Shown: positions 1 to 64,000 of the stretch, in pieces | Position numbering within the stretch: position 1 is the first letter of the stretch | Layout of the letters: each line of letters begins with the position of its first letter | DNA from: an uncultured Rikenellaceae bacterium | Lineage (GTDB): Bacteria > Bacteroidota > Bacteroidia > Bacteroidales > VadinHA17 | Length of the DNA stretch: 64,000 nucleotides | Direction: 5' to 3' | NCBI GenBank assembly: GCA_964633195.1 | Contig: CAZWFL010000009.1 | Span: forward strand, 14,679-78,678 | Translations under genes and position numbers: made by a program | Notes under the pieces: generated by a model | What the model was told of the DNA's origin: nothing | What the model saw: only the letters and a program-made list of their open reading frames with translations | The model's database searches: none

Positions 1-334
1 GGGGAGTGTATTTAATTGCATATCAGATATTTCCCCCTCTTTACGAAGTAGAGAGGGGGAAAGCCTGAACGAAGTGAAGGAAGGGGGTGAGTACATGAAT
101 TCATAGAGTTGAATTTTAAGCACTTAGTATGTTTTATTAATCTTAACCGATACTCATTTTTTATTTTTAATGGTCGTATAGCTTGTCCTGCAAAGCGGGA
201 GAACCACACTAAAAAAATAATCATTCTTGTTTGTTTAAAAATTATGATTTTTTTAATGCTTGTTTCATACGTTTATTTATTTGTTTTTAGTGTTCGCATA
301 GCTTGTTTCATTTTATTGTAATTTGTGACTGGTT

Positions 335-371
335 AGCTATCAGCTATCAGCTATCAGCTATCAGCTATCAG
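335..371. repeat. Heptamer microsatellite (AGCTATC) x5.3
   Basis: agctatc repeats head-to-tail over 335-369, followed by a partial unit. It lies 23 nt beyond the stop of the minus-strand gene ending at 394. Confidence 0.9.
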
Positions 372-393
372 TGTTTCGCGTAAGGGGGTCAGC

Positions 394-1386
394 CTACTTC
401 CACTGCTTCATATACTCCAGGAACTTTTTTGCCGCTTTATCGAGATTCTCAACCGAGCCACCTCCTTCAAGCACCTCACACATCTCGTATGCAATATACC
501 CCTGATAACCGATATCCCTCAGTGTATTGATGAAGCTCCTGTAATCGAGAAAACCCTCACCAATCGGCACAGCCCTCATTTGTGATTCCATCCTGATGTA
601 ATTGGTATGGTTCGGTTCATACCTGTAACGGGGCTGTTCTGTATAATCAGCCGTGGTGGTATGTACTATAAAAGGCTGCAGCTTTAAAATTGCCTGCCGT
701 ATCTCTTCAGGTGTCAGTCCTTCGAGAGTTGGCGACCAGCAGTCGAAAGCTGCCCTGACGTTGGGCAGGTTCACCTCATCCAGGATCCATTTCATTGCAT
801 CGTGGTGAATACCGATGTCGTGATGGTTCTGAACGGCAAGGGTCACCCCGTATCCGGCAGCTATTCTTCCGGCCATCTGAAGTCCTTCAACCACCATGGC
901 ATATTGCCTGTCGTAAGGTATGCCGGGACGCTCATAACCTGTGAAGACACGAACCATGTTTGTCCCGAGATCGCGGGCAAGTCTTGCAAGTTCGCCCACA
1001 TAAACAGCCTGTATTTCAACATTTGGTATGCCCGCCTTATCGACACCCGCTGTGAAATCTGTGTAGCCTGCCAGGCATACCAGCTCGAGCCCCAGCTCTT
1101 TAATTCTTGCCCTTAGCTTTTGACGTTCAGCATCATTGTAATCGATAAGAGAGACATGGGGCCGTTTTGCGGCCAGCATAATACCGTCAAATCCAAGCTC
1201 TTTTGCTTTAACAAGAAACTCGTCAACAGAAAGAACAGCCTGACCCCGCCATACTCCCATATAGCTGACGGAATGCAGGCAGGTCTTCACTTTAAAGTCT
1301 TTCGGATTACCCGTCGGTGTCTTCTGGCCGTAGATCCCGAAGGCCATAACGACGAATGCAAAAAGGGAAATGAGAATTTTCTTCAT
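394..1386 (-). CDS. Secreted sugar phosphate isomerase/epimerase (xylose isomerase-like TIM barrel)
   Basis: 330-aa ORF starting at an ATG (cat at 1384-1386). Signal peptide MKKILISLFAFVVMAFGIYGQ. Family-typical metal-site stretches VQNHHDIGIHHD and YIAYEMCE. Confidence 0.7.
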   Translation of the reverse strand: MKKILISLFAFVVMAFGIYGQKTPTGNPKDFKVKTCLHSVSYMGVWRGQAVLSVDEFLVKAKELGFDGIMLAAKRPHVSLIDYNDAERQKLRARIKELGLELVCLAGYTDFTAGVDKAGIPNVEIQAVYVGELARLARDLGTNMVRVFTGYERPGIPYDRQYAMVVEGLQMAGRIAAGYGVTLAVQNHHDIGIHHDAMKWILDEVNLPNVRAAFDCWSPTLEGLTPEEIRQAILKLQPFIVHTTTADYTEQPRYRYEPNHTNYIRMESQMRAVPIGEGFLDYRSFINTLRDIGYQGYIAYEMCEVLEGGGSVENLDKAAKKFLEYMKQWK

Positions 1387-1527
1387 AGCAATTTTTTTTA
1401 TAAGTGAATATATGAAAATTTTTTAAACCATGTTTCATTTTTTGATGTGGTACCATCAATTTGTTTATCTTAGCTTCATTGAGGCGGATGCAGGTAACTA
1501 TACACTTAATGATATATCTTTAATGAA

Positions 1528-2934
1528 ATGAGATCCAGATTATTAATTTTAATTATTCTTTCCGGTATCTCTGCCGGCACTTTTTCCCAGACACCGCAGG
1601 ATATATACCGGAAGCCTCTCAGGGAGGTGCTTGTTGATATCGGGAAGAGGTATGATATAAAGCTTGTTTACTCCGAATCGCTTGTGAAAGGTGTTAATGT
1701 CGAATATGCGGTCTGGCGCTATCGTGCTGAAATTGAACCCACTCTCAGTAATATCCTTCTTCCTCTTGGTCTTGTATTTGAAAAGAGTGGTGATAACACA
1801 TGGCAGATAAGCAGGTTCAGTTATCATCAGAGGCCCGTTGAAGAGGGGAGAAAGCATCTTGAGCGGCTTCTTTCACTTTACCCCGACCTGAGGTCATGGG
1901 AAGAAAGGAAGAGTGAGCTGAGGAAATGTATTTCCGAACAGGCCGGACTCCCGCCATTGCCTGTAAACAGCCCGCTTAATCCTGTTTATACACCCGTCAG
2001 GAAGTATGACGGATACACAGTTCAGAATGTCGGGATAGAGACATTACCGGGCGTTTACCTCTGCGGCTCACTCTACAGGCCGGCAAGAGGCAGAGGACCG
2101 TTCCCTGCGGTTCTTTCACCTCACGGGCATTTTACCAGCAGCGACCTTAACCAGGTTGGCCGTTACAGGCCCGATCAGCAATACAGGTGTGCCATGCTTG
2201 CAAAGATGGGGGCTGTAGTATTCAGTTATGAGATGTTCGCTTACGGAGAATCACTTCTCCAGGTTAATGCTGAGGATCACAGAACAGGGCTCTCTCTGAC
2301 GGTACAGACAATAAACTCGATAAGAGCGCTCGATTTCATCAGTTCACTGCCATTTGTTGATCCCGGCAGAATTGGTGTCACGGGCGAGTCGGGGGGAGGA
2401 ACCCAGGCATTTCTTCTAACTGCCCTTGATGACCGTATTACGGTAAGCGTTCCCGTAGTAATGGTTTCATCTTATTTCTTCGGAGGATGCCCGTGCGAAA
2501 GCGGATTGCCGATACATTCATGCAGCAGCCAGGGAACCAATAATGCTGAGATAGCAGCAATGGCATCTCCAAGACCAATGATGGTTATCTCCGACGGCAA
2601 CGACTGGACACGACATGTTCCCGAAATTGAATTTCCATATCTTAAAAAAGTATACACTCTCTATGGAGCGGCAGGCAATGTTGAAAACGTACATCTTGCC
2701 GACGAGGGACACGATTACGGATTCTCAAAAAGGATTGCTATGTATAAATTTATGGCTCGTCACCTGGGCTTGAATATCAACGCTATAAAAGATAAATCAG
2801 GCAACATAGATGAATCGGGAGTTAAAATTGAAGATTATGAAGCCCAGCTCGTATTCGGAAAAGAGGGAAAATTGCCGGATCACACAGTAAAGGGAGCGGA
2901 TGCAATCAAAAAGGCTATTGAATCGCTCAGATGA
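1528..2934 (+). CDS. Secreted alpha/beta hydrolase (acetyl-xylan-esterase / dienelactone-hydrolase-like) with N-terminal STN-like domain
   Basis: 468 aa with signal peptide MRSRLLILIILSGISAGTFSQ. Residues ~25-95 (PLREVLVDIGKRYDIKLVY...LGLVFEKSGDNTWQISR) follow the secretin/TonB N-terminal (STN) pattern. Nucleophile elbow GESGGGTQAF and a late EGHDY histidine. Paralogous to the catalytic half of 31048-33087. Confidence 0.65.
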   Translation: MRSRLLILIILSGISAGTFSQTPQDIYRKPLREVLVDIGKRYDIKLVYSESLVKGVNVEYAVWRYRAEIEPTLSNILLPLGLVFEKSGDNTWQISRFSYHQRPVEEGRKHLERLLSLYPDLRSWEERKSELRKCISEQAGLPPLPVNSPLNPVYTPVRKYDGYTVQNVGIETLPGVYLCGSLYRPARGRGPFPAVLSPHGHFTSSDLNQVGRYRPDQQYRCAMLAKMGAVVFSYEMFAYGESLLQVNAEDHRTGLSLTVQTINSIRALDFISSLPFVDPGRIGVTGESGGGTQAFLLTALDDRITVSVPVVMVSSYFFGGCPCESGLPIHSCSSQGTNNAEIAAMASPRPMMVISDGNDWTRHVPEIEFPYLKKVYTLYGAAGNVENVHLADEGHDYGFSKRIAMYKFMARHLGLNINAIKDKSGNIDESGVKIEDYEAQLVFGKEGKLPDHTVKGADAIKKAIESLR

Positions 2935-3086
2935 TGAAATGAGACTCTAAGACTGCTTACAAACGGATGAAAGAATTGCAGTTTTTTTAAAAATATGCAA
3001 AGAAACTATACCTTACATATGTATATATTTATTACTTTGTTCCGCAAAAGGTGGCTTTTAGTCATTTAATAACAGATAAAGAGGTA

Positions 3087-4457
3087 ATGTTCAGGAAAGC
3101 ATTGTTAACTCTTGTTCTGGTGTCGGTTACGGCATTCACCTGCGATACCTTTCCGCAAAATCTTAAGGCTGACGGTTATAAAGGGATCTGGTTCAGTTTC
3201 GATGAGAAATTTGAATACGGTTACAAATTCTCGGGAGGACTGGGTACCTACTCACCACAGCACAGACCCCTGGCAATATACAGCCCGGAAGCCGGAAAAA
3301 CATTCTTTGTATACGGAGGCACTACATCAGATAAGGAGAGACATCTTCAGATAATGGTTTCCTATTTTGACCACAGGACCCGCACCGTTCCAAAACCGGT
3401 AATTGTTTATGACAAGCAGGGGGTCAGTGAACCTCATGATAATGCTTCAATGGCGATTGATGAGGATGGATATATCTGGATCTTTGTAAGTGGCAGACTG
3501 AGAACAAGGCCCGGATTAATATTCAGAAGCCATCGTCCTTACTCGATAGAGAGTTTTGAGCAGGTTACAACCATGGAAATGACTTTCCCCCAGTCATGGT
3601 GCCTGAATAGCAACCTTATGATGGTTTTTATCCGGGTGAGGTTGGCGCCTGAGCTTTATCTGGCTATTAGCCCTGATGGAAGAGAATGGGGAAATGTCAA
3701 GAGGCTGGCAAGTATGGGAGGCAATTTTCATGCCACGGGGATACACGGCAACAGGCTTTTCGTGGTATTCAATTTCCATCCGGAAGGTAACCTTGACGGC
3801 CGGACAAACCTTTATCTGATACAAACCGACGATATGGGTGAAACTTGGAAAACAGTTGACGACAAAGTAATAAAGACACCACTCACTGATGTTCAGAATG
3901 AAGCGCTTATACGGGATTTTCGGAAAGAGAACAAGAGGGTCTATTTGATCGATCTCTCTTTCGACAGGGAAGGAAATCCTGTAATTCTGGCAATTATCAG
4001 TAACAGCTTCAGGCCGGGTCCTGAAGGAGATCCCAGGGAATGGATGGTGATTAACTGGAAGAATAACAGGTGGAATTTCAATAAAGTGTGTGAGTCAACA
4101 CATAATTATGACGGCGGCGTATTTTATTTAAGGGATGACGGGTGGTGTGTTATCGGGCCCACTGAACCGGGTCCCTCAAAATACGGGACCGGAGGTGAAA
4201 TAGGCCTCTGGGTGAGCATGGATGAGGGTCTGACATGGACAAAGGAACGTGATGTGACAAGAAACAGCCCCGTTAACAATTCTTACGTCAGGCGCCCGGT
4301 AGCTGCACACAGGGACTTCTATGCCTTCTGGGCCGACGGTGATGCTGATAAGATGTCCCGCTCACGACTCTATTTCACCAATGAGAAGTGCTCCAAAGTA
4401 TGGGTTTTACCCTATGATATGAAGAGGGAGAATCAGCGACCGGTGAGGGTGAGATAA
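3087..4457 (+). CDS. BNR/Asp-box repeat beta-propeller protein (sialidase-like fold), secreted
   Basis: The tracked ORF opens at GTG 3051. ATG 3087 gives a clean signal peptide MFRKALLTLVLVSVTAF. Two Asp-box motifs (SxDxGxTW): TDDMGETW and SMDEGLTW. Confidence 0.6.
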   Translation: MFRKALLTLVLVSVTAFTCDTFPQNLKADGYKGIWFSFDEKFEYGYKFSGGLGTYSPQHRPLAIYSPEAGKTFFVYGGTTSDKERHLQIMVSYFDHRTRTVPKPVIVYDKQGVSEPHDNASMAIDEDGYIWIFVSGRLRTRPGLIFRSHRPYSIESFEQVTTMEMTFPQSWCLNSNLMMVFIRVRLAPELYLAISPDGREWGNVKRLASMGGNFHATGIHGNRLFVVFNFHPEGNLDGRTNLYLIQTDDMGETWKTVDDKVIKTPLTDVQNEALIRDFRKENKRVYLIDLSFDREGNPVILAIISNSFRPGPEGDPREWMVINWKNNRWNFNKVCESTHNYDGGVFYLRDDGWCVIGPTEPGPSKYGTGGEIGLWVSMDEGLTWTKERDVTRNSPVNNSYVRRPVAAHRDFYAFWADGDADKMSRSRLYFTNEKCSKVWVLPYDMKRENQRPVRVR

Positions 4458-4495
4458 AAAGTTTGGAGTGCCTAAAGTTTGGAGTGCCTAAAGTT
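4458..4495. repeat. 16-bp unit AAAGTTTGGAGTGCCT x2.4 (member of a dispersed family)
   Basis: Units at 4458-4473 and 4474-4489, with a partial unit to 4495. It sits between convergent stops at 4457 and 4508. Related copies lie at 38841, 48430 (reverse complement) and 51993. Confidence 0.9.
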
Positions 4496-4507
4496 ATGAG
4501 GTGTTAA

Positions 4508-5851
4508 TTATTCAAGATTATAGAAGCGGATTGCGTTGTCACGGAGAATAAGCCTTGCGACGTTTTTTGCCTCGGGCTCGGTGAGATATCCATCTTTGAC
4601 TTTATTAACAAGAACATTGGAGATTACTTTCCTGGCAATCACGAGTTCTCCGTAAACATTTTCAACACATGTATAGTCTCCGCCGAACGCCATGATTTTC
4701 CCTGCAGGCACAGCCTCCAGCCATTCATAAAGGTATCTTTCTGCGTAGGATGGCGATATGGCATATGTCCAGTTCATATCGATATAAACGTTTCTGAAGT
4801 TCTTGGCCAGCGTTGAAAGTTCACCTCCGTACGGATAACTACCATGGAAGAGTGCAAACTTCACATCGGGGTATGCGAGAAAAACATTTGAAAGAAGTAC
4901 GGGGTTGGAATTTGTTATATAGTTTCCTTTTCCGGCCTGAAGGCCTGTGTGGAATACTACAGGAATTTTATGCAACCTTGCCAGATCCATAAGAGCAAAA
5001 AACATATAATCCTGAAGAGGCCTGGCAGCCTGATATGTCATTGAGAATTTCTCATTTCCGTTTACGAGCGTCCTGAAGATCTTTCTGGCGGTTTCTGTCT
5101 GGACTCTTTCAAAACTTAGCGACCTGTTGTATGCTGTATTTATCTTAACGGCAACCATACCATCTTTTAATGCATTAACGAATTCATTTCTCATAGATCT
5201 TACAAAATCATCCAGGGTATAAATGGGATCAGTTTGTTTAATTGCAAGAGAGTCAATTGAAAATTTGGTTCTTACCGTCAGCCAGCTTGAGAACCTTTTA
5301 ACATGTTTTATATAATCTTCATTTATATCGGGGTCGTTGCCGTCCTGAATCACATAATCTATTCTGCAGTACTCCCTTAGTACTTTATTGAACCAGTCGT
5401 TACTGTAATTCTTCTTTATCTTTGCTGAGAGTTCATCAACAGTCATTTCATTAATATCATATATCCCATAAAGCTCACGTGCAGCAATAAGAGAAACCCT
5501 GTTTGCCGCGGTGTTAAATGACAGTTTCCAGTAAGGCTCTATCAGTCTCCATTTCTGACGGGGAGAAAGCGGTTGATTGAAAAGCGGACTGAAAAGCGAA
5601 TCAGGAAGGCCGGCTGAAAGAAGATCATTGTAATTGTAATTGTAAAGCAGCAGCATAAAGTCCAGGAAATAACTCTTTTTCAACAGGCCTGGACTGGTGA
5701 AATGTTCATGAGTGTCTACAATTCTCAGAGTGTCAATATATTCAGTTATCCTCTGCTCATATCCCCCCATTGGCGATGGCTTCAAATACGCCTGCGGTCT
5801 GACCAAAATGCTGATAGTCAGAAAAGCAAAGAAGAAACCGCAGAATCTCAT
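4508..5851 (-). CDS. Secreted amidohydrolase-family (amidohydrolase_2 TIM barrel) metal-dependent hydrolase
   Basis: 447 aa. N-terminal hydrophobic signal MRFCGFFFAFLTISILVRPQA. VDTHEHF metal-binding motif near the N-terminus. C-terminal LRDNAIRFYNL is typical of the family. Confidence 0.55.
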   Translation of the reverse strand: MRFCGFFFAFLTISILVRPQAYLKPSPMGGYEQRITEYIDTLRIVDTHEHFTSPGLLKKSYFLDFMLLLYNYNYNDLLSAGLPDSLFSPLFNQPLSPRQKWRLIEPYWKLSFNTAANRVSLIAARELYGIYDINEMTVDELSAKIKKNYSNDWFNKVLREYCRIDYVIQDGNDPDINEDYIKHVKRFSSWLTVRTKFSIDSLAIKQTDPIYTLDDFVRSMRNEFVNALKDGMVAVKINTAYNRSLSFERVQTETARKIFRTLVNGNEKFSMTYQAARPLQDYMFFALMDLARLHKIPVVFHTGLQAGKGNYITNSNPVLLSNVFLAYPDVKFALFHGSYPYGGELSTLAKNFRNVYIDMNWTYAISPSYAERYLYEWLEAVPAGKIMAFGGDYTCVENVYGELVIARKVISNVLVNKVKDGYLTEPEAKNVARLILRDNAIRFYNLE

Positions 5852-6069
5852 TAAAGCCTGTTTTGATAATTATTACTCAATAGACTGTTCATGATATCAA
5901 TTTATTTCACGGTTAAGTTTTTTTAACTATTGCAAGGGTTTCACCCTGGTTTTAAGGCAGAAAATTTTGGTAAATGTATATTCCAGGAGCCATCACTTTA
6001 ACTTTTCAGGCTAACGCGGAACTGCGTCGTTTTTCTCCTTGTTTCCTTTTTTCTTGTCTCTTTTTCTTT

Positions 6070-6077
6070 TACCTTTG
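6070..6077 (+). promoter_or_regulatory. Candidate Bacteroidota -7 promoter box (TAnnTTTG)
   Basis: tacctttg matches the TAnnTTTG consensus. It lies 26 nt upstream of ATG 6104, in a divergent spacer. Confidence 0.35.
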
Positions 6078-6103
6078 TCCCGAATCTTAAAATCCTGAAA
6101 GTT

Positions 6104-6976
6104 ATGAAAAAAACAAAACTCCTTTCACTTATTCTGATCATTGCCATCTCGGGTATGGCTATTACACTTTTTGACTCATGCAAGCCGAAGCAGAAATACA
6201 TAGGATTGCAGCTCTATTCGGTACGTGATTCTATAAGAAACGATGTTCCGGGAGCCATTGAGAAAGTTGCTGCAATGGGCTATAAATTTGTCGAGCCGGC
6301 AGGTTACCGCGACGGCAAATTCTATAATATGGAACCTGCTGATTTTAAGTCTCTTTGTGATGCCAGTAATCTTCCGATCCTCAGCTCGCACACCGGACGG
6401 AACGTTTATGACTCAACCAATTATGAAGAGACTATGGCATGGTGGGATCAGTGTATTGATGCTCATGTTGCCGCCGGAGCAAAATACATAGTACAGCCAT
6501 CGATGGGGCGTTCAGCGTATGATAGTCTTGAGAGCCTTAAACAATGGTGTGATTATTTCAACGAGGTAGGTGAGAAGTGCAACGCCAAAGGGATAAGATT
6601 TGGATATCACAACCACGACAGAGAATTTACCACCGTACACGATGGTGTTATAATGTACGATTTTATGCTCGAGAATACCGATCCGGCCAAAGTGATGTTC
6701 CAGCTCGATCTTTACTGGTGTGTTGTAGGTGGTAAGGATCCGGTTGATTATTTCAACAAATATCCTGGCCGTTTTGAGTTATGGCACATAAAGGATAAGG
6801 AAGAAATAGGTGCAAGCGGCATGATGGATTTTGAATCGATATGGGCTGCCAGGGATATTTCAGGGATGAAATATGGAATTGTGGAAGTTGAAAAATATAA
6901 TTTCGACGTGTTTACCAGCTGCCAGAAGAGCCTTGAATGGCTTAATGCTGCAGAATTTGTTGTAATGCCGGAATAA
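6104..6976 (+). CDS. Lipoprotein sugar phosphate isomerase/epimerase (xylose isomerase-like TIM barrel)
   Basis: 290 aa. Signal plus lipobox-like LFDSC. FGYHNHDREF and WHIKD motifs are typical of the AP_endonuc_2 family. Confidence 0.7.
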   Translation: MKKTKLLSLILIIAISGMAITLFDSCKPKQKYIGLQLYSVRDSIRNDVPGAIEKVAAMGYKFVEPAGYRDGKFYNMEPADFKSLCDASNLPILSSHTGRNVYDSTNYEETMAWWDQCIDAHVAAGAKYIVQPSMGRSAYDSLESLKQWCDYFNEVGEKCNAKGIRFGYHNHDREFTTVHDGVIMYDFMLENTDPAKVMFQLDLYWCVVGGKDPVDYFNKYPGRFELWHIKDKEEIGASGMMDFESIWAARDISGMKYGIVEVEKYNFDVFTSCQKSLEWLNAAEFVVMPE

Positions 6977-7010
6977 CTTCTCTTAAGGGAAGGTACTGAT
7001 AGATTGCTTA

Positions 7011-7050
7011 AAAAGTGGTCTGGTGTTTGAAGCCGGACCACTTTTATTTT
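7011..7050 (+). terminator. Rho-independent terminator-like hairpin
   Basis: aaaagtggtc (7011-7020) pairs perfectly with gaccactttt (7036-7045), and the stem extends by tgg/ccg. The loop is 9 nt and a T-rich tail follows. It lies 35 nt after stop 6976. The A-run/T-run symmetry could allow bidirectional action. Confidence 0.65.
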
Positions 7051-7156
7051 ATCTGACTGATGATTTATTACCGTAATTCAATCTGGCTCATTTCATTATC
7101 TGAAGGTTTCTCCAGTAAGCATTACCGGGAAATCCCCTGAAACTTTCAAATAGAAG

Positions 7157-7196
7157 ACCGGTTACTGCACATAAAGGCGGTAACCGGTTTTTTATT
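7157..7196. terminator. Second hairpin in the convergent spacer
   Basis: accggttac (7157-7165) pairs with gtaaccggt (7180-7188), followed by tttttatt. It abuts the stop of the minus-strand gene at 7192. Confidence 0.4.
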
Positions 7197-8673
7197 CGGT
7201 ACCGAAAAATGTCGTTACTGAATTGGGCGGAGCAACAAATAACAGCTTTCCGTCATTTATTCTGAACTCCCCTACATCTTTGTACATTTCATCCTTCCCG
7301 CTTGTCCGGAAGGCTTTCAGCCTGTTTGTTTTAATACCTTTTAAAGTTATTTCAATCGGTTTTTCCCGTGTCAGGTTCGTATTTGTTACAACAAATGCGT
7401 CAGGATTTTTTGTTCCGTCCGAAGAAAAAGCTATGACCGGCAGCTCACTGTCCATCGACATTGTCCATGCGACCTTCATGCCCGGTTGTCCGGCACGGGA
7501 CACCTGCTTGTAGAAATAATAACCTGGCTGTATCTCGTATGAACCATCTTCGCTTACCCTGATCGCACACCCCGGATTGGGATCGCCTCCCACCCAGAGA
7601 GGGGGTCGCTGCATGCCCGCCCAGGGGATCAGGCCGTTAATACCGGCTTCGTAGATATTACCCCATATCTCCTTGATGAACCTTGAATCCATCCTGCTCC
7701 ACGATGTTGATGTTACCCATGCATGAAGCCCGGGACGAACAGACTGCAGGTATTTTATTCCATGTCCGGTATGACTACCGTACCATCTGTTATCATACCC
7801 TCCGACATAAAAACCATGCGAGGTAATCAGACCAATGTTACGCATGGCCTGATCATCGGCAGCTATTGCCTCGGGTAATCCCCAGAAGCTGAAACGGTAC
7901 CAGTTGGTTGGTTCACCGTTGGTTACTGACACATCCCTGAGACCTGCCTTGTCAAGCATGGGTTGCATAAATGAAAGAAAATCAGTTACCTGTGAAGGAG
8001 GCCAGAACATATTATAATCGTGACCTTTACCTATATTGCCTTCTTTACCGTCCCATGGCCATCGTTCCCAGTCCTCGCCCTCATTATGAAGCGAGATATA
8101 TTTTACCGGCAATTTTTCTTTCTCTTTCAGGAACTTTGCCCAGTCTATCAGGTAGTTGGCGAGATCTGATTTATGTGCCGGGTCGAGATCCCTCCCGCGC
8201 ATGACCTTTTGAAGGGTCATGTATGCAGGCGGGCCATACAAAGTAGTAATGATCTGCAGATCACCGCCACGCGAACGGGTCTTCCCGAGCCCCATCCTTA
8301 CAAACATCCGCATATTGGCCGTGGAGGTTTCATGATTATATTTCCCTCCCGGTTCACTCTGGTGAAAAGGATCGAGGAACATCTTTACCAGCCCAACTTT
8401 CAGTCCGTTTTCCCCGAACACCAAATCGATGATCTCTTCGCGGCTCTTTCCGGTCATGATGCTGAATCCGCCGTAATCCTTCGCATCGATGTTGTAATCA
8501 ATGGTCTGTGCAGTCTCAACATAATTGAAACCGAAGCCGTCCCACTCCCTCAGGGTTTTTGAGAAATCAACTGTTGCAGGGCACCCTTTGAATACAGGGT
8601 ATTGTGCCGGCAGTGACGGACATTTTAGTATAACAAGACAAACAAATGCAATTATCGTTGCTGCTTTTTTCAT
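7192..8673 (-). CDS. Secreted putative glycoside hydrolase (clan GH-A, GH30-like)
   Basis: 493 aa with signal peptide MKKAATIIAFVCLVILKCPSLPAQ. ISLHNEGEDW resembles the NE(P) acid/base strand of GH-A enzymes. The C-terminal part looks like a beta-sandwich. The family assignment is tentative. Confidence 0.4.
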   Translation of the reverse strand: MKKAATIIAFVCLVILKCPSLPAQYPVFKGCPATVDFSKTLREWDGFGFNYVETAQTIDYNIDAKDYGGFSIMTGKSREEIIDLVFGENGLKVGLVKMFLDPFHQSEPGGKYNHETSTANMRMFVRMGLGKTRSRGGDLQIITTLYGPPAYMTLQKVMRGRDLDPAHKSDLANYLIDWAKFLKEKEKLPVKYISLHNEGEDWERWPWDGKEGNIGKGHDYNMFWPPSQVTDFLSFMQPMLDKAGLRDVSVTNGEPTNWYRFSFWGLPEAIAADDQAMRNIGLITSHGFYVGGYDNRWYGSHTGHGIKYLQSVRPGLHAWVTSTSWSRMDSRFIKEIWGNIYEAGINGLIPWAGMQRPPLWVGGDPNPGCAIRVSEDGSYEIQPGYYFYKQVSRAGQPGMKVAWTMSMDSELPVIAFSSDGTKNPDAFVVTNTNLTREKPIEITLKGIKTNRLKAFRTSGKDEMYKDVGEFRINDGKLLFVAPPNSVTTFFGTE

Positions 8674-8715
8674 AGAAATGATTTTTTAATGGACTTGAAC
8701 TGGATTAGTGAATTC

Positions 8716-9747
8716 TCAGGGTAACAATACAACCTTTACAAGCCCTGGTTCCTTTCTGTATAATCTGCTGAACCAGTGTGCTCCTTCGGACAACGGAGCC
8801 TCGGCAGAAAGCAGTATGTCCGTATTGATCTCCTTTCGGCCAATCATATCAAGTACTGCAGGGTATTCACCGCAGATTGCACAGCTTCCCTGCAGCCTGA
8901 TCTGGCGGGTTACCACACTCTGTAATGGCAGGTCAACACTTGGGGATAAATTACCTATAAGTGTTACTGTACCGCCTTTCCTGACTGATTCAATGGCTGT
9001 TAATACTGATTCTCTTACACCTGCGGCCTCAAAGGAGAGATCAGCACCCCGTCCGGATGTGAGGTGAAAAACTCTCTCAATCACATTATCCGTGACGGGA
9101 TTAAAGGCATGGTCGGCTCCCAGATTTTCCGCTATCTCCAGTTTAGACTGGTCGGTGTCAATCGCAATAATATTACCGCAGCCTGCTGAACGAAGGATCT
9201 GAATAACAAAAAGGCCTATCATCCCGGTCCCGACAACCACCGCACTATCGTTCCACGACGGGGAAACCAGTCTCACGGCATGAGCGGCAACAGCCACAGG
9301 TTCAACCATGGCAGCCTGAGTGAAGGTTACCTGGTCCGGGATTCTGTAAAGGATGTGCTGCGGGATATTAACAAATTCTGCAAATGCCCCGTGACGGCGA
9401 TACTCACCGGGAGAGACTCCCAGCACCATACGGTTATCACTGAGGTTGTACATCCCTTTTAATGTAAACCAGTCGTTCAAAGGATATATGGTCGAGTCAA
9501 AAGTGACCCTGTCGCCTGTTTTCCAGTCTTTTACATCCGATCCTGTTTCAATTATCACTCCCGCGGCCTCATGTCCCATAATAATGGGAGGGATACGCCT
9601 TCCGGTACTTCCATCCATACCGTGTACATCACTTCCGCATATGCCGGCTGCCTTTATCTGAACAAGAACTTCGCCGGGAGCAACAACAGGATCGGGCCAG
9701 TCGCGGTAAACAAGCCTGTTGTATTCTTCAAGGACCAGTGCTTTCAT
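8716..9747 (-). CDS. Zinc-dependent alcohol/polyol dehydrogenase (MDR family, sorbitol/threonine dehydrogenase-like)
   Basis: True start taken as MKALVLEE (cat at 9745-9747). Motifs GICGSDVH, GHEAAGVI and Rossmann VVVGTGMIGL. The upstream 106 codons of the tracked ORF are low-complexity and run into the divergent gene. Confidence 0.8.
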   Translation of the reverse strand: MKALVLEEYNRLVYRDWPDPVVAPGEVLVQIKAAGICGSDVHGMDGSTGRRIPPIIMGHEAAGVIIETGSDVKDWKTGDRVTFDSTIYPLNDWFTLKGMYNLSDNRMVLGVSPGEYRRHGAFAEFVNIPQHILYRIPDQVTFTQAAMVEPVAVAAHAVRLVSPSWNDSAVVVGTGMIGLFVIQILRSAGCGNIIAIDTDQSKLEIAENLGADHAFNPVTDNVIERVFHLTSGRGADLSFEAAGVRESVLTAIESVRKGGTVTLIGNLSPSVDLPLQSVVTRQIRLQGSCAICGEYPAVLDMIGRKEINTDILLSAEAPLSEGAHWFSRLYRKEPGLVKVVLLP

Positions 9748-9870
9748 ATTCAAGTCGTGGTTATTAATAAGGTCACAATTTAATAAAAAGTACAACCTTA
9801 AATCATTCATGGGGAAAATATCATCTATGAAAAATTTAACTACTTTTATTTCATTCAAAATACCATTATT

Positions 9871-10950
9871 ATGAAGATCAGAATTATTGCGCTTGTTATT
9901 ATTTGCTTTGGCCTGACCTGCTGCAGGAACAGATACTATACAGAAGCTGACTATCCTTCGGTTCGCAAAATAGATTCCCATGTCCATATAAGGAGCGACA
10001 AGGGTACCTTTGAGGAACTGGCGAAGGAGGATAATTTTGTGCTTATTAGCCTGGGTGTCGACCACGGAGACTCAGCAGATATTGCTGAACAGCATCATTT
10101 TGCGCGGCTTTCGGCAGAGAAATATCCTGGTACAGTTTTTCAAGGACCTACTTTTTTGTTCGACACGGCCGGATGGGGTAGTGAAGACTGGAGCAAGAAA
10201 GTAATCAGCAGCCTGAGCACTGATTTATCACATCCAGGTGTAATAACCGTTAAGATCTGGAAAAATATAGGAATGACGGTGCGCGACAGAACAGGAAGGT
10301 TCATTATGGTTGACGATCCGGGTCTCGAACCGGTGATAAACTTTATAAAGAGCAAAAATCTCCCGATAACCGGGCATCTTGGCGAACCCCGCAACTGCTG
10401 GCTTCCTCTTGATGAAATGACAGTCAGGGGCGACAGCAGCTATTTTGCACGTAATCCGCAGTATCACATGTATCTCCATCCTGAATACCCATCTTATGAG
10501 GATCAGATCAATGCCAGGGACAATATGCTGGCAAAAAATCCCGACCTGACATTTATCGGATGCCACCTGGGCAGCCTCGAATGGAATGTCGATTCACTTG
10601 CAAAACGTCTCGACAGGTTCCCCAATATGGCGGTTGATATGTCGGCGAGGATATCTCATCTGCAATACCAGACAGTTGAGGACAGGGAAAGAGTCAGGGA
10701 CTTCTGCATAAAATACCAGGACAGGTTATTATATGGTACCGATGTGGGTGAGAGCGGGACATCCAATCCGGAGGGATTCAGGACCAGGATGCACAAGACA
10801 TGGACAGATGACTGGAAATATTTTGTGACTGATGAGGAGATGACATCGGGCAGTTTTCAGGGTACTTTCAGGGGGCTGAAGCTGCCAAAGGAGGTTGTGG
10901 ATAAAATATACAGTAAAAATGCGATTAAGTGGTATAAGTTAAGTATATGA
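9871..10950 (+). CDS. Lipoprotein amidohydrolase-family (amidohydrolase_2) protein
   Basis: 359 aa. Signal plus Cys MKIRIIALVIICFGLTCC. KIDSHVHI metal motif. C-terminal SKNAIKWYKL. Confidence 0.55.
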   Translation: MKIRIIALVIICFGLTCCRNRYYTEADYPSVRKIDSHVHIRSDKGTFEELAKEDNFVLISLGVDHGDSADIAEQHHFARLSAEKYPGTVFQGPTFLFDTAGWGSEDWSKKVISSLSTDLSHPGVITVKIWKNIGMTVRDRTGRFIMVDDPGLEPVINFIKSKNLPITGHLGEPRNCWLPLDEMTVRGDSSYFARNPQYHMYLHPEYPSYEDQINARDNMLAKNPDLTFIGCHLGSLEWNVDSLAKRLDRFPNMAVDMSARISHLQYQTVEDRERVRDFCIKYQDRLLYGTDVGESGTSNPEGFRTRMHKTWTDDWKYFVTDEEMTSGSFQGTFRGLKLPKEVVDKIYSKNAIKWYKLSI

Positions 10951-10962
10951 AACATGACCCCC

Positions 10963-11025
10963 GTCCCGCTTCACAACTACGCCAAGGCTTCGTTGTGTAA
11001 AAGCGGGACACCCCCTGGAAGGGGG
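10963..11025. repeat. Intergenic nested hairpins (GTCCCGC...GCGGGAC, then C5-N5-G5)
   Basis: gtcccgcttcacaac (10963-10977) pairs with gttgtgtaaaagcgggac (10992-11009). It is followed by ccccctggaaggggg (11011-11025). Confidence 0.7.
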
Positions 11026-11049
11026 TTATTATACTGAAAAAAAGTAACT

Positions 11050-12255
11050 ATGGATTCTGGTTTTGATAATCTGAGAACATTCTTTGAGAAGATTAAGTCG
11101 CTGGGCTTCTGGCGGAGGATTTTTGGCTGGAGACAGATAAGAACTCTCAGCTATGATGCTTATGATGAGTTTTCAGATCTGCTTGAGAACATTAAGGACC
11201 TGAATGAAACGATAATCCGGAAAGAGGCCGGGATAAGGGAAATGGGAAAGAACAGTGAGATTACCATTGCAAGGATCTCTGATCTTGTTTCCGCTTCTCA
11301 GAAGCTTGAAAATAAGGTGAGTATACTTGAGAATGAAATATCACGGCTGAACAGGGAAAAGGCAGAGCTCTCAAACAGAATAGCCAGGTTTGAGCAGGCA
11401 GAACAGGGCAGGAGCGAGGAGTTCCAGAAGAATGTATCGGGGGTGAACGCCATACGTGCAAGTCTCGAGAACGAAAGGAACAGGCTTAATGAGGATAGGA
11501 TAAGGGAGAAAGAGGAGGAATTTGAGAGGATAAAACAAACATGGCGGAATCACGAGGAGGCTGTTAAATCAGTCATTCGAAACATCTGCAAAGCACACCT
11601 GATAGAATACGTGGAAAATGTTCCGTTCAAGGGTAATCCTGATAATACTGTAATGATAGCCGGCGAATATGTGATATTTGATGCAAAGAGCCCTGCCGGC
11701 GACGATCTTGAAAATTTCCCGAAATACCTTAAAATCCAGACTGAATCGGTAAGAAAATACATCAAACAGGATAATGTCAAGAAGGATATTTTCCTGGTTG
11801 TGCCGGCAAATACTCTTGATGTTATTACCCAGTATTCCCACAATATGGGAGATTATTATGTTTATATCATTACGACTGATTCGCTTGAGCCGATAATATT
11901 ATCTCTCAAGAAGATAGAGCAGTATGAGTTTGCCGAGCAACTTACACCGGATGAGCGCGAAAATATCTGCCGTATCATCGGAAAGTTCTCGCACACAGCA
12001 AAGAGGAAGATACAGATAGACTACTTTTTCTCGTATCAGTTTCTTGACATTCTGGCAAAATGCGGAGTTGACCTCCCTCCTGATATTTATAAATCGGTGC
12101 AGGAGTTTGAGAAAGCTGAAAAGCTTAATCCCCCCCAGGAAAAAAGGGCAAAGCAGATACTGATGGAGGATCTTCTGGCCGAAAGCGAAAGGCTTTCCAA
12201 TGAAGCCCGCACCAGGTTAAAGGAAGACGCTGAGGGTAATGAAAGTGACGAATAA
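11050..12255 (+). CDS. Coiled-coil protein with RmuC-like PD-(D/E)xK nuclease core
   Basis: 401 aa. Residues ~40-170 are heptad-rich and charged (coiled coil). GNPDNTVMIAGEYVIFDAKSP fits the RmuC PD...(I/V)xDAK pattern. DIFLVVPAN and YIITTDSLEPIILSL parallel later RmuC blocks. Confidence 0.45.
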   Translation: MDSGFDNLRTFFEKIKSLGFWRRIFGWRQIRTLSYDAYDEFSDLLENIKDLNETIIRKEAGIREMGKNSEITIARISDLVSASQKLENKVSILENEISRLNREKAELSNRIARFEQAEQGRSEEFQKNVSGVNAIRASLENERNRLNEDRIREKEEEFERIKQTWRNHEEAVKSVIRNICKAHLIEYVENVPFKGNPDNTVMIAGEYVIFDAKSPAGDDLENFPKYLKIQTESVRKYIKQDNVKKDIFLVVPANTLDVITQYSHNMGDYYVYIITTDSLEPIILSLKKIEQYEFAEQLTPDERENICRIIGKFSHTAKRKIQIDYFFSYQFLDILAKCGVDLPPDIYKSVQEFEKAEKLNPPQEKRAKQILMEDLLAESERLSNEARTRLKEDAEGNESDE

Positions 12256-12270
12256 AGAGACGCAGCTTTA

Positions 12271-13743
12271 TCAGGCTTCTAAATATACATTGTTCTTTAC
12301 CAAAGCATCTCTGAGAGCGCTGTATGGCAGATCGCGGGTGTGGCATTTTTTTGCGGAGCATAACGCTGCTGCTGTTCCTGCGGCCTCACCCTGCCCCATA
12401 CAGCAGACTGTATTCCTTGTCGACATATGTGCCTGAAAATCTGATGTTATAAGCATACCTGCCGCGAGGAGGTTGTCAATTCCTTTCACCCTCAATGCTT
12501 TATAGGGAACTCCGTAGGTGCCTCCGTTTTTGATCTGGTATCTTGGTGCCGAATCATGGAATCCGTATACCATTATATCATCATCGAAATGTCTTGCTTC
12601 AATAACATCGGCGAGTGTGATATCATAATCGCAGGTTATAGTTCGTCCTCTCCTTATATTTAACGTCGGACTGGTACGGGCAATAAAAGCATTCTCGCAA
12701 CCCGGCAGATGTTTTCTGAACAGCTCAAGCGTTTTAAACTGGTTGCGTCTGATAATCAGCTCAGCTTTTGTAACCTCATCCCTGTTGGTCGGACTAACAG
12801 GCATCCTGTAGTTTACTTTAATGAACATGAGATAGTTATCATGAACGGTTGTGGTAATAAGTCCTGACCCGAGCTTTACAATACCGTCAACGAATTCATC
12901 GGGGAGCTTGTTCCTTATCACATAACCACTTTCACTTCCTATTCTTATGATCTGGTCTTCTTTGCCGCTTCTGTGCCCAAATGCAAGATCTCCCACCGCA
13001 TTCTGCCTTGTGAGGTAAGTAAACAGCTTTTCAATATTGACGTTGCCTAATCCCATGCTGTTGCAGACGGCATGGTCGTTCAGTTCTGTATATTCCGCAC
13101 CGGCGTATGCAGAGAGATCTCCGTAGGCAGTAGAGTCTATAAAACAACGGGCTTTGAAATACTCCCTGCCGGCTCTGCTCTGAGTAATTACCCCTTCTAT
13201 TGTCCTGCCTTTTTTGAACGCACCTGCCACAAGAGTATTGGAGAAAATACTAACTCCCGAATCGGCAAGCATTTCAAAAACAACCAGTTTATATAATTCA
13301 GTATCAATAGCGGTGCAGACTGAGTCGTAATCATATCTTGTCACCATCTCACCATGGCCGGTTGTGCCTCCGACAAGCAACAGACGATCAATTAATTCCT
13401 GGGCAATCCCTTTTACGACCTGGCGTTTCTCCACACCGGGGAATGCCCTCCAGAGATTGAAATAGCTGTGCAGGGCAGTCCCCCCTTCAACCACGGTGCC
13501 TCCGGGGTATCCCTTAGCCTCGATCAAGGCAGTTTTTGCACCTAGCCTTGCAGAAGCTATTGCTGCCACAGCTCCGGCGGTCCCTCCTCCGGCTACCACA
13601 ACATCGAAATCCCTGGCGGGTAATCTTTTTATGTCCTCAGCGGATATATCGTTACCACCTGTGATTGATGCCAGTTTCATATCCATGACAGGTAACGCCA
13701 GCCCTGACAGAAGAACATTTCTGGAAAACACTCTGCGATTCAT
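12271..13743 (-). CDS. Tat-signal FAD-dependent oxidoreductase (FAD_oxidored type common in PULs)
   Basis: 490 aa. N-terminus MNRRVFSRNVLLSGLALPV. Dinucleotide fold DVVVAGGGTAGAVAAIASARLGAKTALIE. Confidence 0.7.
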   Translation of the reverse strand: MNRRVFSRNVLLSGLALPVMDMKLASITGGNDISAEDIKRLPARDFDVVVAGGGTAGAVAAIASARLGAKTALIEAKGYPGGTVVEGGTALHSYFNLWRAFPGVEKRQVVKGIAQELIDRLLLVGGTTGHGEMVTRYDYDSVCTAIDTELYKLVVFEMLADSGVSIFSNTLVAGAFKKGRTIEGVITQSRAGREYFKARCFIDSTAYGDLSAYAGAEYTELNDHAVCNSMGLGNVNIEKLFTYLTRQNAVGDLAFGHRSGKEDQIIRIGSESGYVIRNKLPDEFVDGIVKLGSGLITTTVHDNYLMFIKVNYRMPVSPTNRDEVTKAELIIRRNQFKTLELFRKHLPGCENAFIARTSPTLNIRRGRTITCDYDITLADVIEARHFDDDIMVYGFHDSAPRYQIKNGGTYGVPYKALRVKGIDNLLAAGMLITSDFQAHMSTRNTVCCMGQGEAAGTAAALCSAKKCHTRDLPYSALRDALVKNNVYLEA

Positions 13744-13905
13744 ATTATCTTGGCTTTAATTTATAATCTATATTATATAAGATCAGGCAATAAGGCCTGA
13801 CAAAGCATTTACCTGTCAGTGATTAATAATTGTTAAGGTAGCAAAGATTTATCTTATTTCAAAAAGCAGTATATTTAAGATCTAATCTTTCAGATAACTG
13901 AATTC

Positions 13906-14655
13906 ATGGAGAACAGGCGTAATTTTCTAAAGAAAGCGGCATTCAGCGCGGTGGCTATATCAGGTATCCCTCAAATAATTGCAGCCTCGATGCCTGCAGG
14001 AAAAATAAGGAAAATAAAACTTGAAAAAGATAATATCATCCTTTTCCAGGGCGATTCAATAACCGATGCAGGAAGAAACAGGGAGGATAAGGGATTTAAT
14101 AATCCCCGGGCTCTCGGCACGGGATATGCACTGCTTGCAGCAGCCGCTCTTTTGGAGAAGTATGCACCACTTAATCTTAAGATATATAATAAGGGTATAT
14201 CAGGCAATAAGGTCTTCGAACTTGCTGCAAGATGGGAGCAGGATTGCCTGGATATTAAGCCGGATGTCCTCAGCATACTTATAGGAGTGAATGACTTCTG
14301 GCATAAGCTCGACGGCAATTATGACGGAACAGTTGAAACATACAGGAAAGACTTTTTTACTCTTATGGAGCGGACAAGGAAGGCCCTGCCCGATGTTAAA
14401 GTAATAATTGGAGAACCCTTTGCTGTTCCGGGGGTTAAGGCAGTGGATGAGAAATGGTACCCTGAGTTTTATGAGTTTCAGCGTGCCGCAAGAGAAATAG
14501 CTGACTCCTTCGGAGCTATTTTCATACCATACCAGCGAATCTATGATGAGGCGCAGAAACGTGCTCCCGGTGTTTACTGGACCGGTGACGGTGTCCATGC
14601 CTCGCTTGCCGGAGCCCAGCTGATGGCAAAAGCGTGGTTGTCATTTATTAAATGA
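13906..14655 (+). CDS. Tat-signal SGNH/GDSL hydrolase (esterase)
   Basis: 249 aa. MENRRNFLKKAAFSAVA. Block I FQGDSITDAGR, block III IGVNDFW and block V GDGVHAS. Confidence 0.8.
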   Translation: MENRRNFLKKAAFSAVAISGIPQIIAASMPAGKIRKIKLEKDNIILFQGDSITDAGRNREDKGFNNPRALGTGYALLAAAALLEKYAPLNLKIYNKGISGNKVFELAARWEQDCLDIKPDVLSILIGVNDFWHKLDGNYDGTVETYRKDFFTLMERTRKALPDVKVIIGEPFAVPGVKAVDEKWYPEFYEFQRAAREIADSFGAIFIPYQRIYDEAQKRAPGVYWTGDGVHASLAGAQLMAKAWLSFIK

Positions 14656-14671
14656 GAAACAACGAATATTT

Positions 14672-14938
14672 CTAGCCGAATTTGTAGTGTTTCCTGACAG
14701 CTTTGTTTATTTTCCACCGGCATTTGAGTCCTGAAGGGAAAACCACAAGATCTCCCTTTCCAAACGTGACAGGAGATCCGTTATCAGGCGTTACAACCAC
14801 ATCACCTTCAAGGATATAGCAGGTCTCGGCTTCGTCATATTCCCACGGGAACTCTGAGGCCTCTTTCTCCCAGACAGGCCATGATCTGACATTGAGCTTC
14901 TGAAGCTTCTCTTCGGTTGGTTTCTCTACGTGTATCAT
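14672..14938 (-). CDS. Small cupin (cupin_3 / EutQ-like) protein
   Basis: 88 aa. WPVWEKEASEFPWEYDEAETCYILEGDVVV...GDLVVFPSGLKCRWKI matches the single-domain cupin pattern. Confidence 0.65.
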   Translation of the reverse strand: MIHVEKPTEEKLQKLNVRSWPVWEKEASEFPWEYDEAETCYILEGDVVVTPDNGSPVTFGKGDLVVFPSGLKCRWKINKAVRKHYKFG

Positions 14939-14976
14939 AATTTGAAGAATTACTTTAGTGCGAATTTAATATTTAT

Positions 14977-15027
14977 TGCGGATTGCGGATTTTGTTGAGC
15001 AAAGCGAGAAAATCCCGCAGAGCGGGA
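14977..15027. repeat. TGCGGAT x2, TGAGCAAAGCGA module and CCCGC-aga-GCGGG hairpin
   Basis: tgcggat at 14977-14983 and 14984-14990. tgagcaaagcgagaaaatc at 14996-15014 shares 12 identical nt with 36158-36175. Hairpin tcccgcagagcggga at 15013-15027. Confidence 0.75.
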
Positions 15028-15207
15028 GAGGAGTTTGATACGTTTCATTTCTTGCCGGTTTCCATTTTTAAAATATGGAGATTATCGTTCACTCAATGAC
15101 TTTTTATATTAACTTTATATTGTACTCACCCCGGGAATGATGCAAACCTTCACCATAGATTGGCAGGATAAATTATTCAACAGACAACCAATATAAAAAC
15201 AGGATAA

Positions 15208-16779
15208 ATGAAAACCCTGAGAATTAGCAATTTATTTGTGATAGCTATGGTTCTGTCAGCAGCTATTACTGCCTGTAAAACCAGACAGGCCGGACAGGAA
15301 GAAATAACATTTACTGCCTCATTTGAACCTGAGCTAAAATCGTTTGAGCAGTACAGGTATCCCGATTGGTTCCGTGATGCCAAATTCGGTATATGGGCAC
15401 ACTGGGGGCCGCAGGCTGTACCCCGGCAGGGCGACTGGTACGCCCGGAAGATGTATGAATCAGATATCGTCAACAGAAGAACCAACGAACCTACCGGAAA
15501 ATCCAGCAGGGAATACCTCTACCACCTGGAACAGTATGGACATCCTTCTGAGTTCGGGTATAAGGATATAATCCCTCTCTGGAAAGCTGAACGATGGGAT
15601 CCGGACAAGTTGATGGCACTTTACAAAAGGGTTGGAGCAAAATATTTTGTGAGTATGGCAACCCATCACGATAATTTCTTCCTCTGGGACTCAAAGATAC
15701 ACAGGTGGAATTCGGTGGACATGGGACCCATGAAAGATGTTGTCGGACTCTGGCAGCAGGCTGCAAAAAAGGAGGGTCTCCGTTTTGGGGTATCAGAACA
15801 TCTTGGTGCAAGCTATACCTGGTTTCAGCCAAGTCATGGGGCGGATAAAACCGGACCGATGAAGGGTGTTCCATACGATGGTGCCAATCCTGAGTATCAG
15901 GACCTTTATCACAGGAAAACAGCACCTGACGACTTCCAATGGCTGACAAAAGATTCTGCAAACCAGCAGAACTGGCTGGTAAGCATAACAGAACTCATTG
16001 ATATGTACCAGCCCGACCTTCTCTATTCCGACGGTGAACTGCCTTTTGGTGAAGTGGGAAGAACCATGCTGGCTCATTATTATAACCAGGATATATTGAA
16101 GAACGGAGGAAAGCTTGAAGCAGTATATACATGCAAGCACCTTATTTCGGAAGGCAGATGGGTAAGGGATATCGAACGGGGTGCCATGGATTCGATCAGC
16201 GTCGATCCCTGGCAGACTGATACCTCGATAGGGGACTGGTACTACCGGACCGGACAAAAATATATGACGGGGACCGAAGTTATTCAGATGCTCGTGGATA
16301 TTGTAAGTAAAAATGGCAACCTTCTGCTTAATGTTGTGCAGACACCAGAGGGTGACCTTGAGCCGGATGTCCTTGAAATCCTTGAAGAGATTGCAGAATG
16401 GATACCTGTAAACGGTGAGGGTATTTATGGTACGCGCCCATGGAAAGTGTTTGGTGAAGGGCCCTCGATGCAAAAACAGGAAAAAGGTACATTCGGAGGT
16501 GTCAGGGATGTAAGGCCGTACGAGCAGGGAGATATCAGGTTTACGGCAAAGGGAGAAACGCTTTATGCCTTTTGCATGGTTTCACCGGCTGAGGATATAA
16601 GAATATTTTCGCTTGGAAAGAATTCCGAACTATCCGCCAAAAAAGTGAAATCTGTTACGGCGCTGGGAAGCGATGGTAAACCTTCATGGAAACAGGAAGA
16701 GGATGCCCTTGTGATAGTCAAACCTTCTGAGATTCCCTCATGGGAAGTTGTCGGATTCAAAATTGAATTCAGGAATTAG
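15208..16779 (+). CDS. Alpha-L-fucosidase (GH29), lipoprotein
   Basis: 523 aa. Signal plus Cys (AAITAC). GH29-typical N-terminal YPDWFRDAKFGIWAHWGPQAVP and ATHHDNFFLWDS. C-terminal beta-sandwich. Confidence 0.85.
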   Translation: MKTLRISNLFVIAMVLSAAITACKTRQAGQEEITFTASFEPELKSFEQYRYPDWFRDAKFGIWAHWGPQAVPRQGDWYARKMYESDIVNRRTNEPTGKSSREYLYHLEQYGHPSEFGYKDIIPLWKAERWDPDKLMALYKRVGAKYFVSMATHHDNFFLWDSKIHRWNSVDMGPMKDVVGLWQQAAKKEGLRFGVSEHLGASYTWFQPSHGADKTGPMKGVPYDGANPEYQDLYHRKTAPDDFQWLTKDSANQQNWLVSITELIDMYQPDLLYSDGELPFGEVGRTMLAHYYNQDILKNGGKLEAVYTCKHLISEGRWVRDIERGAMDSISVDPWQTDTSIGDWYYRTGQKYMTGTEVIQMLVDIVSKNGNLLLNVVQTPEGDLEPDVLEILEEIAEWIPVNGEGIYGTRPWKVFGEGPSMQKQEKGTFGGVRDVRPYEQGDIRFTAKGETLYAFCMVSPAEDIRIFSLGKNSELSAKKVKSVTALGSDGKPSWKQEEDALVIVKPSEIPSWEVVGFKIEFRN

Positions 16780-16858
16780 TGTTCTGATTCATATTCAAAT
16801 ATTTTTCATTTCAATTCGAAAAAATATTACATAAATTGCAGGGAGATTCTTTTGATCT

Positions 16859-18280
16859 ATGGTAACTTTTATCATCTCGATACTGATCCTGATTCTTGGT
16901 TATCTGTTCTATTCGAAGTTTGTTGAGAAGATTGCGGGGGCTGATCCTGGAAGAGAGACCCCGGCTGTCAGGCTAAGAGACGGAGTGGATTATGTACCAA
17001 TGCCGTGGTGGAGGATCTTTCTGATTCAGTTCCTGAACATTGCCGGTCTGGGTCCTATCTTCGGGGCCATTGCCGGGGCTATGTGGGGTCCGGTAGCCTT
17101 TCTGTGGATTGTTCTGGGATCGGTTTTTGCGGGTGCGGTTCACGATTATTTCTCGGGGATGCTGTCGGTCAGGCATAATGGATTAAGCATCACAGAGATA
17201 GTGGGTATTTATCTTGGCCGGGGAACAAAACAGTTCATGCGGGGATTCACGGTAATTCTTATGGTTCTGGTGGGAGCGGTTTTTATAATGGGACCGGCAG
17301 GTATTCTTGCAGGGCTTACTCCCGATTATGCCACGATGACTTTCTGGGTATGGATTGTTTTATTCTATTATATACTTGCAACGATGCTGCCCATTGACAA
17401 GATCATAGGAAGAATATACCCGCTCTTTGGCTTTGCTCTCCTCTTCATGGCTGTCGGACTTATTTCCGCCCTTTTTGTAAAAGGATATCATATCCCTGAG
17501 CTGACTCCTGAAAACTTCAGGAATTTTCATGTTAATGCCGATAGGTTCCCTGTATTCCCTATGATGTTCATTACGATTGCATGTGGAGCAATTTCGGGAT
17601 TCCATTCAACCCAGTCACCTCTTATGGCCCGCTGCCTCACAAACGAGAGGCTGGGACGGCGTGTATTCTACGGGGCCATGATATCTGAAGGTATTGTTGC
17701 GATGATATGGGCAGCAATAGGCATGAGCTTTTACGGAGGCATACGGGAGCTCAATGATATTATGACTGCACAGGGGGGTAATGCTGCGGTTATAGTAAAC
17801 GAGATTTCCAACTCACTGCTGGGAAAATTCGGTGGTTTCCTGGCTTTGCTTGGAGTTGTGGCAGCACCAATTACATCGGGCGATACTGCTTTCCGGAGTG
17901 CCAGACTGATAGTTGCTGATTTCCTGAATTATAAACAGGGACCGGTAAAAAACAGGCTGTTCGTAAGTATCCCGTTGTTTGCCATAGGATTTTTGATTAC
18001 AAGGATAGATTTCAGCATAATATGGAGATACTTTGCATGGTCAAACCAGACACTTGCAACTGTTGTACTCTGGTCAATAACCGTGTTCCTTGTTCAGGAA
18101 CGTAAATTCTACTGGATCACTCTAATCCCTGCTGTTTTTATGACCGCAGTAACGAGCACGTATCTCCTTTTTGCACCTGAAGGCTTTGCACTTCCCGGCT
18201 CAATTGCATATCCTGCCGGGATTATCATTTCGCTGGCGTTAATGGCGGGGTTTTTTATTTATTTGAGGAGAACGAATTGA
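16859..18280 (+). CDS. cstA: Carbon starvation protein A family transporter
   Basis: 473 aa, polytopic. N-terminal LGYLFYSKFVEKI, DGVDYVPMPWW and NIAGLGPIFGAIAGAMWGP...GAVHDYFSGMLSVRHNGLSI match the CstA signature region. Confidence 0.8.
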   Translation: MVTFIISILILILGYLFYSKFVEKIAGADPGRETPAVRLRDGVDYVPMPWWRIFLIQFLNIAGLGPIFGAIAGAMWGPVAFLWIVLGSVFAGAVHDYFSGMLSVRHNGLSITEIVGIYLGRGTKQFMRGFTVILMVLVGAVFIMGPAGILAGLTPDYATMTFWVWIVLFYYILATMLPIDKIIGRIYPLFGFALLFMAVGLISALFVKGYHIPELTPENFRNFHVNADRFPVFPMMFITIACGAISGFHSTQSPLMARCLTNERLGRRVFYGAMISEGIVAMIWAAIGMSFYGGIRELNDIMTAQGGNAAVIVNEISNSLLGKFGGFLALLGVVAAPITSGDTAFRSARLIVADFLNYKQGPVKNRLFVSIPLFAIGFLITRIDFSIIWRYFAWSNQTLATVVLWSITVFLVQERKFYWITLIPAVFMTAVTSTYLLFAPEGFALPGSIAYPAGIIISLALMAGFFIYLRRTN

Positions 18281-18287
18281 AGAATGA

Positions 18288-18490
18288 CAGTGAGGCTGTA
18301 TCAAAAGCCTCTTAATAGCCCCCTACCCCCTGCCTTGCTTCGCCGTAGCGGCTACGCGAAGGCGAAGAAGGGGGTCATCAAACATCAGATAATGAGTAAG
18401 TCCCCTTTAGGGCCTGCCTGCCGTAGCGTCAGCGCAGGCAGGGATTTAGGGGCGACTTAAAGGAATCGGGCTTTTGATACAGCCTCACTG
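18288..18490. repeat. 203-bp palindromic intergenic element with perfect 22-bp terminal inverted repeats (MITE-like)
   Basis: cagtgaggctgtatcaaaagcc (18288-18309) is the exact reverse complement of ggcttttgatacagcctcactg (18469-18490). The interior holds GTAGC-loop hairpins (gcttcgccgtagcggctacgcgaaggcgaag; cctgcctgccgtagcgtcagcgcaggcaggg). Confidence 0.85.
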
Positions 18491-18701
18491 AAGAAATTGT
18501 GATTTATAAATCAAAAGATCTATTTTCCCTTGTAAATATTGATTATTGTTTATATTTTTATTCACAATCTTTGATTACCCTGCAGACTAACCTAAACCGT
18601 TCTGCCTATGAATATTTCCCATTAATTAAATCGAAACAGTAATTAACACATTTACTGTAATTTATCATTTTCGTTTTTAATTTAATTAACCTAACTAAAG
18701 T

Positions 18702-21700
18702 ATGAAAGAGAAACTTGCAAAGGAGGCGCATGTCTCGGAGCGCCTCATGAAAATGCTTTCAGGGCTTATGATCGCAATCTTTCTGATTGTGAGCGGAGCC
18801 ATGAATGTCTCAGGTGCTTCAGGTACGGATCAGCAACAGGTTACCGTATCAGGTATGGTGACCGATGCATCAACAGGTGATCCGATGCCCGGAGTCAACG
18901 TTATTATTAAGGGAACCACACTGGGAGCTCTTACACTGGGTGACGGGAGATATACACTTACTGTCCCCGACCGCGATGCCACACTCGTGTTTTCGTTCAT
19001 CGGGTACGATACCAGGGAGGAGCTTATTGCCGGAAGGACGACAATTAATGTCACTCTCACTTCCACCACAACCGCCCTCGACGAGGTGATTGTTACAGGT
19101 TACGGAACACAGAAAAAAAGCGACCTTACCGGATCTGTTGTAAGGGTGACAATGGATCAGAAGGCAACCCTGGCAAACGTCAACCTTTCCCAGGCTCTGT
19201 CGGGAGCATCTGCCGGAGTTAATGTACAGGCATCCGGTCTTGCGGGAAGCGAACCGAGCCTTGCAATCCGTGGCCGTACCTCATTGTCGGCAAGCGACAG
19301 GCCGCTCATAGTCCTCGATGGTATAATCTACAATGGTGCAATAGCTGACATCAACATTAATGATGTGGAATCGATAGATATCCTGAAAGATGCCAGCGCA
19401 GCAGCAGTTTATGGTTCAAGATCTGCCAACGGGGTTATGATTATCACCACTAAAAAAGGACAATCGGAAAAGCCGGTGATATCATTCAACATGTATTACG
19501 GATATCAGGATATGACCAACAACCCGATGAGGGTTATGAATGCCGAGGAGTATGCCATCAGGCTGACAGATTATTACTATCAGCAGGATCTGTATACATG
19601 GTACAAAACAATGCCGACCAGCGATGCCGGAAAACCTGTAAGGCCGGATGTTACAAACCGTGAGGTTGTTGCCGCCAGGCTGAGGTCTCAGGAAGAAAGA
19701 GATAATTATATTGCCGGTAATGAGATCGACTGGGTAAAGGAAGTTCTGCAGATAGCACCTATACAGAACTATAACCTTAACGTCTCCGGCAGATCCGCAA
19801 GATCGAGTTACTATTTCTCAGGATCATACACAGACGAGGAAGGAATTCAGCTTAATGACCAGTTCAGCAGGATAACCCTTCACACCAATCTCGAAAGTAA
19901 AGTGACCGACTGGCTCACCGTGGGTTTAATCTCTTCCTATTCATTCAGGGACTATTCGGGTATTGAAGCCAGTCTTGGAAATGCAAGGTCGTGCAGCCCG
20001 CTGGCAGATAACAAGATAGGCCAGCCCGATTACGACATGTATCTAACAGGCGAGGTCTATATGACATACCCTCTTGTTTATTTGTTTATTAATAATAAGG
20101 ATATCAGGAATAACCTGTTCCTTGTCGGTAATGCAAAGATCACTGTTCCGTGGATACAGGGACTCACTTATGAATTCAACTACTCTAACACCTATTCAAA
20201 CAGGAACAATTTCACCTTCTACCCTGTTACAACACCCGGCGGGGTAACCAACAAGGGTCAGGCTGTGAAAAATCCCTCGGAGGAGCGGAACTGGATATAT
20301 AACAACATTGTAACCTATCTGCGTAGTTTCGGCGATCACCAGATAAATGCAACACTTCTTTACAGCCGCGAGAGCCGTAATGCACAGAGCTCAACGCTTA
20401 CGGCGACAGGTTTTGAAAACGAGGTGCTGGGTTATAATAATATGGGTCTTGGTACACTTAGTACCGTTTCTTCATCAGCATGGGAAGAGAACAGCCTTTC
20501 ATACATGGCCCGCGCCAATTATTCTTTCAAGAGCCGCTATCTGCTCACAGCAACTGTACGCCGCGATGGCTTTTCGGGATTTGGCGCCACCAATAAGTTC
20601 GCAACCTTCCCTTCTGTATCAGTCGGATGGGTCGCATCTGAAGAGTCATTCCTGAGAGATGTGAGATGGCTATACCTGAAGCTGAGAACCTCATACGGGA
20701 AGAATGGCAACCAGGGGATAGGACGTTATTCAAGCTTCTCGCGAATGACTGCCGAGCCGTATGTTTACGGACCTGCTACCTTTATCGGTGTTTATCCCAG
20801 CACACTGGGAAATGCCAGCCTTAGCTGGGAAGCAACGTCATCATTCAACGTCGGGATAGACTTTGGACTGTTCAACAGGAGAATATCAGGATCATTGGAT
20901 CTTTACAAGGCCACTACCACCGATGTGCTTGTAAGCCGTGCACTTCCTCCCACAAGCGGGTATGCAAGCGTCTGGACAAACATAGGTGCGATTGAAAACA
21001 AAGGATTTGAGCTGGAACTGAGATCGGTCAATCTTACCGGTCAGCTTGGCTGGCAGACAGACTTCATCTTCTCTCTCAACAGGGATAAGATCACAAAGCT
21101 TTATGGTGACGAGAACGACAGGGACATCGGAAACTCATGGTTTGTAGGAGAACCAATCAGTGCCATCTACGATTATGAGATGGCCGGAGGGCTCTGGACT
21201 GAAGCCGAACTGTATGCAGGACAGACATATAATAACTGGTACCCCGGTCAGTATAAATATGTTGACCAGAATGGTGACGGTGTTATAGAACCGACAAACG
21301 ACAGGAAGATAATCGGATACACAACGCCGAGCCACAGGTTCAGTATTAATAACAGTTTTGACTACAGGAATTTCACCTTCTCCTTCTTTTTTAATGCCGT
21401 TCAGGGTGGCAAGAAGTATTACCTGGCAAACAATGCATCGGTTGTCAACGTCGATTGGCGTTCCGATAACGTTCTCAGGATAAATGCTTCTGCAGTCCGT
21501 CCTTACTGGAGGCCCGACAATGGGGTTGATAATGCGACAGGAGTTTATAACTCACCGGCTGTGTCGAGCGGTATTTACGAAAGCAGGAGTTTTGTCAGGC
21601 TGCAGGATGTATCTCTTACATACCGGCTTGGTCCGGCAGTTCTCAACTTACTGAATGTGGAGGCTGCGCAGTTCTATGTTGCCAGCAAGAACCCATATGT

Positions 21701-21794
21701 ATGGACCAAGTGGTCAGGCTGGGATCCTGAAACAGGCACCAGCAACAGCCCCTTGATGAGAAACATAACCGCAGGTTTCAGACTTACGTTCTAA
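18702..21794 (+). CDS. SusC/RagA-family TonB-dependent outer-membrane transporter
   Basis: 1030 aa. CarboxypepD_reg-like VTVSGMVTDASTGDPMPGVNVIIKGT. TonB-box region DEVIVTGYGTQKKSDLTGSV. Plug IDILKDASAAAVYGSRSANGVMIITTKKG. Terminal ...AGFRLTF. The start may instead be MKMLSG at 18747. Confidence 0.9.
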   Translation: MKEKLAKEAHVSERLMKMLSGLMIAIFLIVSGAMNVSGASGTDQQQVTVSGMVTDASTGDPMPGVNVIIKGTTLGALTLGDGRYTLTVPDRDATLVFSFIGYDTREELIAGRTTINVTLTSTTTALDEVIVTGYGTQKKSDLTGSVVRVTMDQKATLANVNLSQALSGASAGVNVQASGLAGSEPSLAIRGRTSLSASDRPLIVLDGIIYNGAIADININDVESIDILKDASAAAVYGSRSANGVMIITTKKGQSEKPVISFNMYYGYQDMTNNPMRVMNAEEYAIRLTDYYYQQDLYTWYKTMPTSDAGKPVRPDVTNREVVAARLRSQEERDNYIAGNEIDWVKEVLQIAPIQNYNLNVSGRSARSSYYFSGSYTDEEGIQLNDQFSRITLHTNLESKVTDWLTVGLISSYSFRDYSGIEASLGNARSCSPLADNKIGQPDYDMYLTGEVYMTYPLVYLFINNKDIRNNLFLVGNAKITVPWIQGLTYEFNYSNTYSNRNNFTFYPVTTPGGVTNKGQAVKNPSEERNWIYNNIVTYLRSFGDHQINATLLYSRESRNAQSSTLTATGFENEVLGYNNMGLGTLSTVSSSAWEENSLSYMARANYSFKSRYLLTATVRRDGFSGFGATNKFATFPSVSVGWVASEESFLRDVRWLYLKLRTSYGKNGNQGIGRYSSFSRMTAEPYVYGPATFIGVYPSTLGNASLSWEATSSFNVGIDFGLFNRRISGSLDLYKATTTDVLVSRALPPTSGYASVWTNIGAIENKGFELELRSVNLTGQLGWQTDFIFSLNRDKITKLYGDENDRDIGNSWFVGEPISAIYDYEMAGGLWTEAELYAGQTYNNWYPGQYKYVDQNGDGVIEPTNDRKIIGYTTPSHRFSINNSFDYRNFTFSFFFNAVQGGKKYYLANNASVVNVDWRSDNVLRINASAVRPYWRPDNGVDNATGVYNSPAVSSGIYESRSFVRLQDVSLTYRLGPAVLNLLNVEAAQFYVASKNPYVWTKWSGWDPETGTSNSPLMRNITAGFRLTF

Positions 21795-21820
21795 AAGATC
21801 AGTCAGAGAAAGAAAAATGA

Positions 21821-23569
21821 ATGATTATGAAACCAGAAAAATTATATAAGATGAAAAAATATTTCGATATTCTCAGCAAAAAGAGTCTGTTAATAGCGGG
21901 TACTCTGCTGCTAATGTTTTCTTCGTGCGACGAAAGTGTCCTCGATGAGGTGCCTCTTGACTTCCTTGCCCCGGAGAACGCCTATACTACTGTGGCGGGT
22001 GTAAGGCAGGGTATCACCGGACTGCACTATACATTCCGCAATTACTGGTTCTGGGGCGATCAGGACCAGGGTAGCATGTGGAGGGGTGTCGGGACCGATG
22101 TGGCATTTCACGGTGAGGACCCGAACAGCACAAGATTCCTTTGCAACTATGTTAACTACCTTATCCCGGCCTCCAACTATGTCCTGCAATACTGGACCAG
22201 GAATTATGAACTGATCCAGAGGGCTAATGTGCTGGTTGACAGGATAGATAACTCTGATCCTGCAATGTGGGCCAGCGAAGCACAAAAAAATGCTTTCAAG
22301 GCTGAAGCCATGTTCTTCAGGGCTTATGCATACCGTATCCTGGTATCATATTTTGGCGATGTGCCCCTGGTAACAGAAGTTATCAATTCAGCCAAAACAG
22401 ATTTTGTCAGAGCGCCTAAAGCTGATGTATACAAGCAGATAGAGGATGATCTGATATATGCAGGCGCAAACCTTCCGGGCCGTCTGCAGGAGGAGGCTCC
22501 GGGAAGAATCACCAAAGCGGCGGCCCTTACGGTCCTCAGTGAGATTTATCTTGAGCAGGGTAAATACCAGCTGGCAGTTGATGCAGCAACTTCGGTAATA
22601 ACAGGGGCCGGATATGCACTCATGACAGACCGTTTCGGTGCCCAGATTGATGTTTTCGGAACAGCCGATGCTTACTATGACCTTTTCAGGTACGGAAACC
22701 AGAACCTTGCAGAAAATACCGAGAACATCTGGTCAGTCCAGTTTGAACCGCTTATTGAAGGAGGAGGCGCCTGGCAGGGTGAAAGAGGAATGGGCCCCGC
22801 TTATTTCAGATGGGGCAATACCCCTGATGGTGTAAAAGCATTCCGCGGCGAATTTGTTAATGGTGTATATACCGGGTATTCTGATACACTGGGACGTCCT
22901 GTTTCATGGGTGCGGCCTACCACATATGTAACACACCACATATGGGCAGACAACTGGGACACGGATATCCGTAACGCGAAGCATAGTATAAAAAGGGATT
23001 TCTATTATGACAATCCGGCATCGGTGTGGGACAAGCAGAAGCTTGAATTCAGCCAGTTTGCTGCAAATTATGCCGCAGGCACAAGGGATCCGGTCAGGGA
23101 TTCCTGCCAGTATATATTCCCCTATTTCATGAAGTTCGCAGATCCATGTAACCATTTTGACCGGGCCCACCAGTCGGGAGGAGGATACAGCCATAAGGAC
23201 GTTTACGTGATACGTCTGGCTGAGACCATACTTCTGCGGGCGGAAGCTTATCTGGGACTGGGACAGAAGGATCTGGCGGCTGCAGATATAAATCTTGTCA
23301 GGAACAGAGCCCAGGCAACACCGGTTGAGGAGGATGATGTCACAATTGAGTATATCCTCGATGAGAGAGCAAGGGAGCTGTACGGAGAGGAGTGGAGGCA
23401 CATTACCCTTCGAAGGGTCGGGTTGCTCGTTCAGAGAGTAAGAGCTCTGAATGATAACCCGAAGAACCCGGGACTAAATATACAGGATTATCATGTGCTC
23501 TGGCCTATTCCTCTGAGCCAGATCGATTTGAATATTGATGCTGTAATAACACAGAATCCGGAGTACTAG
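21821..23569 (+). CDS. SusD/RagB-family outer-membrane lipoprotein
   Basis: 582 aa, immediately downstream of the SusC gene. Lipobox MFSSCDE. TPR-like SusD blocks FFRAYAYRIL, LLRAEAYLGLG and ERARELYGEEWRH. Alternative start at 21851. Confidence 0.85.
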   Translation: MIMKPEKLYKMKKYFDILSKKSLLIAGTLLLMFSSCDESVLDEVPLDFLAPENAYTTVAGVRQGITGLHYTFRNYWFWGDQDQGSMWRGVGTDVAFHGEDPNSTRFLCNYVNYLIPASNYVLQYWTRNYELIQRANVLVDRIDNSDPAMWASEAQKNAFKAEAMFFRAYAYRILVSYFGDVPLVTEVINSAKTDFVRAPKADVYKQIEDDLIYAGANLPGRLQEEAPGRITKAAALTVLSEIYLEQGKYQLAVDAATSVITGAGYALMTDRFGAQIDVFGTADAYYDLFRYGNQNLAENTENIWSVQFEPLIEGGGAWQGERGMGPAYFRWGNTPDGVKAFRGEFVNGVYTGYSDTLGRPVSWVRPTTYVTHHIWADNWDTDIRNAKHSIKRDFYYDNPASVWDKQKLEFSQFAANYAAGTRDPVRDSCQYIFPYFMKFADPCNHFDRAHQSGGGYSHKDVYVIRLAETILLRAEAYLGLGQKDLAAADINLVRNRAQATPVEEDDVTIEYILDERARELYGEEWRHITLRRVGLLVQRVRALNDNPKNPGLNIQDYHVLWPIPLSQIDLNIDAVITQNPEY

Positions 23570-23598
23570 AAGGATTCTGAGGTAAAGAATTGTTTATT

Positions 23599-23790
23599 GA
23601 GGCTGTATTAAAAGGTACTTATAACCGCAAAGGCTGCAAAGCCCTCCTTCGTCCCGATAAATCCGGACTTCGGCGGGCAGGATTGACGCAAAGGACGCAA
23701 AGCTGGCAGACAAACTGCTAAATCTTTGCGTCCTTAGCGTTTATCCTGGCGTTCTTTGTGGTTTATGGTTTTAATCTTTTAATACAGCCT
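23599..23790. repeat. 192-bp palindromic intergenic element, same TIR family as 18288-18490
   Basis: gaggctgtattaaaag (23599-23614) versus cttttaatacagcct (23776-23790). The core shared with the first element is GAGGCTGTATYAAAAG. Interior nested stems include ggacgcaaag/ctttgcgtcc and the module gtcccgataaatccggac. Confidence 0.8.
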
Positions 23791-23797
23791 TAATATT

Positions 23798-25066
23798 TCA
23801 TATTTCAACCGGGCTGATCTTTGGGACCAGCAGGTGTATTATCAGCAGGGCGATGAGGTACCCGAAGCCTGCTATTGCGAAAGGGATTACATACCCGTCA
23901 ACACCTGTATTCTGCAGTATCTTTCCGACTCCGTATGTGGCTATCACTCCCCCGACGGCTCCTGAGAAACCTCCGAATCCGGCAACAGTAGCAGTGGCCT
24001 TTTTTGGAAAGATATCCGACATAAGGCTGAAAATATTTGCAGACCAGCCGCAATGGCCCCCGGCAGCAATGGCTATTAATCCGACTGCCAGCCATAAATT
24101 CTCCGTATGGGGAACCATTATAACCGGAATTGCAAAGAGTCCGCACGCAAGCATCCCAAGTTTCCGTCCTTTATTCAACCCAAAGCCCATTTTCAGGAAT
24201 TTTGACGAGAGCCATCCCAGGAAGATTCCCAGTGCCCATGAAACCAGGTAAATAGTAAAAAAAGGCACTCCTATGTCCTTCAGATTAACATCAAATTTAC
24301 TGTAAAGGAATTTGGCTCCCCAGAAAAGGTAGAACCACCAGATCGGATCGGCCATGAACTTAGCGATGGCAATTGCCCATGCTCCACGGTGCGGCAGGAT
24401 ATCTTTCCACCTTACTTTTTCCGTGATATTTTCCGTGCCACTGTCGCTGTTGATATATTCCAGTTCTGGAGGGGAGACTTTCTTGTGTTTTTCCGGCTGA
24501 CTGTAGTATCTGAGCCATATTACCATCCAGACCAGTGAGAGCGGAAAGGTCCACAGGAAACCGGCTTTCCAGCTGTCAACAGTAAGGACCAGGGCCGGTA
24601 TGATTAATGGAGAAAGAATGGTTCCCACATTTGTGCCTCCATTAAATATTCCCACTGCAAGAGCTCTCTCTTTCTTCGGGAACCACTCTGCAACCACTTT
24701 GATTGCAGCAGGAAAATTACCGGACTGACCGATTGCCAGGTTAAAACGGGCAATGGCAAATCCGACCCATGTGCGGGCCAGAGTGTGAGCCAGCGTGGCC
24801 AGGCTCCATATTCCTATTGCCAGAATATATCCTTTACGTGTTCCTATCCGGTCGATTATGGTTCCCATCAGAAGAAAACATACAGCGTATGCGATCATAA
24901 AGGCGCTGTTGATCATCCCGTATTGCTCCTCATTCCAGCCTATCTCATCCTGAAGGTACGGAGCAAGGATGCCGAGAGCTGACCGGTCGATGTAAAGAAT
25001 GGTTGTCGCAATGAAGATCAGGCCCAGGATTACCCAGCGAAAATTGGTCATATTTTTCCTATCCAT
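23798..25066 (-). CDS. MFS transporter, ACS/ExuT (hexuronate)-like
   Basis: 422 aa with 12 predicted helices. N-terminal WVILGLIFIATTILYIDRSALGILAP and DRIGTRKG loop motif. Overlaps the upstream gene by 8 nt, suggesting an operon. Confidence 0.8.
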   Translation of the reverse strand: MDRKNMTNFRWVILGLIFIATTILYIDRSALGILAPYLQDEIGWNEEQYGMINSAFMIAYAVCFLLMGTIIDRIGTRKGYILAIGIWSLATLAHTLARTWVGFAIARFNLAIGQSGNFPAAIKVVAEWFPKKERALAVGIFNGGTNVGTILSPLIIPALVLTVDSWKAGFLWTFPLSLVWMVIWLRYYSQPEKHKKVSPPELEYINSDSGTENITEKVRWKDILPHRGAWAIAIAKFMADPIWWFYLFWGAKFLYSKFDVNLKDIGVPFFTIYLVSWALGIFLGWLSSKFLKMGFGLNKGRKLGMLACGLFAIPVIMVPHTENLWLAVGLIAIAAGGHCGWSANIFSLMSDIFPKKATATVAGFGGFSGAVGGVIATYGVGKILQNTGVDGYVIPFAIAGFGYLIALLIIHLLVPKISPVEI

Positions 25067-25904
25067 TCAAGCCTGCCATTACGCCACGAAAATACCCTAT
25101 CGATTCTGCTATTCCTGCAAGCGGATCGTTCATGTCCTTGCCATATTCAAGACTGCATGTGCCACTGTATTTTATATCGCGCAACATTCTGAAAAACTCC
25201 GGAAAGTCGATGATACCCCGTCCGGCCTCCACACACCACCCTGCCTTCTCCGGCTTGTCAACATCCCAGATATGAAAATCGTATATCCGGTCCCGGTATT
25301 TTAATGTGTCTTCAAAGGGGTCTTCGCCCAGTCTTACAGAGTGTGCAATGTCGAGACAAAATCCTATCCGGGGGTCAAGGTCTTTTATCTCCTTCCAGAC
25401 ATCGCCGGCACCCGGATAAAGCGGCAGGTCGGGACCGTGGTTATGTATAGCGAGCCGCATGTCATATTCCTTCACCTTTCTTTCGACATAAGGCAGAAGA
25501 GGAACATCGGGAACCCCTACCATCAGGCTGACACCAACCCTGCGGGCATAGGCAAAAGCCTGATCCACAGCCTCCCGGCTGCGCATATAGACAGGTCCGA
25601 CCCCATATGGCTCCACGCCGAATGATCTCATTTTTACGAGTGTCTGATCAATGACCTCCTGTGTGCTGTTGAGCGGCAGATGAAAATCCTTGACCCCAAG
25701 GTATTTCACCCCAACCCTTTTCATCATTTCCAGTGACTGGTTAAGAGGGATCTTTGCAAATGAATAGCCGGCTATTGCCAGGCTGGATGGCATATCGGCG
25801 CCGGCTGAAGCTGCCTGAAGCGGACTACTGTCAATAAACGGCAGACCGGCAGCAACAATCCCTGCCCCGGTCGTCCGGATAAAAGTGCGTCTGTTTAATA
25901 TCAT
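25059..25904 (-). CDS. Tat-signal xylose isomerase-like TIM-barrel protein
   Basis: 281 aa. MILNRRTFIRTTGAGIVAAGLPF. LAIHNHGPD and CLDIAHS metal-site motifs. Confidence 0.75.
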   Translation of the reverse strand: MILNRRTFIRTTGAGIVAAGLPFIDSSPLQAASAGADMPSSLAIAGYSFAKIPLNQSLEMMKRVGVKYLGVKDFHLPLNSTQEVIDQTLVKMRSFGVEPYGVGPVYMRSREAVDQAFAYARRVGVSLMVGVPDVPLLPYVERKVKEYDMRLAIHNHGPDLPLYPGAGDVWKEIKDLDPRIGFCLDIAHSVRLGEDPFEDTLKYRDRIYDFHIWDVDKPEKAGWCVEAGRGIIDFPEFFRMLRDIKYSGTCSLEYGKDMNDPLAGIAESIGYFRGVMAGLNG

Positions 25905-25962
25905 AGTATTGATTGTTAATATGTTATATTTTTCCCTTTGAATGAATAGCTCAAAGGTCAGT

Positions 25963-26083
25963 GCTCAGAGCTCAGAGCTCAGAGCTCAGGGCAAAAAGAA
26001 CTCTGTGGCCTGGTTCGTTTGCCCTGCCCTGTGCCCTGCGCACCGTGCCCAGCCGTCGTCCCGATAAATCGGGACTATGGCTG
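25963..26083. repeat. Composite spacer: (GCTCAGA) x4, GCCCTG-rich stem and GTCCCGATAAATCGGGAC hairpin
   Basis: Heptamers at 25963-25990. cagggcaaa pairs with tttgccctg. Nested hairpin cagcc...gtcccgataaatcgggac...ggctg at 26050-26083. The spacer lies between two co-oriented minus-strand genes. Confidence 0.8.
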
Positions 26084-26100
26084 ACAAAGCCTGTGCCCTG

Positions 26101-27423
26101 TTACCATTTAAAATACTTCTCCCGTACCGGTATATCCAGCATGGCCGAGGCTGCATTGTCACCAATGATCTCTTCTGTCTCCGGGTTCCATGTCAGTTTT
26201 GACCCTGTTTTAATGGCAATCAGTCCGAGCTGACACATAGATATTGTTCTGTGTGCAGTCTCGAGAGGTTCAATTGACTCTCTTCCTTCCCTGATTGCAG
26301 TAAGAAAGTCTTCCTTGTCCGTCAGCAGGTTGCTGTATGAAACCTCTCCTTTACCCGGTGGTGTATCGATCATTTCCTGAGAGCTTGCCGTGATTTTATC
26401 GGGGTACTCAACCTCAACCCAGCCTCCGGTTCCTTCAAATCTGACGTATGGGCGTTCTATTTTATAAAATACCTCCACGCCGTTTGCGAACAGGTACCTG
26501 ATATCAAACCTGTTAAGAGTATTCCAGAGGCCTTTGTCGAATTCTCCCTCTCCCTCAATACTCACAGGACCTGTATATTCTGTATTGTTGCCCCATTGGA
26601 CGATACCCATCAGGTGGGCTCCCCAGTTGGAAATCATGCCGTTGCAATAAGAGTCCACACGCATCCATCCGGGACGTCCGTATGCTTTGATGGCGTGTAC
26701 TCTCTTTTCCGTATAGGGTGCCTCCCATGCCGGCCCCAGCCACATATCGTAATTGAGTCCGGCAGGGACAGGCATTGTGGGTTCGGGTGAGAGAGCCGAC
26801 CCCGACAATTCAGCGGGTACTGCAACAAAAATCCTCCCGATCTTTCCTATTCTTCCGTTGCGTACAATCTCAATAGCCCTGCTGAAGGCAGGCAATGGCC
26901 TGAACTCGCTGTCGTTACGGGTAACGATCTTGTACTTTTTGACTGCTTCCACGAGTTTCTGCCCATGTACGATGCAGGTTGAAATTGGTTTTTCCAGCGA
27001 AACATGTTTCCCTGCACGGGCTGCCTCAACAGTCATTGGTACATGCCAGTGATCGGGAGTGGCGATCATCACCGCATCCACATCCTTCCTGAGAAGAACT
27101 TCCCGGAAATCGCCAAGGGCATCACACCCTTTGTAAACGGATCCTTTCTGTTCAGAGTAAAAATCATTTACCTGTTTTCTTCCGTTCTCAAGCCTCCATG
27201 CATCAACATCGCATACTGCAACAATCTGCGCATGATCCGACTTCAGGAATTGAGGTATGTTTGGATTAACAGTCTGCCTTCCGAGGCCAATAACCGCAAC
27301 ATTGATCCTGTTCGACGGAGCAGCTTTACCAGTTACATATGAAGGTATAATATAAGGCAGGGTAAATGCACCGGCTGTTCCCATTACAGTTTTCCTGATA
27401 AATGTTCGTCTGCTTTTATTCAT
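26101..27423 (-). CDS. Tat-signal Gfo/Idh/MocA-family oxidoreductase
   Basis: 440 aa. MNKSRRTFIRKTVMGTAGAFTLPY. Rossmann start INVAVIGLGRQ. Conserved EKP (VSLEKPIS). Confidence 0.8.
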   Translation of the reverse strand: MNKSRRTFIRKTVMGTAGAFTLPYIIPSYVTGKAAPSNRINVAVIGLGRQTVNPNIPQFLKSDHAQIVAVCDVDAWRLENGRKQVNDFYSEQKGSVYKGCDALGDFREVLLRKDVDAVMIATPDHWHVPMTVEAARAGKHVSLEKPISTCIVHGQKLVEAVKKYKIVTRNDSEFRPLPAFSRAIEIVRNGRIGKIGRIFVAVPAELSGSALSPEPTMPVPAGLNYDMWLGPAWEAPYTEKRVHAIKAYGRPGWMRVDSYCNGMISNWGAHLMGIVQWGNNTEYTGPVSIEGEGEFDKGLWNTLNRFDIRYLFANGVEVFYKIERPYVRFEGTGGWVEVEYPDKITASSQEMIDTPPGKGEVSYSNLLTDKEDFLTAIREGRESIEPLETAHRTISMCQLGLIAIKTGSKLTWNPETEEIIGDNAASAMLDIPVREKYFKW

Positions 27424-27477
27424 TTCTCTTTACGCTTAATTTATTTTATGATCCGATAAAGGTATATGAGTATCTGG

Positions 27478-27549
27478 AATCAATTATTCCCTTCTTCGCT
27501 TTCGCGTAGCTTCAGCGAAGCAAAGTAGGGTTAGGACAAATAATTGATT
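27478..27549. repeat. 72-bp hairpin element with AATCAATTATT / AATAATTGATT arms
   Basis: 11-bp perfect inverted arms at 27478-27488 and 27539-27549. They enclose a GTAGC-loop hairpin (cttcgctttcgcgtagcttcagcgaagcaaag). The arm sequence recurs at 33153-33196. Confidence 0.8.
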
Positions 27550-27799
27550 TTCACGCATTATATTATTTCTATTATTCATAACCGATATTAATCTAAAGAT
27601 AAATCAATTCGTTATTAAATATATGAGGTTTCATTTCTTTTTTGCGTCTGACAGAGTGATCCGGACTGAGTATTATAAATCGCTTTCCATTAATTGTTAA
27701 ATGTAGTTAAAGAGTTTGTAATCTCTTCGATTATACATACCTTTAGTAGATGTTATAATCTTATTCAATTCATTCACTATTGCCCTAAATCCCAAAGAT

Positions 27800-28783
27800 A
27801 TGAAGAGACTATCCATTTCGAGACGCAGATTTCTGGGTACTGCAGCTGCAGCTGCAGCAGTTACGGTATTGCCTGTCAATTATTCATTTGCTGTCGGCAC
27901 CCAGACAAAGAAACCCGATTCAAAGGTCGGAGGTGTTCAACTTGGCTGCACAACCTACAGTTATCGCAGCATGTCGATGAAAGTTGACGATGTTATCCAG
28001 TATCTCCTTCTTGCCGGCATCAACTCCATTGAGCTAAGGAGTGTTGCTGAAGAGGACCTTGGTATTCCTTCGGCAGGAGGGGGACGGCCGAGAGCGGATA
28101 TGACCGAGCAGGAGAAGGCTGAGGCTGCAAAAGCAGCTGCTGCTGCAAGGGAAGCCCAGCGCCAGTGGCGTCTTTCACTTCCTATGTCGAGGTATGAAGA
28201 TATGCGCAGGAAGTTCAACAATGCAGGTATAAATATCCATATAGCTAAGTTTGCGCCTGCTGCATGGAGCGATGAGGAGATTGACTATGCCTACAGGGCA
28301 ACGAAAGTGCTTGGCGCTTACGGGATAACAGATGAGATAGGCGAGGAAGCCTGCCAGCGAATGGGTAAGTTTGCCGAAAAGCATAACAGCCTTGCAATAT
28401 TTCACAACCACGCACAGCCTGCAGAACCAGGCTTTTCATTCGATAAGTTCCTGGCCTATTCGCCTGCCAACAGGCTCAATTTTGATGCGGGGCACTATTT
28501 CGGAGCTACCGGTATTCATCCGAATACTATTATTGAAAAGTATCATGACAAGATGTCAAGCATTCATATAAAAGATAAAACCGGTCCAAAGAGTACACCG
28601 GCAAATGCCAACATGCCTTTTGGAGAGGGAGAAACACCCATTGCCGACATTCTGCTGTTGCTGAAGAAAGAAAAATGGCCGATCAATGTGGATATTGAAC
28701 TTGAGTACCGTATCCCTGAAGGCTCAGATGCAGCCAGGGAGACTGCAAAATGCATCGAGTACATGCGGAATATTCTGGAGTGA
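27800..28783 (+). CDS. Tat-signal xylose isomerase-like TIM-barrel protein
   Basis: 327 aa. MKRLSISRRRFLGTAAAAAAVTVLP. IFHNHAQP, HIKDK and DIELEY motifs. An Ala/Glu-rich insert (EKAEAAKAAAAAREAQRQ) is unusual for the family. Confidence 0.7.
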   Translation: MKRLSISRRRFLGTAAAAAAVTVLPVNYSFAVGTQTKKPDSKVGGVQLGCTTYSYRSMSMKVDDVIQYLLLAGINSIELRSVAEEDLGIPSAGGGRPRADMTEQEKAEAAKAAAAAREAQRQWRLSLPMSRYEDMRRKFNNAGINIHIAKFAPAAWSDEEIDYAYRATKVLGAYGITDEIGEEACQRMGKFAEKHNSLAIFHNHAQPAEPGFSFDKFLAYSPANRLNFDAGHYFGATGIHPNTIIEKYHDKMSSIHIKDKTGPKSTPANANMPFGEGETPIADILLLLKKEKWPINVDIELEYRIPEGSDAARETAKCIEYMRNILE

Positions 28784-28842
28784 TGACAGAACTGTTTTAC
28801 ATGTTTTTAAGATTTATTTAACCTGACATAATAGCAAATATC

Positions 28843-30309
28843 ATGGCAATGAAAGTATCAAGACTTGATTTCTTAAAGACGGCCGGTCTTGCAACAACGG
28901 GTGTTGTGCTTGGCGGAAAGGCCTCAGCAAATGTCGTTCGTCCTGAAATCATACCTCCGGAAGCAGTTCAGGGGACGGGACGCAAGGTAAATATGGCCCT
29001 GATCGGAATAGCGAATCAGGGAGCCGGTATTGCCAGGCAGTTTATAAACTCAGGACTTGCCAATGTGGTTGCCGTATGTGATGTGGACCTTGATGCCAAG
29101 GGGTGTCAGGATACCATCAAGCTGGCCCCTAAGGCAAAGCAGTTCAGGGATTTCAGGGTTATGTTCGACCAGATGGCCGGTGATATCGAGGCTGTACAGG
29201 TAGCTATACCCGATTTTGCCCATTTCCCGGTTTGCATGGCTGCAATGCAACTTGGTAAGCATGTTTTTGTTGAGAAGCCGATGACCCGTACATTTCTTGA
29301 GGCAGAGATAATGGCAAGGATGGCTGAGAAGAATCCAAAGCTCGTAACGCAGGTTGGCAACCAGGGGCACTCGGGAGAGAATTACTTTCAGTTCATTGCC
29401 TGGAAAAATGCCGGAATAATTAAGGATGTGACGGCCGTAACAGCTCATATGAACGGATCCCGCAGATGGCATCCCTACGACCCCAACATAACCAGGTTCC
29501 CCGAAGCACAGCCCTTACCGCCGGGTATGACAGATAAAGACTGGGATACATGGCTCACCACAGCAGCATATCACGACTTTAACGAGAAGTATCACCCGGG
29601 TAACTGGAGAGGATGGTATGATTTCGGCCTCGGGGCTCTGGGCGACTGGGGAGCTCATATCCTTGACACGATACATGAGTTTCTTGAGTTAGGATTGCCT
29701 TATGAAATTGATCCGGTGCATGTTAAGAACCTGAATGATTTCTTCTTCCCGCTTGAGTCAACCATTCTGTTCCGTTTCCCGAGCCGGGGAGACATGCCAC
29801 CTCTTGATATCACCTGGTATGATGGTGTTGAGAATCTTCCTCCCTTTCCCGAAGGATATGATTCTGTAAGTGCCACGGTTGATCCCAACATACCGCCTCC
29901 CGGGGGTGTGCCGGCAAAGGCTGCTCAGCCAAGAAGGCCGGCATCGGGCAAGATCATTTACAGCAAGGAGCTGACCTTCAAGGGTGGCACACATTCAGCG
30001 CCTCTTTTCATAATACCTGAGGCGAAGGCCAGGGAGATTGCTCCTAAGCTTCCGGCTGTACCGGAGAGTCCGTCGAACCACTATGTGAATTTCCTGAGAT
30101 CGTGTCTGGGTCAGGAGAAGCCGCGTTCACCATTCCCGGTCTTTGCGCCGTTGTCACAGCTATTTTCACTGGGTATTATTGCGATACGCCGCAACAAAAA
30201 GCTGATCTTCAATCGTGAGACGAAGGAGATCATCAATGATCCGTTTGCGAATGCGATGCTGGCAGACAGGCCTCCGCGGAAAGGATGGGAGAGCTATTAC
30301 AATATCTGA
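28843..30309 (+). CDS. Exported Gfo/Idh/MocA-family oxidoreductase
   Basis: 488 aa. N-terminus MAMKVSRLDFLKTAGLATTGVVLG is Tat-like but has a single Arg. VNMALIGIANQG Rossmann start. VFVEKPM. Confidence 0.75.
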   Translation: MAMKVSRLDFLKTAGLATTGVVLGGKASANVVRPEIIPPEAVQGTGRKVNMALIGIANQGAGIARQFINSGLANVVAVCDVDLDAKGCQDTIKLAPKAKQFRDFRVMFDQMAGDIEAVQVAIPDFAHFPVCMAAMQLGKHVFVEKPMTRTFLEAEIMARMAEKNPKLVTQVGNQGHSGENYFQFIAWKNAGIIKDVTAVTAHMNGSRRWHPYDPNITRFPEAQPLPPGMTDKDWDTWLTTAAYHDFNEKYHPGNWRGWYDFGLGALGDWGAHILDTIHEFLELGLPYEIDPVHVKNLNDFFFPLESTILFRFPSRGDMPPLDITWYDGVENLPPFPEGYDSVSATVDPNIPPPGGVPAKAAQPRRPASGKIIYSKELTFKGGTHSAPLFIIPEAKAREIAPKLPAVPESPSNHYVNFLRSCLGQEKPRSPFPVFAPLSQLFSLGIIAIRRNKKLIFNRETKEIINDPFANAMLADRPPRKGWESYYNI

Positions 30310-30343
30310 TCAGGTTCTTGTGATACGGAAAGAGATAGAATAA

Positions 30344-31051
30344 ATGAACTGCAAATCATTACTCCTGTTCCTGGTTCTCATCTGCCCCTTTACGCTACTT
30401 GAAGGACAAAAAAATCCAAAGAGAATCACAATAACCGGTACCGTATCGGATGTAAACAAAAATCCAATTCCTGGTGCCGTTATCTTTGTCGATAATGTCA
30501 AAACCGACGTGAAAACAGACCAGCGAGGCTTCTATCGTATAAGAGTGAATTCTGATGCAGAAGAGATTCTTGTCTTTACACTTTTTAACGGCGTGGCCGA
30601 ACAGGAGATCAAAGGACGCAGATCAATAGATTTTATCCTCAGCAATGATGCAGATGCATCTGGTGACAGAGCTAAAATCGCTGATGACGAGGCTGTTAAT
30701 GTTGGTTATGGCACAATTCAGAAAAAAGATATGACCACACAGTCCCAAAAGATCGATACCCGGGACCCTTCATTTGCATCCTACCAGACGATCTACGATA
30801 TGATAAGGGGACGGTTTCCCGGCGTGGAGGTCTCAGGAAAAAGCATAAGAATTACCGGAGCATCATCACTTAATGTAAGCACTGAGCCTCTTTTTGTTGT
30901 CGACGGCGTAATCGTTAAGAGCATCGATGAAATTTCTCCCCAAAACGTTAAATCAATAGAAGTACTGAAGGGACCGGCAGCAACCGCTTACGGAACCAGA
31001 GGTTCAAACGGCGTGATAGTGATCACCAGGATGACGGGGAAAGACAGATGA
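30344..31051 (+). CDS. Stand-alone SusC N-terminal module (CarboxypepD_reg-like + TonB-box + partial plug), no beta-barrel
   Basis: 235 aa with a signal peptide. It aligns by eye with residues ~47-253 of the SusC at 18702: ITITGTVSDVNKNPIPGAVIFVDN, DEAVNVGYGTIQKKDMT and VKSIEVLKGPAATAYGTRGSNGVIVITRMTG. It ends where the barrel would begin. Confidence 0.7.
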   Translation: MNCKSLLLFLVLICPFTLLEGQKNPKRITITGTVSDVNKNPIPGAVIFVDNVKTDVKTDQRGFYRIRVNSDAEEILVFTLFNGVAEQEIKGRRSIDFILSNDADASGDRAKIADDEAVNVGYGTIQKKDMTTQSQKIDTRDPSFASYQTIYDMIRGRFPGVEVSGKSIRITGASSLNVSTEPLFVVDGVIVKSIDEISPQNVKSIEVLKGPAATAYGTRGSNGVIVITRMTGKDR

Positions 31052-33087
31052 ACGGATTTGCATGTGAAAGAAAAATAATGAGGATAATTTCATTTTTCAT
31101 CTTAATATCCACAGCTTCCTTAGGTTCAGCCCTGGCACAAAATGAAACCGATGTGATCAGAGGATGGCTGATGCACACCGATGCCGGAAATTCTTTTTAT
31201 AATCATCTGTCCGGTCAGGCTTACGATCTGCTCGATAAACGCTCAGAAGAGACAGGAAAGCTTAAAACACCCGATGACTGGCAGCAACGTCAAAACTTCA
31301 TCCGCGAAACACTGATGAACATTGTCGGACCCTTCCCTGAGAAAACACCTCTTAATGCCAGGGTGGTAAGTACAATTAACAAGGATAGCTACAGGATAGA
31401 ACACGTAATCTTCGAATCACAACCGGGATTTTTTGTGACATCCTCTCTTTTCATCCCTGCAGGCATGAAGCGGAATACCCGGCTTCCTGCAGTTATCTAC
31501 TGCAGCGGACACTCTGCCGAGGGCTACAGAAGTGCCGTATATCAGCATGTTATCCTGAATCTTGTAAAGAAAGGATTCATTGTATTTGCTTTTGATCCGG
31601 TCGGGCAGGGAGAGAGACTTGAATATTTCGATCCGGAGACCGGCAGATCAACTGTAGGAGGTCCGACCCGCGAACATTCATATCCGGGTGCACAGGCTTT
31701 CATAACCGGTAGTTCGCAAGCCCGTTTCATGATATGGGACGGTATAAGGGCCGTCGATTACCTTTTGTCCAGAAAGGAGGTGGATCCTTCAAGAATAGGT
31801 ATAACAGGACGCTCGGGCGGCGGGACACAATCGGCATATATTGCTGCATTTGATGAACGGATCAGTGCCTCGGCTCCGGAGAACTACATTACCAACTATA
31901 CCAGACTCCTCCAGTCAATAGGCCCGCAGGATGCGGAACAGAACCTCTTCAATATCATAAGGCACGGACTCGATCATCCTGATTTCCTTATTGTCAGAGC
32001 ACCGAAGCCCTGCCTTATGATAACGACATCAGGAGATATGTTCAGCATACAGGGAGCCATCGAGACAGAAAGAGAGGTGTCACGGATATATAATGCGTTA
32101 GGTGCGGATGATAATTTTTTACGGGTAGAGGATGATGCAGGCCACGCTTCAACATTGAAGAACAGGGAAGCAATGTACGCTTTCTTCCAGAATCATTTAA
32201 AAAATCCTGGTAATCCCCAAGACGAAGATACACAGCTTCTTACTGCGGAAGAATTGCGCGTTACCATTACAGGCCAGGTTTCCACATCACTGAAAGGGGA
32301 GACGGTATTCTCTGTCAACAGGAGATCTGCTGAGTTGCTCGAAGAAAATCTGTATCATCTGAGAAAGAATCCCGGGGAGTTTCTCCCGGGTGTGATCATT
32401 GCCGCCAGAAAGCTTTCCGGGTATAGACATCCGGATGGTGTTGATGAACAGGTTTTTACGGGACGTTTGCAGAGAGAGAATTATTCAATCGAAAAATATT
32501 TTGTCAGGGGAGAAGGTGATTATGTAATTCCTTATCTGTTTTTCAGACCTGAGGAGCACAATGGCAAATCAATGATTTATCTTCACCCGGAGGGCAAATC
32601 TGCAGAGGCTGGAGTGGGAGGCGAGATAGAAAAATTTGTAAATCAGGGCTTTACCGTTCTGGCCCCCGACCTGGCAATTTCAGGAGAAATGTCTCAGGGA
32701 ACCCTGAAAGGTGATGCATATTTCGACGGGGCATCTCATAATCTGTGGTACGCATCAATACTCACAGGGCGCTCCATAACAGGAATTCTTGCAGGGGATG
32801 TTGTCAGACTGGCAATGATCCTGAAAAAAATGGCAGGTAATACTGAAATTACCGGTTTTGCCGTAAAGGAGATGGCTTCTGTGTTACTGCATGCAGCAGC
32901 ATTCTGCGAAGATATCGGCAAAATTATTCTCCCGGAACAATACACTACTTACAGTGATCTGGTAATGAATAGGTTCTATAATCCTCATCTGGTTCTGTTG
33001 GCTGTTCCCGGAGCCCTCAGGGAGTATGACCTGCCCGACCTGGCCATTGCTCTTGGCCCTCGCCTGAAACCCGATGCTATGCAATAA
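31048..33087 (+). CDS. Secreted two-domain alpha/beta hydrolase (acetyl-xylan-esterase-like N-half)
   Basis: 679 aa. ATG 31048 overlaps the upstream stop (ATGA). The alternative ATG 31078 gives signal peptide MRIISFFILISTASLGSALAQ. Nucleophile elbow GRSGGGTQSAY and DDAGHAS His. Paralogue of 1528-2934. Confidence 0.65.
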   Translation: MNGFACERKIMRIISFFILISTASLGSALAQNETDVIRGWLMHTDAGNSFYNHLSGQAYDLLDKRSEETGKLKTPDDWQQRQNFIRETLMNIVGPFPEKTPLNARVVSTINKDSYRIEHVIFESQPGFFVTSSLFIPAGMKRNTRLPAVIYCSGHSAEGYRSAVYQHVILNLVKKGFIVFAFDPVGQGERLEYFDPETGRSTVGGPTREHSYPGAQAFITGSSQARFMIWDGIRAVDYLLSRKEVDPSRIGITGRSGGGTQSAYIAAFDERISASAPENYITNYTRLLQSIGPQDAEQNLFNIIRHGLDHPDFLIVRAPKPCLMITTSGDMFSIQGAIETEREVSRIYNALGADDNFLRVEDDAGHASTLKNREAMYAFFQNHLKNPGNPQDEDTQLLTAEELRVTITGQVSTSLKGETVFSVNRRSAELLEENLYHLRKNPGEFLPGVIIAARKLSGYRHPDGVDEQVFTGRLQRENYSIEKYFVRGEGDYVIPYLFFRPEEHNGKSMIYLHPEGKSAEAGVGGEIEKFVNQGFTVLAPDLAISGEMSQGTLKGDAYFDGASHNLWYASILTGRSITGILAGDVVRLAMILKKMAGNTEITGFAVKEMASVLLHAAAFCEDIGKIILPEQYTTYSDLVMNRFYNPHLVLLAVPGALREYDLPDLAIALGPRLKPDAMQ

Positions 33088-33152
33088 AATCATTACATTT
33101 AAAGCATAATATGACTATCGAATATTAATAATATAGAATAAGTATGTATCAT

Positions 33153-33234
33153 AAAATCAATTATTTGCCCCGACCCTAACTGGAGTAATTGATTTTCTTC
33201 GCACCCTTTAGGTAAGGGGTAAACGAAGAAAATC
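33153..33234. repeat. Two overlapping hairpins sharing the GATTTT segment
   Basis: aaaatcaatta (33153-33163) pairs with taattgatttt (33186-33196). gattttcttcg (33191-33201) pairs with cgaagaaaatc (33224-33234). The two stems compete for 33191-33196. Confidence 0.7.
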
Positions 33235-33322
33235 AGTGGAAGCAGATTATTCAATTCGGGTAATCATAAGAGAATAATTAAACACTATAGGCTGAATCAA
33301 TTTAAATTCAATAACATTGTTT

Positions 33323-34372
33323 ATGAATAAAACCATCAGGCGCCGCGATTTCATAAAGAACGCCGCTGCGGGAGCAGCAACTGTAACCCTTTCGCCTTAC
33401 CTGCTCCGGGAAGAAATCCGGGAAGTTCAAAAAGGCCTCAGGGTGGGCATAATAGGGCTTGACACTTCTCACAGTACGGCCTTCACCAGGGTGCTGAACG
33501 ATCCGTCGGCAGGACCGGAGTTCGGAGGATACAAAATTGTTGCGGCTTATCCGCAGGGAAGCCTTGATATTAAATCGAGTGCCGACAGAATTCCCGGCTA
33601 TACCGAAGATGTGAAGAAGCTGGGCGTTGAAATTGTAAACTCAATAGATGAACTTCTTGAAAGAGTTGATGTGGTTCTTCTTGAGACAAATGACGGACGC
33701 CGTCATCTGGAACAGGCTGTTCCTGTAATGAAAGCAGGGAAAAGAATGTTCATAGATAAACCCATAGCAGCATCTCTCGAAGATACCATTGCAATATTTG
33801 AACTTGCAAAGCATTTCAATTTGCCTCTCTTTTCTTCTTCCTCACTGAGATATATCACCGGTGCAGGGGAGATCGCTGAAGGATCCCTGGGAAAGGTTCT
33901 TGGAGCCGATACCTACAGTCCGGCGACCCTAGAGAAAACACATCCTGATCTATTCTGGTATGGTGTGCACGGCGCAGAAACCCTCTTCACCCTGATGGGC
34001 ACTGGTTGTAAAAGTGTTGCGCGTACTTTTACGGATAACACGGAAAAAGTAGTAGGTATATGGAACGATGACCGCATAGGGACCTTCCGGGGAATCCGGT
34101 CAGGCAGATCAGGATACGGAGGAATTGCCTTCTGTGAGAAAGGCATCAGTTACCTGGATAAATATTCCGGATATAATCCCCTTCTGATTGAAATCGTGAA
34201 ATTCTTCAATTCAGGTATTGTACCGGTAACCAGGGAGGAGACCATTGAGATCTTTGCCTTTATGACAGCAGCCGAGGAGAGTAAATTATCAGGAGGTAAA
34301 GTCGTTCAAATACAAGATGTTATGACTCAGGCCATGATATTGGCAGAAAAGATCGTTAAAGCTAACCTGTAA
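33323..34372 (+). CDS. Tat-signal Gfo/Idh/MocA-family oxidoreductase (short form)
   Basis: The tracked ORF begins at TTG 33317. ATG 33323 gives MNKTIRRRDFIKNAAAGAATVTL. LRVGIIGLDTSH Rossmann start. FIDKPIA. Confidence 0.7.
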   Translation: MNKTIRRRDFIKNAAAGAATVTLSPYLLREEIREVQKGLRVGIIGLDTSHSTAFTRVLNDPSAGPEFGGYKIVAAYPQGSLDIKSSADRIPGYTEDVKKLGVEIVNSIDELLERVDVVLLETNDGRRHLEQAVPVMKAGKRMFIDKPIAASLEDTIAIFELAKHFNLPLFSSSSLRYITGAGEIAEGSLGKVLGADTYSPATLEKTHPDLFWYGVHGAETLFTLMGTGCKSVARTFTDNTEKVVGIWNDDRIGTFRGIRSGRSGYGGIAFCEKGISYLDKYSGYNPLLIEIVKFFNSGIVPVTREETIEIFAFMTAAEESKLSGGKVVQIQDVMTQAMILAEKIVKANL

Positions 34373-34394
34373 TAAGAAATTAAAAGTGAACAGA

Positions 34395-36086
34395 ATGAAA
34401 CCAGGCAGAAGAAGTTTCCTCAAAACAATGGGAGCAGGTGCAACCGGATTCACACTCGGTGGCTCCGCTCTTTCATTAGCCTCGTGCACCACAGTGTCAT
34501 CAAAGACTGAAGAGGACGAACAGATTCTCTTTATCGGAGATAATATTGCAGTTGCCGATACTCAATACGGAAAAGTAAAGGGTTATCAGCTCAGGGGGAT
34601 CTACTACTTTCTCGGCATACCCTACGGGGCTGATATCTCAGGTCCGAACAGGTTTATGCTTCCTCAGAAACCCAAACCGTGGGATGATGTTTTTCCCGCA
34701 GTCTGGTGGGGCAATTCAGCGCCACAGATAATGGAAGGAAGATATGCCAACAGATATTCGTCGTTTGCAGATCACTGGAATTATGATGATGTAAGCGAAA
34801 ATTGCCTCAGCATCAATGTTTTCACACCCGCAATCAACGACGGCAAAAAACGGCCTGTCATGTTCTGGCTGCACGGGGGTGGCTTTACCAACGGCAACGG
34901 TATTGAACAGGATGGCTATAACGGTGAGAATTTCTGCCGGTTTGGCGATGTGGTCTTCTGCTCAATTAACCACCGCCTCGGACCGATCGGATTCACCAAT
35001 CTTGCCGGTGTGGGAGGAGAAAAGTATTCTGCCTCGGGTAATGTTGGTATGATTGATTGTGTAATGGCTCTTGAGTGGGTAAGGGATAATATTGCCGCCT
35101 TCGGGGGAGATCCGGATAATGTGACGATAATGGGACAATCGGGAGGAGGAGCCAAAGTAACCACTCTTACTGCGATGCCTTCAGCAAAAGGGCTCATTCA
35201 TAAAGCCGTTGTGCTGAGCGGTGCCGGTACCAGATCGGGAGATAAAGAGTATTCAGAAAAGCTCGGGGCTTATGTCCTTCAGGAGGCCGGACTTACTCCC
35301 GGGCAGATAGATAAACTGCACGAAATGCGCTGGCTGGAATATATACAGCTGGCCAGCAGGGCTTCAGCAAAGCTGGCAAAAGAGTCGGGTCCGGCAACCG
35401 GAGGTATGAGACGCGGATTTAATCCTGTAGTTGACGGAATCTGGCTTCCACAGCATCCATATCATCCTGAACCCACACCCGAAGCAGCAAATGTTCCGAT
35501 GCTGATCTGCTCCACCATGAATGAACAGGCACCCAGCAGGACAAATGCTGAGCTTGAGAATGTGACATTCGACCAGGTGAAGGAGTATGTTAGGGCAAGA
35601 GCAGGATTCGGGGCCGGATTCGGAGATAAAGCTTCCGAGGTGGTGGATGCTTATGCAAGAGTTTTCCCTGATAAGAAACCAATAGAGATTTGGTCGATGG
35701 TGAGCAGTAACCGTCAGGGTGTTGTAACCCTTGCTGATGCAAAATCAAAGCAGGATCCCCCCGTTTATGTTGCATGGTTCTGCTGGCAGCCTCCATTGTT
35801 CGATAACAGGATGAGGGCTTTCCATTGCAGTGATATATGCTTCTGGTATTATAATACCGATCTGATGCTGACTCATACCGGGGGAGGAGCAAGACCCAGA
35901 AAGCTATCGGAGAAGATGGCCGGCGCACTGCTTCAGTTTATGAGGAGCGGCGATCCCAATGGCGGAGGATTGCCAGCCTGGCCGCGATATACTGCTGAGA
36001 ACGGTGAAGTGATGGTGCTGGATGATGAAAGCGAGGCATTGAACGATCCCGACAGGGAAGCACGAAAAGCGTTACCAGTGATTTGA
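34395..36086 (+). CDS. Tat-signal type-B carboxylesterase/lipase
   Basis: The tracked ORF opens at GTG 34386. ATG 34395 gives MKPGRRSFLKTMGAGATG. Type-B signature FGGDPDNVTIMGQSGGG. Oxyanion-hole region WLHGGGFTNG. Confidence 0.8.
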   Translation: MKPGRRSFLKTMGAGATGFTLGGSALSLASCTTVSSKTEEDEQILFIGDNIAVADTQYGKVKGYQLRGIYYFLGIPYGADISGPNRFMLPQKPKPWDDVFPAVWWGNSAPQIMEGRYANRYSSFADHWNYDDVSENCLSINVFTPAINDGKKRPVMFWLHGGGFTNGNGIEQDGYNGENFCRFGDVVFCSINHRLGPIGFTNLAGVGGEKYSASGNVGMIDCVMALEWVRDNIAAFGGDPDNVTIMGQSGGGAKVTTLTAMPSAKGLIHKAVVLSGAGTRSGDKEYSEKLGAYVLQEAGLTPGQIDKLHEMRWLEYIQLASRASAKLAKESGPATGGMRRGFNPVVDGIWLPQHPYHPEPTPEAANVPMLICSTMNEQAPSRTNAELENVTFDQVKEYVRARAGFGAGFGDKASEVVDAYARVFPDKKPIEIWSMVSSNRQGVVTLADAKSKQDPPVYVAWFCWQPPLFDNRMRAFHCSDICFWYYNTDLMLTHTGGGARPRKLSEKMAGALLQFMRSGDPNGGGLPAWPRYTAENGEVMVLDDESEALNDPDREARKALPVI

Positions 36087-36150
36087 CCATTTTAGTATGA
36101 TGAATTCACGTACTCACCTCCCTCCTTCCCATAACACTCATTAATTAATT

Positions 36151-36175
36151 GTCATTCTGAGCAAAGCGAAGAATC
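36151..36175. repeat. GTCATTCTGAGCAAAGCGAAGAATC hairpin module
   Basis: attct (36154-36158) pairs with agaat (36170-36174). The loop tgagcaaagcga is shared with 14996-15007. The head gtcattc equals the 11-mer array unit at 39881. Confidence 0.65.
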
Positions 36176-36270
36176 TTTTAATCTTATTCGGACACTAATG
36201 AAATTTTTTTTTAAATTTATAATTGGTTAAGCACCAATAATCTTATTACTAACCTGATAATTATATAAAT

Positions 36271-37635
36271 ATGACAAAACGAAGAGATTTTATCAAGAAG
36301 AGTGTACTCGGAACGGCCGGCATCGCCATTGGCGGAGTCGGTCTGAGTGCAAAAACCTATTCTTCCGTCCAGGGAGCCAACGACCGGATTACCGTTGCGG
36401 TTATCGGTATTCGTGGTCAGGGGGGCGGACATATAAACAACTTCTGTGCCATGAAGGATAGCCAGAACGTAAGGCTGAAGACTATCTGTGATACCGATGA
36501 GCAATATTTTGCCCAGCGTGCCAAGACAATCGTTGACAGGACAGGAGAGACTCCCGTTACTGAATGGGATATGCGGAAGATATTTGACGACAAGGAGATA
36601 GATGCCGTGTCATTTGCCACACCCAACCACTGGCATGCACTGGGAACAATATGGGCATGTCAGGCCGGCAAACATGTTTATATAGAGAAGCCTTGTTGCC
36701 ATAATGTATTCGAGGGAAGGAAGATGATTGAAGCGGCAAGAAAATACAATGTTCGTGTTCAGACCGGGTTTCAGAACCGTTCATCGAGGAATGTGATTGC
36801 CGCCATGAAATTCCTTCACGATGGAGGTATTGGCGATGTTTACTGGGCAAGGGGCCTTTGCTACAAACCCCGCGATTCATTCGGCATAGCACCCGACGGG
36901 GAACCACCATCATCGCTTCATTATGATATGTGGCTGGGTCCGGCACCATTCCGTCCCTACAATGAGAAGAGAGTACATTACAACTGGCACTGGTTCTGGG
37001 ATACAGGCAACGGAGATACGGGTAACCAGGGTCCCCATCAGTTCGATATTGCACGCTGGGGGCTCAACAAGAACGAGCATCCGGGTTCGGTCTTTTCAAT
37101 GGGAGGTATATACGGGATCGATCCGAAGGAGTGTGCCCAGGAGACACCAAACACGCAAACATCATTGTTTAAATATGGTGACGGTAAGGTACTGGAATTT
37201 GAGACCAGAGGACGCTATACCCACGGAGAATCAAGCCTTAATATCCTTATTGGCAATATGTTCTATGGAACGGACGGATATCTCGAGCTGAACGGCAACA
37301 CATGGAAAGCGTTCCGAAAGAGGGAAAAAGAGCCATTCGCAGGATCAGGAGAAGGACAGACAGTGGATGTTACTTCAACCCGTGAGGAGAACGTATCAAA
37401 TCACCCGACCAATTTCATTGAAGCAATAAGATCAGGCAAAAATGAAGATCTTCACTGTGATATACAGGAGGGATTCCTCTCTTCATCACTGCCCATTCTG
37501 GCAAATATCTCGTACCGTCTGGGCAGAGAACTTAAATTTAACGGAAAGACCGAAAGGTTTGTGAATGATCCTGAAGCAGACAGAATGCTTACCAGGGATT
37601 ACCGAAAACCATATATTGTTCCCGAAAAAGTCTGA
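36271..37635 (+). CDS. Tat-signal Gfo/Idh/MocA-family oxidoreductase
   Basis: 454 aa. MTKRRDFIKKSVLGTAGIAIGG. ITVAVIGIRGQGG. VYIEKPC. C-terminal dimerisation-type domain. Confidence 0.85.
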   Translation: MTKRRDFIKKSVLGTAGIAIGGVGLSAKTYSSVQGANDRITVAVIGIRGQGGGHINNFCAMKDSQNVRLKTICDTDEQYFAQRAKTIVDRTGETPVTEWDMRKIFDDKEIDAVSFATPNHWHALGTIWACQAGKHVYIEKPCCHNVFEGRKMIEAARKYNVRVQTGFQNRSSRNVIAAMKFLHDGGIGDVYWARGLCYKPRDSFGIAPDGEPPSSLHYDMWLGPAPFRPYNEKRVHYNWHWFWDTGNGDTGNQGPHQFDIARWGLNKNEHPGSVFSMGGIYGIDPKECAQETPNTQTSLFKYGDGKVLEFETRGRYTHGESSLNILIGNMFYGTDGYLELNGNTWKAFRKREKEPFAGSGEGQTVDVTSTREENVSNHPTNFIEAIRSGKNEDLHCDIQEGFLSSSLPILANISYRLGRELKFNGKTERFVNDPEADRMLTRDYRKPYIVPEKV

Positions 37636-37646
37636 TTTTTAACAAA

Positions 37647-37743
37647 CCCCCTTTAGGGGGCAGGGGGCAAGAATAAGGTACAGGTTTCAGAGTTCCAGGG
37701 TTTCATAGTTTCAAAGTTCTGAAATTTCAGAGTTTGAGGGTTG
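37647..37743. repeat. C5-TTTA-G5-CAGGGGGCAA module followed by GGTTTCANAGTT repeats
   Basis: ccccctttagggggcagggggcaa at 37647-37670 recurs at 48320-48346. ggtttcagagtt, ggtttcatagtt and aatttcagagtt lie between 37683 and 37734. Confidence 0.8.
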
Positions 37744-37771
37744 ATAAACATTTGAATTAATTTGGTTTTTT

Positions 37772-38833
37772 ATGATAGTAAGATTTTTTCTCAGGATTAT
37801 TTTCCTTGCGACTTTCTTTAGTAGTGCCTTATCACTGGTTCTGACAGCCCAGGCTCAGAAAGTGCCATTTGTCGATTTTGTCAGGTACGATGCGGAAAGA
37901 AGGGTTGATGTGCTGGTTGACGGGAAGCAATTCACCTCTTACTGCTGGCCCGGAAATGTGTATAAGCCGATACTATACCCTGTCCGGACATCTGCAGGGA
38001 CGGAGGTAACCCGCGGCTTCCCGCTCAATCCCCGGGAAGGAGAACGCAACGATCATATCCATCAGGTTGGGATCTGGCTTAACTACGGCAATGTCAACGG
38101 ATTGGATTTCTGGGGAAACGGTCACAGGGGAGTTAAAGAACCCAATGGTGGTGAAGTGAAGCACTTGTCAATTGAGAAGCTGTCCGGCGGGGCAGGGGAG
38201 GGGATTCTGGCCGCAACTGCCGCCTGGCTCGATCCGGAAGGGAAAACCCTTCTGTCTGAAAAGACAGAATATCATTTTATTGCAAAAGGATCGCTACGGA
38301 TAATTGACAGGATAACCACTCTTACAGCCGGAGATAAAACGGTAGAAATGAAAGACACCAAGGAGGGTATGTTCGGAATCCGTGTTGCCCGTCAGCTTGA
38401 ACTCCCCTCAAAGGATGCACTGATACTTCTTGACCGGGAAGGCAAACCATCTCCGAATAAAGTGGTTAACAATGAGGAGATTACCGGCAACTATCGCAGT
38501 AGTGAGGGTGTCACAGGAGAGGCAGTCTGGAGCACACGTGCAAAATGGATGCTATTGTATGGGGCTATAGGTGAAGAGAAGATTTCACTTGTTGTCTGTG
38601 ATCATCCGAAAAACCCGGCTTATCCAACATACTGGCATGCAAGGGGCTATGGATTGTTTTCTGCCAATCCGCTCGGTTGGAGCGACTTTACCGGAGGGAA
38701 AGATGTACTGAATTTCTCAATACCTGCAGAAAAATCAGTGACATTCCGATACCGTGTGATAGTTGGATCAGGGGAACATCTTTCAGATAGTGAGATAGAT
38801 GGCTTGGCGGGAGAGTTTTCGAATAAATATTGA
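37772..38833 (+). CDS. Secreted PmoA-family (DUF6807) protein
   Basis: 353 aa with a signal peptide. KPILYPVRTSAGTEVTRGFP...ERNDHIHQVGIWLNYGNVNGLDFWG and HPKNPAYPTYWHARGYGLFSANP match my recollection of the DUF6807 conserved blocks. Confidence 0.55.
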   Translation: MIVRFFLRIIFLATFFSSALSLVLTAQAQKVPFVDFVRYDAERRVDVLVDGKQFTSYCWPGNVYKPILYPVRTSAGTEVTRGFPLNPREGERNDHIHQVGIWLNYGNVNGLDFWGNGHRGVKEPNGGEVKHLSIEKLSGGAGEGILAATAAWLDPEGKTLLSEKTEYHFIAKGSLRIIDRITTLTAGDKTVEMKDTKEGMFGIRVARQLELPSKDALILLDREGKPSPNKVVNNEEITGNYRSSEGVTGEAVWSTRAKWMLLYGAIGEEKISLVVCDHPKNPAYPTYWHARGYGLFSANPLGWSDFTGGKDVLNFSIPAEKSVTFRYRVIVGSGEHLSDSEIDGLAGEFSNKY

Positions 38834-38840
38834 GAGGAAG

Positions 38841-38878
38841 AAAGTTCGAAGTGCCTAAAGTTCGAAGTGCCTAAAGTT
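38841..38878. repeat. 16-bp unit AAAGTTCGAAGTGCCT x2.4
   Basis: Units at 38841-38856 and 38857-38872, with a partial unit to 38878. It differs from the 4458 unit at two positions. Confidence 0.9.
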
Positions 38879-38923
38879 GAAAGATATGGACAACAAAGAG
38901 ATTAGTAAGAAATAATAATAAGC

Positions 38924-39808
38924 ATGAAAAACAAACTAACCAGAAGACAATTCGTAAACAGAAGCTTCGTAGCAGGCTTTGGATTGGCAGCCATGAAGCA
39001 ACTTCAGGAGTGCGTTGTCATTCCCGCCACCCACAACATGAAATTTGGCCTTGTTACCTACCTGTGGGGCAAAGACTGGGATCTGCCGACCCTGATCACC
39101 AACTGTGAAAAGGCAGGTTATGCAGGCGTGGAAGTGCGAACCGAACACGCTCACGGGGTGGAGGCATCGCTAACACCCGGACAACGTGCATTAGTTAAGC
39201 AAAGGTTTGCCAACAGTCCGGTCACCTGTGTGGGATACGGCTCTAACTATGAATATCACAGTCCCGATCCGGCGATATTGAGGAAAAACATTGAAGGAAC
39301 AAAGGAGTATGTGAAACTCTGCTATGATATAGGAGCGACAGGACTAAAGGTTAAACCCAACAATCTTCCCAAAGAGGTTCCGCCGGAAAAAACGATAGCC
39401 CAGATTGCCGCATCACTTAATGAAGTCGGGAAGTTTGCACGTGATTATGGCCAGATGATACGGGTGGAGGTTCACGGGACACTTACCCAGCAATTGCCAA
39501 ACATGAAGCTTATTTTCGATCAGGTCACCGAGCCAAACGTCAGGATCTGCTGGAACGGCAATGATGCTGATCTATTGCCACCCGGACTCGAAGCCAATTT
39601 CAACATGGTCAGCAAATGGATCGGAGATACAACTCATATCAGAGGAATTAAGATCGTTGATTACCCGTACGAAGAACTTTTCCGTTTGTTTGCCGGCATC
39701 AAATACAATGGATGGATCCTGCTCGAAGCCACTGCTCCCCACGACGATACCATAGTCGCCATGAAGGAACAGCTGGCGCTCTTTAATGCCATTATAGCAA
39801 AACTCTAG
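38924..39808 (+). CDS. Tat-signal xylose isomerase-like TIM-barrel protein
   Basis: 294 aa. MKNKLTRRQFVNRSFVAGFGLAA. GVEVRTEHAHG, RVEVHG and WILLEA motifs. Confidence 0.7.
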   Translation: MKNKLTRRQFVNRSFVAGFGLAAMKQLQECVVIPATHNMKFGLVTYLWGKDWDLPTLITNCEKAGYAGVEVRTEHAHGVEASLTPGQRALVKQRFANSPVTCVGYGSNYEYHSPDPAILRKNIEGTKEYVKLCYDIGATGLKVKPNNLPKEVPPEKTIAQIAASLNEVGKFARDYGQMIRVEVHGTLTQQLPNMKLIFDQVTEPNVRICWNGNDADLLPPGLEANFNMVSKWIGDTTHIRGIKIVDYPYEELFRLFAGIKYNGWILLEATAPHDDTIVAMKEQLALFNAIIAKL

Positions 39809-39838
39809 GCAGAACGGGATAAAGACTTACTTTTAATA

Positions 39839-39960
39839 GTCATTCGATAGCTTTGCCCGCTGTAGCTTTAGCGGAGGCGGGTCATTCAATAGTCATTCAA
39901 TGGTCATTCAATGGTCATTCAATAGTCATTCGATAGTCATTCAATTGTCATTCAATAGTT
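39839..39960. repeat. 11-bp array (GTCATTCRATN): 1 unit, a 31-bp GC hairpin insert, then 7.3 units
   Basis: Unit starts at 39839, then 39881, 39892, 39903, 39914, 39925, 39936 and 39947, an exact 11-nt period. The hairpin gctttgcccgctgtagctttagcggaggcgg occupies 39850-39880. Confidence 0.9.
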
Positions 39961-40061
39961 CCCGCCAGGGCGGGATCTCCGCTGACGCTCCGACATTCAA
40001 TGGTCACTCAATATGACGGCCGAATGACTCACCACTCATCACTCATCACTCATCGCTCACT
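39961..40061. repeat. CCCGC-cagg-GCGGG hairpin, degenerate inverted 11-mer remnants and heptamer array (ACTCATC) x5
   Basis: cccgccagggcggg at 39961-39974. cgaatgac at 40021-40028 is the reverse complement of the gtcattcg unit head. Heptamers at 40027-40061. Confidence 0.8.
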
Positions 40062-40450
40062 ACTTTTTTCTGGCGTTTATCACCGCTTTTCCCCCCTTGG
40101 TCAAATAAAAAATGACCGCATTTTTTTATTATATACCTTAGCTCTTCGAAAACAAAATCATGCAGAATTTGACACGCTATTTTAACACAGTAAATTTCAC
40201 ACAAAAAAGGACGTTTTTGATTTTTGCATCCTAATTATAAGCTGTTGTTATTAAACTTGTTATAACACTCTGCTGATGTTTTTCTACCCCCGGATGTTGG
40301 TCCAAAACCATGTGACTGACGGGGCGGAAGCATGTCCCGCCGCAGGCGGGAAAGACAAAAGAAATACGACACAATAATAGTTAGAGATTGCTTCGCTGCG
40401 CTCGCAATGACAGTACTAAAAATAAAATACTATATCACTGAACGCTAATA

Positions 40451-40498
40451 TGCCGCTGTACTGCTATACCGCTGTACCGCTATACCTCTGTACCGTTG
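40451..40498. repeat. Degenerate 8-bp array (TACCGCTG) x6
   Basis: tgccgctg tactgcta taccgctg taccgcta tacctctg taccgttg, read in register. Confidence 0.85.
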
Positions 40499-40615
40499 AA
40501 ATACTAATTGAGATTACTTAAATACTAAATTTAACATTTCACTTAAAAGATTTTTCGTAAATTGTAGGATCAATCGGCAAAAATAGAATCACGAAATTTT
40601 TAAGTATGATCAGTT

Positions 40616-42592
40616 ATGAAAACCTTGTTTCGTGTTTTATGCAGATCCTCAGTTGATCGGAAAATCATGGGATTTCTGGTTTCAGGTATTTTGTTCCTGA
40701 TGATCCCCAAAGAGAGTATTGCCCAGATAGCAACAGCCTCAAATTCAGGTCCGGTGTGCGACGGTGATACTGTTAATTTGTTCGAGACCGGCGGCGATGC
40801 AGTAAAATGGAATTGGAGCAGCAGCGGTTCGGCGGAAATCGTTAATGATACCCTGCAAAATCCTGTGGCTGTAAATGTTATCGACGGGGAAGTCTTTACG
40901 GTTATGATCAGTGATATTAGCGGTAATACGGCCAGCGCAAGTACAACAGTGACGGTCAATCCGTTACCGGCACCCATTACCGGCAGTACATATGTTTGCC
41001 TCGATCAGAACATCAAACTGGATAACAATACATCAGACGGTACCTGGAGCAGCGTATCTCCGGAGATAGCTACTGTACAATCAGTAAGCGGTCAGGTAAG
41101 AGGAATTGCGACAGGGACTGCAACTATATACTATACATTGAGTACCGGTTGTTACAGATCTGTTGATATAACTGTTAATCCCACTCCGGATGCACCGGTT
41201 TTGGGTACGATACAACAACCTTCAGTGGGTCATCCGACAGGAAGTGTAGAATTAACAGACCTTCCCCCAGGAAGCTGGGTAATCAATCCGGGAGCCATTG
41301 CCGGAAACGGGACCAGCTATACTGTGGAAGACCTCGCACCTGGATCATATGAATTTACGGTTACAAATGATTGTGGTAATATATCTCCGGCAACTCTTGT
41401 AACAATTGATGAGATCCCGCCGGTTGACTTCAAGGTCACACTTCCTTCAGGATGGAGCTGGTTCTCTGTTAATGCTCTTCATAATGATATGACGCCGGGG
41501 AATATTCTTTCGACCTGCTCATCACCAGAAGACTATATTAAGGATCAGACTGGTTTTACTGTTTTTTATGAAGGATTTGGCTGGCATGGCACAATGGATG
41601 ATCTTAATCCGGCTACTTTCTATAAAACGAGGCTTCAGAATAGCTGTGAAGCTGCTTTCACGGGCGAACCCATTGATCCGGAAGCTTATCCCATTAATCT
41701 GGTCACCGGCTGGAACTGGCTGGGTTATCTGCCTTGTGATCAGTTACCGCTGAGCGAAGCCCTCTCTTCAATGTCATTTTCGAACCTCGATTATATCAAG
41801 AATCAGACTGCTTCTGCAACTTACTATGAGGGAACAGGCTGGGTTGGAACTCTTGAATACATGACACCCACTGAGGGATACATGATAAAGCTTGCCAGAC
41901 CGGGAACTCTGATCTACCCGGGCGAAGACACAAAGAAAGGAAGGATTCAACAGGGTAGTAATATTGATTTATTGTTTGACCCTTCACCTTTTGAGTTCAA
42001 CGGATCGGTTACTGTGAGTGTCTCACTCGATGGAGCCCCTGCATGTTCTGACAAAGACCTTTTATATGCCCTGGTGGATGGTCAGATACGGGGCGTGTCA
42101 TCACCATTCTGGTTTAAACCTCTTGATAAGTGGCTTTTTACTCTGATGGTACACAGCAATACCAGCCGGGGAGAGGTTATTGAATTCAGATTCCTTGATG
42201 GTGAGAATAACAAATATTATAAATGCAGCCAGACAATTATTTTCAGAAACGACATGATTGTTGCAGATGCCTTTGAATCGTTCAGGATCAATATCGATAC
42301 CGGCAGTGAGGAGATAAGTGAACCCGAAACCGAAATTCATGAACTTCATCTTTATCCGAATCCATCAACCGGAAATCTTAACATAAAATACAGGATAAAT
42401 GAAGCAGGCCGTGTAAAATTGTCGGTTCTGAATATTTCCGGACAGATGGTTAGTCTTATTGTTGACCAGGTCCTCCAGCCTGGTGATTATTCAGTTCTAT
42501 GGGACTCACCTGAGGTATCATCCGGCATATACATGATAAAACTGGAAGCCGGGCCACGGCAGAAGATAAAGAAAGTCATTTTTATAAAATAG
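40616..42592 (+). CDS. T9SS type A cargo: Ig-like/BIG2 domains, one Cys-repeat unit, internally duplicated middle domain, Por_Secre_tail
   Basis: 658 aa. BIG2-like VCLDQNIKLDNNTSDGTWSSVSPEIATVQSVSGQVRGIATGTATIYY. C-terminal LHLYPNPSTGNLNIKY...GIYMIKLEAGPRQKIKKVIFIK. Confidence 0.7.
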   Translation: MKTLFRVLCRSSVDRKIMGFLVSGILFLMIPKESIAQIATASNSGPVCDGDTVNLFETGGDAVKWNWSSSGSAEIVNDTLQNPVAVNVIDGEVFTVMISDISGNTASASTTVTVNPLPAPITGSTYVCLDQNIKLDNNTSDGTWSSVSPEIATVQSVSGQVRGIATGTATIYYTLSTGCYRSVDITVNPTPDAPVLGTIQQPSVGHPTGSVELTDLPPGSWVINPGAIAGNGTSYTVEDLAPGSYEFTVTNDCGNISPATLVTIDEIPPVDFKVTLPSGWSWFSVNALHNDMTPGNILSTCSSPEDYIKDQTGFTVFYEGFGWHGTMDDLNPATFYKTRLQNSCEAAFTGEPIDPEAYPINLVTGWNWLGYLPCDQLPLSEALSSMSFSNLDYIKNQTASATYYEGTGWVGTLEYMTPTEGYMIKLARPGTLIYPGEDTKKGRIQQGSNIDLLFDPSPFEFNGSVTVSVSLDGAPACSDKDLLYALVDGQIRGVSSPFWFKPLDKWLFTLMVHSNTSRGEVIEFRFLDGENNKYYKCSQTIIFRNDMIVADAFESFRINIDTGSEEISEPETEIHELHLYPNPSTGNLNIKYRINEAGRVKLSVLNISGQMVSLIVDQVLQPGDYSVLWDSPEVSSGIYMIKLEAGPRQKIKKVIFIK

Positions 42593-42621
42593 ACGATAAC
42601 TAATTGAAAATTAAGAATATC

Positions 42622-45600
42622 ATGATAAAATCTTTAGGAAGGATACTCTTTGTATTATCCATTTTGACCGGTTCGTATAATCTGGCAGGACAGCACGGCT
42701 GGACCGTTAATCCGGCCGATTATGCGTATAATGGCAGTGTGACTGCCGTGGTTTTTCTTGGCAGTAATGAAGTAACAGCGGGAACGCTCGGAGCATTTGT
42801 CGGAAGTACCTGTCGCGGATTTGTAAATGCATCCCCTTCTGCGGTGGTTGCCGGACAATATGTTTTTTTATTGACATGTTACAGTAATGTCGAGAGCGGT
42901 GAAACGCTTACTTTCCGTTACTATAACGGATTATTTTATGATGTTATCGAAACAGTTGAATTTCAGAATAATATGATCAGAGGGAGTGAAGCGTCTCCGT
43001 TATTATTTCATATCTGCGATCCTGTTGCGGTAACAACCCAACCTGTCAGCACCAGCATGTGTGCCGGCACCGGTACAGCATCGTTTACCATCACCGCAGA
43101 CGGAACTGAACCACTTTACCAATGGCAATATTACAACGGATCTGCGTGGGTGAGTGTAACTAACGGAACCCCTGCAGGGGCATCTTATTCAAATCCGACA
43201 ACTAATGTTCTGGGAATTGCAGGGATTACTGCAGCCGGAAGTTATCAGTACAGGTGTTATGTTACCAATAATTGCGATAATACCGATAATGCCACCTCCA
43301 ATTCTGCAACACTCACTGTTCAGAGTCTTTCAGAAGCTCCAACCGGGATTACAATAACCAACAACAATACATGCTATGGAACAAATAAGACCCTGACGGT
43401 TCAGGGAGGGAGCCTGGGTACCGGTGCAACATGGCAATGGTTCACCGGAACATGTGGAGGAACAGCTGCAGGTACAGGATCAAGTATAGTAGTTAATCCA
43501 CCTGCCGGGACCAGTACAGTTTATTACGTACGTGCATCGGGAACATGCAATACAACAGATTGTGCAGAGGGTACCGTAATTGTCACACCGAATGTAGGCA
43601 CACCTTCTGTTCCTGTGCCATCATTTACCACTATCTGTAGGGGTAGTCCGAATACAAGCTATACTACCTCTGCAGTAAATGCAACCAGTTATAACTGGTC
43701 GGTAACAGGCTCCGGCAATTCAATCTCCGGAACAGGTACTACAGGAACTGTAACATGGTCACCTTCATTTACCGGTGTGGCTACGATAAGTGTTACAGCA
43801 AGCGGATGCGGAGGTCCATCGCCATCAGCCTCAACAACAGTGACTGTTCTGGCACCGCCTTCAGCACCAGTAATAGGGACCATTACGCCGCCAACCTGTA
43901 CTGTTTCAACAGGTAGCGTTGTTCTCAGTGGTTTACCATCATCAGGGACATGGACCATTAGAAGAACACCGGGCGGGACAACATATACAGGCACGGGCAC
44001 CAGTACAACTATTGCTAATCTGCCTGAGGGAACATATACATTTACTGTTGAACTTATTACCGGTTGCACATCACCTCCGTCAGGTAGTGTTGTAATTCCT
44101 TCCCAGCCTCCCACACCGACACCACCGGTGGTCGGGACAATTACTCCACCTACCTGCACACTCTCCACTGGCAGTGTTGCACTGAGCGGGCTTCCTTCAA
44201 CAGGAGAATGGACACTTACCCGTTATCCCGGGGCAGCACAAACAAAAGGTACCGGTGCAAGCACTGTCATCTCGGGCCTGCCTGCCGGAGCATACAATTA
44301 TACTGTCACCAATCAGTACGGATGTACTTCACTGCCTTCGGCAGATGTAGTAATACCAGAACAGCCACCAACACCCGGAGCTCCGCAGATAGGCACAATC
44401 ACACAACCAACCTGTGCTGTTGCAACAGGAAGTGTGGTACTGAACGGTTTACCTTCAGGCTCCTGGTCAATTTTGCCTTCTTACAGTGCCTCGGAGATAG
44501 GCGGTTCAGGACCTTCCGCAACAATAACAGGAGTACCTCCGGGAACACATACTTTCAGGGTATCAAATCAGTTTGGCTGTACCTCTGCACCTTCGGCCAG
44601 CGTGCTAATAAATACACAGCCGCCAACACCCACACCTCCGGTAGTCGGCACAGTTACCCAGCCAACATGCACGGTTGCTACGGGGAGTGTTGCACTGAGC
44701 GGATTACCTTCAAGCGGAACATGGACTGTAACCCGAAACCCGGGAGGCGTTACAACCTCCGGATCAGGTACAACAGCTCTGATAACAGGTATACCTGCAG
44801 GAACCTATACCTTTACCGTAACAAATTCATTTGGTTGTACCTCTTCTCCGTCAACGCAAGCTGTGATTAATGCTCAGCCTCCCTCTCCGGCGCCTCCTTC
44901 TCAGACAGTCGATTGTACTCTGGGAGCAGGCAATGCAGTAGTGACAGTAACAAGCCCGACCGGCACCGGTCTGGAATACAGAATTGATGCCGGGCCTTAC
45001 CAGAGCAGTAATATATTCACAGGTGTGGCTAACGGAAGTCATACAATCACCGTAATAAATTCTTCCGGATGCACAACAACCGGCCCGGTATTTTCTGTAT
45101 CCTGCGGATGTGCCAATCCTCCTACCCTGACCCTCAGCAGTACAAGTGGCAGTACATGCGGGACTGAACCGGTAACTGTAACCAATAATACCTTCGGCGG
45201 GAGCGCGACAAGCGTCACATTAGCAGAAAACGGGTACGGTACTCTGATCCCACTGTCAACCAGTACAACTCCTTTTTCATTCATTTATACCCCGGCAGCA
45301 GCAGACGCAGGAAGAGTTGTAACTATAACAGTTACAACAAATAATCCTTTGGGATCTCCCTGTAATGCAGCCTCAGCCACTTATACTCTGACAGTTAATG
45401 CCATACCTGCAGCACCTTCAATCGGAACACGAACCCAACCCTCATGCACAGTTCCCATCGGAAGTGTTATACTTAACGGCTTACCCCCGACAGGTACATG
45501 GACACTGACCCGGAGTCCCGGAGGAGTGACTACAACAGGGACAGGAACAAGTACAACAATCTCAGGATTGACCCCAGGAACTTATTCATTCACTGTAACC

Positions 45601-47178
45601 AGCGAAGCCGGTTGCACATCACCCTCATCCGCCAATGTGGTTATCAATGAACAGCCTCCAACGCCAACACCTCCCGTTATTGGAACAATAACCCAGCCGA
45701 CATGTGCGGTTTCAACGGGTAGCGTGATTCTTACCGGCTTGCCAGCGACAGGAACCTGGACAGTAACCAGAAATCCGGGAGGAGTAACCAGAACGGGCAC
45801 AGGTACATCAGTGACGATAACTTCCATCTTACCCGGTTCTTATACTTTTACAGTAACTAACTCATTCGGATGCATATCAGCACCTTCAGATGAAGTGGTA
45901 ATAAATACCCAGCCTCCGACACCATCGCCTCCGTCAGTTGGTACTATAACACCACCAACATGTACTGTTGCAACCGGAAGTGTCATCCTTCTTGGTCTGC
46001 CATCTTCCGGGACATGGACGTTAACAAGATACCCGGGTACTATTACAACTACCGGTACCGGAACAAGTACAACAATAACAGAACTTCCGACGGGAACATA
46101 CAATTATACTGTCACAAACGATTTTGGTTGCACATCCCTTGCATCGGCTAATGTGGTAATTCCGGCCCAGCCCCCGACACCAACAACTCCTGTTATCGGG
46201 ACCATAACACAACCAACATATTCCGTACCTACAGGAAGCGTGGTCCTTAGCGGTTTGCCTTCAGGAGGCTGGATCATAACACGCTATCCGGGTGAGGTAA
46301 CAACAACCGGAACCGGAACAAGTACAACAATATCCGGACTGCCGGGCGGAGTATTTACTTTCACTGTTACCAATACGTTTGGATGTATATCTCCCCAGTC
46401 AAATCCGGTTACAATATCCACTCCCGGAAGTCCGACACTTATAATTACGGATCCGCCGGCAGTCTGTACACCAGCAATAGTGGACCTGACCAATCCGGCT
46501 GTTACAGAGGGTTCAACACCGGGTCTGATCTATACTTACTGGACCGATCCGGAGGCTACAAATGAATATCCCACACCGCAAACAGCAACAACAGGAACAT
46601 ACTATATTAAAGGCACTACTGTTTCGGGATTCTTTAATATTCAGCCCGTTAATGTAACTGTTGATCTTATGCCAGTGCCGGATGCCGGACCTGATCAGAC
46701 GCTTGAATATGTTTTCAGAACAACCCTGGAGGCATCACTCTTAAGCCACGAAACAGGAATATGGTCAGTATTGTCCGGTGAAGGTAATTTTACAAGTGTC
46801 ACTGACCCGGGAACTGTTGTTTCCAACCTTGCTCCGGGTGCGAATATTCTTGTATGGACGGTCACCAGTGGTGTCTGCCCGTCAGTATCTGACCAGGTTG
46901 TCATCACAGTCAACGACCTGACAATACCCACACTGATTACCCCAAACATGGACGGAAGAAATGATTTCTTTGTAGTGAGAGGCCTCGAAACTCTCGGCAG
47001 AACAGAAATTATCATCTTCGACCGGCGGGGATTGCAGGTATATAAGAACAGCGACTATGACAACGACTGGTACGGAAATGATTATAATGACAATGCGTTA
47101 CCTGACGATACCTATTTCTATGTTCTCAGAGGCGCAAATGGCAGGTCGGTGAGCGGGTACATCGTTATAAGAAGATAG
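42622..47178 (+). CDS. Giant repeat adhesin with T9SS type B (gliding-motility-associated, CHU_C) C-terminal sorting domain
   Basis: The tracked ORF opens at TTG 42604. ATG 42622 gives signal peptide MIKSLGRILFVLSILTGSYNLAGQ. Ig-like/CHU_C-associated domains (WQWFTGTCGG). C-terminus ITPNMDGRNDFFVVRGLE...IIIFDRRGLQVY...DDTYFYVL matches the type B sorting-domain pattern. Confidence 0.8.
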   Translation: MIKSLGRILFVLSILTGSYNLAGQHGWTVNPADYAYNGSVTAVVFLGSNEVTAGTLGAFVGSTCRGFVNASPSAVVAGQYVFLLTCYSNVESGETLTFRYYNGLFYDVIETVEFQNNMIRGSEASPLLFHICDPVAVTTQPVSTSMCAGTGTASFTITADGTEPLYQWQYYNGSAWVSVTNGTPAGASYSNPTTNVLGIAGITAAGSYQYRCYVTNNCDNTDNATSNSATLTVQSLSEAPTGITITNNNTCYGTNKTLTVQGGSLGTGATWQWFTGTCGGTAAGTGSSIVVNPPAGTSTVYYVRASGTCNTTDCAEGTVIVTPNVGTPSVPVPSFTTICRGSPNTSYTTSAVNATSYNWSVTGSGNSISGTGTTGTVTWSPSFTGVATISVTASGCGGPSPSASTTVTVLAPPSAPVIGTITPPTCTVSTGSVVLSGLPSSGTWTIRRTPGGTTYTGTGTSTTIANLPEGTYTFTVELITGCTSPPSGSVVIPSQPPTPTPPVVGTITPPTCTLSTGSVALSGLPSTGEWTLTRYPGAAQTKGTGASTVISGLPAGAYNYTVTNQYGCTSLPSADVVIPEQPPTPGAPQIGTITQPTCAVATGSVVLNGLPSGSWSILPSYSASEIGGSGPSATITGVPPGTHTFRVSNQFGCTSAPSASVLINTQPPTPTPPVVGTVTQPTCTVATGSVALSGLPSSGTWTVTRNPGGVTTSGSGTTALITGIPAGTYTFTVTNSFGCTSSPSTQAVINAQPPSPAPPSQTVDCTLGAGNAVVTVTSPTGTGLEYRIDAGPYQSSNIFTGVANGSHTITVINSSGCTTTGPVFSVSCGCANPPTLTLSSTSGSTCGTEPVTVTNNTFGGSATSVTLAENGYGTLIPLSTSTTPFSFIYTPAAADAGRVVTITVTTNNPLGSPCNAASATYTLTVNAIPAAPSIGTRTQPSCTVPIGSVILNGLPPTGTWTLTRSPGGVTTTGTGTSTTISGLTPGTYSFTVTSEAGCTSPSSANVVINEQPPTPTPPVIGTITQPTCAVSTGSVILTGLPATGTWTVTRNPGGVTRTGTGTSVTITSILPGSYTFTVTNSFGCISAPSDEVVINTQPPTPSPPSVGTITPPTCTVATGSVILLGLPSSGTWTLTRYPGTITTTGTGTSTTITELPTGTYNYTVTNDFGCTSLASANVVIPAQPPTPTTPVIGTITQPTYSVPTGSVVLSGLPSGGWIITRYPGEVTTTGTGTSTTISGLPGGVFTFTVTNTFGCISPQSNPVTISTPGSPTLIITDPPAVCTPAIVDLTNPAVTEGSTPGLIYTYWTDPEATNEYPTPQTATTGTYYIKGTTVSGFFNIQPVNVTVDLMPVPDAGPDQTLEYVFRTTLEASLLSHETGIWSVLSGEGNFTSVTDPGTVVSNLAPGANILVWTVTSGVCPSVSDQVVITVNDLTIPTLITPNMDGRNDFFVVRGLETLGRTEIIIFDRRGLQVYKNSDYDNDWYGNDYNDNALPDDTYFYVLRGANGRSVSGYIVIRR
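43852..46425 (+). repeat. Coding tandem array: eight canonical plus one divergent ~85-aa Cys-pair repeats
   Basis: Consensus PPTPxPPxxGTITxPTCxVxTGSVxLxGLPxxGTWTxTRxPGGVTTTGTGTSTTIxGLPxGTYxFTVTNxFGCTSxPSxxVVIxxQ. The copies are only ~70% identical at DNA level by eye. Confidence 0.8.
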
Positions 47179-47209
47179 ATATCCGGTTTCAGGGGTTCTG
47201 TTGCAGACC

Positions 47210-47272
47210 GGTAATCCCTGCCCGACTGACATCGGTCAGGCGGGGGTGATCGGTATTCAGTAATCGGTAACA
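47210..47272. repeat. Heptamer array (GGTAATC): 1 unit, a 28-bp GC hairpin insert, then 4 units
   Basis: ggtaatc at 47210-47216. Hairpin cctgcccgactgacatcggtcaggcggg at 47217-47244. ggtgatc ggtattc agtaatc ggtaaca at 47245-47272. Confidence 0.85.
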
Positions 47273-47324
47273 GAGGCTTTGAGAGATAAATATGGACATA
47301 TAAGAAACAAATTTTACCATAATA

Positions 47325-48242
47325 ATGAAGAAGTTATTTAGAATTCTAATTTTTCTGCTGGTGCCACTGAGCCTGGCGGGACAGCAGCCGCCGGTGACGA
47401 ACCAGTATATTCTCAATCCGCTTAGCATCAATCCTGCTTATGCAGGGAACAGGGGTGCATTGAACATTGCCGCTTTCTACAGGAAGCAGTGGGTCGGGAT
47501 ACCTGGTGCTCCGGAAACAATGACTCTGGCAATGGATGCGCCTGTACTTGACGGCAAGCTGGGTCTGGGACTTATCGTTGTCAATGACAAGATAGGTGTA
47601 ACCAGGGCTACACAATTCAGCTCAAACTATGCTTACAGAATAAGTATGGGTGACGGTTTGTTATCATTCGGACTGGGAGCAGGGCTGATAACCACCAATA
47701 CTGCCTGGTCCGACCTGGTGGTACTTGACCCCGGTGATGAAATATACCTTTCCGATTCACGGGCATATTATGTCCCTGATTTCAGCTTTGGAGTATACTA
47801 TTCGTACCGTAACTATTTTGCCGGACTATCAATTCCAAAATTACTCGGGTATGGATTCGATTACCCTGAGAATAAATATACTCTGAGCGTTGATCCCGGA
47901 CAATACTATTATCTGTTCAATACGGGTTATATCTTCACTCTGTCGCAGAAAACGAAATTTTTCCCATCAGCACTGTTAAGTTATTCTCCGGGTGACAGGC
48001 TTCTGTATGAGGTTAACGCACATTTCAATCTGTTCGACAGGTTGTGGGTTGGTGCATCTTACAGAAGCGAGCGTTCCGTAACCGGATTGCTGCAGTTTTC
48101 CATCAATAATCAGGTTAAAGCAGCATATTCATACGATTTTGATTTTGGCGATCTCCGCACCTACACGAGCGGATCACATGAGATCATGCTCAGGTATGAG
48201 TTCCGCTACAGGGTAGAGGTGGTTAATCCGCTGATTTTTTAA
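47325..48242 (+). CDS. PorP/SprF-family type IX secretion system membrane protein
   Basis: 305 aa. Signal peptide followed by QQPPVTNQYILNPLSINPAYAGNRGALNIAAFYRKQWVGIPGAP, the family-defining N-terminal block. Beta-barrel-like alternation to the C-terminus. Confidence 0.85.
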   Translation: MKKLFRILIFLLVPLSLAGQQPPVTNQYILNPLSINPAYAGNRGALNIAAFYRKQWVGIPGAPETMTLAMDAPVLDGKLGLGLIVVNDKIGVTRATQFSSNYAYRISMGDGLLSFGLGAGLITTNTAWSDLVVLDPGDEIYLSDSRAYYVPDFSFGVYYSYRNYFAGLSIPKLLGYGFDYPENKYTLSVDPGQYYYLFNTGYIFTLSQKTKFFPSALLSYSPGDRLLYEVNAHFNLFDRLWVGASYRSERSVTGLLQFSINNQVKAAYSYDFDFGDLRTYTSGSHEIMLRYEFRYRVEVVNPLIF

Positions 48243-48246
48243 GCAC

Positions 48247-48367
48247 CCACTAACCACTCCTTAAGAGTAACCGCCCCCCAACCCCCCTGAAGGGGGGCAA
48301 ATTAGTGGCACAGAACATACCCCCCTTTAGGGGGGCAGGGGGGCAAACAATAAGCAGGGGGACAAAC
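48247..48367. repeat. Nested C6/G6 hairpins and CAGGGGGNCAAAC direct repeats
   Basis: ccactaa (48247-48253) pairs with ttagtgg (48302-48308), enclosing cccccctgaagggggg (48282-48297). C6-ttta-G6 at 48320-48335. caggggggcaaac and cagggggacaaac follow. Confidence 0.8.
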
Positions 48368-48429
48368 GAACTGGCAGGTTATAAAAATTGAAATAATTTC
48401 AAAAACTTTCCTAACTTTAACACTCAAAT

Positions 48430-48459
48430 AACTCTAGGCACTTCGAACTCTAGGCACTC
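48430..48459. repeat. Inverted copy of the 16-bp family (reverse complement unit AGAGTTCGAAGTGCCT) x1.9
   Basis: aactctaggcacttcg at 48430-48445 and aactctaggcactc at 48446-48459. It ends 6 nt before ATG 48466. Confidence 0.85.
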
Positions 48460-48465
48460 ATTAAT

Positions 48466-50616
48466 ATGAATCAAAGAATAGTAACAACCCTGCTTCTTAT
48501 TCTCCTTACTCTGCCATTACTTTGCCAGGAACCATCCTATTCCGTTACCCGTGCCCCTTTCAGCTCTGATAAATACGATGAATTCAGTCCGGTCTGGTAC
48601 GGGAATGGAATAGTATTTACAACAACCCGGAAAGCCGGCTCACTGATTGATTATTCATCATCGTTCGGCAATCCAACGGTAAATGTCAATTATATTGATA
48701 CAACAGGAACAATAACCTGGCGGAAAGCACAGGTCTTTTCCAAAAGTCTTAGAACACCTTTCAACGACGGACCTGTAACCTTCAACACTACTGGAGATAC
48801 TATTTATTTCTCAAGAAACCTATATGTTGAAGGGAGCCTGTCGGTTCTTTCATCTCCGAGAAACAGACTGGGCATATTCATGGCTGTGCTTGAAGGGGAT
48901 AAATGGACCAGAATAACCGAGCTGAGGTTTAACAACGAATGGTATAATATCACAACTCCATGGCTTGCCCCTGACGGAAGCAGGTTGTATTTTGCTTCTG
49001 ATAAACCCGATGGTTACGGGGGCTCTGATCTTTATTACTGCGAGTGGAAAGGAGGTTACTGGACCGATCCGGTAAATCTTGGTCCTGTAATAAACACTCC
49101 GGGTAACGAATCATATCCTTTTGTTAACGCCGCAGGTGAACTGCTATTCGCCTCCGATGGCCATCCGGGATTTGGAGGGAAGGATATATTTTTCTCTAGA
49201 CCGCAGGGAAATCAATGGTTACCTCCTGTCAGGCTTGACCCTCCTGTTAATTCCGAATACGATGATTTCGGAATAATAACAGATTCACTCTTCAGTAACG
49301 GTTATTTCTCATCGAACAGAGATGGTTCAATTGATATTTTCAAATTTGAAACCATCTTTCCACAAATATTTTATACAGACATTCAGAGAGGAAATCAGTA
49401 TTGCTTCATTTTTTCAGATGAAGGTGGCATCGAGGCAGATACCTTGAATCTCAGGTACCGGTGGGATTTCGGGGATGGACAAAAGGCATACGGACCGGTT
49501 GTTCAGCATTGTTTCCCCGGCCCCGGGGACTATATTGTAAAACTGGATATTATTGACAGGTTAACTGGCGGGGTCTATTTTACAAAGCTTGTCAACAGAA
49601 TTGAACTCCGCGATTATGAACAGCCTTTTATCAAGTCACCCGATGTTGCGATTACCGGAGAATCAATCCAGTTTGATGCCCTTAACTCATTTCTTCCGGG
49701 ATACGAGATCCTTAGTTATTCATGGGAGTTTGGAGAGGGAACAAGGCTGCAGGGAGAGAGTGTTAGTCATATATTTAACAGACCGGGAGACTATGATGTA
49801 AACCTTGGAGTTACATTAAGATCAAAAACTACAGGTGTTGTGCATAAAACCGGTGTATCAAAGAAGATAGTGGTTCTGGGCTCGATACCGGAGAGAGCAT
49901 CATGGCTGGCGAAGAAGTCAGGTGTAAAACCCACTTTACCGGATATCAGGGAATATGAAAATGCACATGTCATAACTCAATATTCAGCAGAAGAACAGGC
50001 TAAAAAAGAAGCTTACTATACTATCGAACTCTATTCCTCCAAAACCAGGGCGGATATTAACACTCCAGTGTTAAAAAACCTTCCTGTGAAATATAATCTG
50101 AGGGAGGTTTATGATTCAGTATCCCGCATTTACAGCTATACAGCTGAATATTTCATGAATCTGATGGATGCCTGGCCCTCATTCAGGGAGCTTGCCGGAC
50201 TCGGCTTCAAAGACGCGCAGGTAAAAATAAATGTGATAAGCGATGCGGCAGAAAGAGAGCTATATATCATAAAAAAGAACTACGGGCTTCAATCGGATGG
50301 ATATTTTGATGCTAATAACAGGATCAGGGCAGGAGCATATTTACTTCTTGACCAGGTAGTTATTTTGATGAACCGAAACCCGGAGATAATTCTTGAGATT
50401 GGAGTACATACTGATAATACAGGAACTGCGGCAAATAGTCTGAGGATTTCCCAGATAAGGGCTCAGGTTATGGCTAATTACCTTGTTAACAGGGGTATAA
50501 ATGCAAAAAGACTTATTCAGAGAGGTTTTGGAGGAACAAAACCTATTGCATCAAATATTCTGGATGCCGGAAGAAGACTTAACAGGAGGGTAGATTTCCG
50601 TATAATTACCAAATGA
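48466..50616 (+). CDS. OmpA-family protein with TolB-like beta-propeller repeats and two PKD domains
   Basis: 716 aa. PD40-like repeats (DGSRLYFASDKPDGYGGSDLYY, AGELLFASDGHPGFGGKDIFF). PKD motifs YRWDFGDGQ and YSWEFGEGT. C-terminal OmpA_C block (GVHTDNTGTAANSLRISQIRA...NRRVDFRI). Confidence 0.8.
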   Translation: MNQRIVTTLLLILLTLPLLCQEPSYSVTRAPFSSDKYDEFSPVWYGNGIVFTTTRKAGSLIDYSSSFGNPTVNVNYIDTTGTITWRKAQVFSKSLRTPFNDGPVTFNTTGDTIYFSRNLYVEGSLSVLSSPRNRLGIFMAVLEGDKWTRITELRFNNEWYNITTPWLAPDGSRLYFASDKPDGYGGSDLYYCEWKGGYWTDPVNLGPVINTPGNESYPFVNAAGELLFASDGHPGFGGKDIFFSRPQGNQWLPPVRLDPPVNSEYDDFGIITDSLFSNGYFSSNRDGSIDIFKFETIFPQIFYTDIQRGNQYCFIFSDEGGIEADTLNLRYRWDFGDGQKAYGPVVQHCFPGPGDYIVKLDIIDRLTGGVYFTKLVNRIELRDYEQPFIKSPDVAITGESIQFDALNSFLPGYEILSYSWEFGEGTRLQGESVSHIFNRPGDYDVNLGVTLRSKTTGVVHKTGVSKKIVVLGSIPERASWLAKKSGVKPTLPDIREYENAHVITQYSAEEQAKKEAYYTIELYSSKTRADINTPVLKNLPVKYNLREVYDSVSRIYSYTAEYFMNLMDAWPSFRELAGLGFKDAQVKINVISDAAERELYIIKKNYGLQSDGYFDANNRIRAGAYLLLDQVVILMNRNPEIILEIGVHTDNTGTAANSLRISQIRAQVMANYLVNRGINAKRLIQRGFGGTKPIASNILDAGRRLNRRVDFRIITK

Positions 50617-50688
50617 CCGGATATCAGGGGCTATCCTGGCTTGCAGCCTGAACCTGAATAAATAATTAAATATCGTATCTTTACCGAA

Positions 50689-50714
50689 GACAGGCGAGCA
50701 GCCTGTCGTTTTAT
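50689..50714 (+). terminator. Terminator-like hairpin
   Basis: gacagg (50689-50694) pairs with cctgtc (50702-50707). The loop is 7 nt, followed by gtttta. It lies 73 nt after stop 50616. Confidence 0.45.
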
Positions 50715-50730
50715 AATATTGTGCTGATTT

Positions 50731-51993
50731 ATGCAAAGAACGGTTTTCTTTCTTATAATATTCCTGTCAGTTAAGCTGTCTCCTTTATGTTCCCAGGTCG
50801 TTCTTACAATTGAAGGAACAGTGGTTGTTGATACAATAACAGGAACTTCCGGCGGGGTAAACATACCAAGGAGTTCCCCAACTATTTTAACTTATCGGAA
50901 TAACTCCATAACATCGGTAAATGCTTATGGTTATATGCTTCAGGCTGGTGACGAAAGCAGGGGCCTGTATACAAATAATCTTGACGGGGAGGTAATAACC
51001 GGCAACAGATTTATCTGGAATGGTACTAACCCGTCTGCTACAACACATGCTGTCTTCACAGGATATAACTTAAATGCAGTTATTAAATACAACTATCTGC
51101 TGAATACGCCAAACGGCATTCAGAGGAAATCTGATGGTATGACTGACGTAACCGGTGTAATTGCCTATAACATTATAAATAATCCCATTGTAGGTATTGT
51201 TGTCAAGGGAATGAACGGGGTAAGGATCTTTAATAATACTCTTTTCAGCAGGAGGACCATTTCCGAAACAAACCGGGGCTTGATAGATATTCATAAGAAT
51301 ACGGATAATGGATTAAACGGAAATTCGACCGGAGTGAAAGTATTCAACAATATTTTCTATACTGCAAACAGAGTGTTTAACATTAAGATCTATGAAACGG
51401 AATGTCTTGAAGGTTTTGAAAGTGACTATAATCTTTTCTGGTGCGAAAGCGGAGAACCACTATTTGAGGTCGCAGGTGTAACAAGAACTTTTACTCAGTG
51501 GCAGGCCATGGGTTACGATCTGCATTCCGTAGTAATCAATCCTGATTTTGCAGATTCAAACGATTTTATCCCCCGCAGCAGACTAGATTATGGTACAGAC
51601 CTTGGGGAGTCTCTGGTGGAAGCTCTTTCTGTTAATGCTGTCTGGAGTTCAACAGATCCTGAGACAATTAACCAGGCAGGAAAGTGGCAGGTCGGAGCCA
51701 GGATTTATGAAGATAATACAGTAAATCCGGATACAAACGAATTAAAGAAAGATCTTATAATATATCCAAATCCTACAAAAGGTAGTTTTAATGTAACTGT
51801 CACTGATCCGTTACTGACACTGCACAGGATTGATATTTTTGATCTGGCAGGCAGACTTGCTTTCTCTGATTTTGTAATTCAGGGAATAAGAGATCTGGAG
51901 ATCAGGGAGATACTGAATCCCGGTGTCTACATTGTAATGGTTGGCGCTGAAACTAAAGTCCCGTTCATTCAGAAACTTGTTGTTATAAGATGA
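50731..51993 (+). CDS. T9SS type A cargo with right-handed parallel beta-helix domain
   Basis: 420 aa. Repetitive N/G/I-rich turns (NNPIVGIVVKGMNGVRIFNNTLF, GVKVFNNIFY). C-terminal IIYPNPTKGSFNVTV...GVYIVMVGAETKVPFIQKLVVIR. Confidence 0.65.
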   Translation: MQRTVFFLIIFLSVKLSPLCSQVVLTIEGTVVVDTITGTSGGVNIPRSSPTILTYRNNSITSVNAYGYMLQAGDESRGLYTNNLDGEVITGNRFIWNGTNPSATTHAVFTGYNLNAVIKYNYLLNTPNGIQRKSDGMTDVTGVIAYNIINNPIVGIVVKGMNGVRIFNNTLFSRRTISETNRGLIDIHKNTDNGLNGNSTGVKVFNNIFYTANRVFNIKIYETECLEGFESDYNLFWCESGEPLFEVAGVTRTFTQWQAMGYDLHSVVINPDFADSNDFIPRSRLDYGTDLGESLVEALSVNAVWSSTDPETINQAGKWQVGARIYEDNTVNPDTNELKKDLIIYPNPTKGSFNVTVTDPLLTLHRIDIFDLAGRLAFSDFVIQGIRDLEIREILNPGVYIVMVGAETKVPFIQKLVVIR

Positions 51994-52025
51994 GTTCGGA
52001 GTGTGGAATTCGGAGTGTGGAGTTG
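51993..52025. repeat. 15-bp unit AGTTCGGAGTGTGGA x2 (divergent member of the 16-bp family)
   Basis: agttcggagtgtgga at 51993-52007 and attcggagtgtgga at 52008-52021, then gttg. It starts inside the stop codon of the upstream gene. Confidence 0.8.
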
Positions 52026-52041
52026 AAAAACAACAATTGTG

Positions 52042-52105
52042 AGTACCCAGTACCCCCGCCTGACCGCTGACGCAGTCAGTCGGGCAGGCAGTACCCAGTA
52101 CCCAG
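52042..52105. repeat. Heptamer array (AGTACCC): 2 units, a GC hairpin insert, then 2.3 units
   Basis: agtaccc x2 at 52042-52055. Hairpin ccgcctgaccgctgacgcagtcagtcgggcaggc at 52056-52089. agtaccc agtaccc ag at 52090-52105. The hairpin stems match the reverse complement of 47217-47244. Confidence 0.85.
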
Positions 52106-52108
52106 AAG

Positions 52109-55100
52109 TCATTCCCTTATAAACTTCTTGGTAACAATTATCTCACTTCCGGTTAGCATGATAACATAAATCCCCGGCTTAAGATACGACAGGTCAAACT
52201 CTTTTAAGATCTCTTCCCGGCTGATGGTGCCTGTATAAACCGCCTGTCCTCCTGATGACAATATTGTAACCCTGCTGTTATCAATTTGCATAGGATCAAT
52301 AAACTCAATAGTGAAATGACCATTGTTCGGGTTAGGATAAAGGTTGAAAATCTCAGCGTTGGGATCATATATAATGCCGGCTTCGACCTGAATATCAATA
52401 ACGGATGACGTGGTAGATGCATTCATGTTATCAGTAGCGACTGCTGTTATATGATAACTTCCCGCCTCAACATCTTTCCATGTAAAGGAATATGGAGCAG
52501 TGGTTAACTCAGCAAGCTTGACGGTGCCATTGAAGAACTCAACTTTTGTTATTCTGCCATCGGGATCAGATGCAACAGCATCAATCGTAACAGTTGCAGG
52601 TGCTGTATACTTAAATCCCTTTACCGGGTTTGAAATTGAAACTGAAGGAGGCTGATTTGTTACAACAGGTGGATCTGGCTGAGCTGGCGGAGCCACACAA
52701 TTGTTTGTTACTGTCTGTGTTGTAAGAGATGCAGCCTGTCCGCCCTCAGAAGTTTGCAAAGGATTGGCGGATGGTTTTGTGTATGCAACAGTAACATTGT
52801 TGCCGTAAACAACAGGACTTGCCAGTGTTAACCGGACCTTTCCTGACGCGATTGCCACTGAAGAAACTGTTCTCGCGGATGAATTAACCCGGACTGTGAA
52901 TGCTGAAGCTGATGGTACTATGTTGGCAAGACTCAGGCTATAGGTCATCTCAATAATGGAAGGTGCAGCATTCTGAACAACAGCACTCTGAAAGACCGGG
53001 ACAGGAGGAGCGCAGTTATTTGTTACACTTTTTGCACTGAGTGACTCAGCCTGACCTCCCGATGAGGTCTGTAAGGGATTTGTAGAAGGTTTTGTATAAG
53101 CAACAGTAACCACGTCGCCAAAAGAAACAGGACTTGAAAGAGTTAACCGGACCTTACCTGATACAATGGCTACTGATGAAACAGTTCTTGCAGATGAATT
53201 GACTCTTACAGTAAATGCCGAGGCAGAAGGAACAACATTGGCCAGACTGAGGTTATAGGTCATTGTCAGTGCAGTGGGAGCAGAATTTTCGATTACGGAG
53301 CTTGAATAAACAGGTATTGCAGGTTGAGAAGGATTTGGGTCAGGCATCAGAATGACCGAAGTGTATGGTTTCAGGGTGACAGAGGTGGAATATTTGGTCC
53401 CTTTTGCATCAATCATTGGTTTTGACAGGGAAATGACCCGGTCTGACTTGGTTGCATTGTAATGGAACACTATGGCCGAAGGATCTGTCAGGGTTATGGG
53501 AGATTTTTTTGAGTTCAGATCCTGGCCTGTATAGGAGCGCCATCCCGCAAGATCTCTATATTTGGCACCTGTTGCCGGTTCGTAGGTATAAAAAACAATA
53601 TTATCATCAACAGGCCGGGCATAAACATTATTATCTGCTGTTCCAAAGCTGGTTATTCCGTTTGCTACACTGTGGAACCTCAGGCTGAATTGACTATCAG
53701 TTCTTGCAAAGAAGATATTGTTATTCATCACATGACCGGTCATGGTGTTGGAGGTGCTTGAATTTTGATAATAAATTCCAGTATAGTTATTGAATACTGT
53801 ATTACCGGTTATTATATTATTAGAGCCTTTGTGAACTTTAATACCGGCATATCTGCAATTCGCAATAGTATTATTTCTCAAAGTAACATTTGAAGCAAAA
53901 ACATCCAGATAGATTCCCTCTGCAAGTTTTGCATTAGTATTTCCGACTCCGGAATTCAGGATTATATTATCACTAATAATTCGACCAGTATATCCTGCAA
54001 CATTAGTGTAAATTCCTGCACCATCATCTAAAAGCATGCAAGGATAATTAATATAGTTATTTCTGACCGCAGCATTATTGCCAGAAAAATATATTCCGTT
54101 ATATGCTGTATTTATTATACTATTATATTGAATTAAAGCATCATTGCCGTTATAAATATAAATACCGTTACTCTGAGTGGCTCTGAATGCTGTTCCTGGC
54201 AATATGCCAATGTCTTGAATAGTATTATCTAATATTTTACAATTATTTGTCGCAATTACAAATATGCCACTTCTATTTACTTGACTAATGTCATTATTAG
54301 TATATGTGTGAGAACTTCCTATGTCGGTATTAATTCCGTTTTCTCCGATGAAACTGATGTTACAATTTCTGACAATGCAGTTGGCATTACCGTAGACGAA
54401 AAATATAGCGAAACGATTTGCGCCTTTGAGTTCTAGTCCATCGATTGTTATGTAATCATGACCGTAGCAATAGATTAAATTGTTTATTGTTGAAATTCTA
54501 ACTGTTTTTGCCGAAGGATCTCCATAAATGTAAAATTTACCGTCTTTAACAGAATGGTGCCATTCATTCTCTTTTGTAACGCATCTGATATCATTCTGTA
54601 TAAAATAATATCTTCCGGTTTGATAGGGAATATCGCCGCTGCCAAGGTTGGAATATGTTAATACATCTCCATTGTGAGCGGTAATAAGACATCTGTCGAG
54701 AACCCAGTCATTAATATTGATCACTGCCTCAGCCCCGGTCCAGTTAATTGCATCTCCGAGCCCATTGTCGGTAATCGTTCTTGGACTTGATGTATAGGAT
54801 TCAAAAGTCAGATTGGTACCGGCATCGGGATACCGTCCCTTTGCCACCTGCACACCGTTAACGGTAACCATGTTGATCTGTTCCTCTGAACTGACAGATT
54901 TCGAAAAGATCCCGCCTCCTTCATTTGTCCAGCCGGAAAGGGTTGTGAAACCTGTAATAACAGGCTTGTCGCCGGTTCCGTATGAGCCGAGTGTGATCGG
55001 ACTGCCTGATACTCCTGATTTTGTAATATTTATTGTTCCGTAAAATGTATCCCCGCGCCTGAAAAGAATTTTATCACCCGGTTTCAGAGTTGAAAATACG

Positions 55101-55249
55101 GAATTGACCTTCTGTATTGTCCTCCATGGAGAGGAGGTGGAGAGGCCATTGTTGGTGTCGTTTCCGGATGAGCTTACATAATAATCAGTTGCGGAGGCTA
55201 TTGTATTAAACAAAAGTAATATACATAACGCCGAAAGGGCTTTATTCAT
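52109..55249 (-). CDS. Large T9SS type A cargo: parallel beta-helix, two SwmB-like repeats, Ig-like domain, Por_Secre_tail
   Basis: The tracked ORF opens at TTG 55270. ATG (cat 55247-55249) gives MNKALSALCILLLFNTIASA. The N-half has many NN-rich beta-helix turns. Big-like domain PSVSISNPVKG...DPDGRITKVEFFNG. C-terminal FNLYPNPNNGHFTIEF...GIYVIMLTGSEIIVTKKFIRE. Confidence 0.7.
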   Translation of the reverse strand: MNKALSALCILLLFNTIASATDYYVSSSGNDTNNGLSTSSPWRTIQKVNSVFSTLKPGDKILFRRGDTFYGTINITKSGVSGSPITLGSYGTGDKPVITGFTTLSGWTNEGGGIFSKSVSSEEQINMVTVNGVQVAKGRYPDAGTNLTFESYTSSPRTITDNGLGDAINWTGAEAVININDWVLDRCLITAHNGDVLTYSNLGSGDIPYQTGRYYFIQNDIRCVTKENEWHHSVKDGKFYIYGDPSAKTVRISTINNLIYCYGHDYITIDGLELKGANRFAIFFVYGNANCIVRNCNISFIGENGINTDIGSSHTYTNNDISQVNRSGIFVIATNNCKILDNTIQDIGILPGTAFRATQSNGIYIYNGNDALIQYNSIINTAYNGIYFSGNNAAVRNNYINYPCMLLDDGAGIYTNVAGYTGRIISDNIILNSGVGNTNAKLAEGIYLDVFASNVTLRNNTIANCRYAGIKVHKGSNNIITGNTVFNNYTGIYYQNSSTSNTMTGHVMNNNIFFARTDSQFSLRFHSVANGITSFGTADNNVYARPVDDNIVFYTYEPATGAKYRDLAGWRSYTGQDLNSKKSPITLTDPSAIVFHYNATKSDRVISLSKPMIDAKGTKYSTSVTLKPYTSVILMPDPNPSQPAIPVYSSSVIENSAPTALTMTYNLSLANVVPSASAFTVRVNSSARTVSSVAIVSGKVRLTLSSPVSFGDVVTVAYTKPSTNPLQTSSGGQAESLSAKSVTNNCAPPVPVFQSAVVQNAAPSIIEMTYSLSLANIVPSASAFTVRVNSSARTVSSVAIASGKVRLTLASPVVYGNNVTVAYTKPSANPLQTSEGGQAASLTTQTVTNNCVAPPAQPDPPVVTNQPPSVSISNPVKGFKYTAPATVTIDAVASDPDGRITKVEFFNGTVKLAELTTAPYSFTWKDVEAGSYHITAVATDNMNASTTSSVIDIQVEAGIIYDPNAEIFNLYPNPNNGHFTIEFIDPMQIDNSRVTILSSGGQAVYTGTISREEILKEFDLSYLKPGIYVIMLTGSEIIVTKKFIRE
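52690..53325 (-). repeat. Internal ~315-bp tandem duplication (two ~105-aa repeats, ~80% aa identity)
   Basis: ...NSAPTALTMTYNLSLANVVPSASAFTVRVNSSARTVSSVAIVSGKVRLTLSSP... versus ...NAAPSIIEMTYSLSLANIVPSASAFTVRVNSSARTVSSVAIASGKVRLTLASP.... Confidence 0.85.
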
Positions 55250-55626
55250 AGGCAGGGTCTGTTTTGACAAATGAACGATAATAATTGACTAACATGCATA
55301 TTTTAACGACAAACTTGTTGTTTTGTTACATTAACATTTTCTTTGTTAATAAAAAAAATAATTAAACCGGCATGATTTATTCGGGGAATAAATTTCAAGG
55401 GGACAAATATAGAACCATTCAGGAGAATCATCCCTCAAATGTTAATAAATAAAAGTAAAAAATCTGAAAAAGGGTTATACCTTTTGCCGCCTGTAAAAGT
55501 CAGCAACAATATTATAAAATTTTTTTTCATTTCCTTCTAATAGGGCAGAAATATTTATTGCATTTTTGTAGATTCTAACTTTATTCAATTATAATTATTA
55601 AGCCTTAATACAAAAGAAGCATTTCC

Positions 55627-57006
55627 ATGAATTTTCCGGATTCAAAACCTGCTACTTATATCTTTAACCTTTTTACAAAAGGTCATGAGCGAAGTATAAG
55701 AGCCAAACAGAACATTCTGAGTTCTATTTTTATCAAAGGTTTCAGCATTTTGATAAGCTTAATAATGCTGCCACTAACATTAAGCTATGTTAATGCATCC
55801 CAGTATGGTATATGGCTTACTTTAAGTTCAATAGTGGCGTGGTTCAGTTTTTTCGACATTGGCCTTACCCAGGGATTACGTAACAAATTTGCTGAAGCCA
55901 AAGCAAAGAATGATGATTCCCTTGCCCGGGTTTATGTAAGTACGACTTATGCGATACTGGGTATAACATTCTTTTCTCTGTGGGTGATTTTCATGGTTGT
56001 TAACCAGTGGCTCGACTGGTCAGCAATATTAAAAGTGCCGTCTGAAATGAAGGGTGAAGTTACGATCCTTGCTCTGGTAGTCTTTACGTATTTCTGTATG
56101 CAATTTGTTTTCAGGATAATAGCCACAATACTGATTGCTGACCAGCGACCAGCTCTATCATCGTTACTGGATCTTCTGGGGCAATTGTTATGTCTGCTGA
56201 TTATTTTTATCCTTGTGAAAACAACTGAGGGTTCGCTTATAAAGTTGGGTCTGGCACTGTGCATTTCACCTCTGGTAATCTTAATAGGAGCAAATCTGTT
56301 TTTCTATAAGGGAAGGTATGAAAGATTCAGGCCCCGTTTTACGGATATTAAATTTTCATACGGAAGGGATCTGTTGAATCTGGGAATTATATTTTTCGTA
56401 ATACAGGTTGCCGCAATAATTCAATTCCAGACAGCCAATATAATAATTGCAAGAAGCTTTGGTACTGCAGATGTTACATCATATAATGTTGTTTACAGGT
56501 ACTTTGGTGTTCTTAACATGTTAACGGTTATCTTCGTTACCCCGTTCTGGTCAGCTTCAACTGAAGCTTTTTTGAAGAAAGATATAGAGTGGATCAAAAA
56601 TGGAATTAAGAAGTATAATTTGCTGAATCTTCTACTGATTGGCGCTGGTATTTTAATGTTGATTTTTTCAGGAGTCATATACCGTTTCTGGCTGGGAGAG
56701 GGAAAGGTAAACATTCCTTTCTCTCTTTCATTATGGGGATTCTTGTATTTCAATGTGATTATTTACGGTTCGAAATACGTAAGTTTTCTGAATGGTATTA
56801 ATGCATTGCGGTTGCAATTCATATCCAGCCTGATAAGTCCGTTTTTATACATTGCTGCAGCATTAATTCTGATCAGATTTTATCAGTCCGGAGTATATTC
56901 TCTTTTCATTGCATCCATTATTGCTAATTTTAACGCATTCCTTATTGCCCCTTTACAGTACCATATGATAATCAATAAAGATAGACGGGGAATTTGGATT
57001 AAATAG
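55627..57006 (+). CDS. wzx: Polysaccharide flippase (MOP/Wzx family)
   Basis: 459 aa with ~12-14 hydrophobic helices. N-terminal RAKQNILSSIFIKGFSILISLIMLPLTLSYV is typical of oligosaccharide flippases. First gene of a co-oriented glycosyltransferase cluster. Confidence 0.65.
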   Translation: MNFPDSKPATYIFNLFTKGHERSIRAKQNILSSIFIKGFSILISLIMLPLTLSYVNASQYGIWLTLSSIVAWFSFFDIGLTQGLRNKFAEAKAKNDDSLARVYVSTTYAILGITFFSLWVIFMVVNQWLDWSAILKVPSEMKGEVTILALVVFTYFCMQFVFRIIATILIADQRPALSSLLDLLGQLLCLLIIFILVKTTEGSLIKLGLALCISPLVILIGANLFFYKGRYERFRPRFTDIKFSYGRDLLNLGIIFFVIQVAAIIQFQTANIIIARSFGTADVTSYNVVYRYFGVLNMLTVIFVTPFWSASTEAFLKKDIEWIKNGIKKYNLLNLLLIGAGILMLIFSGVIYRFWLGEGKVNIPFSLSLWGFLYFNVIIYGSKYVSFLNGINALRLQFISSLISPFLYIAAALILIRFYQSGVYSLFIASIIANFNAFLIAPLQYHMIINKDRRGIWIK

Positions 57007-57129
57007 AAATCTATTAATGAATGTGTCAGATTATTTATTAGATAATATAAGGAACAGCTGTAATTATTAGACTTTTTACAAAAATATGTAAATGAATGAA
57101 TAAAACTGAAAACTCCTGATAAATAAGCT

Positions 57130-58566
57130 ATGAGAAAAAACGGTTATTTTTTTATTATACTTATAGTTCTTTTCTTCACTCAATTCTTGTCATATGAATC
57201 AGCACAGATTAAAATCATTGGATTAGCCTTTCTGATATTTTTTTCTTTTTTCGTCTTTTATATTTTAAAAGATCAATTTCTATTCATAATCAGCATTATT
57301 TCTCAATGCATTATATTTACCGTCGATGTACTTGGAGGGGTTACCCTGGCTCCCTTCCTTATTATTATCAGTTATATTTTCTTTAAAGGTCAATTATATA
57401 TAAAAGACAGGTTTGTCAGAACCTGCTTGTTTATTCTTGTAACTACTACCTACTTAGGATATATAGTTAAAAATCAAGGAGGTTTAAGTGATATAATCCA
57501 ATCGGCAGTTATCTTCACCTCAATTATTTTAACTTTCATCTTTGTTCAGAATTTTAAGTTCACTAGAATACAAATCAAAACTTTATTAAGTATTTTAACA
57601 TTTCTTTCAGGTCTGCTTCTTCTGACTGCGTTGAATCAAAAATATGTTTTTATAGACTCAACTATGCCTCTATTAGGTGCATTTGGCGGATATAGAAGCG
57701 TAAGCAGTGTGGGCTTAGCTTACGAAGGTCGATATCCTTCCTTATTTGCTGATTATGAATTATTTTCGGAGTTTGCCCTTTTAATGTTCATTTTTTCTTT
57801 CTCTCTCTTTGTTGAAAAAAAATCAGTAGAATATTTTAAACTTGGGCAAATACCATTATTGCTTCTGATTTTAAGTTTTGCGAATATTCTTATTACAGGT
57901 ACAAGGTCAGGATTCTTGTTGATGTTTGTTTTCATATTTTTGTTTTTCATACTACGACTAGACATTTTTTTTACTAAAAGGATCTTCGGATTAATAATCG
58001 TCCTGATACTATTTATCCCGCTTCTATTTCAATTTGGAGGTCTTATAGGATTTGATCTGATTATAGATCGCTTCCAGGAAATTGATAGCAGATATTTTAG
58101 TCTAAATAGTATTGTATCGGGAGAGCAAATCAACAGGGAAATTGTGTATGCTGAGGGATACGAGAGAATTAGCGAAGAAAACTGGGTATTGGGCTATGGT
58201 TTTGGTTTATCATCATCAAATGATTTAGCATGGTTTAGCAAAGCTGAGGTACAAGGCAGGAGTATTAGGGATTTTCATAGTTTATACCTTAGTATACCAA
58301 TGATATACGGCTGGATAGGAAGTATAACTTACCTTATGTTAATAATATACATTTTATTTTTATCATTTAAAAGATACTATATGACCTCTGACAGCCCATT
58401 AAGCGGCATTAATTTTGCTTTTTCATTCCTGTTTGTATTCTTTTTATTTAATCAAATAAAAATCAATTCTTTAAGAGTTTATAATTATCATTATCTGATC
58501 TGGATCTTAATGGGGTTAGCTTTAGCATTTACTAATTTGAAGTTAAACCCTGATGAAGAGGATTGA
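57130..58566 (+). CDS. O-antigen ligase/polymerase-like (Wzy-type) membrane protein
   Basis: 478 aa, very hydrophobic and AT-rich. A large loop is followed by FHSLYLSIPMIYGWIGS, resembling the Wzy_C H-x-x-Y-L...G motif. Confidence 0.55.
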   Translation: MRKNGYFFIILIVLFFTQFLSYESAQIKIIGLAFLIFFSFFVFYILKDQFLFIISIISQCIIFTVDVLGGVTLAPFLIIISYIFFKGQLYIKDRFVRTCLFILVTTTYLGYIVKNQGGLSDIIQSAVIFTSIILTFIFVQNFKFTRIQIKTLLSILTFLSGLLLLTALNQKYVFIDSTMPLLGAFGGYRSVSSVGLAYEGRYPSLFADYELFSEFALLMFIFSFSLFVEKKSVEYFKLGQIPLLLLILSFANILITGTRSGFLLMFVFIFLFFILRLDIFFTKRIFGLIIVLILFIPLLFQFGGLIGFDLIIDRFQEIDSRYFSLNSIVSGEQINREIVYAEGYERISEENWVLGYGFGLSSSNDLAWFSKAEVQGRSIRDFHSLYLSIPMIYGWIGSITYLMLIIYILFLSFKRYYMTSDSPLSGINFAFSFLFVFFLFNQIKINSLRVYNYHYLIWILMGLALAFTNLKLNPDEED

Positions 58567-58660
58567 CTTTTCAGGTAATTAGTTTAAAATAACAAAGTAG
58601 ATTATCACGAGAAATAATGTCAGAGCCTGGAGTTTACAATCCATCATTTAACCTTTAAGT

Positions 58661-59947
58661 ATGCGAGTTCTTTGGTTTAGTAATACACCATCTTTAGCTT
58701 TCAAGAAGCTTGGAAGCGATCCAAATCTGGGAGGGTGGATATCATCGCTGGAAAAGCAGATGGCAAAATCAAAAGAGATCGACCTTGGAGTGGCTTTTCC
58801 TTTTGGGTTTAGCCACCAGGGATCTTTCTCTATAGAGAATACCTGCTATTATCCTTTTCCTTATTCCAGAACCAGATCGAGAATAGGTAGAATTATTGAT
58901 AAGTGGAAATTTGCAATAGAACCTGAGGATGAAATCGAGTACTATCTTTCAATTATTGAACAGTTTAGACCCGATATTATTCATATTTTTGGCAGTGAAA
59001 GATCTTTTGGTTTAATAGTGAAAAGATGTGGAGTACCAGTTATCCTTCAAATACAGGGAAATCTGACTATATGTTCTATGAAATGGACCACAGGAATTTC
59101 TCTGTCACAAATGCTAAGATATTCAGATAAAATGAATCTATTACTCGGCTATAGTATTTTTCATGAGTACTATCTTTTAAGAAAAAGATCTATAAGAGAG
59201 CAGAAGATTTTAAAGGAATGTAAATTTATAATAGGAAGAACAGACTGGGACCGGAGAATAACAAAAATCTTTGCACCACAAAGCATTTACTATTATTGTG
59301 ATGAATTAATTCGGGAAGAGTTTTACAATAAGAGATGGGAATATCAAAAAAATAATAAAACTATCATTATTTCAACGCTCAGTCCTATTGCCTACAAGGG
59401 TTTAGAAGTGGTTCTGATGGCAGCAAGTCTGCTAAAAGAAACAAAAAAGATCGATTTTGAGTGGCAAATTGCAGGAGTGAAGGGTAGTGAAGAGCTAATA
59501 AAAATAATTGAGAGATCAAAAAGAATGAAGTTCAAAGATACCAATGTAAAGTTCAAAGGTTCTATGGATGCTAATAGATTAGCTGAGACACTCTTAAATT
59601 CAAGTTGTTATGTGCATCCGTCCCATATTGAGAATAGTCCTAATAGTGTGTGTGAGGCCATGATTATTGGTCTTCCTATCATTGCTACATATGCAGGTGG
59701 AATTCCAAGTATAGTTAAGGACAGAAGTGAGGGAATACTAGTTCAAGACGGAGATCCATATGCCTTGTCAGGGGCAATTTTGGAATTACTAGAATCCCCT
59801 GCAGACATGAAATTATTCTCGGAAAATGCGAAAAAAAAGGCACTTAAGCGACATAATCCTGTTAAAATTGTGGAAGAAATGACTAGTATCTATAGAATGG
59901 TTTTAGATTCTTCTTTGCCCAGAGATCAACAAAAAATTGACAATTGA
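58661..59947 (+). CDS. Glycosyltransferase family 4 (GT-B, glycos_transf_1)
   Basis: 428 aa. C-terminal E-x7-E region VHPSHIENSPNSVCEAMIIGLPIIATYAGGIPSIV. Confidence 0.8.
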   Translation: MRVLWFSNTPSLAFKKLGSDPNLGGWISSLEKQMAKSKEIDLGVAFPFGFSHQGSFSIENTCYYPFPYSRTRSRIGRIIDKWKFAIEPEDEIEYYLSIIEQFRPDIIHIFGSERSFGLIVKRCGVPVILQIQGNLTICSMKWTTGISLSQMLRYSDKMNLLLGYSIFHEYYLLRKRSIREQKILKECKFIIGRTDWDRRITKIFAPQSIYYYCDELIREEFYNKRWEYQKNNKTIIISTLSPIAYKGLEVVLMAASLLKETKKIDFEWQIAGVKGSEELIKIIERSKRMKFKDTNVKFKGSMDANRLAETLLNSSCYVHPSHIENSPNSVCEAMIIGLPIIATYAGGIPSIVKDRSEGILVQDGDPYALSGAILELLESPADMKLFSENAKKKALKRHNPVKIVEEMTSIYRMVLDSSLPRDQQKIDN

Positions 59948-60010
59948 CCGCTTATATTATTGCTTTAGTGCATATTCGGATTGCTTTAAAATAATTCTCA
60001 CTATTTTAGC

Positions 60011-61351
60011 ATGAGTAATTTCTACCCTAAGATTTTAATTCTTGGTCAGACTTTCAATAAGTTTTCTGGTGGTGGCATAACGCTGACTAATCTATTTAAA
60101 GAATGGCCCGGGATAAATATAGCTGCTATTTCATATCCATATTATTTTAAAGATTATTCTACAGAAATTTGCTCAAATTATTATCAGATTGGCTCTGATG
60201 AGTATCGATGGGCATTTCCATTTAATCTAATTAAAAAAGAATATCCTTCAGGGCTTATTAAAAGCAGAATAAGATCTCAAGGTAAGATACCCGGTAAAAG
60301 GCCAGTTATAAAACACTTTTTATCAGAAAGCATTCTGGAGCCATTCGTCAGGTGGTCTGGGATTATACACTGTATTTCCAGTGTTAATATGTCAGCGAAA
60401 CTTAAAAAATGGTTAGCAGAGTTTGAACCTGAAATTCTTTATCTACAGGTTTCTACCCGGGAGACTATAATATTTGCCCTGAGATTAATCAATTATCTGC
60501 AAATACCTTCGGTAATCCATATGATGGATGACTGGCCTTCAACAATAAGTACCGGCGGACCACTGGCGAAATACTGGAGAACAAAAATTGACAAAGAATT
60601 CAGACAATTGCTGGATAAGGTTAATATTCATTTGAGTATCAGTAACGCAATGTCAGCGGAGTATTACAGGCGTTATAAGAAAACTTTTATGGCGTTCCAT
60701 AATCCTGTGGATATCAAATTGTTCACAATGCAAGATGAAAAGAAAACTTTTCAGGGAAACAGGTTTAAGATATTATATATAGGGCGGATAGGTACTGCAA
60801 ATAAACAGACAATCCTGTTTTTTGCCCGATTTATTTCGGGGTTAACAATTGACGGAACGGGGATAGAACTCGATATCTTCTCTAAAGATATTAATGATCC
60901 GGATCTGAAGATAATGAATAATATTGAGAATATCGGGCTAAAACAACCAATAAAACATGATACCGTTCCGGCTTTGCTTAAAGAATATGATTTGCTGTTA
61001 TTGCCACTTGATTTTTCAGAAGAAGGATTAAGATTTGCCAGGTTTTCTGTTCCGACAAAAGCATCAGAGTATTTGATATCGGGAACCCCTGTCATGGTAT
61101 TTGCACCCCGGGAGACAGCGATCTCAAAATTCTGTAGTGAAAATGATTGCGGATTATGTGTCACCGAAATGAACGAAAAGCATATTTCAGATGCTCTACA
61201 TCTGTTGATCAGAGATGATAAATACCGGGAAAGAATAACAGATAATGCTGTGAGGATCGCTAAAACACTTTTTGACGCTGACAAAGTACGCAGTGAATTT
61301 CAGCAATTGTTAATAAACCTGTGCCGTCATTCAATAAAAAAAGCAGACTGA
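60011..61351 (+). CDS. GT-B-like glycosyltransferase, paralogue A
   Basis: 446 aa. KILILGQTFNKFSGGGITLTNLF N-terminus. C-terminal PTKASEYLISGTPVMVFAP resembles the GT1/GT4 donor-binding helix. Roughly half of residues are identical to 62617-63936 by eye. Confidence 0.55.
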   Translation: MSNFYPKILILGQTFNKFSGGGITLTNLFKEWPGINIAAISYPYYFKDYSTEICSNYYQIGSDEYRWAFPFNLIKKEYPSGLIKSRIRSQGKIPGKRPVIKHFLSESILEPFVRWSGIIHCISSVNMSAKLKKWLAEFEPEILYLQVSTRETIIFALRLINYLQIPSVIHMMDDWPSTISTGGPLAKYWRTKIDKEFRQLLDKVNIHLSISNAMSAEYYRRYKKTFMAFHNPVDIKLFTMQDEKKTFQGNRFKILYIGRIGTANKQTILFFARFISGLTIDGTGIELDIFSKDINDPDLKIMNNIENIGLKQPIKHDTVPALLKEYDLLLLPLDFSEEGLRFARFSVPTKASEYLISGTPVMVFAPRETAISKFCSENDCGLCVTEMNEKHISDALHLLIRDDKYRERITDNAVRIAKTLFDADKVRSEFQQLLINLCRHSIKKAD

Positions 61352-61473
61352 CCATCTGTTGCGGATAATTGTTGATTATAATTGCCTGATGTTTCAATAA
61401 AAGTTATTAATAACAGTTAATCTGGTGTATAGCCCGGGTTTCCACCCGCATAACAGACCACAATTTAAATAAT

Positions 61474-62544
61474 ATGATTCAGATAATAATCAAACAAAGC
61501 AGACTAAGCACATTGAAAGAGATCCTGAATGATCCTGAACGGAAGTCAATTGGCAAAATGATTTCGGAGTTGTCGTATCTCACTTTTATATATAAGGAAT
61601 TGCCGGTCCATTATTTCAGCAGGTATTTATTCAAAAAGAATATAGTCAGTATCAGGGATTATGTTCCCAACAAAATGGCATCAGGAATTGCTCCCTTCTT
61701 CAATGATGGAAGAGTTAAAGAAGTAATAGACAATAAGTTATATTTCGATCTTTTTTACAGGCAGTTCGGGATCAGCCTTCCGGAAATTCTGATGTATAAT
61801 CATAAACATAAGTTCGTTACAGGCGACACTCTCCATGAGGTGAATGATTTTGATGCTTTTTGGGACCTGATTAAGAGGCTGTTTGAACAAAATCCTTCTG
61901 TAGGTTCGCTGTTTATAAAAAAAACATATTCAAGCTCAAGCGGCAGGTATACCTATAAGTTTAACAGGGAGATGGTCAACAATGATCCGGAAATGTTAAG
62001 AATTATCTGGTCCGAAGTAATTGGTTCCGAATATTTATTTCAGAAAACAGTAATTCAGCATCCTGAGCTGGACAAACTCAATCCTGCATGCCTGAATACA
62101 ATCAGGATTGATACATTCTTGAACAGTGACGGCACTATTGATATTATGTCAGCATTTATTAAACTGAGCATCGGCAGCCATGTTGACAATACTGTTTTTG
62201 GAGGTTGCGGTGTAGGGATTGATCTGCAAACGGGCAGGATGAAAAAATATGGCTGGTCAAAACTTAGAGTAGCCGGTGTTAAAGTACTTGAAGAACATCC
62301 GGTTACGAAAACCAGGTTTGAGAATCATGAAATTCCTTTCTTTCGTGAGGTGAAAGAACTTGTTATTAAAACAGCCGGACTAATGCCGGGACTCAGGCTT
62401 ATCGGCTGGGATGTCGGAATAGGAGAATCGGGTCCTGTACTTATTGAAGGGAATTCAGATTACGGGATCAACTCCAATGATATGATGTATGGCGGATATA
62501 TGGCTAATCCGGTTTTTAGAAAGGTATTAAACGAGATGAATTAG
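61474..62544 (+). CDS. Sugar-transfer-associated ATP-grasp family protein
   Basis: 356 aa. FIKKTYSSSSGRY (ATP-grasp lysine region), QKTVIQHPEL and C-terminal RLIGWDVGIGESGPVLIEGNSDYG fit the ATPgrasp_ST pattern as I recall it. Confidence 0.55.
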   Translation: MIQIIIKQSRLSTLKEILNDPERKSIGKMISELSYLTFIYKELPVHYFSRYLFKKNIVSIRDYVPNKMASGIAPFFNDGRVKEVIDNKLYFDLFYRQFGISLPEILMYNHKHKFVTGDTLHEVNDFDAFWDLIKRLFEQNPSVGSLFIKKTYSSSSGRYTYKFNREMVNNDPEMLRIIWSEVIGSEYLFQKTVIQHPELDKLNPACLNTIRIDTFLNSDGTIDIMSAFIKLSIGSHVDNTVFGGCGVGIDLQTGRMKKYGWSKLRVAGVKVLEEHPVTKTRFENHEIPFFREVKELVIKTAGLMPGLRLIGWDVGIGESGPVLIEGNSDYGINSNDMMYGGYMANPVFRKVLNEMN

Positions 62545-62616
62545 CAGGTCACGACCGGATATATCGATGACATCAATCTGACATGACTGATATTAGCATT
62601 TAAAAGAAGTAATAAT

Positions 62617-63936
62617 ATGTCTTTACCCAGAGTTTTAATTTTCGGACAGCCTTTTAACGATAAATACGGAGGTGGTATAACTGTGACCAATCTTTTTAAA
62701 GGATGGGATAAGGATAGAATTGCTGTGGCAGCAACAGGTCATTTAATGTATGGCGTTACAACCGATGTTTGCGATAACTATTATCAGTTGGGAATAGAGG
62801 AGTTCAGATGGATATTCCCCTTCAGCCTTCTCCAGAGAAAATTCAGATCCGGGAAATTATCATTTGATTCAAATAAAGAGCCGGGAAATAAACAAAACAA
62901 ATTTGGTTTACGATATTTTCTTGTAAATCATATTTTTTATCCGGTTCTTGAATGGTCCGGTTTGTTCCATTGCATCTCAAAAATTAAAATGTCCTCCCGG
63001 TTCAAAACATGGCTGACTCAATTCAGTCCGGAGATTCTCTATTTTCAGGTGTCAACCAGAGATTCTCTGTTATTTGCCGAAACACTTATTGATTCTTTAA
63101 GAATTCCTTCTGCCATTCATGTAATGGATGACTGGCCCTCAACAATCAGTAGAAGAGGTTTATTCAGGGAGTACTGGAGAAAGAAAATCGACAGGGAATT
63201 CAGGCATCTGTTGTCGAAAACTGATCTTTGCCTGAGCATAAGTCATGCAATGTCTGAAGAATATCTCAGGCGATACAACAAAGCATTTAAACCTTTTCAT
63301 AATCCTATTGAAATTGACAGGTTTATCGGGATCAAAAGAGAGACGGCAACAAATGATAAAATTCTAAGGGTCCTCTATCTTGGTAGAATAGGAGTGGCAA
63401 ATAAAAAATCCATTCATTCATTTTCAAAAGTGATATCTGACCTGAAAACAGATCAATTTATAATTACACTTGATATTTTTACTTCGGATACAGATAATCG
63501 GTTCATAAAAAAGATTTCCGGATTAAAAAACATAAAAATTAATCCCGCAGTACATTATGAGGAAGTACCTTCTCTTCTGAAAGAATTTGATCTGCTGTTA
63601 TTGCCTCTTGATTTTACAAAAGATGGATTAAGATATGCCCGGTACTCAATTCCAACAAAAGCTTCTGAATATATGATCTCCGGCACACCGGTTCTCGTCT
63701 ATGCTCCCGGGGAAACGGCAATTTCTAAGTTCATTTCATCAAACGAATGCGGATATTGTGTTAACGAACAGAATAAAAACAAACTTGAAATAGAACTTCA
63801 ACATATTATTAACGATAAAGAAAACAGAGAAAAATTACGTAATACTGCTTTTAAACTGGCAAAACGCTTATTCGATGCAACCAGAGTGCGTTCAGAATTT
63901 CAAAACTCATTAAAAGAAATTTCGAAAATGGATTGA
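62617..63936 (+). CDS. GT-B-like glycosyltransferase, paralogue B
   Basis: 439 aa, colinear with 60011-61351: RVLIFGQPFNDKYGGGITVTNLF, HVMDDWPSTIS and PTKASEYMISGTPVLVYAP. Confidence 0.55.
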   Translation: MSLPRVLIFGQPFNDKYGGGITVTNLFKGWDKDRIAVAATGHLMYGVTTDVCDNYYQLGIEEFRWIFPFSLLQRKFRSGKLSFDSNKEPGNKQNKFGLRYFLVNHIFYPVLEWSGLFHCISKIKMSSRFKTWLTQFSPEILYFQVSTRDSLLFAETLIDSLRIPSAIHVMDDWPSTISRRGLFREYWRKKIDREFRHLLSKTDLCLSISHAMSEEYLRRYNKAFKPFHNPIEIDRFIGIKRETATNDKILRVLYLGRIGVANKKSIHSFSKVISDLKTDQFIITLDIFTSDTDNRFIKKISGLKNIKINPAVHYEEVPSLLKEFDLLLLPLDFTKDGLRYARYSIPTKASEYMISGTPVLVYAPGETAISKFISSNECGYCVNEQNKNKLEIELQHIINDKENREKLRNTAFKLAKRLFDATRVRSEFQNSLKEISKMD

Positions 63937-64000
63937 TAAATAATATCTTCCTGATGAGTAATAAATTAGTAAAAAGCTGGGTCAAGTCTTAAGGTCTATT

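Follow-up and report, generated by a model that had tools for sequence, protein, structure and literature searches.

A susC-susD pair in the genome of an uncultured Rikenellaceae bacterium lies between two palindromic elements, A and B. Do these elements form a unit with the genes that they bracket, or did each arrive there on its own? We addressed this question within a 64-kb stretch of DNA (the window) and by comparison with other genomes, metagenomes and relatives of the source organism.

Two foldback elements beside susC and susD

The initial annotation described two palindromes of about 200 bp with inverted termini, a shared terminal core and nested GC-rich interiors of differing sequence, and our analysis confirms each of these features. 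The arms of A (18288-18309 and 18469-18490) are 22 nt long, 100% complementary and spaced by 159 nt; those of B (23595-23614 and 23776-23795) are 20 nt long, 95% complementary and spaced by 161 nt. The core GAGGCTGTATYAAAAG is present at all four arms, and these are its only matches in the whole 64-kb window when up to two mismatches are allowed (mean of 0.12 matches in the shuffled window, with 0 of 100 shuffles reaching four). Both elements are predicted to fold into very stable structures, at -106 kcal/mol for A (z of -8.6 against shuffled controls) and -104.7 kcal/mol for B (z of -12.7). Their interiors consist of GC-rich nested hairpins unrelated in sequence to each other (Table 1), and neither element contains an ORF of 80 aa or more.

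Element A begins 7 nt past the stop codon of a CstA-like gene (16859-18280); between its end and the susC ATG (18702) lie 211 nt. Element B begins 25-29 nt beyond the stop codon of susD (23569) and reaches to within 2-7 nt of that of a gene for an MFS transporter in convergent orientation (23798-25066, minus strand), occupying nearly all of the gap between the two convergent stop codons. The distances originally given, 212 nt on the susC side and 30 nt on the susD side, were essentially right.

Table 1. Features of elements A and B and of the genes between them (window coordinates).
Feature	Position	Strand	Basis or remark
Element A, 203-bp foldback element	18288..18490	.	Perfect 22-nt terminal inverted repeats, fold, absence from L069
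Extent of A when compared with the empty site	~18286..18488		
A left arm, conserved family core GAGGCTGTATCAAAAG	18292..18307	+	
A right arm, reverse complement of the left-arm core	18471..18486	-	
A interior hairpin 1 (CCCCCT...CTTCGCC..GGCGAAG..GGGGG)	18325..18375	.	Minimum-free-energy structure
A interior hairpin 2 (GTCCCCTTTAGGG..GCCTGCCTGCC..GGCAGGCAGG..CCCTAAA-like)	18397..18459	.	Minimum-free-energy structure
TGAAGAA, left copy, possible 5-7-nt target duplication	18278..18284	+	Overlaps the CstA stop; TGA between copy and arm
TGAAGAA, right copy	18489..18495	+	First 2 nt overlap the right-arm end
Element B, 201-bp foldback element	23595..23795	.	20-nt terminal inverted repeats, fold
B left arm core GAGGCTGTATTAAAAG	23599..23614	+	T variant at arm position 11
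B right arm core AAGGCTGTATTAAAAG	23776..23791	-	One mismatch; same position and arm in L049 and L070
Nested AACC...GGTT palindromic module within B (AACCGCAAAGGCTGCAAAG ... CTTTGTGGTT)	23623..23763	.	
B innermost hairpin (GACGCAAAGGACGCAAAG / CTTTGCGTCCTTAGCGT)	23678..23748	.	Inverted-repeat search and fold
susC (18702-21794) and susD (21821-23569), bracketed genes outside the elements	18702..23569	+	Pfam Plug/CarbopepD_reg_2; SusD_RagB/SusD-like_3

A dispersed family with common termini

The core is not confined to the two sites in the window. An exact arm-pair pattern built on the termini that define the family, 16-nt inverted RRGGCTGTATCAAAAG, identified 45 loci in reference genomes and 43 in metagenomes, which reduce to 75 unique sites in members of the phyla Bacteroidota, Calditrichota and Bacillota. 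Hosts include Mucilaginibacter, Pedobacter, Cytophagia, Cyclobacteriaceae, Prolixibacteraceae, Paludibacter, Rikenellaceae and Saprospiraceae, as well as the Calditrichota and, in the Bacillota, Salibacterium and Alteribacillus. Single genomes often carry several copies with similar interiors at unrelated loci; the source organism has two copies within the 64-kb window. Nearly all genome-scan loci (44 of 45) are intergenic, copies of the family lie mostly just past stop codons, and an ORF 3' end is found within 120 nt at 47 of the 75 sites. One pattern match, L007 (Pseudobutyrivibrio), lies within a long ORF and was rejected as a chance match.

All 16 terminal nucleotides are conserved across phyla, around lineage-specific interiors of about 160 nt made of nested GC-rich hairpin modules. 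When 89 copies were compared all against all by interior, both A and B came out as singletons, and the scans returned no interior relative of either. Modules like those of the second hairpin of A (CCCCTAAATCCCC/GGGGAC) occur in Prolixibacteraceae and Paludibacter copies. About half of the arms begin with GAGG instead of GG(GG). The two arms evolve in concert: at arm position 11, which the search pattern leaves free, both arms carry the same non-consensus base at 8 sites and are discordant at 8. Just outside the core, 15 of the 75 sites have copy-specific reverse-complementary flanks of at least 4 nt, against 0.9 expected, and family-wide the 5' flanks are A-rich and the 3' flanks T-rich.

No Rfam family matches these repeats at gathering or permissive thresholds, searches of the full-text literature with the arm sequences matched only unrelated eukaryotic papers, and blastn of A and B against plasmids found nothing. 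A and B belong to a new MITE/REPIN-like family, apparently an undescribed and widespread group of small mobile hairpin repeats. The MITE-like character suggested at the outset is upheld, in that the elements are short and non-coding, have terminal inverted repeats, are dispersed over 75 sites and, in the case of A, are matched by an empty site in a close relative.

Separate insertion histories at the susC-susD locus

This relative, L069, retains the cstA-susC arrangement, with identities of 90.8% and 95.2% to either side of A, yet lacks exactly 18286-18488, the BLAST alignment breaking at 18285|18489. Given such a clean empty site in a relative that is about 91-95% identical, A is a recent insertion. 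Another relative, L055, whose susCD is 91% identical, likewise lacks A. A possible target duplication, TGAAGAA, is displaced from the arms of A (Table 1); the empty site has a single copy, as TGATGAA, and at the BLAST break 5 nt of the query are aligned on both sides. This 5-7-nt repeat is suggestive of a target duplication for A alone. The copy-specific inverted flanks of 3-7 nt are not in the empty site of A and so arrived with the element. Two target-site models, insertion of A into a pre-existing palindrome or terminator stem and lengthening of its stem into the local flanks by template switch, were rejected, as the L069 empty site lacks CAGT|ACTG. A second comparison of filled and empty sites, at the Mucilaginibacter icd locus, met downstream regions that are not syntenic.

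The B site has a different history. Alignments to L048 break at 23595|23790, and both L048 and L055 carry there a different, stand-alone AACC-type palindrome of the same type as the module nested in B. L049 and L070, of a more distant lineage (about 80-82% identical), have the B right arm at the same position, with another interior; this arm is 21/22 identical between lineages whose genes are about 80% identical. Because A is missing from a close relative while the right arm of B is common to this distant lineage, the two elements were acquired at different times. A entered the cstA-susC gap recently, and B, or at least its right arm, has resided far longer in the susD/MFS gap, a hot spot at which palindromic elements of different kinds succeed each other. 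GTAG-tagged hairpins, which are distinct elements, occupy the same sites in the relatives L068, L070 and L049.

The susCD pair itself looks like a mosaic exchanged between species, with 91% identity to its counterpart in L055 and L048 against 73-83% for the flanking genes. The right edge of the high-identity tract falls at the end of susD, at the B site, which would suit a pair of elements that supply homology for exchange of susCD, as originally proposed, or that form a composite mobile unit. Its left edge, however, lies inside susC near 19300, about 600 nt into the gene and away from A. In L055 and L048, the exchange partners, arms are missing from both sites. Moreover, L055, L048 and L052 have susCD but neither A nor B, L069 lacks A in the same gene arrangement, and copies and cargo are not gained and lost together as in a composite transposon. 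Since their acquisition dates from different times, A and B are not two ends of one cassette; joint action of the pair is highly improbable and already largely refuted.

Nor do copies elsewhere keep such company. The 78 genes beside 44 other copies match 130 Pfam families, none by more than two members, and SusD is absent from the families listed. The neighbor genes are a random assortment without a link to SusC/SusD or to polysaccharide utilization loci (PULs), and the suspected association with PUL boundaries found no support. With separate insertion histories, the bracketing of susCD is incidental, and the position of A and B on either side of the pair looks coincidental.

Termini, folding and possible routes of movement

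Very stable folds directly past stop codons, with A-rich 5' and T-rich 3' flanks, could also be expected of RNA or DNA structures under selection, such as bidirectional terminators, 3'-end stabilizers or RNase III sites insulating the transcript of susCD. Consistent with this, some copies have A-tract and T-tract flanks and a left arm that resembles a local terminator hairpin (e.g., L031 and L038), and the right arm of B is far better conserved between lineages than the genes around it. However, A and B lack a T-tract (3' flanks AAGAAATT and TAATATTT, respectively) and are not called as terminators, close relatives are without A or B or have other hairpins, interiors are unrelated between copies, Rfam has no matching family, and arm mismatches read on the transcribed strand comprise 13 A.C and 4 G.U, the opposite of RNA wobble tolerance. 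We consider selection for such structures very unlikely to account for the elements. T-tracts are present in some family copies elsewhere.

Very stable hairpins would form the ends of the cstA, susD and MFS transcripts and may stabilize these 3' ends or dampen read-through, by analogy with effects described for other bacterial intergenic repeats. The Correia (Neisseria), ERIC (enterobacteria) and RUP, BOX and SPRITE (Streptococcus pneumoniae) repeats are likewise transcribed intergenic palindromes of 100-200 bp, but they have no sequence relationship to the family (no Rfam match) and differ from it in hosts and termini; Correia makes TA duplications. In S. pneumoniae, BOX, RUP and SPRITE cluster and insert into one another (PMC10969869), which the nesting of an AACC-type module in B resembles.

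We favor, with somewhat better than even confidence, the reading of A and B as two independent insertions of dispersed, small, non-coding palindromic (foldback) mobile elements. A trans-acting enzyme would recognize the ends and mobilize the element, and surviving copies would be those in short gaps past stop codons, where they may be harmless. By sequence, the termini look like the ends of IS1016-group insertion sequences (IS1595 family): over its first 9 nt, the GGGG-type family terminus (GGGGCTGTAT) matches the end of ISApl4 and ISEc69 (GGGGCTGTAC), or at 9/10 with the next base, and family conservation ends exactly at the position corresponding to the tip of these elements. IS1016-group MITEs are also small and non-coding, have terminal inverted repeats and favor A/T-rich intergenic surroundings. 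Elements of this group make 7-9-bp direct target duplications, whereas the family as a whole shows none: direct repeats flanking the copies are as frequent as in the mismatched-pair control, whatever the offset. Known IS1016-group ends diverge after 7-10 nt, while the family keeps 16 nt across phyla, more than these ends share among themselves. The copy-specific inverted flanks further set the family apart and count against an IS1016-type MITE, as ordinary DDE transposition does not predict them; the GAGG tips of A and B, in place of GGGG, also count against it. The favored reading is further weakened by the presence of only two copies in the DNA at hand from the source genome and by the lack of interior relatives of A and B in the scans.

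Searches for an autonomous partner were all negative. Viral contigs had 0 matches to an arm pair or to an arm plus a transposase motif, and metagenomes had 0 matches to an arm followed 130-160 nt on by codons for the transposase motif IExFW. When all fetched loci (~0.9 Mb) were searched by tblastn with IS1016/IS1595 transposases, the one match, at L031, was to an IS1595-family element that was rejected because it has its own, different ends (TATGACTATCCG). Bacteroidota plasmid matches were likewise dismissed, one as a degenerate relic from Hymenobacter whose ends differ and one as a truncated Bacteroides IS1595 element. No insertion sequence carrying the family 16-mer was found in these searches, whose reach was limited.

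The absence of target duplications also recalls REPINs, and the 16-22-nt arms could be REP-type sequences, with the single-stranded hairpin moved by an HUH/Y1 enzyme (RAYT or IS200/IS605-like); movement of this kind makes no target duplication. REPINs, or REP doublets mobilized by RAYTs, share with the family two inverted, conserved short sequences forming one long hairpin, an extragenic location (at 3' ends in the family) and arms that evolve in concert; in the family, arm complementarity often runs outward in a copy-specific manner. On the other hand, the arms (RRGGCTGTATCAAAAG) lack the GTAG or CGTC tag at the palindrome foot, the spacer of about 160 nt is longer and itself composed of other hairpin modules, and the same arm sequence occurs in several phyla, while REP sequences are usually species-specific. 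The match of the termini to IS1016-type DDE ends and the putative 5-7-nt duplication at A likewise speak against a REPIN-like origin, which we consider unlikely. RAYT subclass 2.6, which is mostly found in Bacteroidetes and associated with atypical REPs (PMC6006769), would fit such an origin, but the family 16-mer is absent from the supplementary REP lists of that study.

A further proposal, which we regard as quite unlikely, is that the family is a cross-phylum foldback class whose members travel in the form of a single-stranded hairpin, not by ordinary cut-and-paste. In this scheme, the IS1016-like stretch of 16 conserved nucleotides would be a subterminal recognition site, with cleavage a few nucleotides outside it; fold-back fill-in would copy those nucleotides to the other arm, and the loop could be a landing pad for the nesting of other palindromic modules. 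Movement as such a hairpin would explain the absent target duplications, the inverted flanks and the concerted evolution of the arms together.

For this locus, the results mean that an attractive but unsupported idea is dropped: the susCD pair does not constitute a cassette bounded by repeats, nor do these elements mark the boundaries of PULs. The cross-species susCD mosaic bears separately on the spread of polysaccharide-uptake genes. As such repeats break metagenome assemblies and generate spurious ORFs, their recognition is of practical use. For the family, the same 16-nt ends are found in at least three phyla around lineage-specific interiors, and the mechanism behind the combination of IS1016-like tips, no target duplications and copy-specific inverted flanks could reveal an unusual transposition route.

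The palindromes flanking susC-susD

The two palindromic elements described in the initial annotation were confirmed, with inverted termini (arms), a shared core and stable folds. At up to two mismatches, the core GAGGCTGTATYAAAAG matches only the four arms of A and B in the 64-kb window; shuffled controls averaged 0.12 matches, with none of 100 shuffles reaching four. The interiors are GC-rich nested hairpins with no relation to one another and, in the genome and metagenome scans, no relatives of either; the predicted folds are -106 kcal/mol for A (z -8.6 relative to shuffled sequence) and -104.7 kcal/mol for B (z -12.7). Gene calls and Pfam matches give the order alpha-L-fucosidase, CstA-like, A, susC, susD, B and a convergent MFS transporter. 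Only 7 nt separate the CstA stop codon from the start of element A, and B takes up nearly all of the gap between the convergent susD and MFS stop codons. The host belongs to an uncultured Bacteroidales lineage, and identical copies of the window sequence occur in more than 10 metagenome assemblies.

Elsewhere in the window are a type IX secretion-related cluster, encoding large CHU_C and Por_Secre_tail cargo proteins, PorP/SprF and a PKD/OmpA protein, and a polysaccharide biosynthesis cluster of lower G+C content (33-37%, versus ~45% in the rest), with a flippase-like protein, a Wzy-type O-antigen ligase-domain protein (Wzy_C) and several group 1 glycosyltransferases.

Features of the window and of fetched loci (L handles: family copies elsewhere or relatives of this locus)
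Feature	Coordinates	Strand	Details
CstA-like gene	16859-18280		gene call and Pfam
A terminal inverted repeats	18288-18309, 18469-18490		22 nt, perfect
susC	18702-21794		gene call and Pfam
susD	21821-23569		gene call and Pfam
B terminal inverted repeats	23595-23614, 23776-23795		20 nt, 95% complementarity
AACC-type palindrome nested in B	23623-23763		second family
MFS transporter gene	23798-25066	minus	convergent; gene call and Pfam
Mosaic tract	18702-23591		high identity to L055/L048 except in first 600 nt of susC
Type IX secretion-related cluster	42604-55270		
Polysaccharide biosynthesis cluster	55600-64000		
Empty site for A	L069:2082-2094		
GTAG...CTAC hairpins	L068:1507-1539; L070 ~9465-9495; L070:14587-14614		the last at site B (L049/L070)
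Stand-alone AACC-type palindromes	L048:4660-4745; L055:7075-7170		at exact B site
Region without MFS gene	L055:7060-7529		
IS1595-family element	L031:6563-7572		~1 kb; zinc-finger N-terminus, truncated DDE domain; 320 nt from family copy

The locus in related genomes

The related locus L069 has a clean empty site in place of A. This locus is 90.8% identical to the window upstream of A and 95.2% downstream, with positions 18286-18488 exactly missing and a 5-nt query overlap at the BLAST break. The empty site reads GAATTGATGAATAAATTGTG and does not contain CAGT/ACTG, indicating that the outer four nucleotides of the A arms came with the element. Compared with the pre-insertion sequence rebuilt from the window (18278-18500) and L068, it is longer by three nucleotides (TAA/ATA), which may represent an excision footprint or a simple indel. 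In the window, A is flanked by the 7-nt repeat TGAAGAA, its left copy offset by TGA and its right copy overlapping the arm by 2 nt. At the same place, the related locus L068 carries a 35-nt GTAG-type hairpin between 7-nt direct repeats (TTGATGA), and the cstA-susC gap of L055 holds unrelated sequence, despite a susC-susD pair that is 91% identical. Short GTAG...CTAC hairpins, which resemble GTAG-tagged REPs, are found at the positions of both A and B in relatives, for example GTAGAGACGCCCA..TGGGCGTCTCTAC and GTAGGGGCATTGCATGCAATGCCCCTAC.

At the position of B, L048 and L055 contain an armless palindrome of ~90 nt, AACCACGG...CCGTGGTT. L049 and L070, just ~80-82% identical over the region, share the right arm of B (21/22 nt) at the same position with a different interior, and L052-L054 (SusD identity 76%) have only a plain hairpin. 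The comparisons at the two sites indicate that A is recent and that B is older or was separately gained; palindromic-element turnover has a hot spot in the susD/MFS gap. In L055 the MFS gene is absent and susD is directly followed by an AP_endonuc_2 (xylose isomerase-like) gene, which in the window lies past the MFS gene.

The susC-susD pair itself is a mosaic, ~91% identical to L055 and L048 and up to 97% in mid-tract. Against L055, cstA is 76.9% identical, the initial 600 nt of susC 73-78%, the remainder of susC and susD 89-97%, and the downstream sequence 76.6%; against L048, susC-susD is 91.5% identical versus 73-83% for eight flanking segments. Identity to L049 and L070 is uniform. This contrast between pair and flanks suggests an interspecies swap of most of susC-susD that is younger than the divergence of the genomes involved. 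The arms, proposed as homology for cassette exchange, were rejected as the recombination substrate: the tract has its left boundary within susC rather than at A, its right boundary is inseparable from the susD end, and the genomes of the partners are armless. The data likewise give no support to the bracketing of the pair by A and B as a significant feature, or to its insulation by the arms.

Distribution and composition of the family

An exact two-arm pattern, with arms 147-177 nt apart, gave 45 matches among species-representative genomes and 43 among JGI metagenomes; de-duplication left 75 unique sites. Hosts include many Bacteroidota (Mucilaginibacter, Pedobacter, Cytophagia, Cyclobacteriaceae, Prolixibacteraceae, Draconibacterium, Paludibacter, Rikenellaceae and Saprospiraceae), and the family also occurs in one Calditrichota MAG and, among Bacillota, in the genera Salibacterium and Alteribacillus. 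The conserved unit is RRGGCTGTATCAAAAG, with tips chiefly GAG or GGG, and no base outside it is conserved across the family sites. Interiors group by lineage (e.g., Mucilaginibacter-type, n=18; Cytophagia-type, n=13; Calditrichota-type, n=8), and individual genomes carry several related copies at unrelated loci. Repeated interior modules include GTCATTCC...GGAATGAC, CCCCTAAATCCCC...GGGGAC and AACCRCRRAG...CTYYGYGGTT. The last also forms the ends of a second palindromic family, one copy of which is nested in B, and similar modules lie within Mucilaginibacter and Rikenellaceae copies. The family was not found in the literature, whether by arm sequence or in a review of prokaryotic MITEs published in 2024.

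Of the genome-scan loci, 44/45 are intergenic; a match within a long ORF (L007) is probably due to chance and was rejected. An ORF 3' end lies within 120 nt at 47 of the 75 sites, often just 7-40 nt away, and the flanks are A-rich on the 5' side and T-rich on the 3' side. The 78 proteins adjoining family copies match 130 different Pfam families, with at most two members per family, and SusD is absent among those listed. The family therefore has no association with PULs or with their boundaries.

Transcripts of cstA, susD and MFS would end in hairpins with folding energies around -105 kcal/mol. REP, ERIC and Correia elements stabilize 3' ends or reduce read-through, and by analogy the hairpins of A and B could do the same. 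The elements match no Rfam family, and A and B have no T-tract and were not called as terminators. On the strand transcribed from the upstream gene, arm mismatches by transition across the 75 sites give A.C 13 times and G.U four times, and thus give no hint that RNA pairing is selected; instead of chance, a mutational bias between strands may account for the excess. The left arm of Cyclobacteriaceae and Salibacterium copies (L010, L031, L009, L038, L047) is immediately followed by CAGCCTC or CAGCTCC and a T-run, with a local terminator-like hairpin, GAGGCTG-TATCAAAAGG-CAGCCTC-TTTTTT, within the larger element.

Ends, flanks and candidate mobilizing enzymes

The reading of A and B as MITE-like was broadly right, in that they belong to a mobile, non-autonomous palindromic family. 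Its ends point towards a transposase of the IS1016 group (IS1595 family): the GGGG-type terminus matches the ends of ISApl4 and ISEc69, GGGGCTGTACTAGA, at 9/10 terminal nucleotides, and conservation in the family starts exactly at that terminus. A Piscirickettsia relative has the end GGGGCTGACACC and a perfect 8-bp duplication. Also pointing towards such a mover, the arms of the family co-vary at position 11: at eight sites both arms have an identical non-consensus base, and another eight sites are discordant. An IS1595-family element near the family copy in L031, separated from it by a tRNA-like fragment, has its own inverted ends, TATGACTATCCG, and is thus unrelated to the arms.

The flanks, however, are not those of a conventional MITE. 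Target-site duplications, the expected trace of such insertion, are absent family-wide, direct repeats equalling the mismatched-pair controls at every offset, and the searches made found no autonomous partner. The two flanks of a copy are often reverse complements of each other, in a sequence particular to that copy: over at least 3 nt at 20/75 sites (2.6 expected) and over at least 4 nt at 15/75 (0.9 expected), the distribution peaking at exactly 4 nt. All three features fit a single-strand hairpin route like that of REPINs, inverted REP pairs mobilized by a RAYT (HUH/Y1) enzyme, and a RAYT subclass with atypical REPs exists in Bacteroidetes (PMC6006769). Against this route, the arms have no GTAG tag and the family 16-mer is missing from the supplementary lists of that study. 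The lasting interest of these elements is the family itself, with ends identical across phyla, no target duplications and inverted flanks that are specific to each copy.

Follow-up and report, generated by a model that had tools for sequence, protein, structure and literature searches.

Domain layout of the 235-aa protein

The window (the whole stretch of DNA that was analysed, 64,000 nucleotides) carries a complete SusC/SusD pair and, farther downstream on the same strand, the genes of a TIM-barrel protein, an oxidoreductase, a 235-aa protein and an esterase (Table 1). The ORF list and the sequence agree that the gene of the 235-aa protein opens with an ATG and that its stop codon lies within the listed coordinates. 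Residues 30–90 correspond to Pfam CarbopepD_reg_2, with PF13715 and PF13620 both matched, and residues 128–224 match the Pfam Plug profile (PF07715) from position 3 to 107 of 107 (46.5 bits, cut-off 23.9). The plug is thus covered end to end by its model and is complete, and the "half plug" proposed from the sequence-only reading has to be corrected. The SusC/RagA model of NCBIfam, TIGR04056, was matched only at positions 1–207 of 981 (E = 3e-37), with a score of 128.4 bits, well short of the 368.25 that the model requires. TIGR04057, the signature model for SusC/RagA, also remained below threshold (41.7 vs. 46.2).

Table 1. Coordinates of the plug gene, its predicted domains and the neighbouring genes in the window
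Feature	Position	Strand	Basis
CDS, barrel-less homologue of the SusC N-terminus, 235 aa	30344..31051	+	ORF list, Pfam and NCBIfam matches
Predicted signal peptide, residues 1–21; putative signal-peptidase-I cut before Q22	30344..30406	+	Hydrophobic N-terminus, G21-Q22 near-invariant
Ig-like N-terminal extension (NTE), CarboxypepD_reg-like, residues ~27–100	30422..30643	+	PF13715, PF13620, AF2, Foldseek
Flexible linker, residues ~101–134	30644..30745	+	AF2 pLDDT <50, weak conservation
TonB-box-like motif DEAVNVGYG, residues 115–123	30686..30712	+	Alignment with the SusC TonB box DEVIVTGYG
Complete minimal plug core, residues ~135–230	30746..31033	+	Pfam Plug, AF2, Foldseek, HMMER
SusC (1030 aa) and SusD (582 aa), complete pair of the same locus	18702..23569	+	BLASTP (SusC), Pfam (SusD)
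TAT-exported xylose-isomerase-like TIM-barrel gene (AP_endonuc_2)	27800..28783	+	Pfam AP_endonuc_2 and TAT_signal
GFO/IDH/MocA oxidoreductase gene, 34 nt upstream of the plug gene	28843..30309	+	Pfam
AXE1-like esterase ORF (intact alpha/beta-hydrolase)	31048..33087	+	Pfam AXE1, Abhydrolase_7, Peptidase_S9

The hydrophobic N-terminus, a predicted Sec signal peptide, is followed by a G21-Q22 pair that is near-invariant among 53 aligned homologues. Since Cys14 is not conserved, we regard the 235-aa protein as a signal-peptidase-I substrate and not as a lipoprotein; it also lacks a lipobox, and lipoprotein anchoring was ruled out on these two grounds. The protein has no barrel and a hydrophilic C-terminus, and a periplasmic location is predicted from its sequence.

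The AF2 model was of moderate confidence (pLDDT 74, pTM 0.42) and says nothing on complexes. Confidence was unevenly distributed, with pLDDT of ~85–92 in the NTE stretch, <50 for residues 102–133 and ~80 in the plug core. In Foldseek comparisons, the NTE matched 9hfj, a crystal structure that shows the NTE of the SusC protein BT3090, with a target TM-score of 0.78, and the plug core matched the plugs of SusC, RagA and BtuB, as it did with HMMER. The linker is weakly conserved and of variable length across the family.

The C-terminal end ...VIVITRMTGKDR corresponds to ...ITTKxGK in BT3090 and BT1763. We take its counterpart in FepA to be ...NIITKK, ending at K147. This numbering agrees with the residues named in PMC12940499, which assigns K147 to the plug and D158 to the barrel, and the 235-aa protein therefore ends with the plug element that directly precedes the barrel. 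The sequence-only reading was correct in placing the stop at the very point where a barrel would start.

Relationship to the SusC of the same locus

Colinearity with the SusC N-terminus, as first noticed from the letters alone, was confirmed by BLASTP against the SusC encoded at 18702. Residues 7–233 of the query aligned with 18–254 of the subject at 29% identity (E = 2e-21), far above chance and over the first ~250 residues of SusC. In this alignment, DEAVNVGYGTIQKK of the 235-aa protein pairs with DEVIVTGYGTQKK of SusC, and the ...GVIVIT strand pairs with ...GVMIIT. An identity of only 29% argues against a recent truncation. A recent duplicate of the 5' end of the local susC was ruled out on the same value together with the separate residue signature of the family.

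No remnant of a SusC barrel was found in any frame downstream of 31051 when the SusC barrel was searched against the window with tblastn (best match E = 5.8), and the space is taken by the intact AXE1-type esterase ORF, as had been noted before. Moreover, no susD adjoins the plug gene, the only susD of the window (21821) following the full-length susC.

The comparison on which the residue signature of the family rests covers 20 SusCs encoded at these loci. All 20 have an arginine in the IRG motif, whereas the family has R (35%), M (25%) or Q (17%) and the window protein has T171. The position corresponds to FepA R75, which forms the site-2 plug-barrel salt bridge with barrel glutamates, a bridge that is >95% conserved, and whose R75A exchange abolished uptake in a spectroscopic uptake assay (PMC12940499). 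Three further charged plug residues that are invariant in SusC are altered in the family (D201 to T/D/S, E203 to K and D210 to G). Conversely, the residues Y147, I150, Y151, D/E152, M153, P199, K203 and G210 form a signature, with individual frequencies of 75–98% in the family vs. 0–20% in the SusCs, and the window protein carries all eight of them.

Compared with SusC/RagA transporters (TIGR04056; BT1763, BT3090, RagA and the SusC at 18702), the window protein thus has the same order of signal peptide, NTE, TonB-box region and plug, but it lacks the 22-strand barrel and an adjacent susD and scores below the family cut-off. It further differs in the central TonB-box residue (V to N), in the IRG arginine, D201, E203 and D210, and in its plug loops, which are shorter than those of SusC/RagA.

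A large family of conserved length under purifying selection

The window gene belongs to a large family of barrel-less SusC-N-terminus homologues in uncultured Bacteroidales. We have found >250 sequence clusters, down to ~33% identity, nearly all of 205–260 aa and with the same end point. The best 120 clusters (54–100% identity) span 202–258 aa, nearly all being 225–247 aa long, and the best 150 representatives at 50% clustering are nearly all 205–260 aa long. An identical protein (P0001, 100%) is encoded on an independent JGI contig with the same neighbours, and the 119 further clusters are 54–88% identical. At 79 GTDB species-representative loci, the ORFs are mostly ~211–244 aa long, the exceptions being seven plug-only variants of 147–162 aa and two frame-split copies. 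The members all derive from MAGs of uncultured bacteria and from metagenomes.

The shared layout consists of ~205–260 aa with a signal peptide ending in G-Q, the NTE, the linker, the plug and the end ...ITR/L..GK, and the window protein fits it. Nearly all invariant columns fall within G160–I225, making the plug core the most conserved part of the family. For pairs without saturation, dN/dS was 0.10–0.22, indicative of purifying selection. The gene is intact, conserved and selected, and within a clade of uncultured Bacteroidales the genomes hold several such genes each.

These results bear on the possibility that the gene is a 5' susC remnant, cut by a stop codon or a deletion, or an artefact of gene calling or assembly. 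Such an origin would account for the match to only 207 of the 981 positions of the SusC/RagA model and for the score of 128 vs. 368 bits. We consider it highly improbable, since the same stop position recurs in >250 clusters and in 79 species-level genomes, the dN/dS values are low, no barrel remnant follows, the identity to the local SusC is low, the proteins have their own residue signature and an identical gene exists on an independent contig. A full-length susC at the same position was also sought among the relatives and none was found. The initial view that this is not a decayed susC therefore holds, with the length of the orthologues and the selection estimate both behind it.

Genomic settings of the plug gene

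The relatives occupy three settings, namely a polysaccharide utilisation locus (PUL), a site between the housekeeping genes miaB and aspS, and a PUL slot with lipoprotein plug-only variants. Nearly all PUL-context loci have a SusC/SusD pair upstream. Among the neighbours of the orthologues in this context, the AP_endonuc_2 TIM-barrel gene alone is constant, being directly upstream and on the same strand in nearly all (~35) of these loci, those with lipoprotein variants included. The GFO/IDH/MocA oxidoreductase gene lies between the two in some PUL-context loci but not in others; the order oxidoreductase then plug gene is repeated in five loci (L001, L002, L008, L009 and L010). The paralogues at the miaB-aspS site often form tandem pairs and have neither the esterase nor the other two enzymes nearby.

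In the window, no terminator-like site was found in the 34-nt gap to the oxidoreductase gene, nor in the second short gap. A sigma-70 promoter scan is of little value for Bacteroidota promoters, and only the absence of terminators was used. The oxidoreductase and plug genes are probably in one operon, which would probably include the esterase gene as well. The esterase ORF overlaps the stop codon of the plug gene by 4 nt, its true start likely being at 31078, where a signal peptide (MRIISFF...) opens.

The esterase is directly downstream in only ~8 of the ~30 loci sharing the PUL context, all from the closest lineages. It is displaced by 2–4 kb in four PUL-context loci and is not found in the available flanks of the remaining ones. 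Synteny over the 79 loci therefore ruled out an esterase partnership as the defining link. Hence, of the expectation that length and esterase synteny would both be conserved among orthologues, the first part stood and the second did not. The suggestion that the protein anchors the adjacent esterase was not supported, the adjacency being rare and the miaB-aspS paralogues having no esterase at all.

The neighbourhood leaves room for a more general partnership, in which the protein would serve the periplasmic enzymes of the locus (the TIM-barrel protein, the oxidoreductase and the esterase) by binding a ligand or as a scaffold and would have no role in the mechanics of TonB or SusC. The constant TIM-barrel neighbour and the probable operon with the oxidoreductase and the esterase are consistent with it, and the isolated FepA plug can reportedly bind its ligand. 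We nevertheless find such a partnership rather improbable, since the miaB-aspS paralogues share the plug core in the absence of such enzymes nearby and the esterase link is restricted to some lineages. Furthermore, conservation of the plug core is too uniform among the paralogues to fit a module shaped by differing ligands.

The TonB-box-like motif and its loss in relatives

The SusC TonB box reads D-E-V-[IV]-V-x-G-Y-G, to be compared with DEAVNVGYG in the window protein. Its central position is V in 20 of the 20 SusCs, N in the window protein and N, D or S in 58, 13 and 7% of the family, respectively. The frequencies along the motif are E 62%, V/I 74%, N/D/S 78%, G 80%, Y 69% and G 62%. The motif ExVN[IV]GYG sits in the linker of pLDDT <50, and it would therefore be constitutively exposed according to the model.

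The motif is gone, with NTE and plug kept, in ~15 PUL-context orthologues. The seven PUL-slot variants go further and have the plug core only, preceded by a lipobox (L-[IVF]-S-C) and a linker rich in K/E. These variants too are under purifying selection (dN/dS 0.06–0.19, and 0.10–0.18 in pairs with dS <0.7). By contrast, copy 2 at the housekeeping site retains a well-conserved DE.[VI]DIGYG. A motif that is altered at its centre and dispensable in many orthologues suggests that TonB coupling may be weak, lineage-specific or absent.

Competition for TonB, one of the roles first put forward, is weakened accordingly. [quoted passage not shown] The presence of both the NTE and the motif in a disordered linker, the location of the gene within a PUL that holds a complete SusC and the conserved motif of housekeeping copy 2 all point this way, and the NTE has been suggested to confer TonB specificity (PMC7782687). 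The motif is, however, among the less conserved parts of the protein, its central V is replaced by N/D/S in most members, and it is lost both in the ~15 orthologues and in the lipoprotein variants, the latter remaining under purifying selection. Constraint is strongest on the plug core, a part that a titrating protein could do without. Taken together, we consider this role unlikely.

Can the plug act on a barrel in trans?

A free or lipid-tethered plug core could instead enter or cover the periplasmic mouth of a SusC-type barrel, resealing or gating the pore. One occasion for this would be the ejection of the resident plug by TonB; SusC particles that lack the plug, and its complete ejection, have been reported or proposed (bioRxiv 10.64898/2026.09.16.752182). 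The lumen of the 22-strand barrel is the only known partner of the plug fold, the plug of the family is complete, and the NTE/TonB-box strand or a lipid anchor could keep the core near the outer membrane if the predicted location is correct. In addition, E. coli FhuA was reportedly reconstituted in vivo from a cork and a barrel that were exported separately, which we count in favour of a plug working in trans.

The gene context does not support the capping of a barrel in trans that had been envisaged. When all ORFs were searched, no plug-less barrel gene was found in the window or in the 1.3 Mb of flanks at the 79 loci, and the barrel-only ORFs in the flanks were each cut by the locus end or by a frameshift. 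A free plug would lose out to the resident one of SusC, which stays covalently attached, and the residues conserved specifically in the family suggest a different interface. The loss of the site-2 arginine and of the three other charged residues also speaks against a trans-acting plug, as weak evidence, because a reversible cap might not need them. Capping by a free or tethered core thus appears improbable. The broader proposal, that natural plug modules, soluble or lipid-anchored, reversibly cap SusC barrels whose plug has been ejected, or are pulled off by TonB in a TolB-like cycle, is to our judgement quite unlikely as well.

A predicted periplasmic module with a plug core as its probable working part

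We favour, at a probability of about 0.4, a functional, separate periplasmic protein whose plug core is a protein-binding module acting on the SusC/TonB machinery outside any barrel, with the N-terminal half as a tether. The plug core is the constant part, as judged from the invariant columns within G160–I225, the selected plug-only variants and the orthologues without the motif, and it is therefore probably the working part outside any barrel. A function outside a barrel is suggested by the missing barrel and lipobox, the hydrophilic C-terminus, the lost lock arginine, the three other altered charged residues and the absence of a plug-less barrel gene from the searched flanks. The link to the SusC/TonB machinery is drawn from the PUL with its complete SusC/SusD, the shared fold of the NTE and the SusC NTE, and the exposed motif. 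The SusC NTE is essential, and a role in TonB pairing has been suggested for it (PMC7782687; bioRxiv 10.64898/2026.09.16.752182).

In the mechanism that we propose, the plug core would bind a protein of the SusC/TonB uptake machinery on the side of the outer membrane that faces the periplasm. The N-terminal half is probably a tether and could be an interchangeable one, or a coupler. In the window member, the tether would consist of the NTE and the TonB-box-like strand, and this strand could pair with the C-terminal domain of a TonB-type protein by beta-augmentation; elsewhere in the family the tether may be the NTE alone or a lipid anchor. The analysis shows directly the domains, the signal for export, the intact gene, its conservation in the family, purifying selection, the synteny and the residue signature, whereas the location in the periplasm, the shared operon, the binding of TonB or of an NTE partner, binding by the plug core and an effect on transport are inferred.

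The miaB-aspS paralogues, on the other hand, argue for a general envelope role, not necessarily one at the local PUL transporter, and count against the favoured view.

Comparison with known systems

The closest mechanistic analogue is TolB of the Tol-Pal system. TolB is soluble in the periplasm, its disordered N-terminal strand binds the C-terminal domain of TolA, a force transducer similar to TonB, and it is pulled away from a partner at the outer membrane (PMC8928145, PMC7066135). The likeness, in which release from a partner would depend on the proton motive force, is an analogy of mechanism only, with no kinship in sequence or fold. TolB is a beta-propeller with a known partner, Pal; in the window family, many orthologues do without the strand motif.

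M56/BlaR1-type membrane proteins of Bacteroidota resemble the window protein in having the NTE and plug-derived modules in the periplasm without a barrel, and they outrank any full-length SusC in an exhaustive search. They contain NTE domains and three to eight repeated half-plug units, one of them also having TonB_C, and TonB paralogues with M56 or CarboxypepD_reg domains occur in B. thetaiotaomicron (PMC10350073). They are, however, anchored in the inner membrane through an M56 domain and repeat only the C-terminal plug half of ~50 residues, whereas the window protein is predicted to be soluble and contains a single, complete plug. Their plug-like modules indicate that a barrel-free periplasmic use of plug modules exists.

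[quoted passage not shown] Those genes include part of the barrel, and the missing barrel part is in the next gene. The window protein, in contrast, ends at the plug boundary, and no barrel gene follows in the window or in any relative.

Isolated plug domains are otherwise represented by laboratory constructs. The plug (cork) domains of FepA and FhuA have reportedly been engineered as isolated domains, with the plug exported without its barrel. These corks derive from siderophore receptors, whereas the window family is natural, selected and equipped with the NTE and its own residue signature.

Significance for TonB-dependent glycan uptake

In full-text literature searches on free-standing, plug-only or truncated plug proteins and on NTE function, we found no description of the family of the window protein. 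Genes of this kind carry the label of a SusC/RagA receptor or of a "plug domain-containing protein" and could readily be taken for fragments, yet they are real, selected genes.

SusC-type transporters carry out glycan import in Bacteroidota, and the role of their essential NTE and the full exit of the plug from the barrel are still unexplained. The family keeps the periplasm-facing parts of SusC (NTE, TonB-box region and plug) without a barrel, has shed the residue that locks the plug into the barrel and has sometimes swapped the N-terminal half for a lipid anchor. It thereby offers a soluble natural reagent for finding what the NTE and the plug bind, be it a particular TonB paralogue, a particular barrel or something else. 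If the plug did act in trans, unlikely as we rate this, TonB-dependent glycan uptake would have a further level of gating, or of protection against leakage, that has so far gone unrecognised, and what the SusC NTE does would become directly accessible.

An intact plug gene without a barrel

The plug gene, which encodes a SusC N-terminus homologue, is intact, carries an export signal and is under purifying selection. Residues 7-233 of its product aligned with residues 18-254 of the full-length SusC encoded at 18702 in the same locus (29% identity, E = 2e-21, BLASTP), the TonB-box region and last plug strand included. Downstream, tblastn found no match to a SusC barrel, and an intact AXE1-like hydrolase occupies the following ORF. 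The sequence-only reading had described this colinearity, the missing barrel remnant and the intact esterase ORF correctly, and erred in one point: its "half plug" is a complete plug. The NCBIfam SusC/RagA model was matched over its first 207 of 981 positions only (E = 3e-37, under the family cut-off).

Features of the plug gene, its relatives and the window
Feature	Position	Strand	Remark
Plug gene	30344-31051	+	235 aa
CarboxypepD_reg-like domain	residues 30-90		Pfam
TonB-dependent-receptor Plug domain, full-length	residues 128-224		Pfam, profile positions 3-107/107
Ig-like N-terminal extension (NTE), confident	residues 27-100		AF2 pLDDT ~90
Disordered linker with DEAVNVGYG	residues 102-133		AF2 pLDDT < 50
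Compact plug	residues 135-230		AF2 pLDDT ~80
Plug-only variants, examples	L077:9887-10333; L080:2490-2933
Frame-split copies	L083:10001-10721; L085:10001-10727
Oxidoreductase- and esterase-rich stretches of the SusC/SusD locus	23798-39808; also 394-1386, 1528-2934, 6104-6976, 13906-14655
Alpha-L-fucosidase	15208
Zinc alcohol dehydrogenase	8716-10065	-	GTG start
Amidohydro_2 protein	9871-10950	+
Type IX secretion cargo cluster	40616-55270
Por_Secre_tail proteins (two)	40616, 50731
CHU_C protein	42604		1524 aa
PorP/SprF	47325
PD40-PKD-OmpA protein	48466
Beta-helix protein with C-terminal sorting domain	52109-55270	-
Surface-polysaccharide biosynthesis cluster	55627-63936

The AF2 model (mean pLDDT 74) matched, in a Foldseek search against the PDB, the SusC plugs of ButC (8ypu), BT3090 (8aa4) and BT1763 (8aa0), as well as BtuB and the NTE crystal structure of BT3090 (9hfj, target TM-score 0.78). 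The C-terminus corresponds to ...ITTKxGK in BT3090 and BT1763 and to FepA K147, a numbering that fits the residues named in the FepA study cited here. K147 is the last plug element ahead of the barrel (PMC12940499). In a 53-sequence alignment, G21-Q22 is near-invariant after the signal peptide and Cys14 is not conserved; hence, the protein is a signal-peptidase-I substrate rather than a lipoprotein.

Within 31048-31110, the esterase ORF is listed from 31048 and overlaps the plug-gene stop in an ATGA. Its true start is probably the second Met at 31078, which opens a typical signal peptide, MRIISFFILISTASLGSALAQ; in relatives, 100-170 nt separate the plug gene from the esterase start.

Conservation and selection

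In a word-indexed protein search, the best 120 clusters (54-100% identity) were nearly all of 225-247 aa. Searched exhaustively, 1.84 billion representatives yielded 133 clusters with E < 1e-30; nearly all of these have 205-260 aa, and no full-length SusC ranks among the best 150 matches. Scanning one GTDB genome per species yielded 79 loci, all of them from MAGs of uncultured Bacteroidales or Bacteroidota. In most, the matching ORF has ~211-244 aa; seven are plug-only (147-162 aa) and two are frame-split. All family members found are metagenome-derived. An independent JGI contig carries the identical protein with the same neighbors.

Unsaturated orthologue pairs gave dN/dS values of 0.10-0.22 (Nei-Gojobori), for example 0.118 at dS 0.48 (L002-L008) and 0.104 (L008-L010), in line with the purifying selection that the sequence-only reading had asked about. 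Its view that this is not a decayed susC was borne out by the conserved length and the absence of full-length SusC among those best 150 matches. Conserved length, dN/dS and the identical gene on the independent contig rule out such decay, and that the gene is a pseudogene is extremely improbable.

In the two frame-split loci, separate reading frames contain the NTE part and the plug part of the gene, owing either to genuine pseudogenization or to homopolymer errors in long-read MAG assemblies.

Residue signature of the family

We compared 253 barrel-less family members with 20 SusC N-termini from the same loci.

Residues of SusC N-termini and barrel-less family members
Site	SusC (20)	Family (253)
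TonB box	D-E-V-[IV]-V-x-G-Y-G, essentially invariant	E 62%, V/I 74%, G 80%, Y 69%, G 62%
TonB box, central residue	V 100%	N 58%, D 13%, S 7%
IRG-motif arginine, position 171	R 100%	R 35%, M 25%, Q 17%; Thr in the window protein
Position 201	D 100%	T/D/S
Position 203	E 95%	K 75%
Position 210	D 100%	G 91%

The family also has conserved residues of its own (Y147, I150, Y151, D/E152, M153, P159, P199 in 98%, and G220) and, judged by this signature, is more than a "SusC minus barrel." The IRG arginine is the counterpart of FepA R75, which makes the site-2 plug-barrel salt bridge, itself >95% conserved, and whose R75A substitution abolished uptake in a spectroscopic uptake assay (PMC12940499). This barrel-lock arginine is not maintained in the family, and no partner barrel gene was found near the plug genes in the loci searched. 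A cap acting in trans on SusC barrels, which gains some plausibility from plug-less SusC particles and a model of plug ejection (bioRxiv 10.64898/2026.09.16.752182), is distinctly unlikely.

Genomic settings and variants

In the polysaccharide-utilization-locus (PUL) setting (type A), susC-susD is usually followed by an MFS transporter, a TIM-barrel gene and a GFO/IDH/MocA gene on the minus strand. Next come a TAT-exported AP_endonuc_2 TIM-barrel gene, in some loci a further GFO/IDH/MocA gene, and lastly the plug gene. The sole constant neighbor is the TIM-barrel gene lying directly upstream in the same orientation. The 3' side varies (esterase, DUF6057, other large genes): the esterase directly adjoins the plug gene in about eight loci (L001-4, L008-10, L028, L030), and in four (L005, L012, L021, L076) the two are 2-4 kb apart. 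A role as partner of the locus's periplasmic enzymes is improbable, much as for the cap.

The type B setting is a housekeeping site with miaB and aspS on either side and purF, a SPOR-domain gene, yebC, tadA, gdhA and dprA in its flanks (names read off ORF translations). It is conserved in ~27 genomes, often with a tandem pair of ~235-aa paralogues (around positions 9200-10720 in L036, L038, L043, L044, L046, L050, L051, L053, L055, L057, L058, L060, L065, L073 and L075). Copy 2 retains DE.[VI]DIGYG; in most pairs the motif of copy 1 is degenerate, seven of them having GYR in place of GYG.

About 15 PUL-context orthologues (L005, L012, L013, L017-L019, L021, L028, L030, L031, L034, L040, L041, L076) keep the NTE and plug core with a linker devoid of any GYG or TonB-box-like motif; thus, the motif is dispensable in many lineages. 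That the protein is purely a TonB decoy is unlikely.

Type C comprises the plug-only variants, which in seven genomes (L077-L082, L086) occupy the PUL position behind the TIM-barrel gene. They have a canonical lipobox (L-[IVF]-S-C) and then ~35 residues of K/E-rich linker, with neither NTE nor TonB-box motif. Their plug cores share 61-76% identity with that of the window protein, and the variants too are under purifying selection (dN/dS 0.06-0.19; 0.10-0.18 for pairs with dS < 0.7); these genomes carry a type B pair as well. Across the family, the plug core is the constant and most constrained part, and the N-terminal half is replaceable: it is the NTE with the motif, the NTE by itself or a lipid anchor.

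Other features of the window

The SusC/SusD locus resembles an oxidative (keto-sugar) glycoside-cleavage locus, and the alpha-L-fucosidase is its sole classical glycoside hydrolase. It is crowded with GFO/IDH/MocA oxidoreductases, two of them bearing TAT-type signals among those translated, as well as xylose-isomerase-like TIM barrels, DUF6807, an MFS transporter and several esterases (AXE1-like, COesterase, GDSL, glucuronoyl-esterase-like). The polysaccharide cluster encodes a flippase-like Polysacc_synt protein, a Wzy_C ligase/polymerase, three GT1/GT4 glycosyltransferases and a sugar-transfer-associated ATP-grasp protein. The dehydrogenase and Amidohydro_2 ORFs overlap by ~195 nt on opposite strands, and one start is probably mis-set.

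Related architectures and a model

The window protein belongs to the Pfam Plug and CarboxypepD_reg families and falls outside the SusC/RagA family by barrel, score cut-off, susD partner and lock arginine. No dedicated Pfam or NCBIfam model matches it, and the literature searched gave no description of such a barrel-less family. A split TonB-dependent transporter of the Anabaena type, in which a gene for the missing barrel follows (PMC2771747), was ruled out since no such gene follows the plug gene.

The top-scoring long proteins were M56/BlaR1-type membrane proteins with NTE domains and three to eight tandem ~50-residue repeats of the C-terminal plug half (PLFVVDG..I.P..I.SI.VLK..A..YG..G.NGVI.IT). 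Among the NTE/plug-repeat proteins (P0230, P0241, P0252, P0261, P0266, P0267), P0266 also bears a TonB_C domain, and P0267 has the repeats with no M56 match. The M56/BlaR1-type proteins indicate that plug-derived modules are in use without barrels in the periplasm of Bacteroidota. B. thetaiotaomicron has TonB paralogues that carry M56 or CarboxypepD_reg domains (PMC10350073), and TonB pairing is the current hypothesis for the SusC NTE (PMC7782687).

We tentatively favor, at a probability of roughly 0.4, a periplasmic protein that would act outside any barrel, its plug core binding a partner and its N-terminal half serving as tether or coupler. In the window member, that half may use its exposed strand to dock onto the C-terminal domain of a TonB-type protein; the mechanistic analogue would be TolB with its docking onto TolA (PMC8928145, PMC7066135). 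The remaining probability falls to explanations outside those considered here. The barrel-less family is real and somewhat surprising, and offers a handle on NTE function and plug dynamics.

Follow-up and report, generated by a model that had tools for sequence, protein, structure and literature searches.

GC-rich palindromic elements and the short tandem arrays that they interrupt in intergenic DNA of Bacteroidota

How does a short tandem array come to be cut in two by a hairpin? The question is raised by the 64,000-nucleotide stretch of DNA analysed here (the window), in which tandem arrays of 7- or 11-bp units are interrupted by GC-rich inserts of 28-41 nt at 39.9, 47.2, 52.1, 26.05, and 39.96 kb. 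An earlier note on this DNA had described three split arrays (39839-39960, 47210-47272, and 52042-52105), all of which were recovered, together with the arrays that it had placed next to other hairpins, found here as ACTCATC x4.7, ATTGCGG x2.4, and AGCTCAG x6. Two further split arrays had escaped it, namely a TGCCCTG array interrupted at 26050-26090 and the 11-bp array interrupted again at 39960-39993. The features of the window are listed below; the array assignments marked TRF are from that program.

14975-15027: ATTGCGG array of 2.4 copies (14975-14991) and hairpin TCCCGCAGAGCGGGA (15013-15027), adjoining, not nested
18406-18451, plus strand: 30-nt hairpin CCTGCCTGCCGTAGCGTCAGCGCAGGCAGG (18413-18442) in a CCCCTTTAGGGG-type motif, with TTTAGGG on either side
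23651-23668, plus strand: module GTCCCGATAAATCCGGAC, whose inner palindrome is that of 26058-26075 and whose outer context is different
25948-25989: AGCTCAG array of six copies without a hairpin, in the same spacer as the family B insert (TRF)
26025-26049: TGCCCTG array left of the family B insert (TRF)
26050-26090, plus strand: family B element, 41 nt, CAGCC-GTC-[GTCCCGATAAATCGGGAC]-TAT-GGCTG-ACAAAGC, with a smaller palindrome nested in its loop
26091-26100: TGCCCTG array resuming, CTGTGCCCTG; 6/7 junction match at offset 0
39839-39849: single 11-bp unit GTCATTCGATA left of insert E1, in phase with the array from 39882
39851-39881, plus strand: insert E1, 31 nt, CTTTGCCCGCTGTAGCTTTAGCGGAGGCGGG; weak hairpin with CCCGC/GCGGG arms, CCGCT/AGCGG being an alternative stem
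39882-39959: 11-bp array GTCATTCAATR, about 7.2 copies (TRF: 39881-39959, 91% matches, score 130)
39960-39993, plus strand: insert E6, 34 nt, hairpin TCCCGCCAGGGCGGGA and tail TCTCCGCTGACGCTCCGA, splitting the 11-bp array a second time
39994-40013: two degenerate 11-bp units, the array continuing past E6; 10/11 junction match at offset 0
40027 to about 40059-40064: ACTCATC array, about 4.7 copies (TRF)
40335-40351, plus strand: hairpin TCCCGCCGCAGGCGGGA of a small family common to 15013 and 39960, outside any array
47210-47216: GGTAATC unit left of the family A hairpin
47217-47244, plus strand: family A hairpin, 28 nt, CCTGCCCGACTGAC-ATCG-GTCAGGCGGG, read as a derived, precise insertion
47245-47272: four degenerate 7-bp units, GGTGATC GGTATTC AGTAATC GGTAACA
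52042-52055: AGTACCC, two copies
52056-52089, minus strand: long-loop variant of the family A hairpin, 34 nt, reading GCCTGCCCGACTGAC-TGCGTCAGCG-GTCAGGCGG on the minus strand
52090-52105: AGTACCC, about 2.3-2.4 copies (TRF); phase across the insert perfect, 7/7

When the inserts were taken out in silico, the phase of the array was restored at each of the five split arrays. For every insert the flanks matched best at a phase offset of 0, with 10 of 11 positions matching at 39851 and at 39960, 6 of 7 at 47217 and at 26050, and all 7 at 52056. The boundaries of the inserts were assigned by the analyst, and those of families A and B were fixed independently by empty sites and other copies. All five split arrays lie no more than about 150 nt from a stop codon. 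Two of the spacers were compared with 20 contigs from metagenomes that had been assembled independently; 19 contigs agreed base for base and the 20th lacked the left anchor, and the split arrays are therefore not an assembly artefact. In these 19 comparable contigs the spacers are the same as in the window, and no polymorphism was found within the window's own strain.

The hairpins of the window belong to several families, and not to the one CCCGC...GCGGG class under which the earlier note had grouped them. The literal motif is found only at 39856, 39961, 15014, and 40336, whereas the hairpins at 47217 and 52056 form one other family (family A) and the element at 26050 represents a third (family B). 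The recurrence of the hairpins exceeds chance, because CCCGC-N3-22-GCGGG occurs four times in the window versus 0.40 expected and TCCCGC-N3-6-GCGGGA three times versus 0.00 expected, every occurrence lying in a spacer. Folding as single-stranded DNA classed as strong the 47217 hairpin (-10.3 kcal/mol, z = -4.55), the 52056 hairpin (-11.7 kcal/mol, z = -3.05), and the 26050 element (-12.6 kcal/mol, z = -5.57); among the other window hairpins, z was -4.67 for 15013-15027, -3.39 for 40335-40351, and -3.38 for 18413-18442. Insert E1 is a weak hairpin (-5.6 kcal/mol, z = -1.0, folded as 39853-39883 with a 2-nt offset), and so is E6 (z = -0.3).

The expectation that the hairpins would cluster was borne out, in that families A, B, and E6 recur at other loci. 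Family B has an identical copy in locus L146 and two 93%-identical copies in L217, each within CTGAGCT-type arrays, and a variant with another loop sits in GCAGTTG repeats of L021, L140, and L217. Members of the E6 family (TTCCGCTGTCGCGGAATCTCCGCT..GCTCCGA) were found in L110, L140, L152, L157 (two copies), L172, and L219, and every copy adjoins arrays. A copy of E1, 29/31 identical, lies outside any array in another MAG (L033), and a module related to E1, GTAGCTTTAGCGRAGG, occurs in L157. The architecture as a whole is likewise recurrent, as the note had proposed, being seen within the window and far beyond it in other contigs.

Related genomes reveal which came first at 47.2 kb, the array or the hairpin. 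The hairpin at 47217-47244 is present in the window only; the sister of the window (L221, 88.6% nucleotide identity, with L222, L224, and L021) and the outgroup (L225, 74%, with L226) carry a GGTAATC-type array without it. The outgroup L225 reads GGTAATC-GGTGATC uninterrupted, which is exactly the two flanks of the window joined, and the orthologous pair has six units with the hairpin and six without. A second comparison is provided by L157, a contig that abuts or overlaps the window and contains two paralogous blocks, near-identical over more than 120 nt, that differ by a few substitutions and a 34-nt gap. The gap corresponds to a family A hairpin, and the units number 4+2 in the filled block and 6 in the empty one. 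The target duplication is 0 bp in both comparisons. Because the empty sites carry the arrays with equal numbers of units, we conclude that the arrays pre-exist and vary independently, and that the hairpins were inserted precisely, with no duplication of the target. As judged from these alignments, the 47217 hairpin is a derived insertion. Both filled/empty pairs concern family A; the elements at 39851, 39960, and 26050 were probably inserted in the same manner, by analogy and in view of their dispersed copies. The two inserts of the 11-bp array (39851 and 39960) lack an empty-site comparison, because the orthologous position is masked by an N run in L021 and the contig of L224 ends inside the array. 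Another possible pair, window 37636-37771 and L021 3611-3745, was rejected since different modules occupy the same place.

These comparisons bear directly on the model of the earlier note, in which the insertion of a mobile hairpin duplicates 7-11 bp of the target, and further rounds of insertion and excision, or slippage, expand the duplicated stretch into an array. Such a model would account for the same unit on both sides of each hairpin, for the different units at different window sites, for the single unit left of the hairpin at 39851, and for the 7-nt direct repeat TTTAGGG around the hairpin at 18406-18451. It anticipated empty sites with a single unit copy, whereas both the orthologous and the paralogous empty sites hold the full array, a finding that the note itself had set against the generation of arrays by insertion. 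Furthermore, at least 11 of the 16 intergenic arrays of the window contain no hairpin, hairpin-free arrays vary in copy number, and flanking duplication is absent from the copies in tRNA T-loops described below. We consider the target-duplication model extremely improbable. The part of the proposal that stands is a small, non-autonomous mobile hairpin, as evidenced by filled and empty sites and dispersed identical copies; the 7-11 bp duplication does not.

The arrays have dynamics of their own. Arrays of such units (5-11 bp in long simple-sequence repeats, as many as 16 bp in this DNA) are strongly enriched in non-coding DNA, covering 8.6% of the intergenic versus 0.5% of the coding bases of the window. 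The 47.2-kb array has 6, 6 (L221), 8 (L225), and 0 (L228) units across four lineages, and a hairpin-free array has 4 units in L225 versus 2 in L226, which are near-identical strains with an identical PorP protein. The unit itself can turn over at one orthologous position, as with ACTCATC in the window versus CGCTCTA x3.6 in the sister genome. The earlier note had taken the unit to be specific to each locus, which is true between the sites of the window but not at genome scale, where arrays of the 11-bp unit, GTCTTCN, GGGTACT, and GCAGTTG recur at many loci. The 11-bp unit forms arrays in L157 at 1678-1790, 2021-2045, and 2242-2290, and the window has a unit of about 16 bp ending in AGTGCCT at 4458, again at 38841, and in a related form near 48430. 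A generic detector of split arrays, applied to about 80 other Bacteroidota loci (about 1.3 Mb), gave mostly noise. Distant relatives, Algoriphagus among them, were sampled in stretches of 20 kb; these had plain arrays, and the split-array architecture was not obvious in them.

Family A allowed the association with arrays to be quantified. Its arms (CCTGCCCGACTGAC-loop-GTCAGGCGGG) were found at more than 120 metagenome loci by a scan that demanded exact arms, and the context proportions given here are proportions among the matches listed and not a census. Array-like flanks surround 33 of the 126 copies listed (26%) versus 0.6% of positions drawn at random from these loci, an excess of about 43-fold. 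In contigs compositionally similar to the window, nearly all family A copies lie in arrays by the analyst's count; these array-rich contigs were tentatively assigned to the genomic origin of the window by tetranucleotide similarity (r = 0.75-0.95), and L157 by overlap instead. If arrays and hairpins simply piled up in tolerant, mostly 3' spacers, their overlap would be proportional to the space that arrays occupy. The figures of the window are compatible with such co-residence, the excess being modest (about 5 of 22-25 intergenic GC hairpins in arrays covering about 9%) and the five split arrays all being close to stop codons. The excess among the listed copies of family A, which is near total in window-like contigs, speaks against it, as do an orientation and a position within the array unit that are constant in this family, and we regard chance co-residence as very unlikely.

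Homology alone fails to explain the spread of family A, because its host units are of many kinds: GTCTTCN, GGGTRCT, GGGCTTC, GGTAATC, GATTTAC, GAAGATT, and GATTATT. The long-loop variant identical to the 52056 hairpin occurs in the first three of these in window-like contigs. Among 91 distinct flank types, the target is a loose consensus with T at -2 (54%), C at -1 (43%), G at +1 (67%), A or G at +2 (69%), and T at +3 (62%). Where family A hairpins are paired, the intervals between them are 48, 55, 62, and 132 nt, each being 34 plus a multiple of 7, as co-amplification with the array would give. A process restricted to homologous recombination or gene conversion, by which the hairpin would be copied between arrays of the same unit or within mosaic blocks and not transposed, is consistent with the many copies in same-unit arrays (GTCTTCN and GGGTACT) and with their unchanging orientation relative to the unit. 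Whole blocks of array and hairpin are indeed repeated, for example as three blocks of about 250 nt in L157, and a GCAGTTG-family B-GCAGTTG module recurs in L021, L140, and L217. However, the places where one hairpin variant occurs include arrays of unrelated units, tRNA T-loops, and, in L151, the loop of a different palindrome, and the GGTAATC array hosting the 47217 hairpin shares no more than about 2+3 nt with other host arrays, which makes recombination as the only process unlikely. Stems of at least 5 bp flank 12% of family A copies versus 6% of controls; with this modest excess, no targeting of loops is claimed except for the copies in T-loops and isolated instances, of which L151 is one.

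It is also conceivable that the elements are maintained by selection, the hairpins as 3'-end RNA stabilizers, terminators, or protein-binding sites, and the arrays as spacers or binding arrays. Such roles would be in keeping with the extragenic position of the hairpins (128 of the 132 unique family A copies among the matches listed lie outside long ORFs and 4 inside), with the nearby stop codons in the window, and with the 23-nt arms of family A, which are identical across very diverse metagenomes. The spacer with the 47.2-kb array is 94.9% identical between lineages, and the flanking genes are only 77-80% identical; because the spacer is more conserved than the genes, the array may be under selection and not neutral. 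On the other hand, no T-run follows any of the five inserts, although ordinary terminators with T-runs exist in the window (7011-7045, 7157-7188, and 50689-50707). The orientation of family A relative to neighbouring genes is unbiased, and a directional terminator role is thus unsupported. A search against Rfam gave no match in the window at the gathering score, and in 20 hairpin-bearing loci it returned tRNAs and one rRNA end and nothing else. Moreover, hairpins differ in presence or absence between close relatives in which nothing else has changed, and array units turn over at orthologous positions. We judge selected elements to be a quite unlikely explanation of the whole.

The probable explanation, in our view, is that two independent kinds of repeat meet in these spacers, non-autonomous palindromic elements of the REP or SDR type landing in simple-repeat arrays that already exist. 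Short arrays with units of 7-16 bp, similar to STRR heptamers, would form, and gain or lose units, through slippage during replication or through unequal exchange. Several families of GC-rich palindromes of 28-41 nt would enter whole, always oriented the same way with respect to the array unit and without target-site duplication, so that a split array would be the result of a hairpin element landing inside an existing array and the array would not be a product of the insertion. Arrays are strongly favoured landing sites, possibly since each unit repeats the loose target, which in family A is about T-T/C-C^G-R-T, and since slipped arrays, like hairpin loops, may expose single strands. Slippage of the array after insertion would then co-amplify the hairpin and produce higher-order repeats of a hairpin plus n units.

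To our knowledge, small palindromic repeats are common in bacteria, and their mobilization is understood only for the REP/RAYT pair, in which the genome has a cognate RAYT (Y1 HUH) gene, as a rule with its REPs on either side. The present elements resemble REP, REPIN, and BIME sequences, which are imperfect palindromes of 20-40 nt (28-41 nt here) that lie outside genes, form several multicopy families within a genome, and join other short motifs in mosaics. REP elements have not, as far as we know, been described as embedded in tandem arrays, and the gene physically joined to family A encodes a GIY-YIG nuclease and not a RAYT. HUH/IS200-type chemistry leaves no target duplication upon insertion. 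In IS200/IS605-type single-strand transposition, the insertion lies 3' of a short specific target and in a fixed orientation; here duplication was absent and the orientation fixed, the target was a loose consensus only, and no TnpA was found in the loci searched. REP elements are sometimes inserted inside other palindromes, and REP palindromes carry a conserved GTAG or CGTC tetranucleotide at one end (PMC3733652). An end tag of this kind is absent here, since family A has CCTG...CGGG and family B starts with CAGC; CGTC and GTAG occur only inside some hairpin loops. No mobilizing gene was found in the window. The RAYT/IS200 mobilizer proposed in the earlier note was likewise found neither in the window nor in the other loci fetched through hairpin and orthologue searches, when these were compared with seed proteins; the only two IS200-like hits were in unrelated Algoriphagus loci. 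Nor does the suggested likeness to MITEs hold, since MITEs derive from DDE transposons and have terminal inverted repeats and a target-site duplication of fixed length; the elements here are single hairpins of 28-41 nt with a 0-bp duplication in both filled/empty comparisons. No copy of family A was detected in the viral contigs or plasmids searched.

A closer parallel may be the SDR elements of heterocystous cyanobacteria, which Elhai and colleagues are said to have described in 2008 as non-autonomous mobile sequences of 21-27 nt that insert without duplication and nest. They reportedly share spacers with tandem heptamer (STRR) arrays, and no associated enzyme is said to have been identified. 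The present elements belong to another phylum and have unrelated sequences. Long simple-sequence repeats with units of 5-11 bp occur in prokaryotes (Mrazek et al. 2007, as summarized in PMC4679880), and arrays of the heptamer TAACTGA are found in Beggiatoaceae, Cyanobacteria, and Bacteroidetes (PMC4679880). The arrays studied here are similar in being intergenic, dominated by heptamers, built of lineage-specific units, and missing from the same position in related strains (PMC4679880). These published reports, by contrast, are not known to describe hairpin elements inside the arrays. The GC clusters of yeast mitochondria and the repetitive hairpin elements of fungal and sponge mitochondria are reported to be mobile (PMC4478555, PMC2800124), and these too are small GC-rich palindromes proliferating in AT-richer spacers; they differ in being organellar and in sequence, and they are not known to be tied to a GIY-YIG minigene or to tandem arrays. 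Anatomy spoke against CRISPR, dif/Xer sites, and integron attC sites, because the elements do not fit them in size or copy pattern and have no spacers or central regions.

Some family A copies split the T-loop motif GGTTC^GAATCC in a duplicated tRNA 3' end. Removal of the hairpin restores the motif exactly, and there is no flanking duplication. An ORF of about 87 amino acids that matches the GIY-YIG domain PF01541 (E = 1e-14 to 1e-16) ends in the hairpin. The end of this ORF reads ...GGT TCC CTG CCC GAC TGA, and the 5' arm of the hairpin thus encodes SLPD and the stop codon. A C-terminal end of the form (G/S)SLP(D/A/E/G/N) was present in 57 of the closest 120 homologue clusters, close homologues are carried by Chitinophagaceae, and tRNA-linked GIY-YIG genes that end in a family A hairpin occur in many environmental Bacteroidota. 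The 19 hits of the GIY-YIG HMM were all in loci selected for the hairpin; the window gave none, nor did about 1.3 Mb of other Bacteroidota loci, and no GIY-YIG gene was found in any examined contig of the window's own lineage. The literature searched contained nothing on GIY-YIG genes joined to palindromic repeats or tRNA T-loops in Bacteroidota.

The known protein nearest to this arrangement is SegB of phage T4, a free-standing GIY-YIG homing endonuclease encoded in a tRNA gene cluster, which recognizes GGTTCRANTCC (a motif of the T-psi-C stem-loop) and cleaves tRNA genes at their 3' end (PMC2330249). In Bacteroidota, too, the GIY-YIG gene adjoins tRNA genes, and family A splits the SegB-type motif as GGTTC^GAATCC. 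The Bacteroidota proteins differ in being chromosomal and in consisting of a minimal Slx1-like domain without a DNA-binding extension (PMC1564403). SegB, unlike these genes, is not known to be tied to any palindromic element. As a lead, the minimal GIY-YIG nuclease is the best candidate for the enzyme that mobilizes the hairpins. Less likely than not is the more specific proposal that family A, and perhaps other families, is the non-autonomous partner of this nuclease, a GIY-YIG counterpart of REP/RAYT. According to this proposal, the nuclease encoded downstream of a tRNA gene would recognize putative T-loop-like TTC^G sites, and the hairpin would be copied into the cut sites and destroy them, by analogy with the SegB target. 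Less stringent cutting at TTC^G-type motifs within heptamer arrays might then drive insertion of the hairpin there, and perhaps also local tandem amplification. The idea that the host array units mimic the T-loop was rejected, as the likeness seen by eye stops at TTC^G.

The importance of the locus lies in a clean, datable insertion of a 28-nt element without target duplication, in a preference for tandem arrays that is strong and quantifiable, and in the physical linkage of the same hairpin to a GIY-YIG nuclease gene of very small size within a duplicated tRNA 3' end. Should it be this nuclease that moves the hairpin, the two would constitute a second, mechanistically different partnership of nuclease and palindrome, one enzyme would lie behind a phylum-wide class of intergenic mosaics, and there would be an explanation for much of the intergenic DNA that is rich in repeats and breaks assemblies in these genomes. 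Even without the nuclease step, a plausible but wrong idea is corrected, namely that the arrays are footprints of insertion. The GIY-YIG units that follow tRNAs are themselves tandemly repeated; in L205 the period is 338 bp, and L122 and L204 also have repeated units.

Three spacers in which a short tandem array is split by a hairpin had been described in the earlier note, and checking on the sequence reproduced all three exactly. Two further cases were found, one of them a second break in the 11-bp array of site 1. The five inserts are as follows.

39851–39881: 31-nt insert at site 1 (39.9 kb), preceded by a single 11-bp unit and followed by 7.2 units
39960–39993: 34-nt insert (E6), the second break in the same 11-bp array, followed by two more units
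47217–47244: 28-nt hairpin at site 2 (47.2 kb), preceded by a single GGTAATC unit and followed by about 4 degenerate units
52056–52089: 34-nt hairpin at site 3 (52.1 kb), preceded by two AGTACCC units and followed by 2.4 units
26050–26090: 41-nt insert that breaks a TGCCCTG array

With the boundaries as we assigned them, the flanks of all five inserts matched best at a phase offset of zero. The 16 intergenic arrays of the window occupy 8.6% of its intergenic bases, compared with 0.5% for arrays in coding bases; the arrays belong to the spacers. Hairpins of the form CCCGC...GCGGG were observed 4 times in the window (0.4 expected), and those of the form TCCCGC-N3-6-GCGGGA 3 times (0 expected). 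Twenty contigs were fetched from independently assembled metagenomes, and in all 19 comparable ones the spacers were base-for-base identical to those of the window, indicating that the repeats are not assembly artefacts. No polymorphism within the population was seen among these 19 contigs.

The hairpins cluster into several dispersed families, and the inserts are of several sequence types rather than of the single class that had been supposed. Family A comprises the hairpins at 47217 and 52056, which lie on opposite strands and have the common arms CCTGCCCGACTGAC and GTCAGGCGGG. Family B is the insert at 26050 (CAGCC...GGCTGACAAAGC), the 39960 insert combines a short TCCCGCC/GGCGGGA hairpin and a conserved tail, and the 39851 insert represents a fourth type. 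When folded as single-stranded DNA, families A and B were far better than shuffled controls; the two inserts of site 1 (39851 and 39960) did not stand out from their controls in this way. Family B and the 39960 type also occur in metagenome contigs bearing family A, inside or beside arrays. Nested palindromes were found as well: GTCCCGATAAATCGGGAC lies in the loop of family B, and in contig L151 (about position 610, minus strand) family A lies within a GTCATTCTGAGC...GAAGAAT palindrome. Together, hairpins and arrays resemble the mosaic repeat clusters of other bacteria. The palindrome GTCATTCTGAGC...GCGAAGAAT, whose loop holds the family A hairpin in L151, is unbroken at 36151–36175 of the window.

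Hairpins with a C-run and a G-run, CCCCC(C)TTTAGGGGG(G)CAGGGGG(G)C, were also seen at 37646–37669 and 48280–48345, and in other Bacteroidota MAGs (L044 at about 9957, nearly identical; L118; L041). Those in the window are part of a block of about 135 nt (48243–48380), which L221, L225, and L226 lack in their orthologous spacers.

Orthologues of the 47.2 kb locus were recovered via its PorP protein, and the gene order is kept in three other lineages. Nucleotide identity to the window, measured across PorP and the spacer and gene that follow it, was 88.6% for L221, L222, and L224 (the UBA5621 lineage), 74% for L225 and L226, and 72% for the more distant L228. L221 and L225 are 73.6% identical, which makes the window and L221 sisters and L225 the outgroup. 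In the sister lineage the array is present and the hairpin is absent. In the outgroup, CAGACCGGTAATC is followed directly by GGTGATCAGTATTC, so that both flanks of the window are joined without the hairpin; L228 has a 38-nt spacer and no array. The window, sister, and outgroup have 6, 6, and 8 units, respectively, and zero bases are duplicated. The simplest history would be that the array predates the split from L225 and that a single precise 28-nt insertion then occurred in the lineage of the window.

An independent, paralogous empty site was found in L157, a contig that matches the first 158 nt of the window at 99.4% and runs on past its left end. Two of its blocks are near-identical over more than 120 nt apart from a few substitutions and a 34-nt gap, which matches the family A hairpin and lies in a GAAGACN array (4+2 versus 6 units). 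The earlier note had offered the hypothesis that the hairpin duplicates 7–11 bp of its target and that this duplication is amplified into the array, and had itself named empty sites as the check. In the sister, the outgroup, and the L157 paralogue these sites carry the array without the hairpin and without duplication. Array growth driven by target duplication is thus contradicted by its own test, and that account is refuted: family A enters arrays precisely and always in the same orientation, duplicating nothing.

Directly left of the window start, L157 (1449–2440) contains a 1-kb spacer between apparently convergent genes, nearly all of it repeats: GAAGACN x15, an 11-mer x10, TCGCTTTG x13.6, three higher-order blocks of about 250 nt, E6-type hairpins, and a single family A hairpin. 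L157 diverges from L229 and L231 from position 296 on, showing that the strain of the window and another strain differ in genes at this junction. In that other strain, a nucleotidyltransferase/HepT-like toxin-antitoxin pair (L229, 4643–5588) lies just past the left end of the window.

The arrays themselves pre-exist and vary independently of the hairpins. L225 and L226, whose PorP proteins are identical, differ in an 8-bp GGCACT-type array upstream of the next gene (4 and 2 units, respectively), and the unit at one orthologous position is ACTCATC in the window and CGCTCTA in the sister. Nor is the unit private to each locus, as had been thought. A unit of about 16 bp ending in AGTGCCT (AAAGTTYGRAGTGCCT) directly follows the stop codons of two unrelated genes (4458–4495 and 38841–38878), with a related copy in reverse orientation in a third spacer (about 48425–48458); the sister and outgroup lineages have related 8-bp GGCACT arrays at the orthologous place. 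L157 has three further arrays of the 11-bp unit of site 1, here too beside a 39960-type hairpin. Long simple-sequence repeats are described for many prokaryotes, where most have heptamer units and slippage has been proposed to generate them; some Bacteroidetes are known to carry heptamer arrays (PMC4679880). The arrays of the window are ordinary repeats of this kind. With the hairpin removed and the array included, the 47.2 kb spacer (window 47179–47324, L225 6215–6346) is 94.9% identical to that of the outgroup, compared with 77–80% for the flanking genes (adjacent 600 nt each). Relative to the sister the order is the opposite, with 83.6% identity in the spacer and 89% in the genes. The excess over gene identity relative to L225 suggests that this spacer, including its array, may be under strong constraint or may have recombined recently.

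Public metagenome contigs were scanned for the exact family A arms with any loop of 3–30 nt, which gave at least 120 loci. Soils, sediments, fresh and marine waters, and digesters were among the sources of the matches listed, which after removal of duplicates comprised at least 132 copies, 4 of them inside long ORFs. No copy was found in the viral contigs or plasmids searched. Among the matches listed, 33 of 126 assessable copies (26%) had tandem-array flanks, compared with 0.6% of random positions in the same loci. This 43-fold excess contradicts chance co-residence of arrays and hairpins; arrays are highly preferred sites for family A. By our count among these matches, nearly all copies were in arrays in contigs resembling the window in tetranucleotide composition (r up to 0.95; a piece known to belong to the same genome gave 0.93). 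The host units were GTCTTCN, GGGTRCT, GGGCTTC, GGTAATC, GATTTAC, GAAGATT, and GATTATT. Spread by recombination alone is contradicted by this variety of units and contexts, since copying between homologous arrays cannot be the whole explanation for so many kinds of unit.

Within arrays, the orientation of family A and its position in the unit are constant, and 91 distinct flank types define a loose target (−2 T, −1 C, +1 G, +2 A/G, +3 T). Arrays may be favoured because they repeat this target and would expose single strands. Paired hairpins in one array are 48, 55, 62, or 132 nt apart, that is, 34 plus a multiple of 7, as slippage in an array already holding the insert would produce. A selected role as RNA or terminator also accounts less well for the data: the hairpins lack a T-run, no orientation bias is seen, and presence or absence differs between close relatives. 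The inserts at 39851, 39960, and 26050 presumably arose like family A, judging from dispersed copies and in-phase flanks rather than empty sites. As a general model, we consider it probable that REP/SDR-like palindromic elements insert into simple-repeat arrays. In about 12 marine contigs (L114, L128, L134, L143, L182, L195, L206, L207, L209, L212, L214), family A with the loop GTCA occupies one conserved locus, between ...GGCGCTGAAATGGGC and GGTTATGCACCGCATAATAACC..., indicating an old insertion retained across related species.

About 20 other copies of family A are flanked by GGTTC and GAATCC, the T-loop motif of tRNA, and sit in a second, partial tRNA 3' end (Leu, Arg, Gln, or Ser), with an intact tRNA gene directly or about 300 nt upstream. 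In most of these loci the two tRNA ends enclose a short ORF, of about 87 codons in L168, coding for a nuclease domain of the GIY-YIG type (PF01541, E about 1e-14 to 1e-16). The ORF continues across the T-stem and ends in the hairpin, the 5' arm of which encodes its final codons and stop (...G S L P D stop). Such minigenes (L113, L122, L168, L187, L201, L204, L205, L216; e.g. L168 350–830) consist of an intact tRNA, a terminator, the ORF, and a second T-arm and acceptor end with family A between GGTTC and GAATCC. They are in tandem in L122, L204, and L205 (338-bp period and 1–4 tandem hairpins in L205), and apparently frameshifted in L187 and L201. A profile search with these ORFs gave 19 matches, all in loci selected by the hairpin, and none in the window and other fetched Bacteroidota loci (about 1.3 Mb). 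In a large protein collection, 57 of the best 120 homologue clusters end in (G/S)SLP(D/A/E/G/N), so the join of nuclease gene and hairpin is general and not an accident of the search. Two clusters read through a mutated stop into the predicted translation of the hairpin and tRNA end, and the few named clusters are annotated Chitinophagaceae or Chitinophagales. Phage T4 SegB, a GIY-YIG homing endonuclease encoded in a tRNA cluster, recognises GGTTCRANTCC and cuts tRNA gene 3' ends (PMC2330249), a precedent for the motif split by family A. Stand-alone prokaryotic GIY-YIG domains have been classed as Slx1-like minimal nucleases (PMC1564403). It is a tentative and rather doubtful proposal that the candidate nuclease supplies the mobilising activity. 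No match to approximate IS200/RAYT seed proteins was obtained in the window or other fetched hairpin-bearing loci.

In function, the hairpin elements resemble REPs and the small dispersed repeats of cyanobacteria. The REP family is defined by a tag (GTAG or CGTC) together with a RAYT partner, and by that definition they fall outside it. A reading as MITEs was rejected because they cause no duplication and have no body bounded by terminal inverted repeats. Three features appear to be undescribed in the literature searched: the strong preference of a defined hairpin family for arrays, the wide range of environments in which family A occurs with identical arms, and its fusion to a tRNA-linked minimal GIY-YIG gene.

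The window is from an uncultured member of the Bacteroidota; among genomes of the species collection, the MAG 'Bacteroidales bacterium UBA5621' is nearest to it. The window encodes SusC/SusD-like proteins, a PorP/SprF protein, many sugar-metabolism enzymes, and several type IX secretion cargo proteins (Por_Secre_tail, CHU_C). None of its genes encodes a transposase, integrase, or nuclease. A low-GC (33–37%) polysaccharide-synthesis island at 55271–64000, encoding a flippase, a Wzy-like protein, glycosyltransferases, and ATP-grasp proteins, has no tandem array in its 894 intergenic bases and no GC hairpin element except a single weak 5-bp stem (61435–61448); both abound elsewhere in the window. 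Recently acquired DNA not yet colonised by repeats would fit this pattern. An unlisted minus-strand ORF of about 88 aa (MIHVEKPTEEKLQKLNVRSWPVWEKEASEFPWEYDEAETCYILEGDVVV...) lies at 14660–14940; our guess is a cupin-like protein. If it is a real gene, it divides a 552-nt spacer in two, and a divergent promoter region would then hold both the ATTGCGG array and the hairpin at 15013. A 235-aa ORF (30344–31051), which overlaps the start of an esterase/peptidase S9-like gene (31048–33087) by 4 nt, has only the N-terminal CarboxypepD_reg and Plug domains of a TonB-dependent receptor and looks like a truncated receptor remnant.
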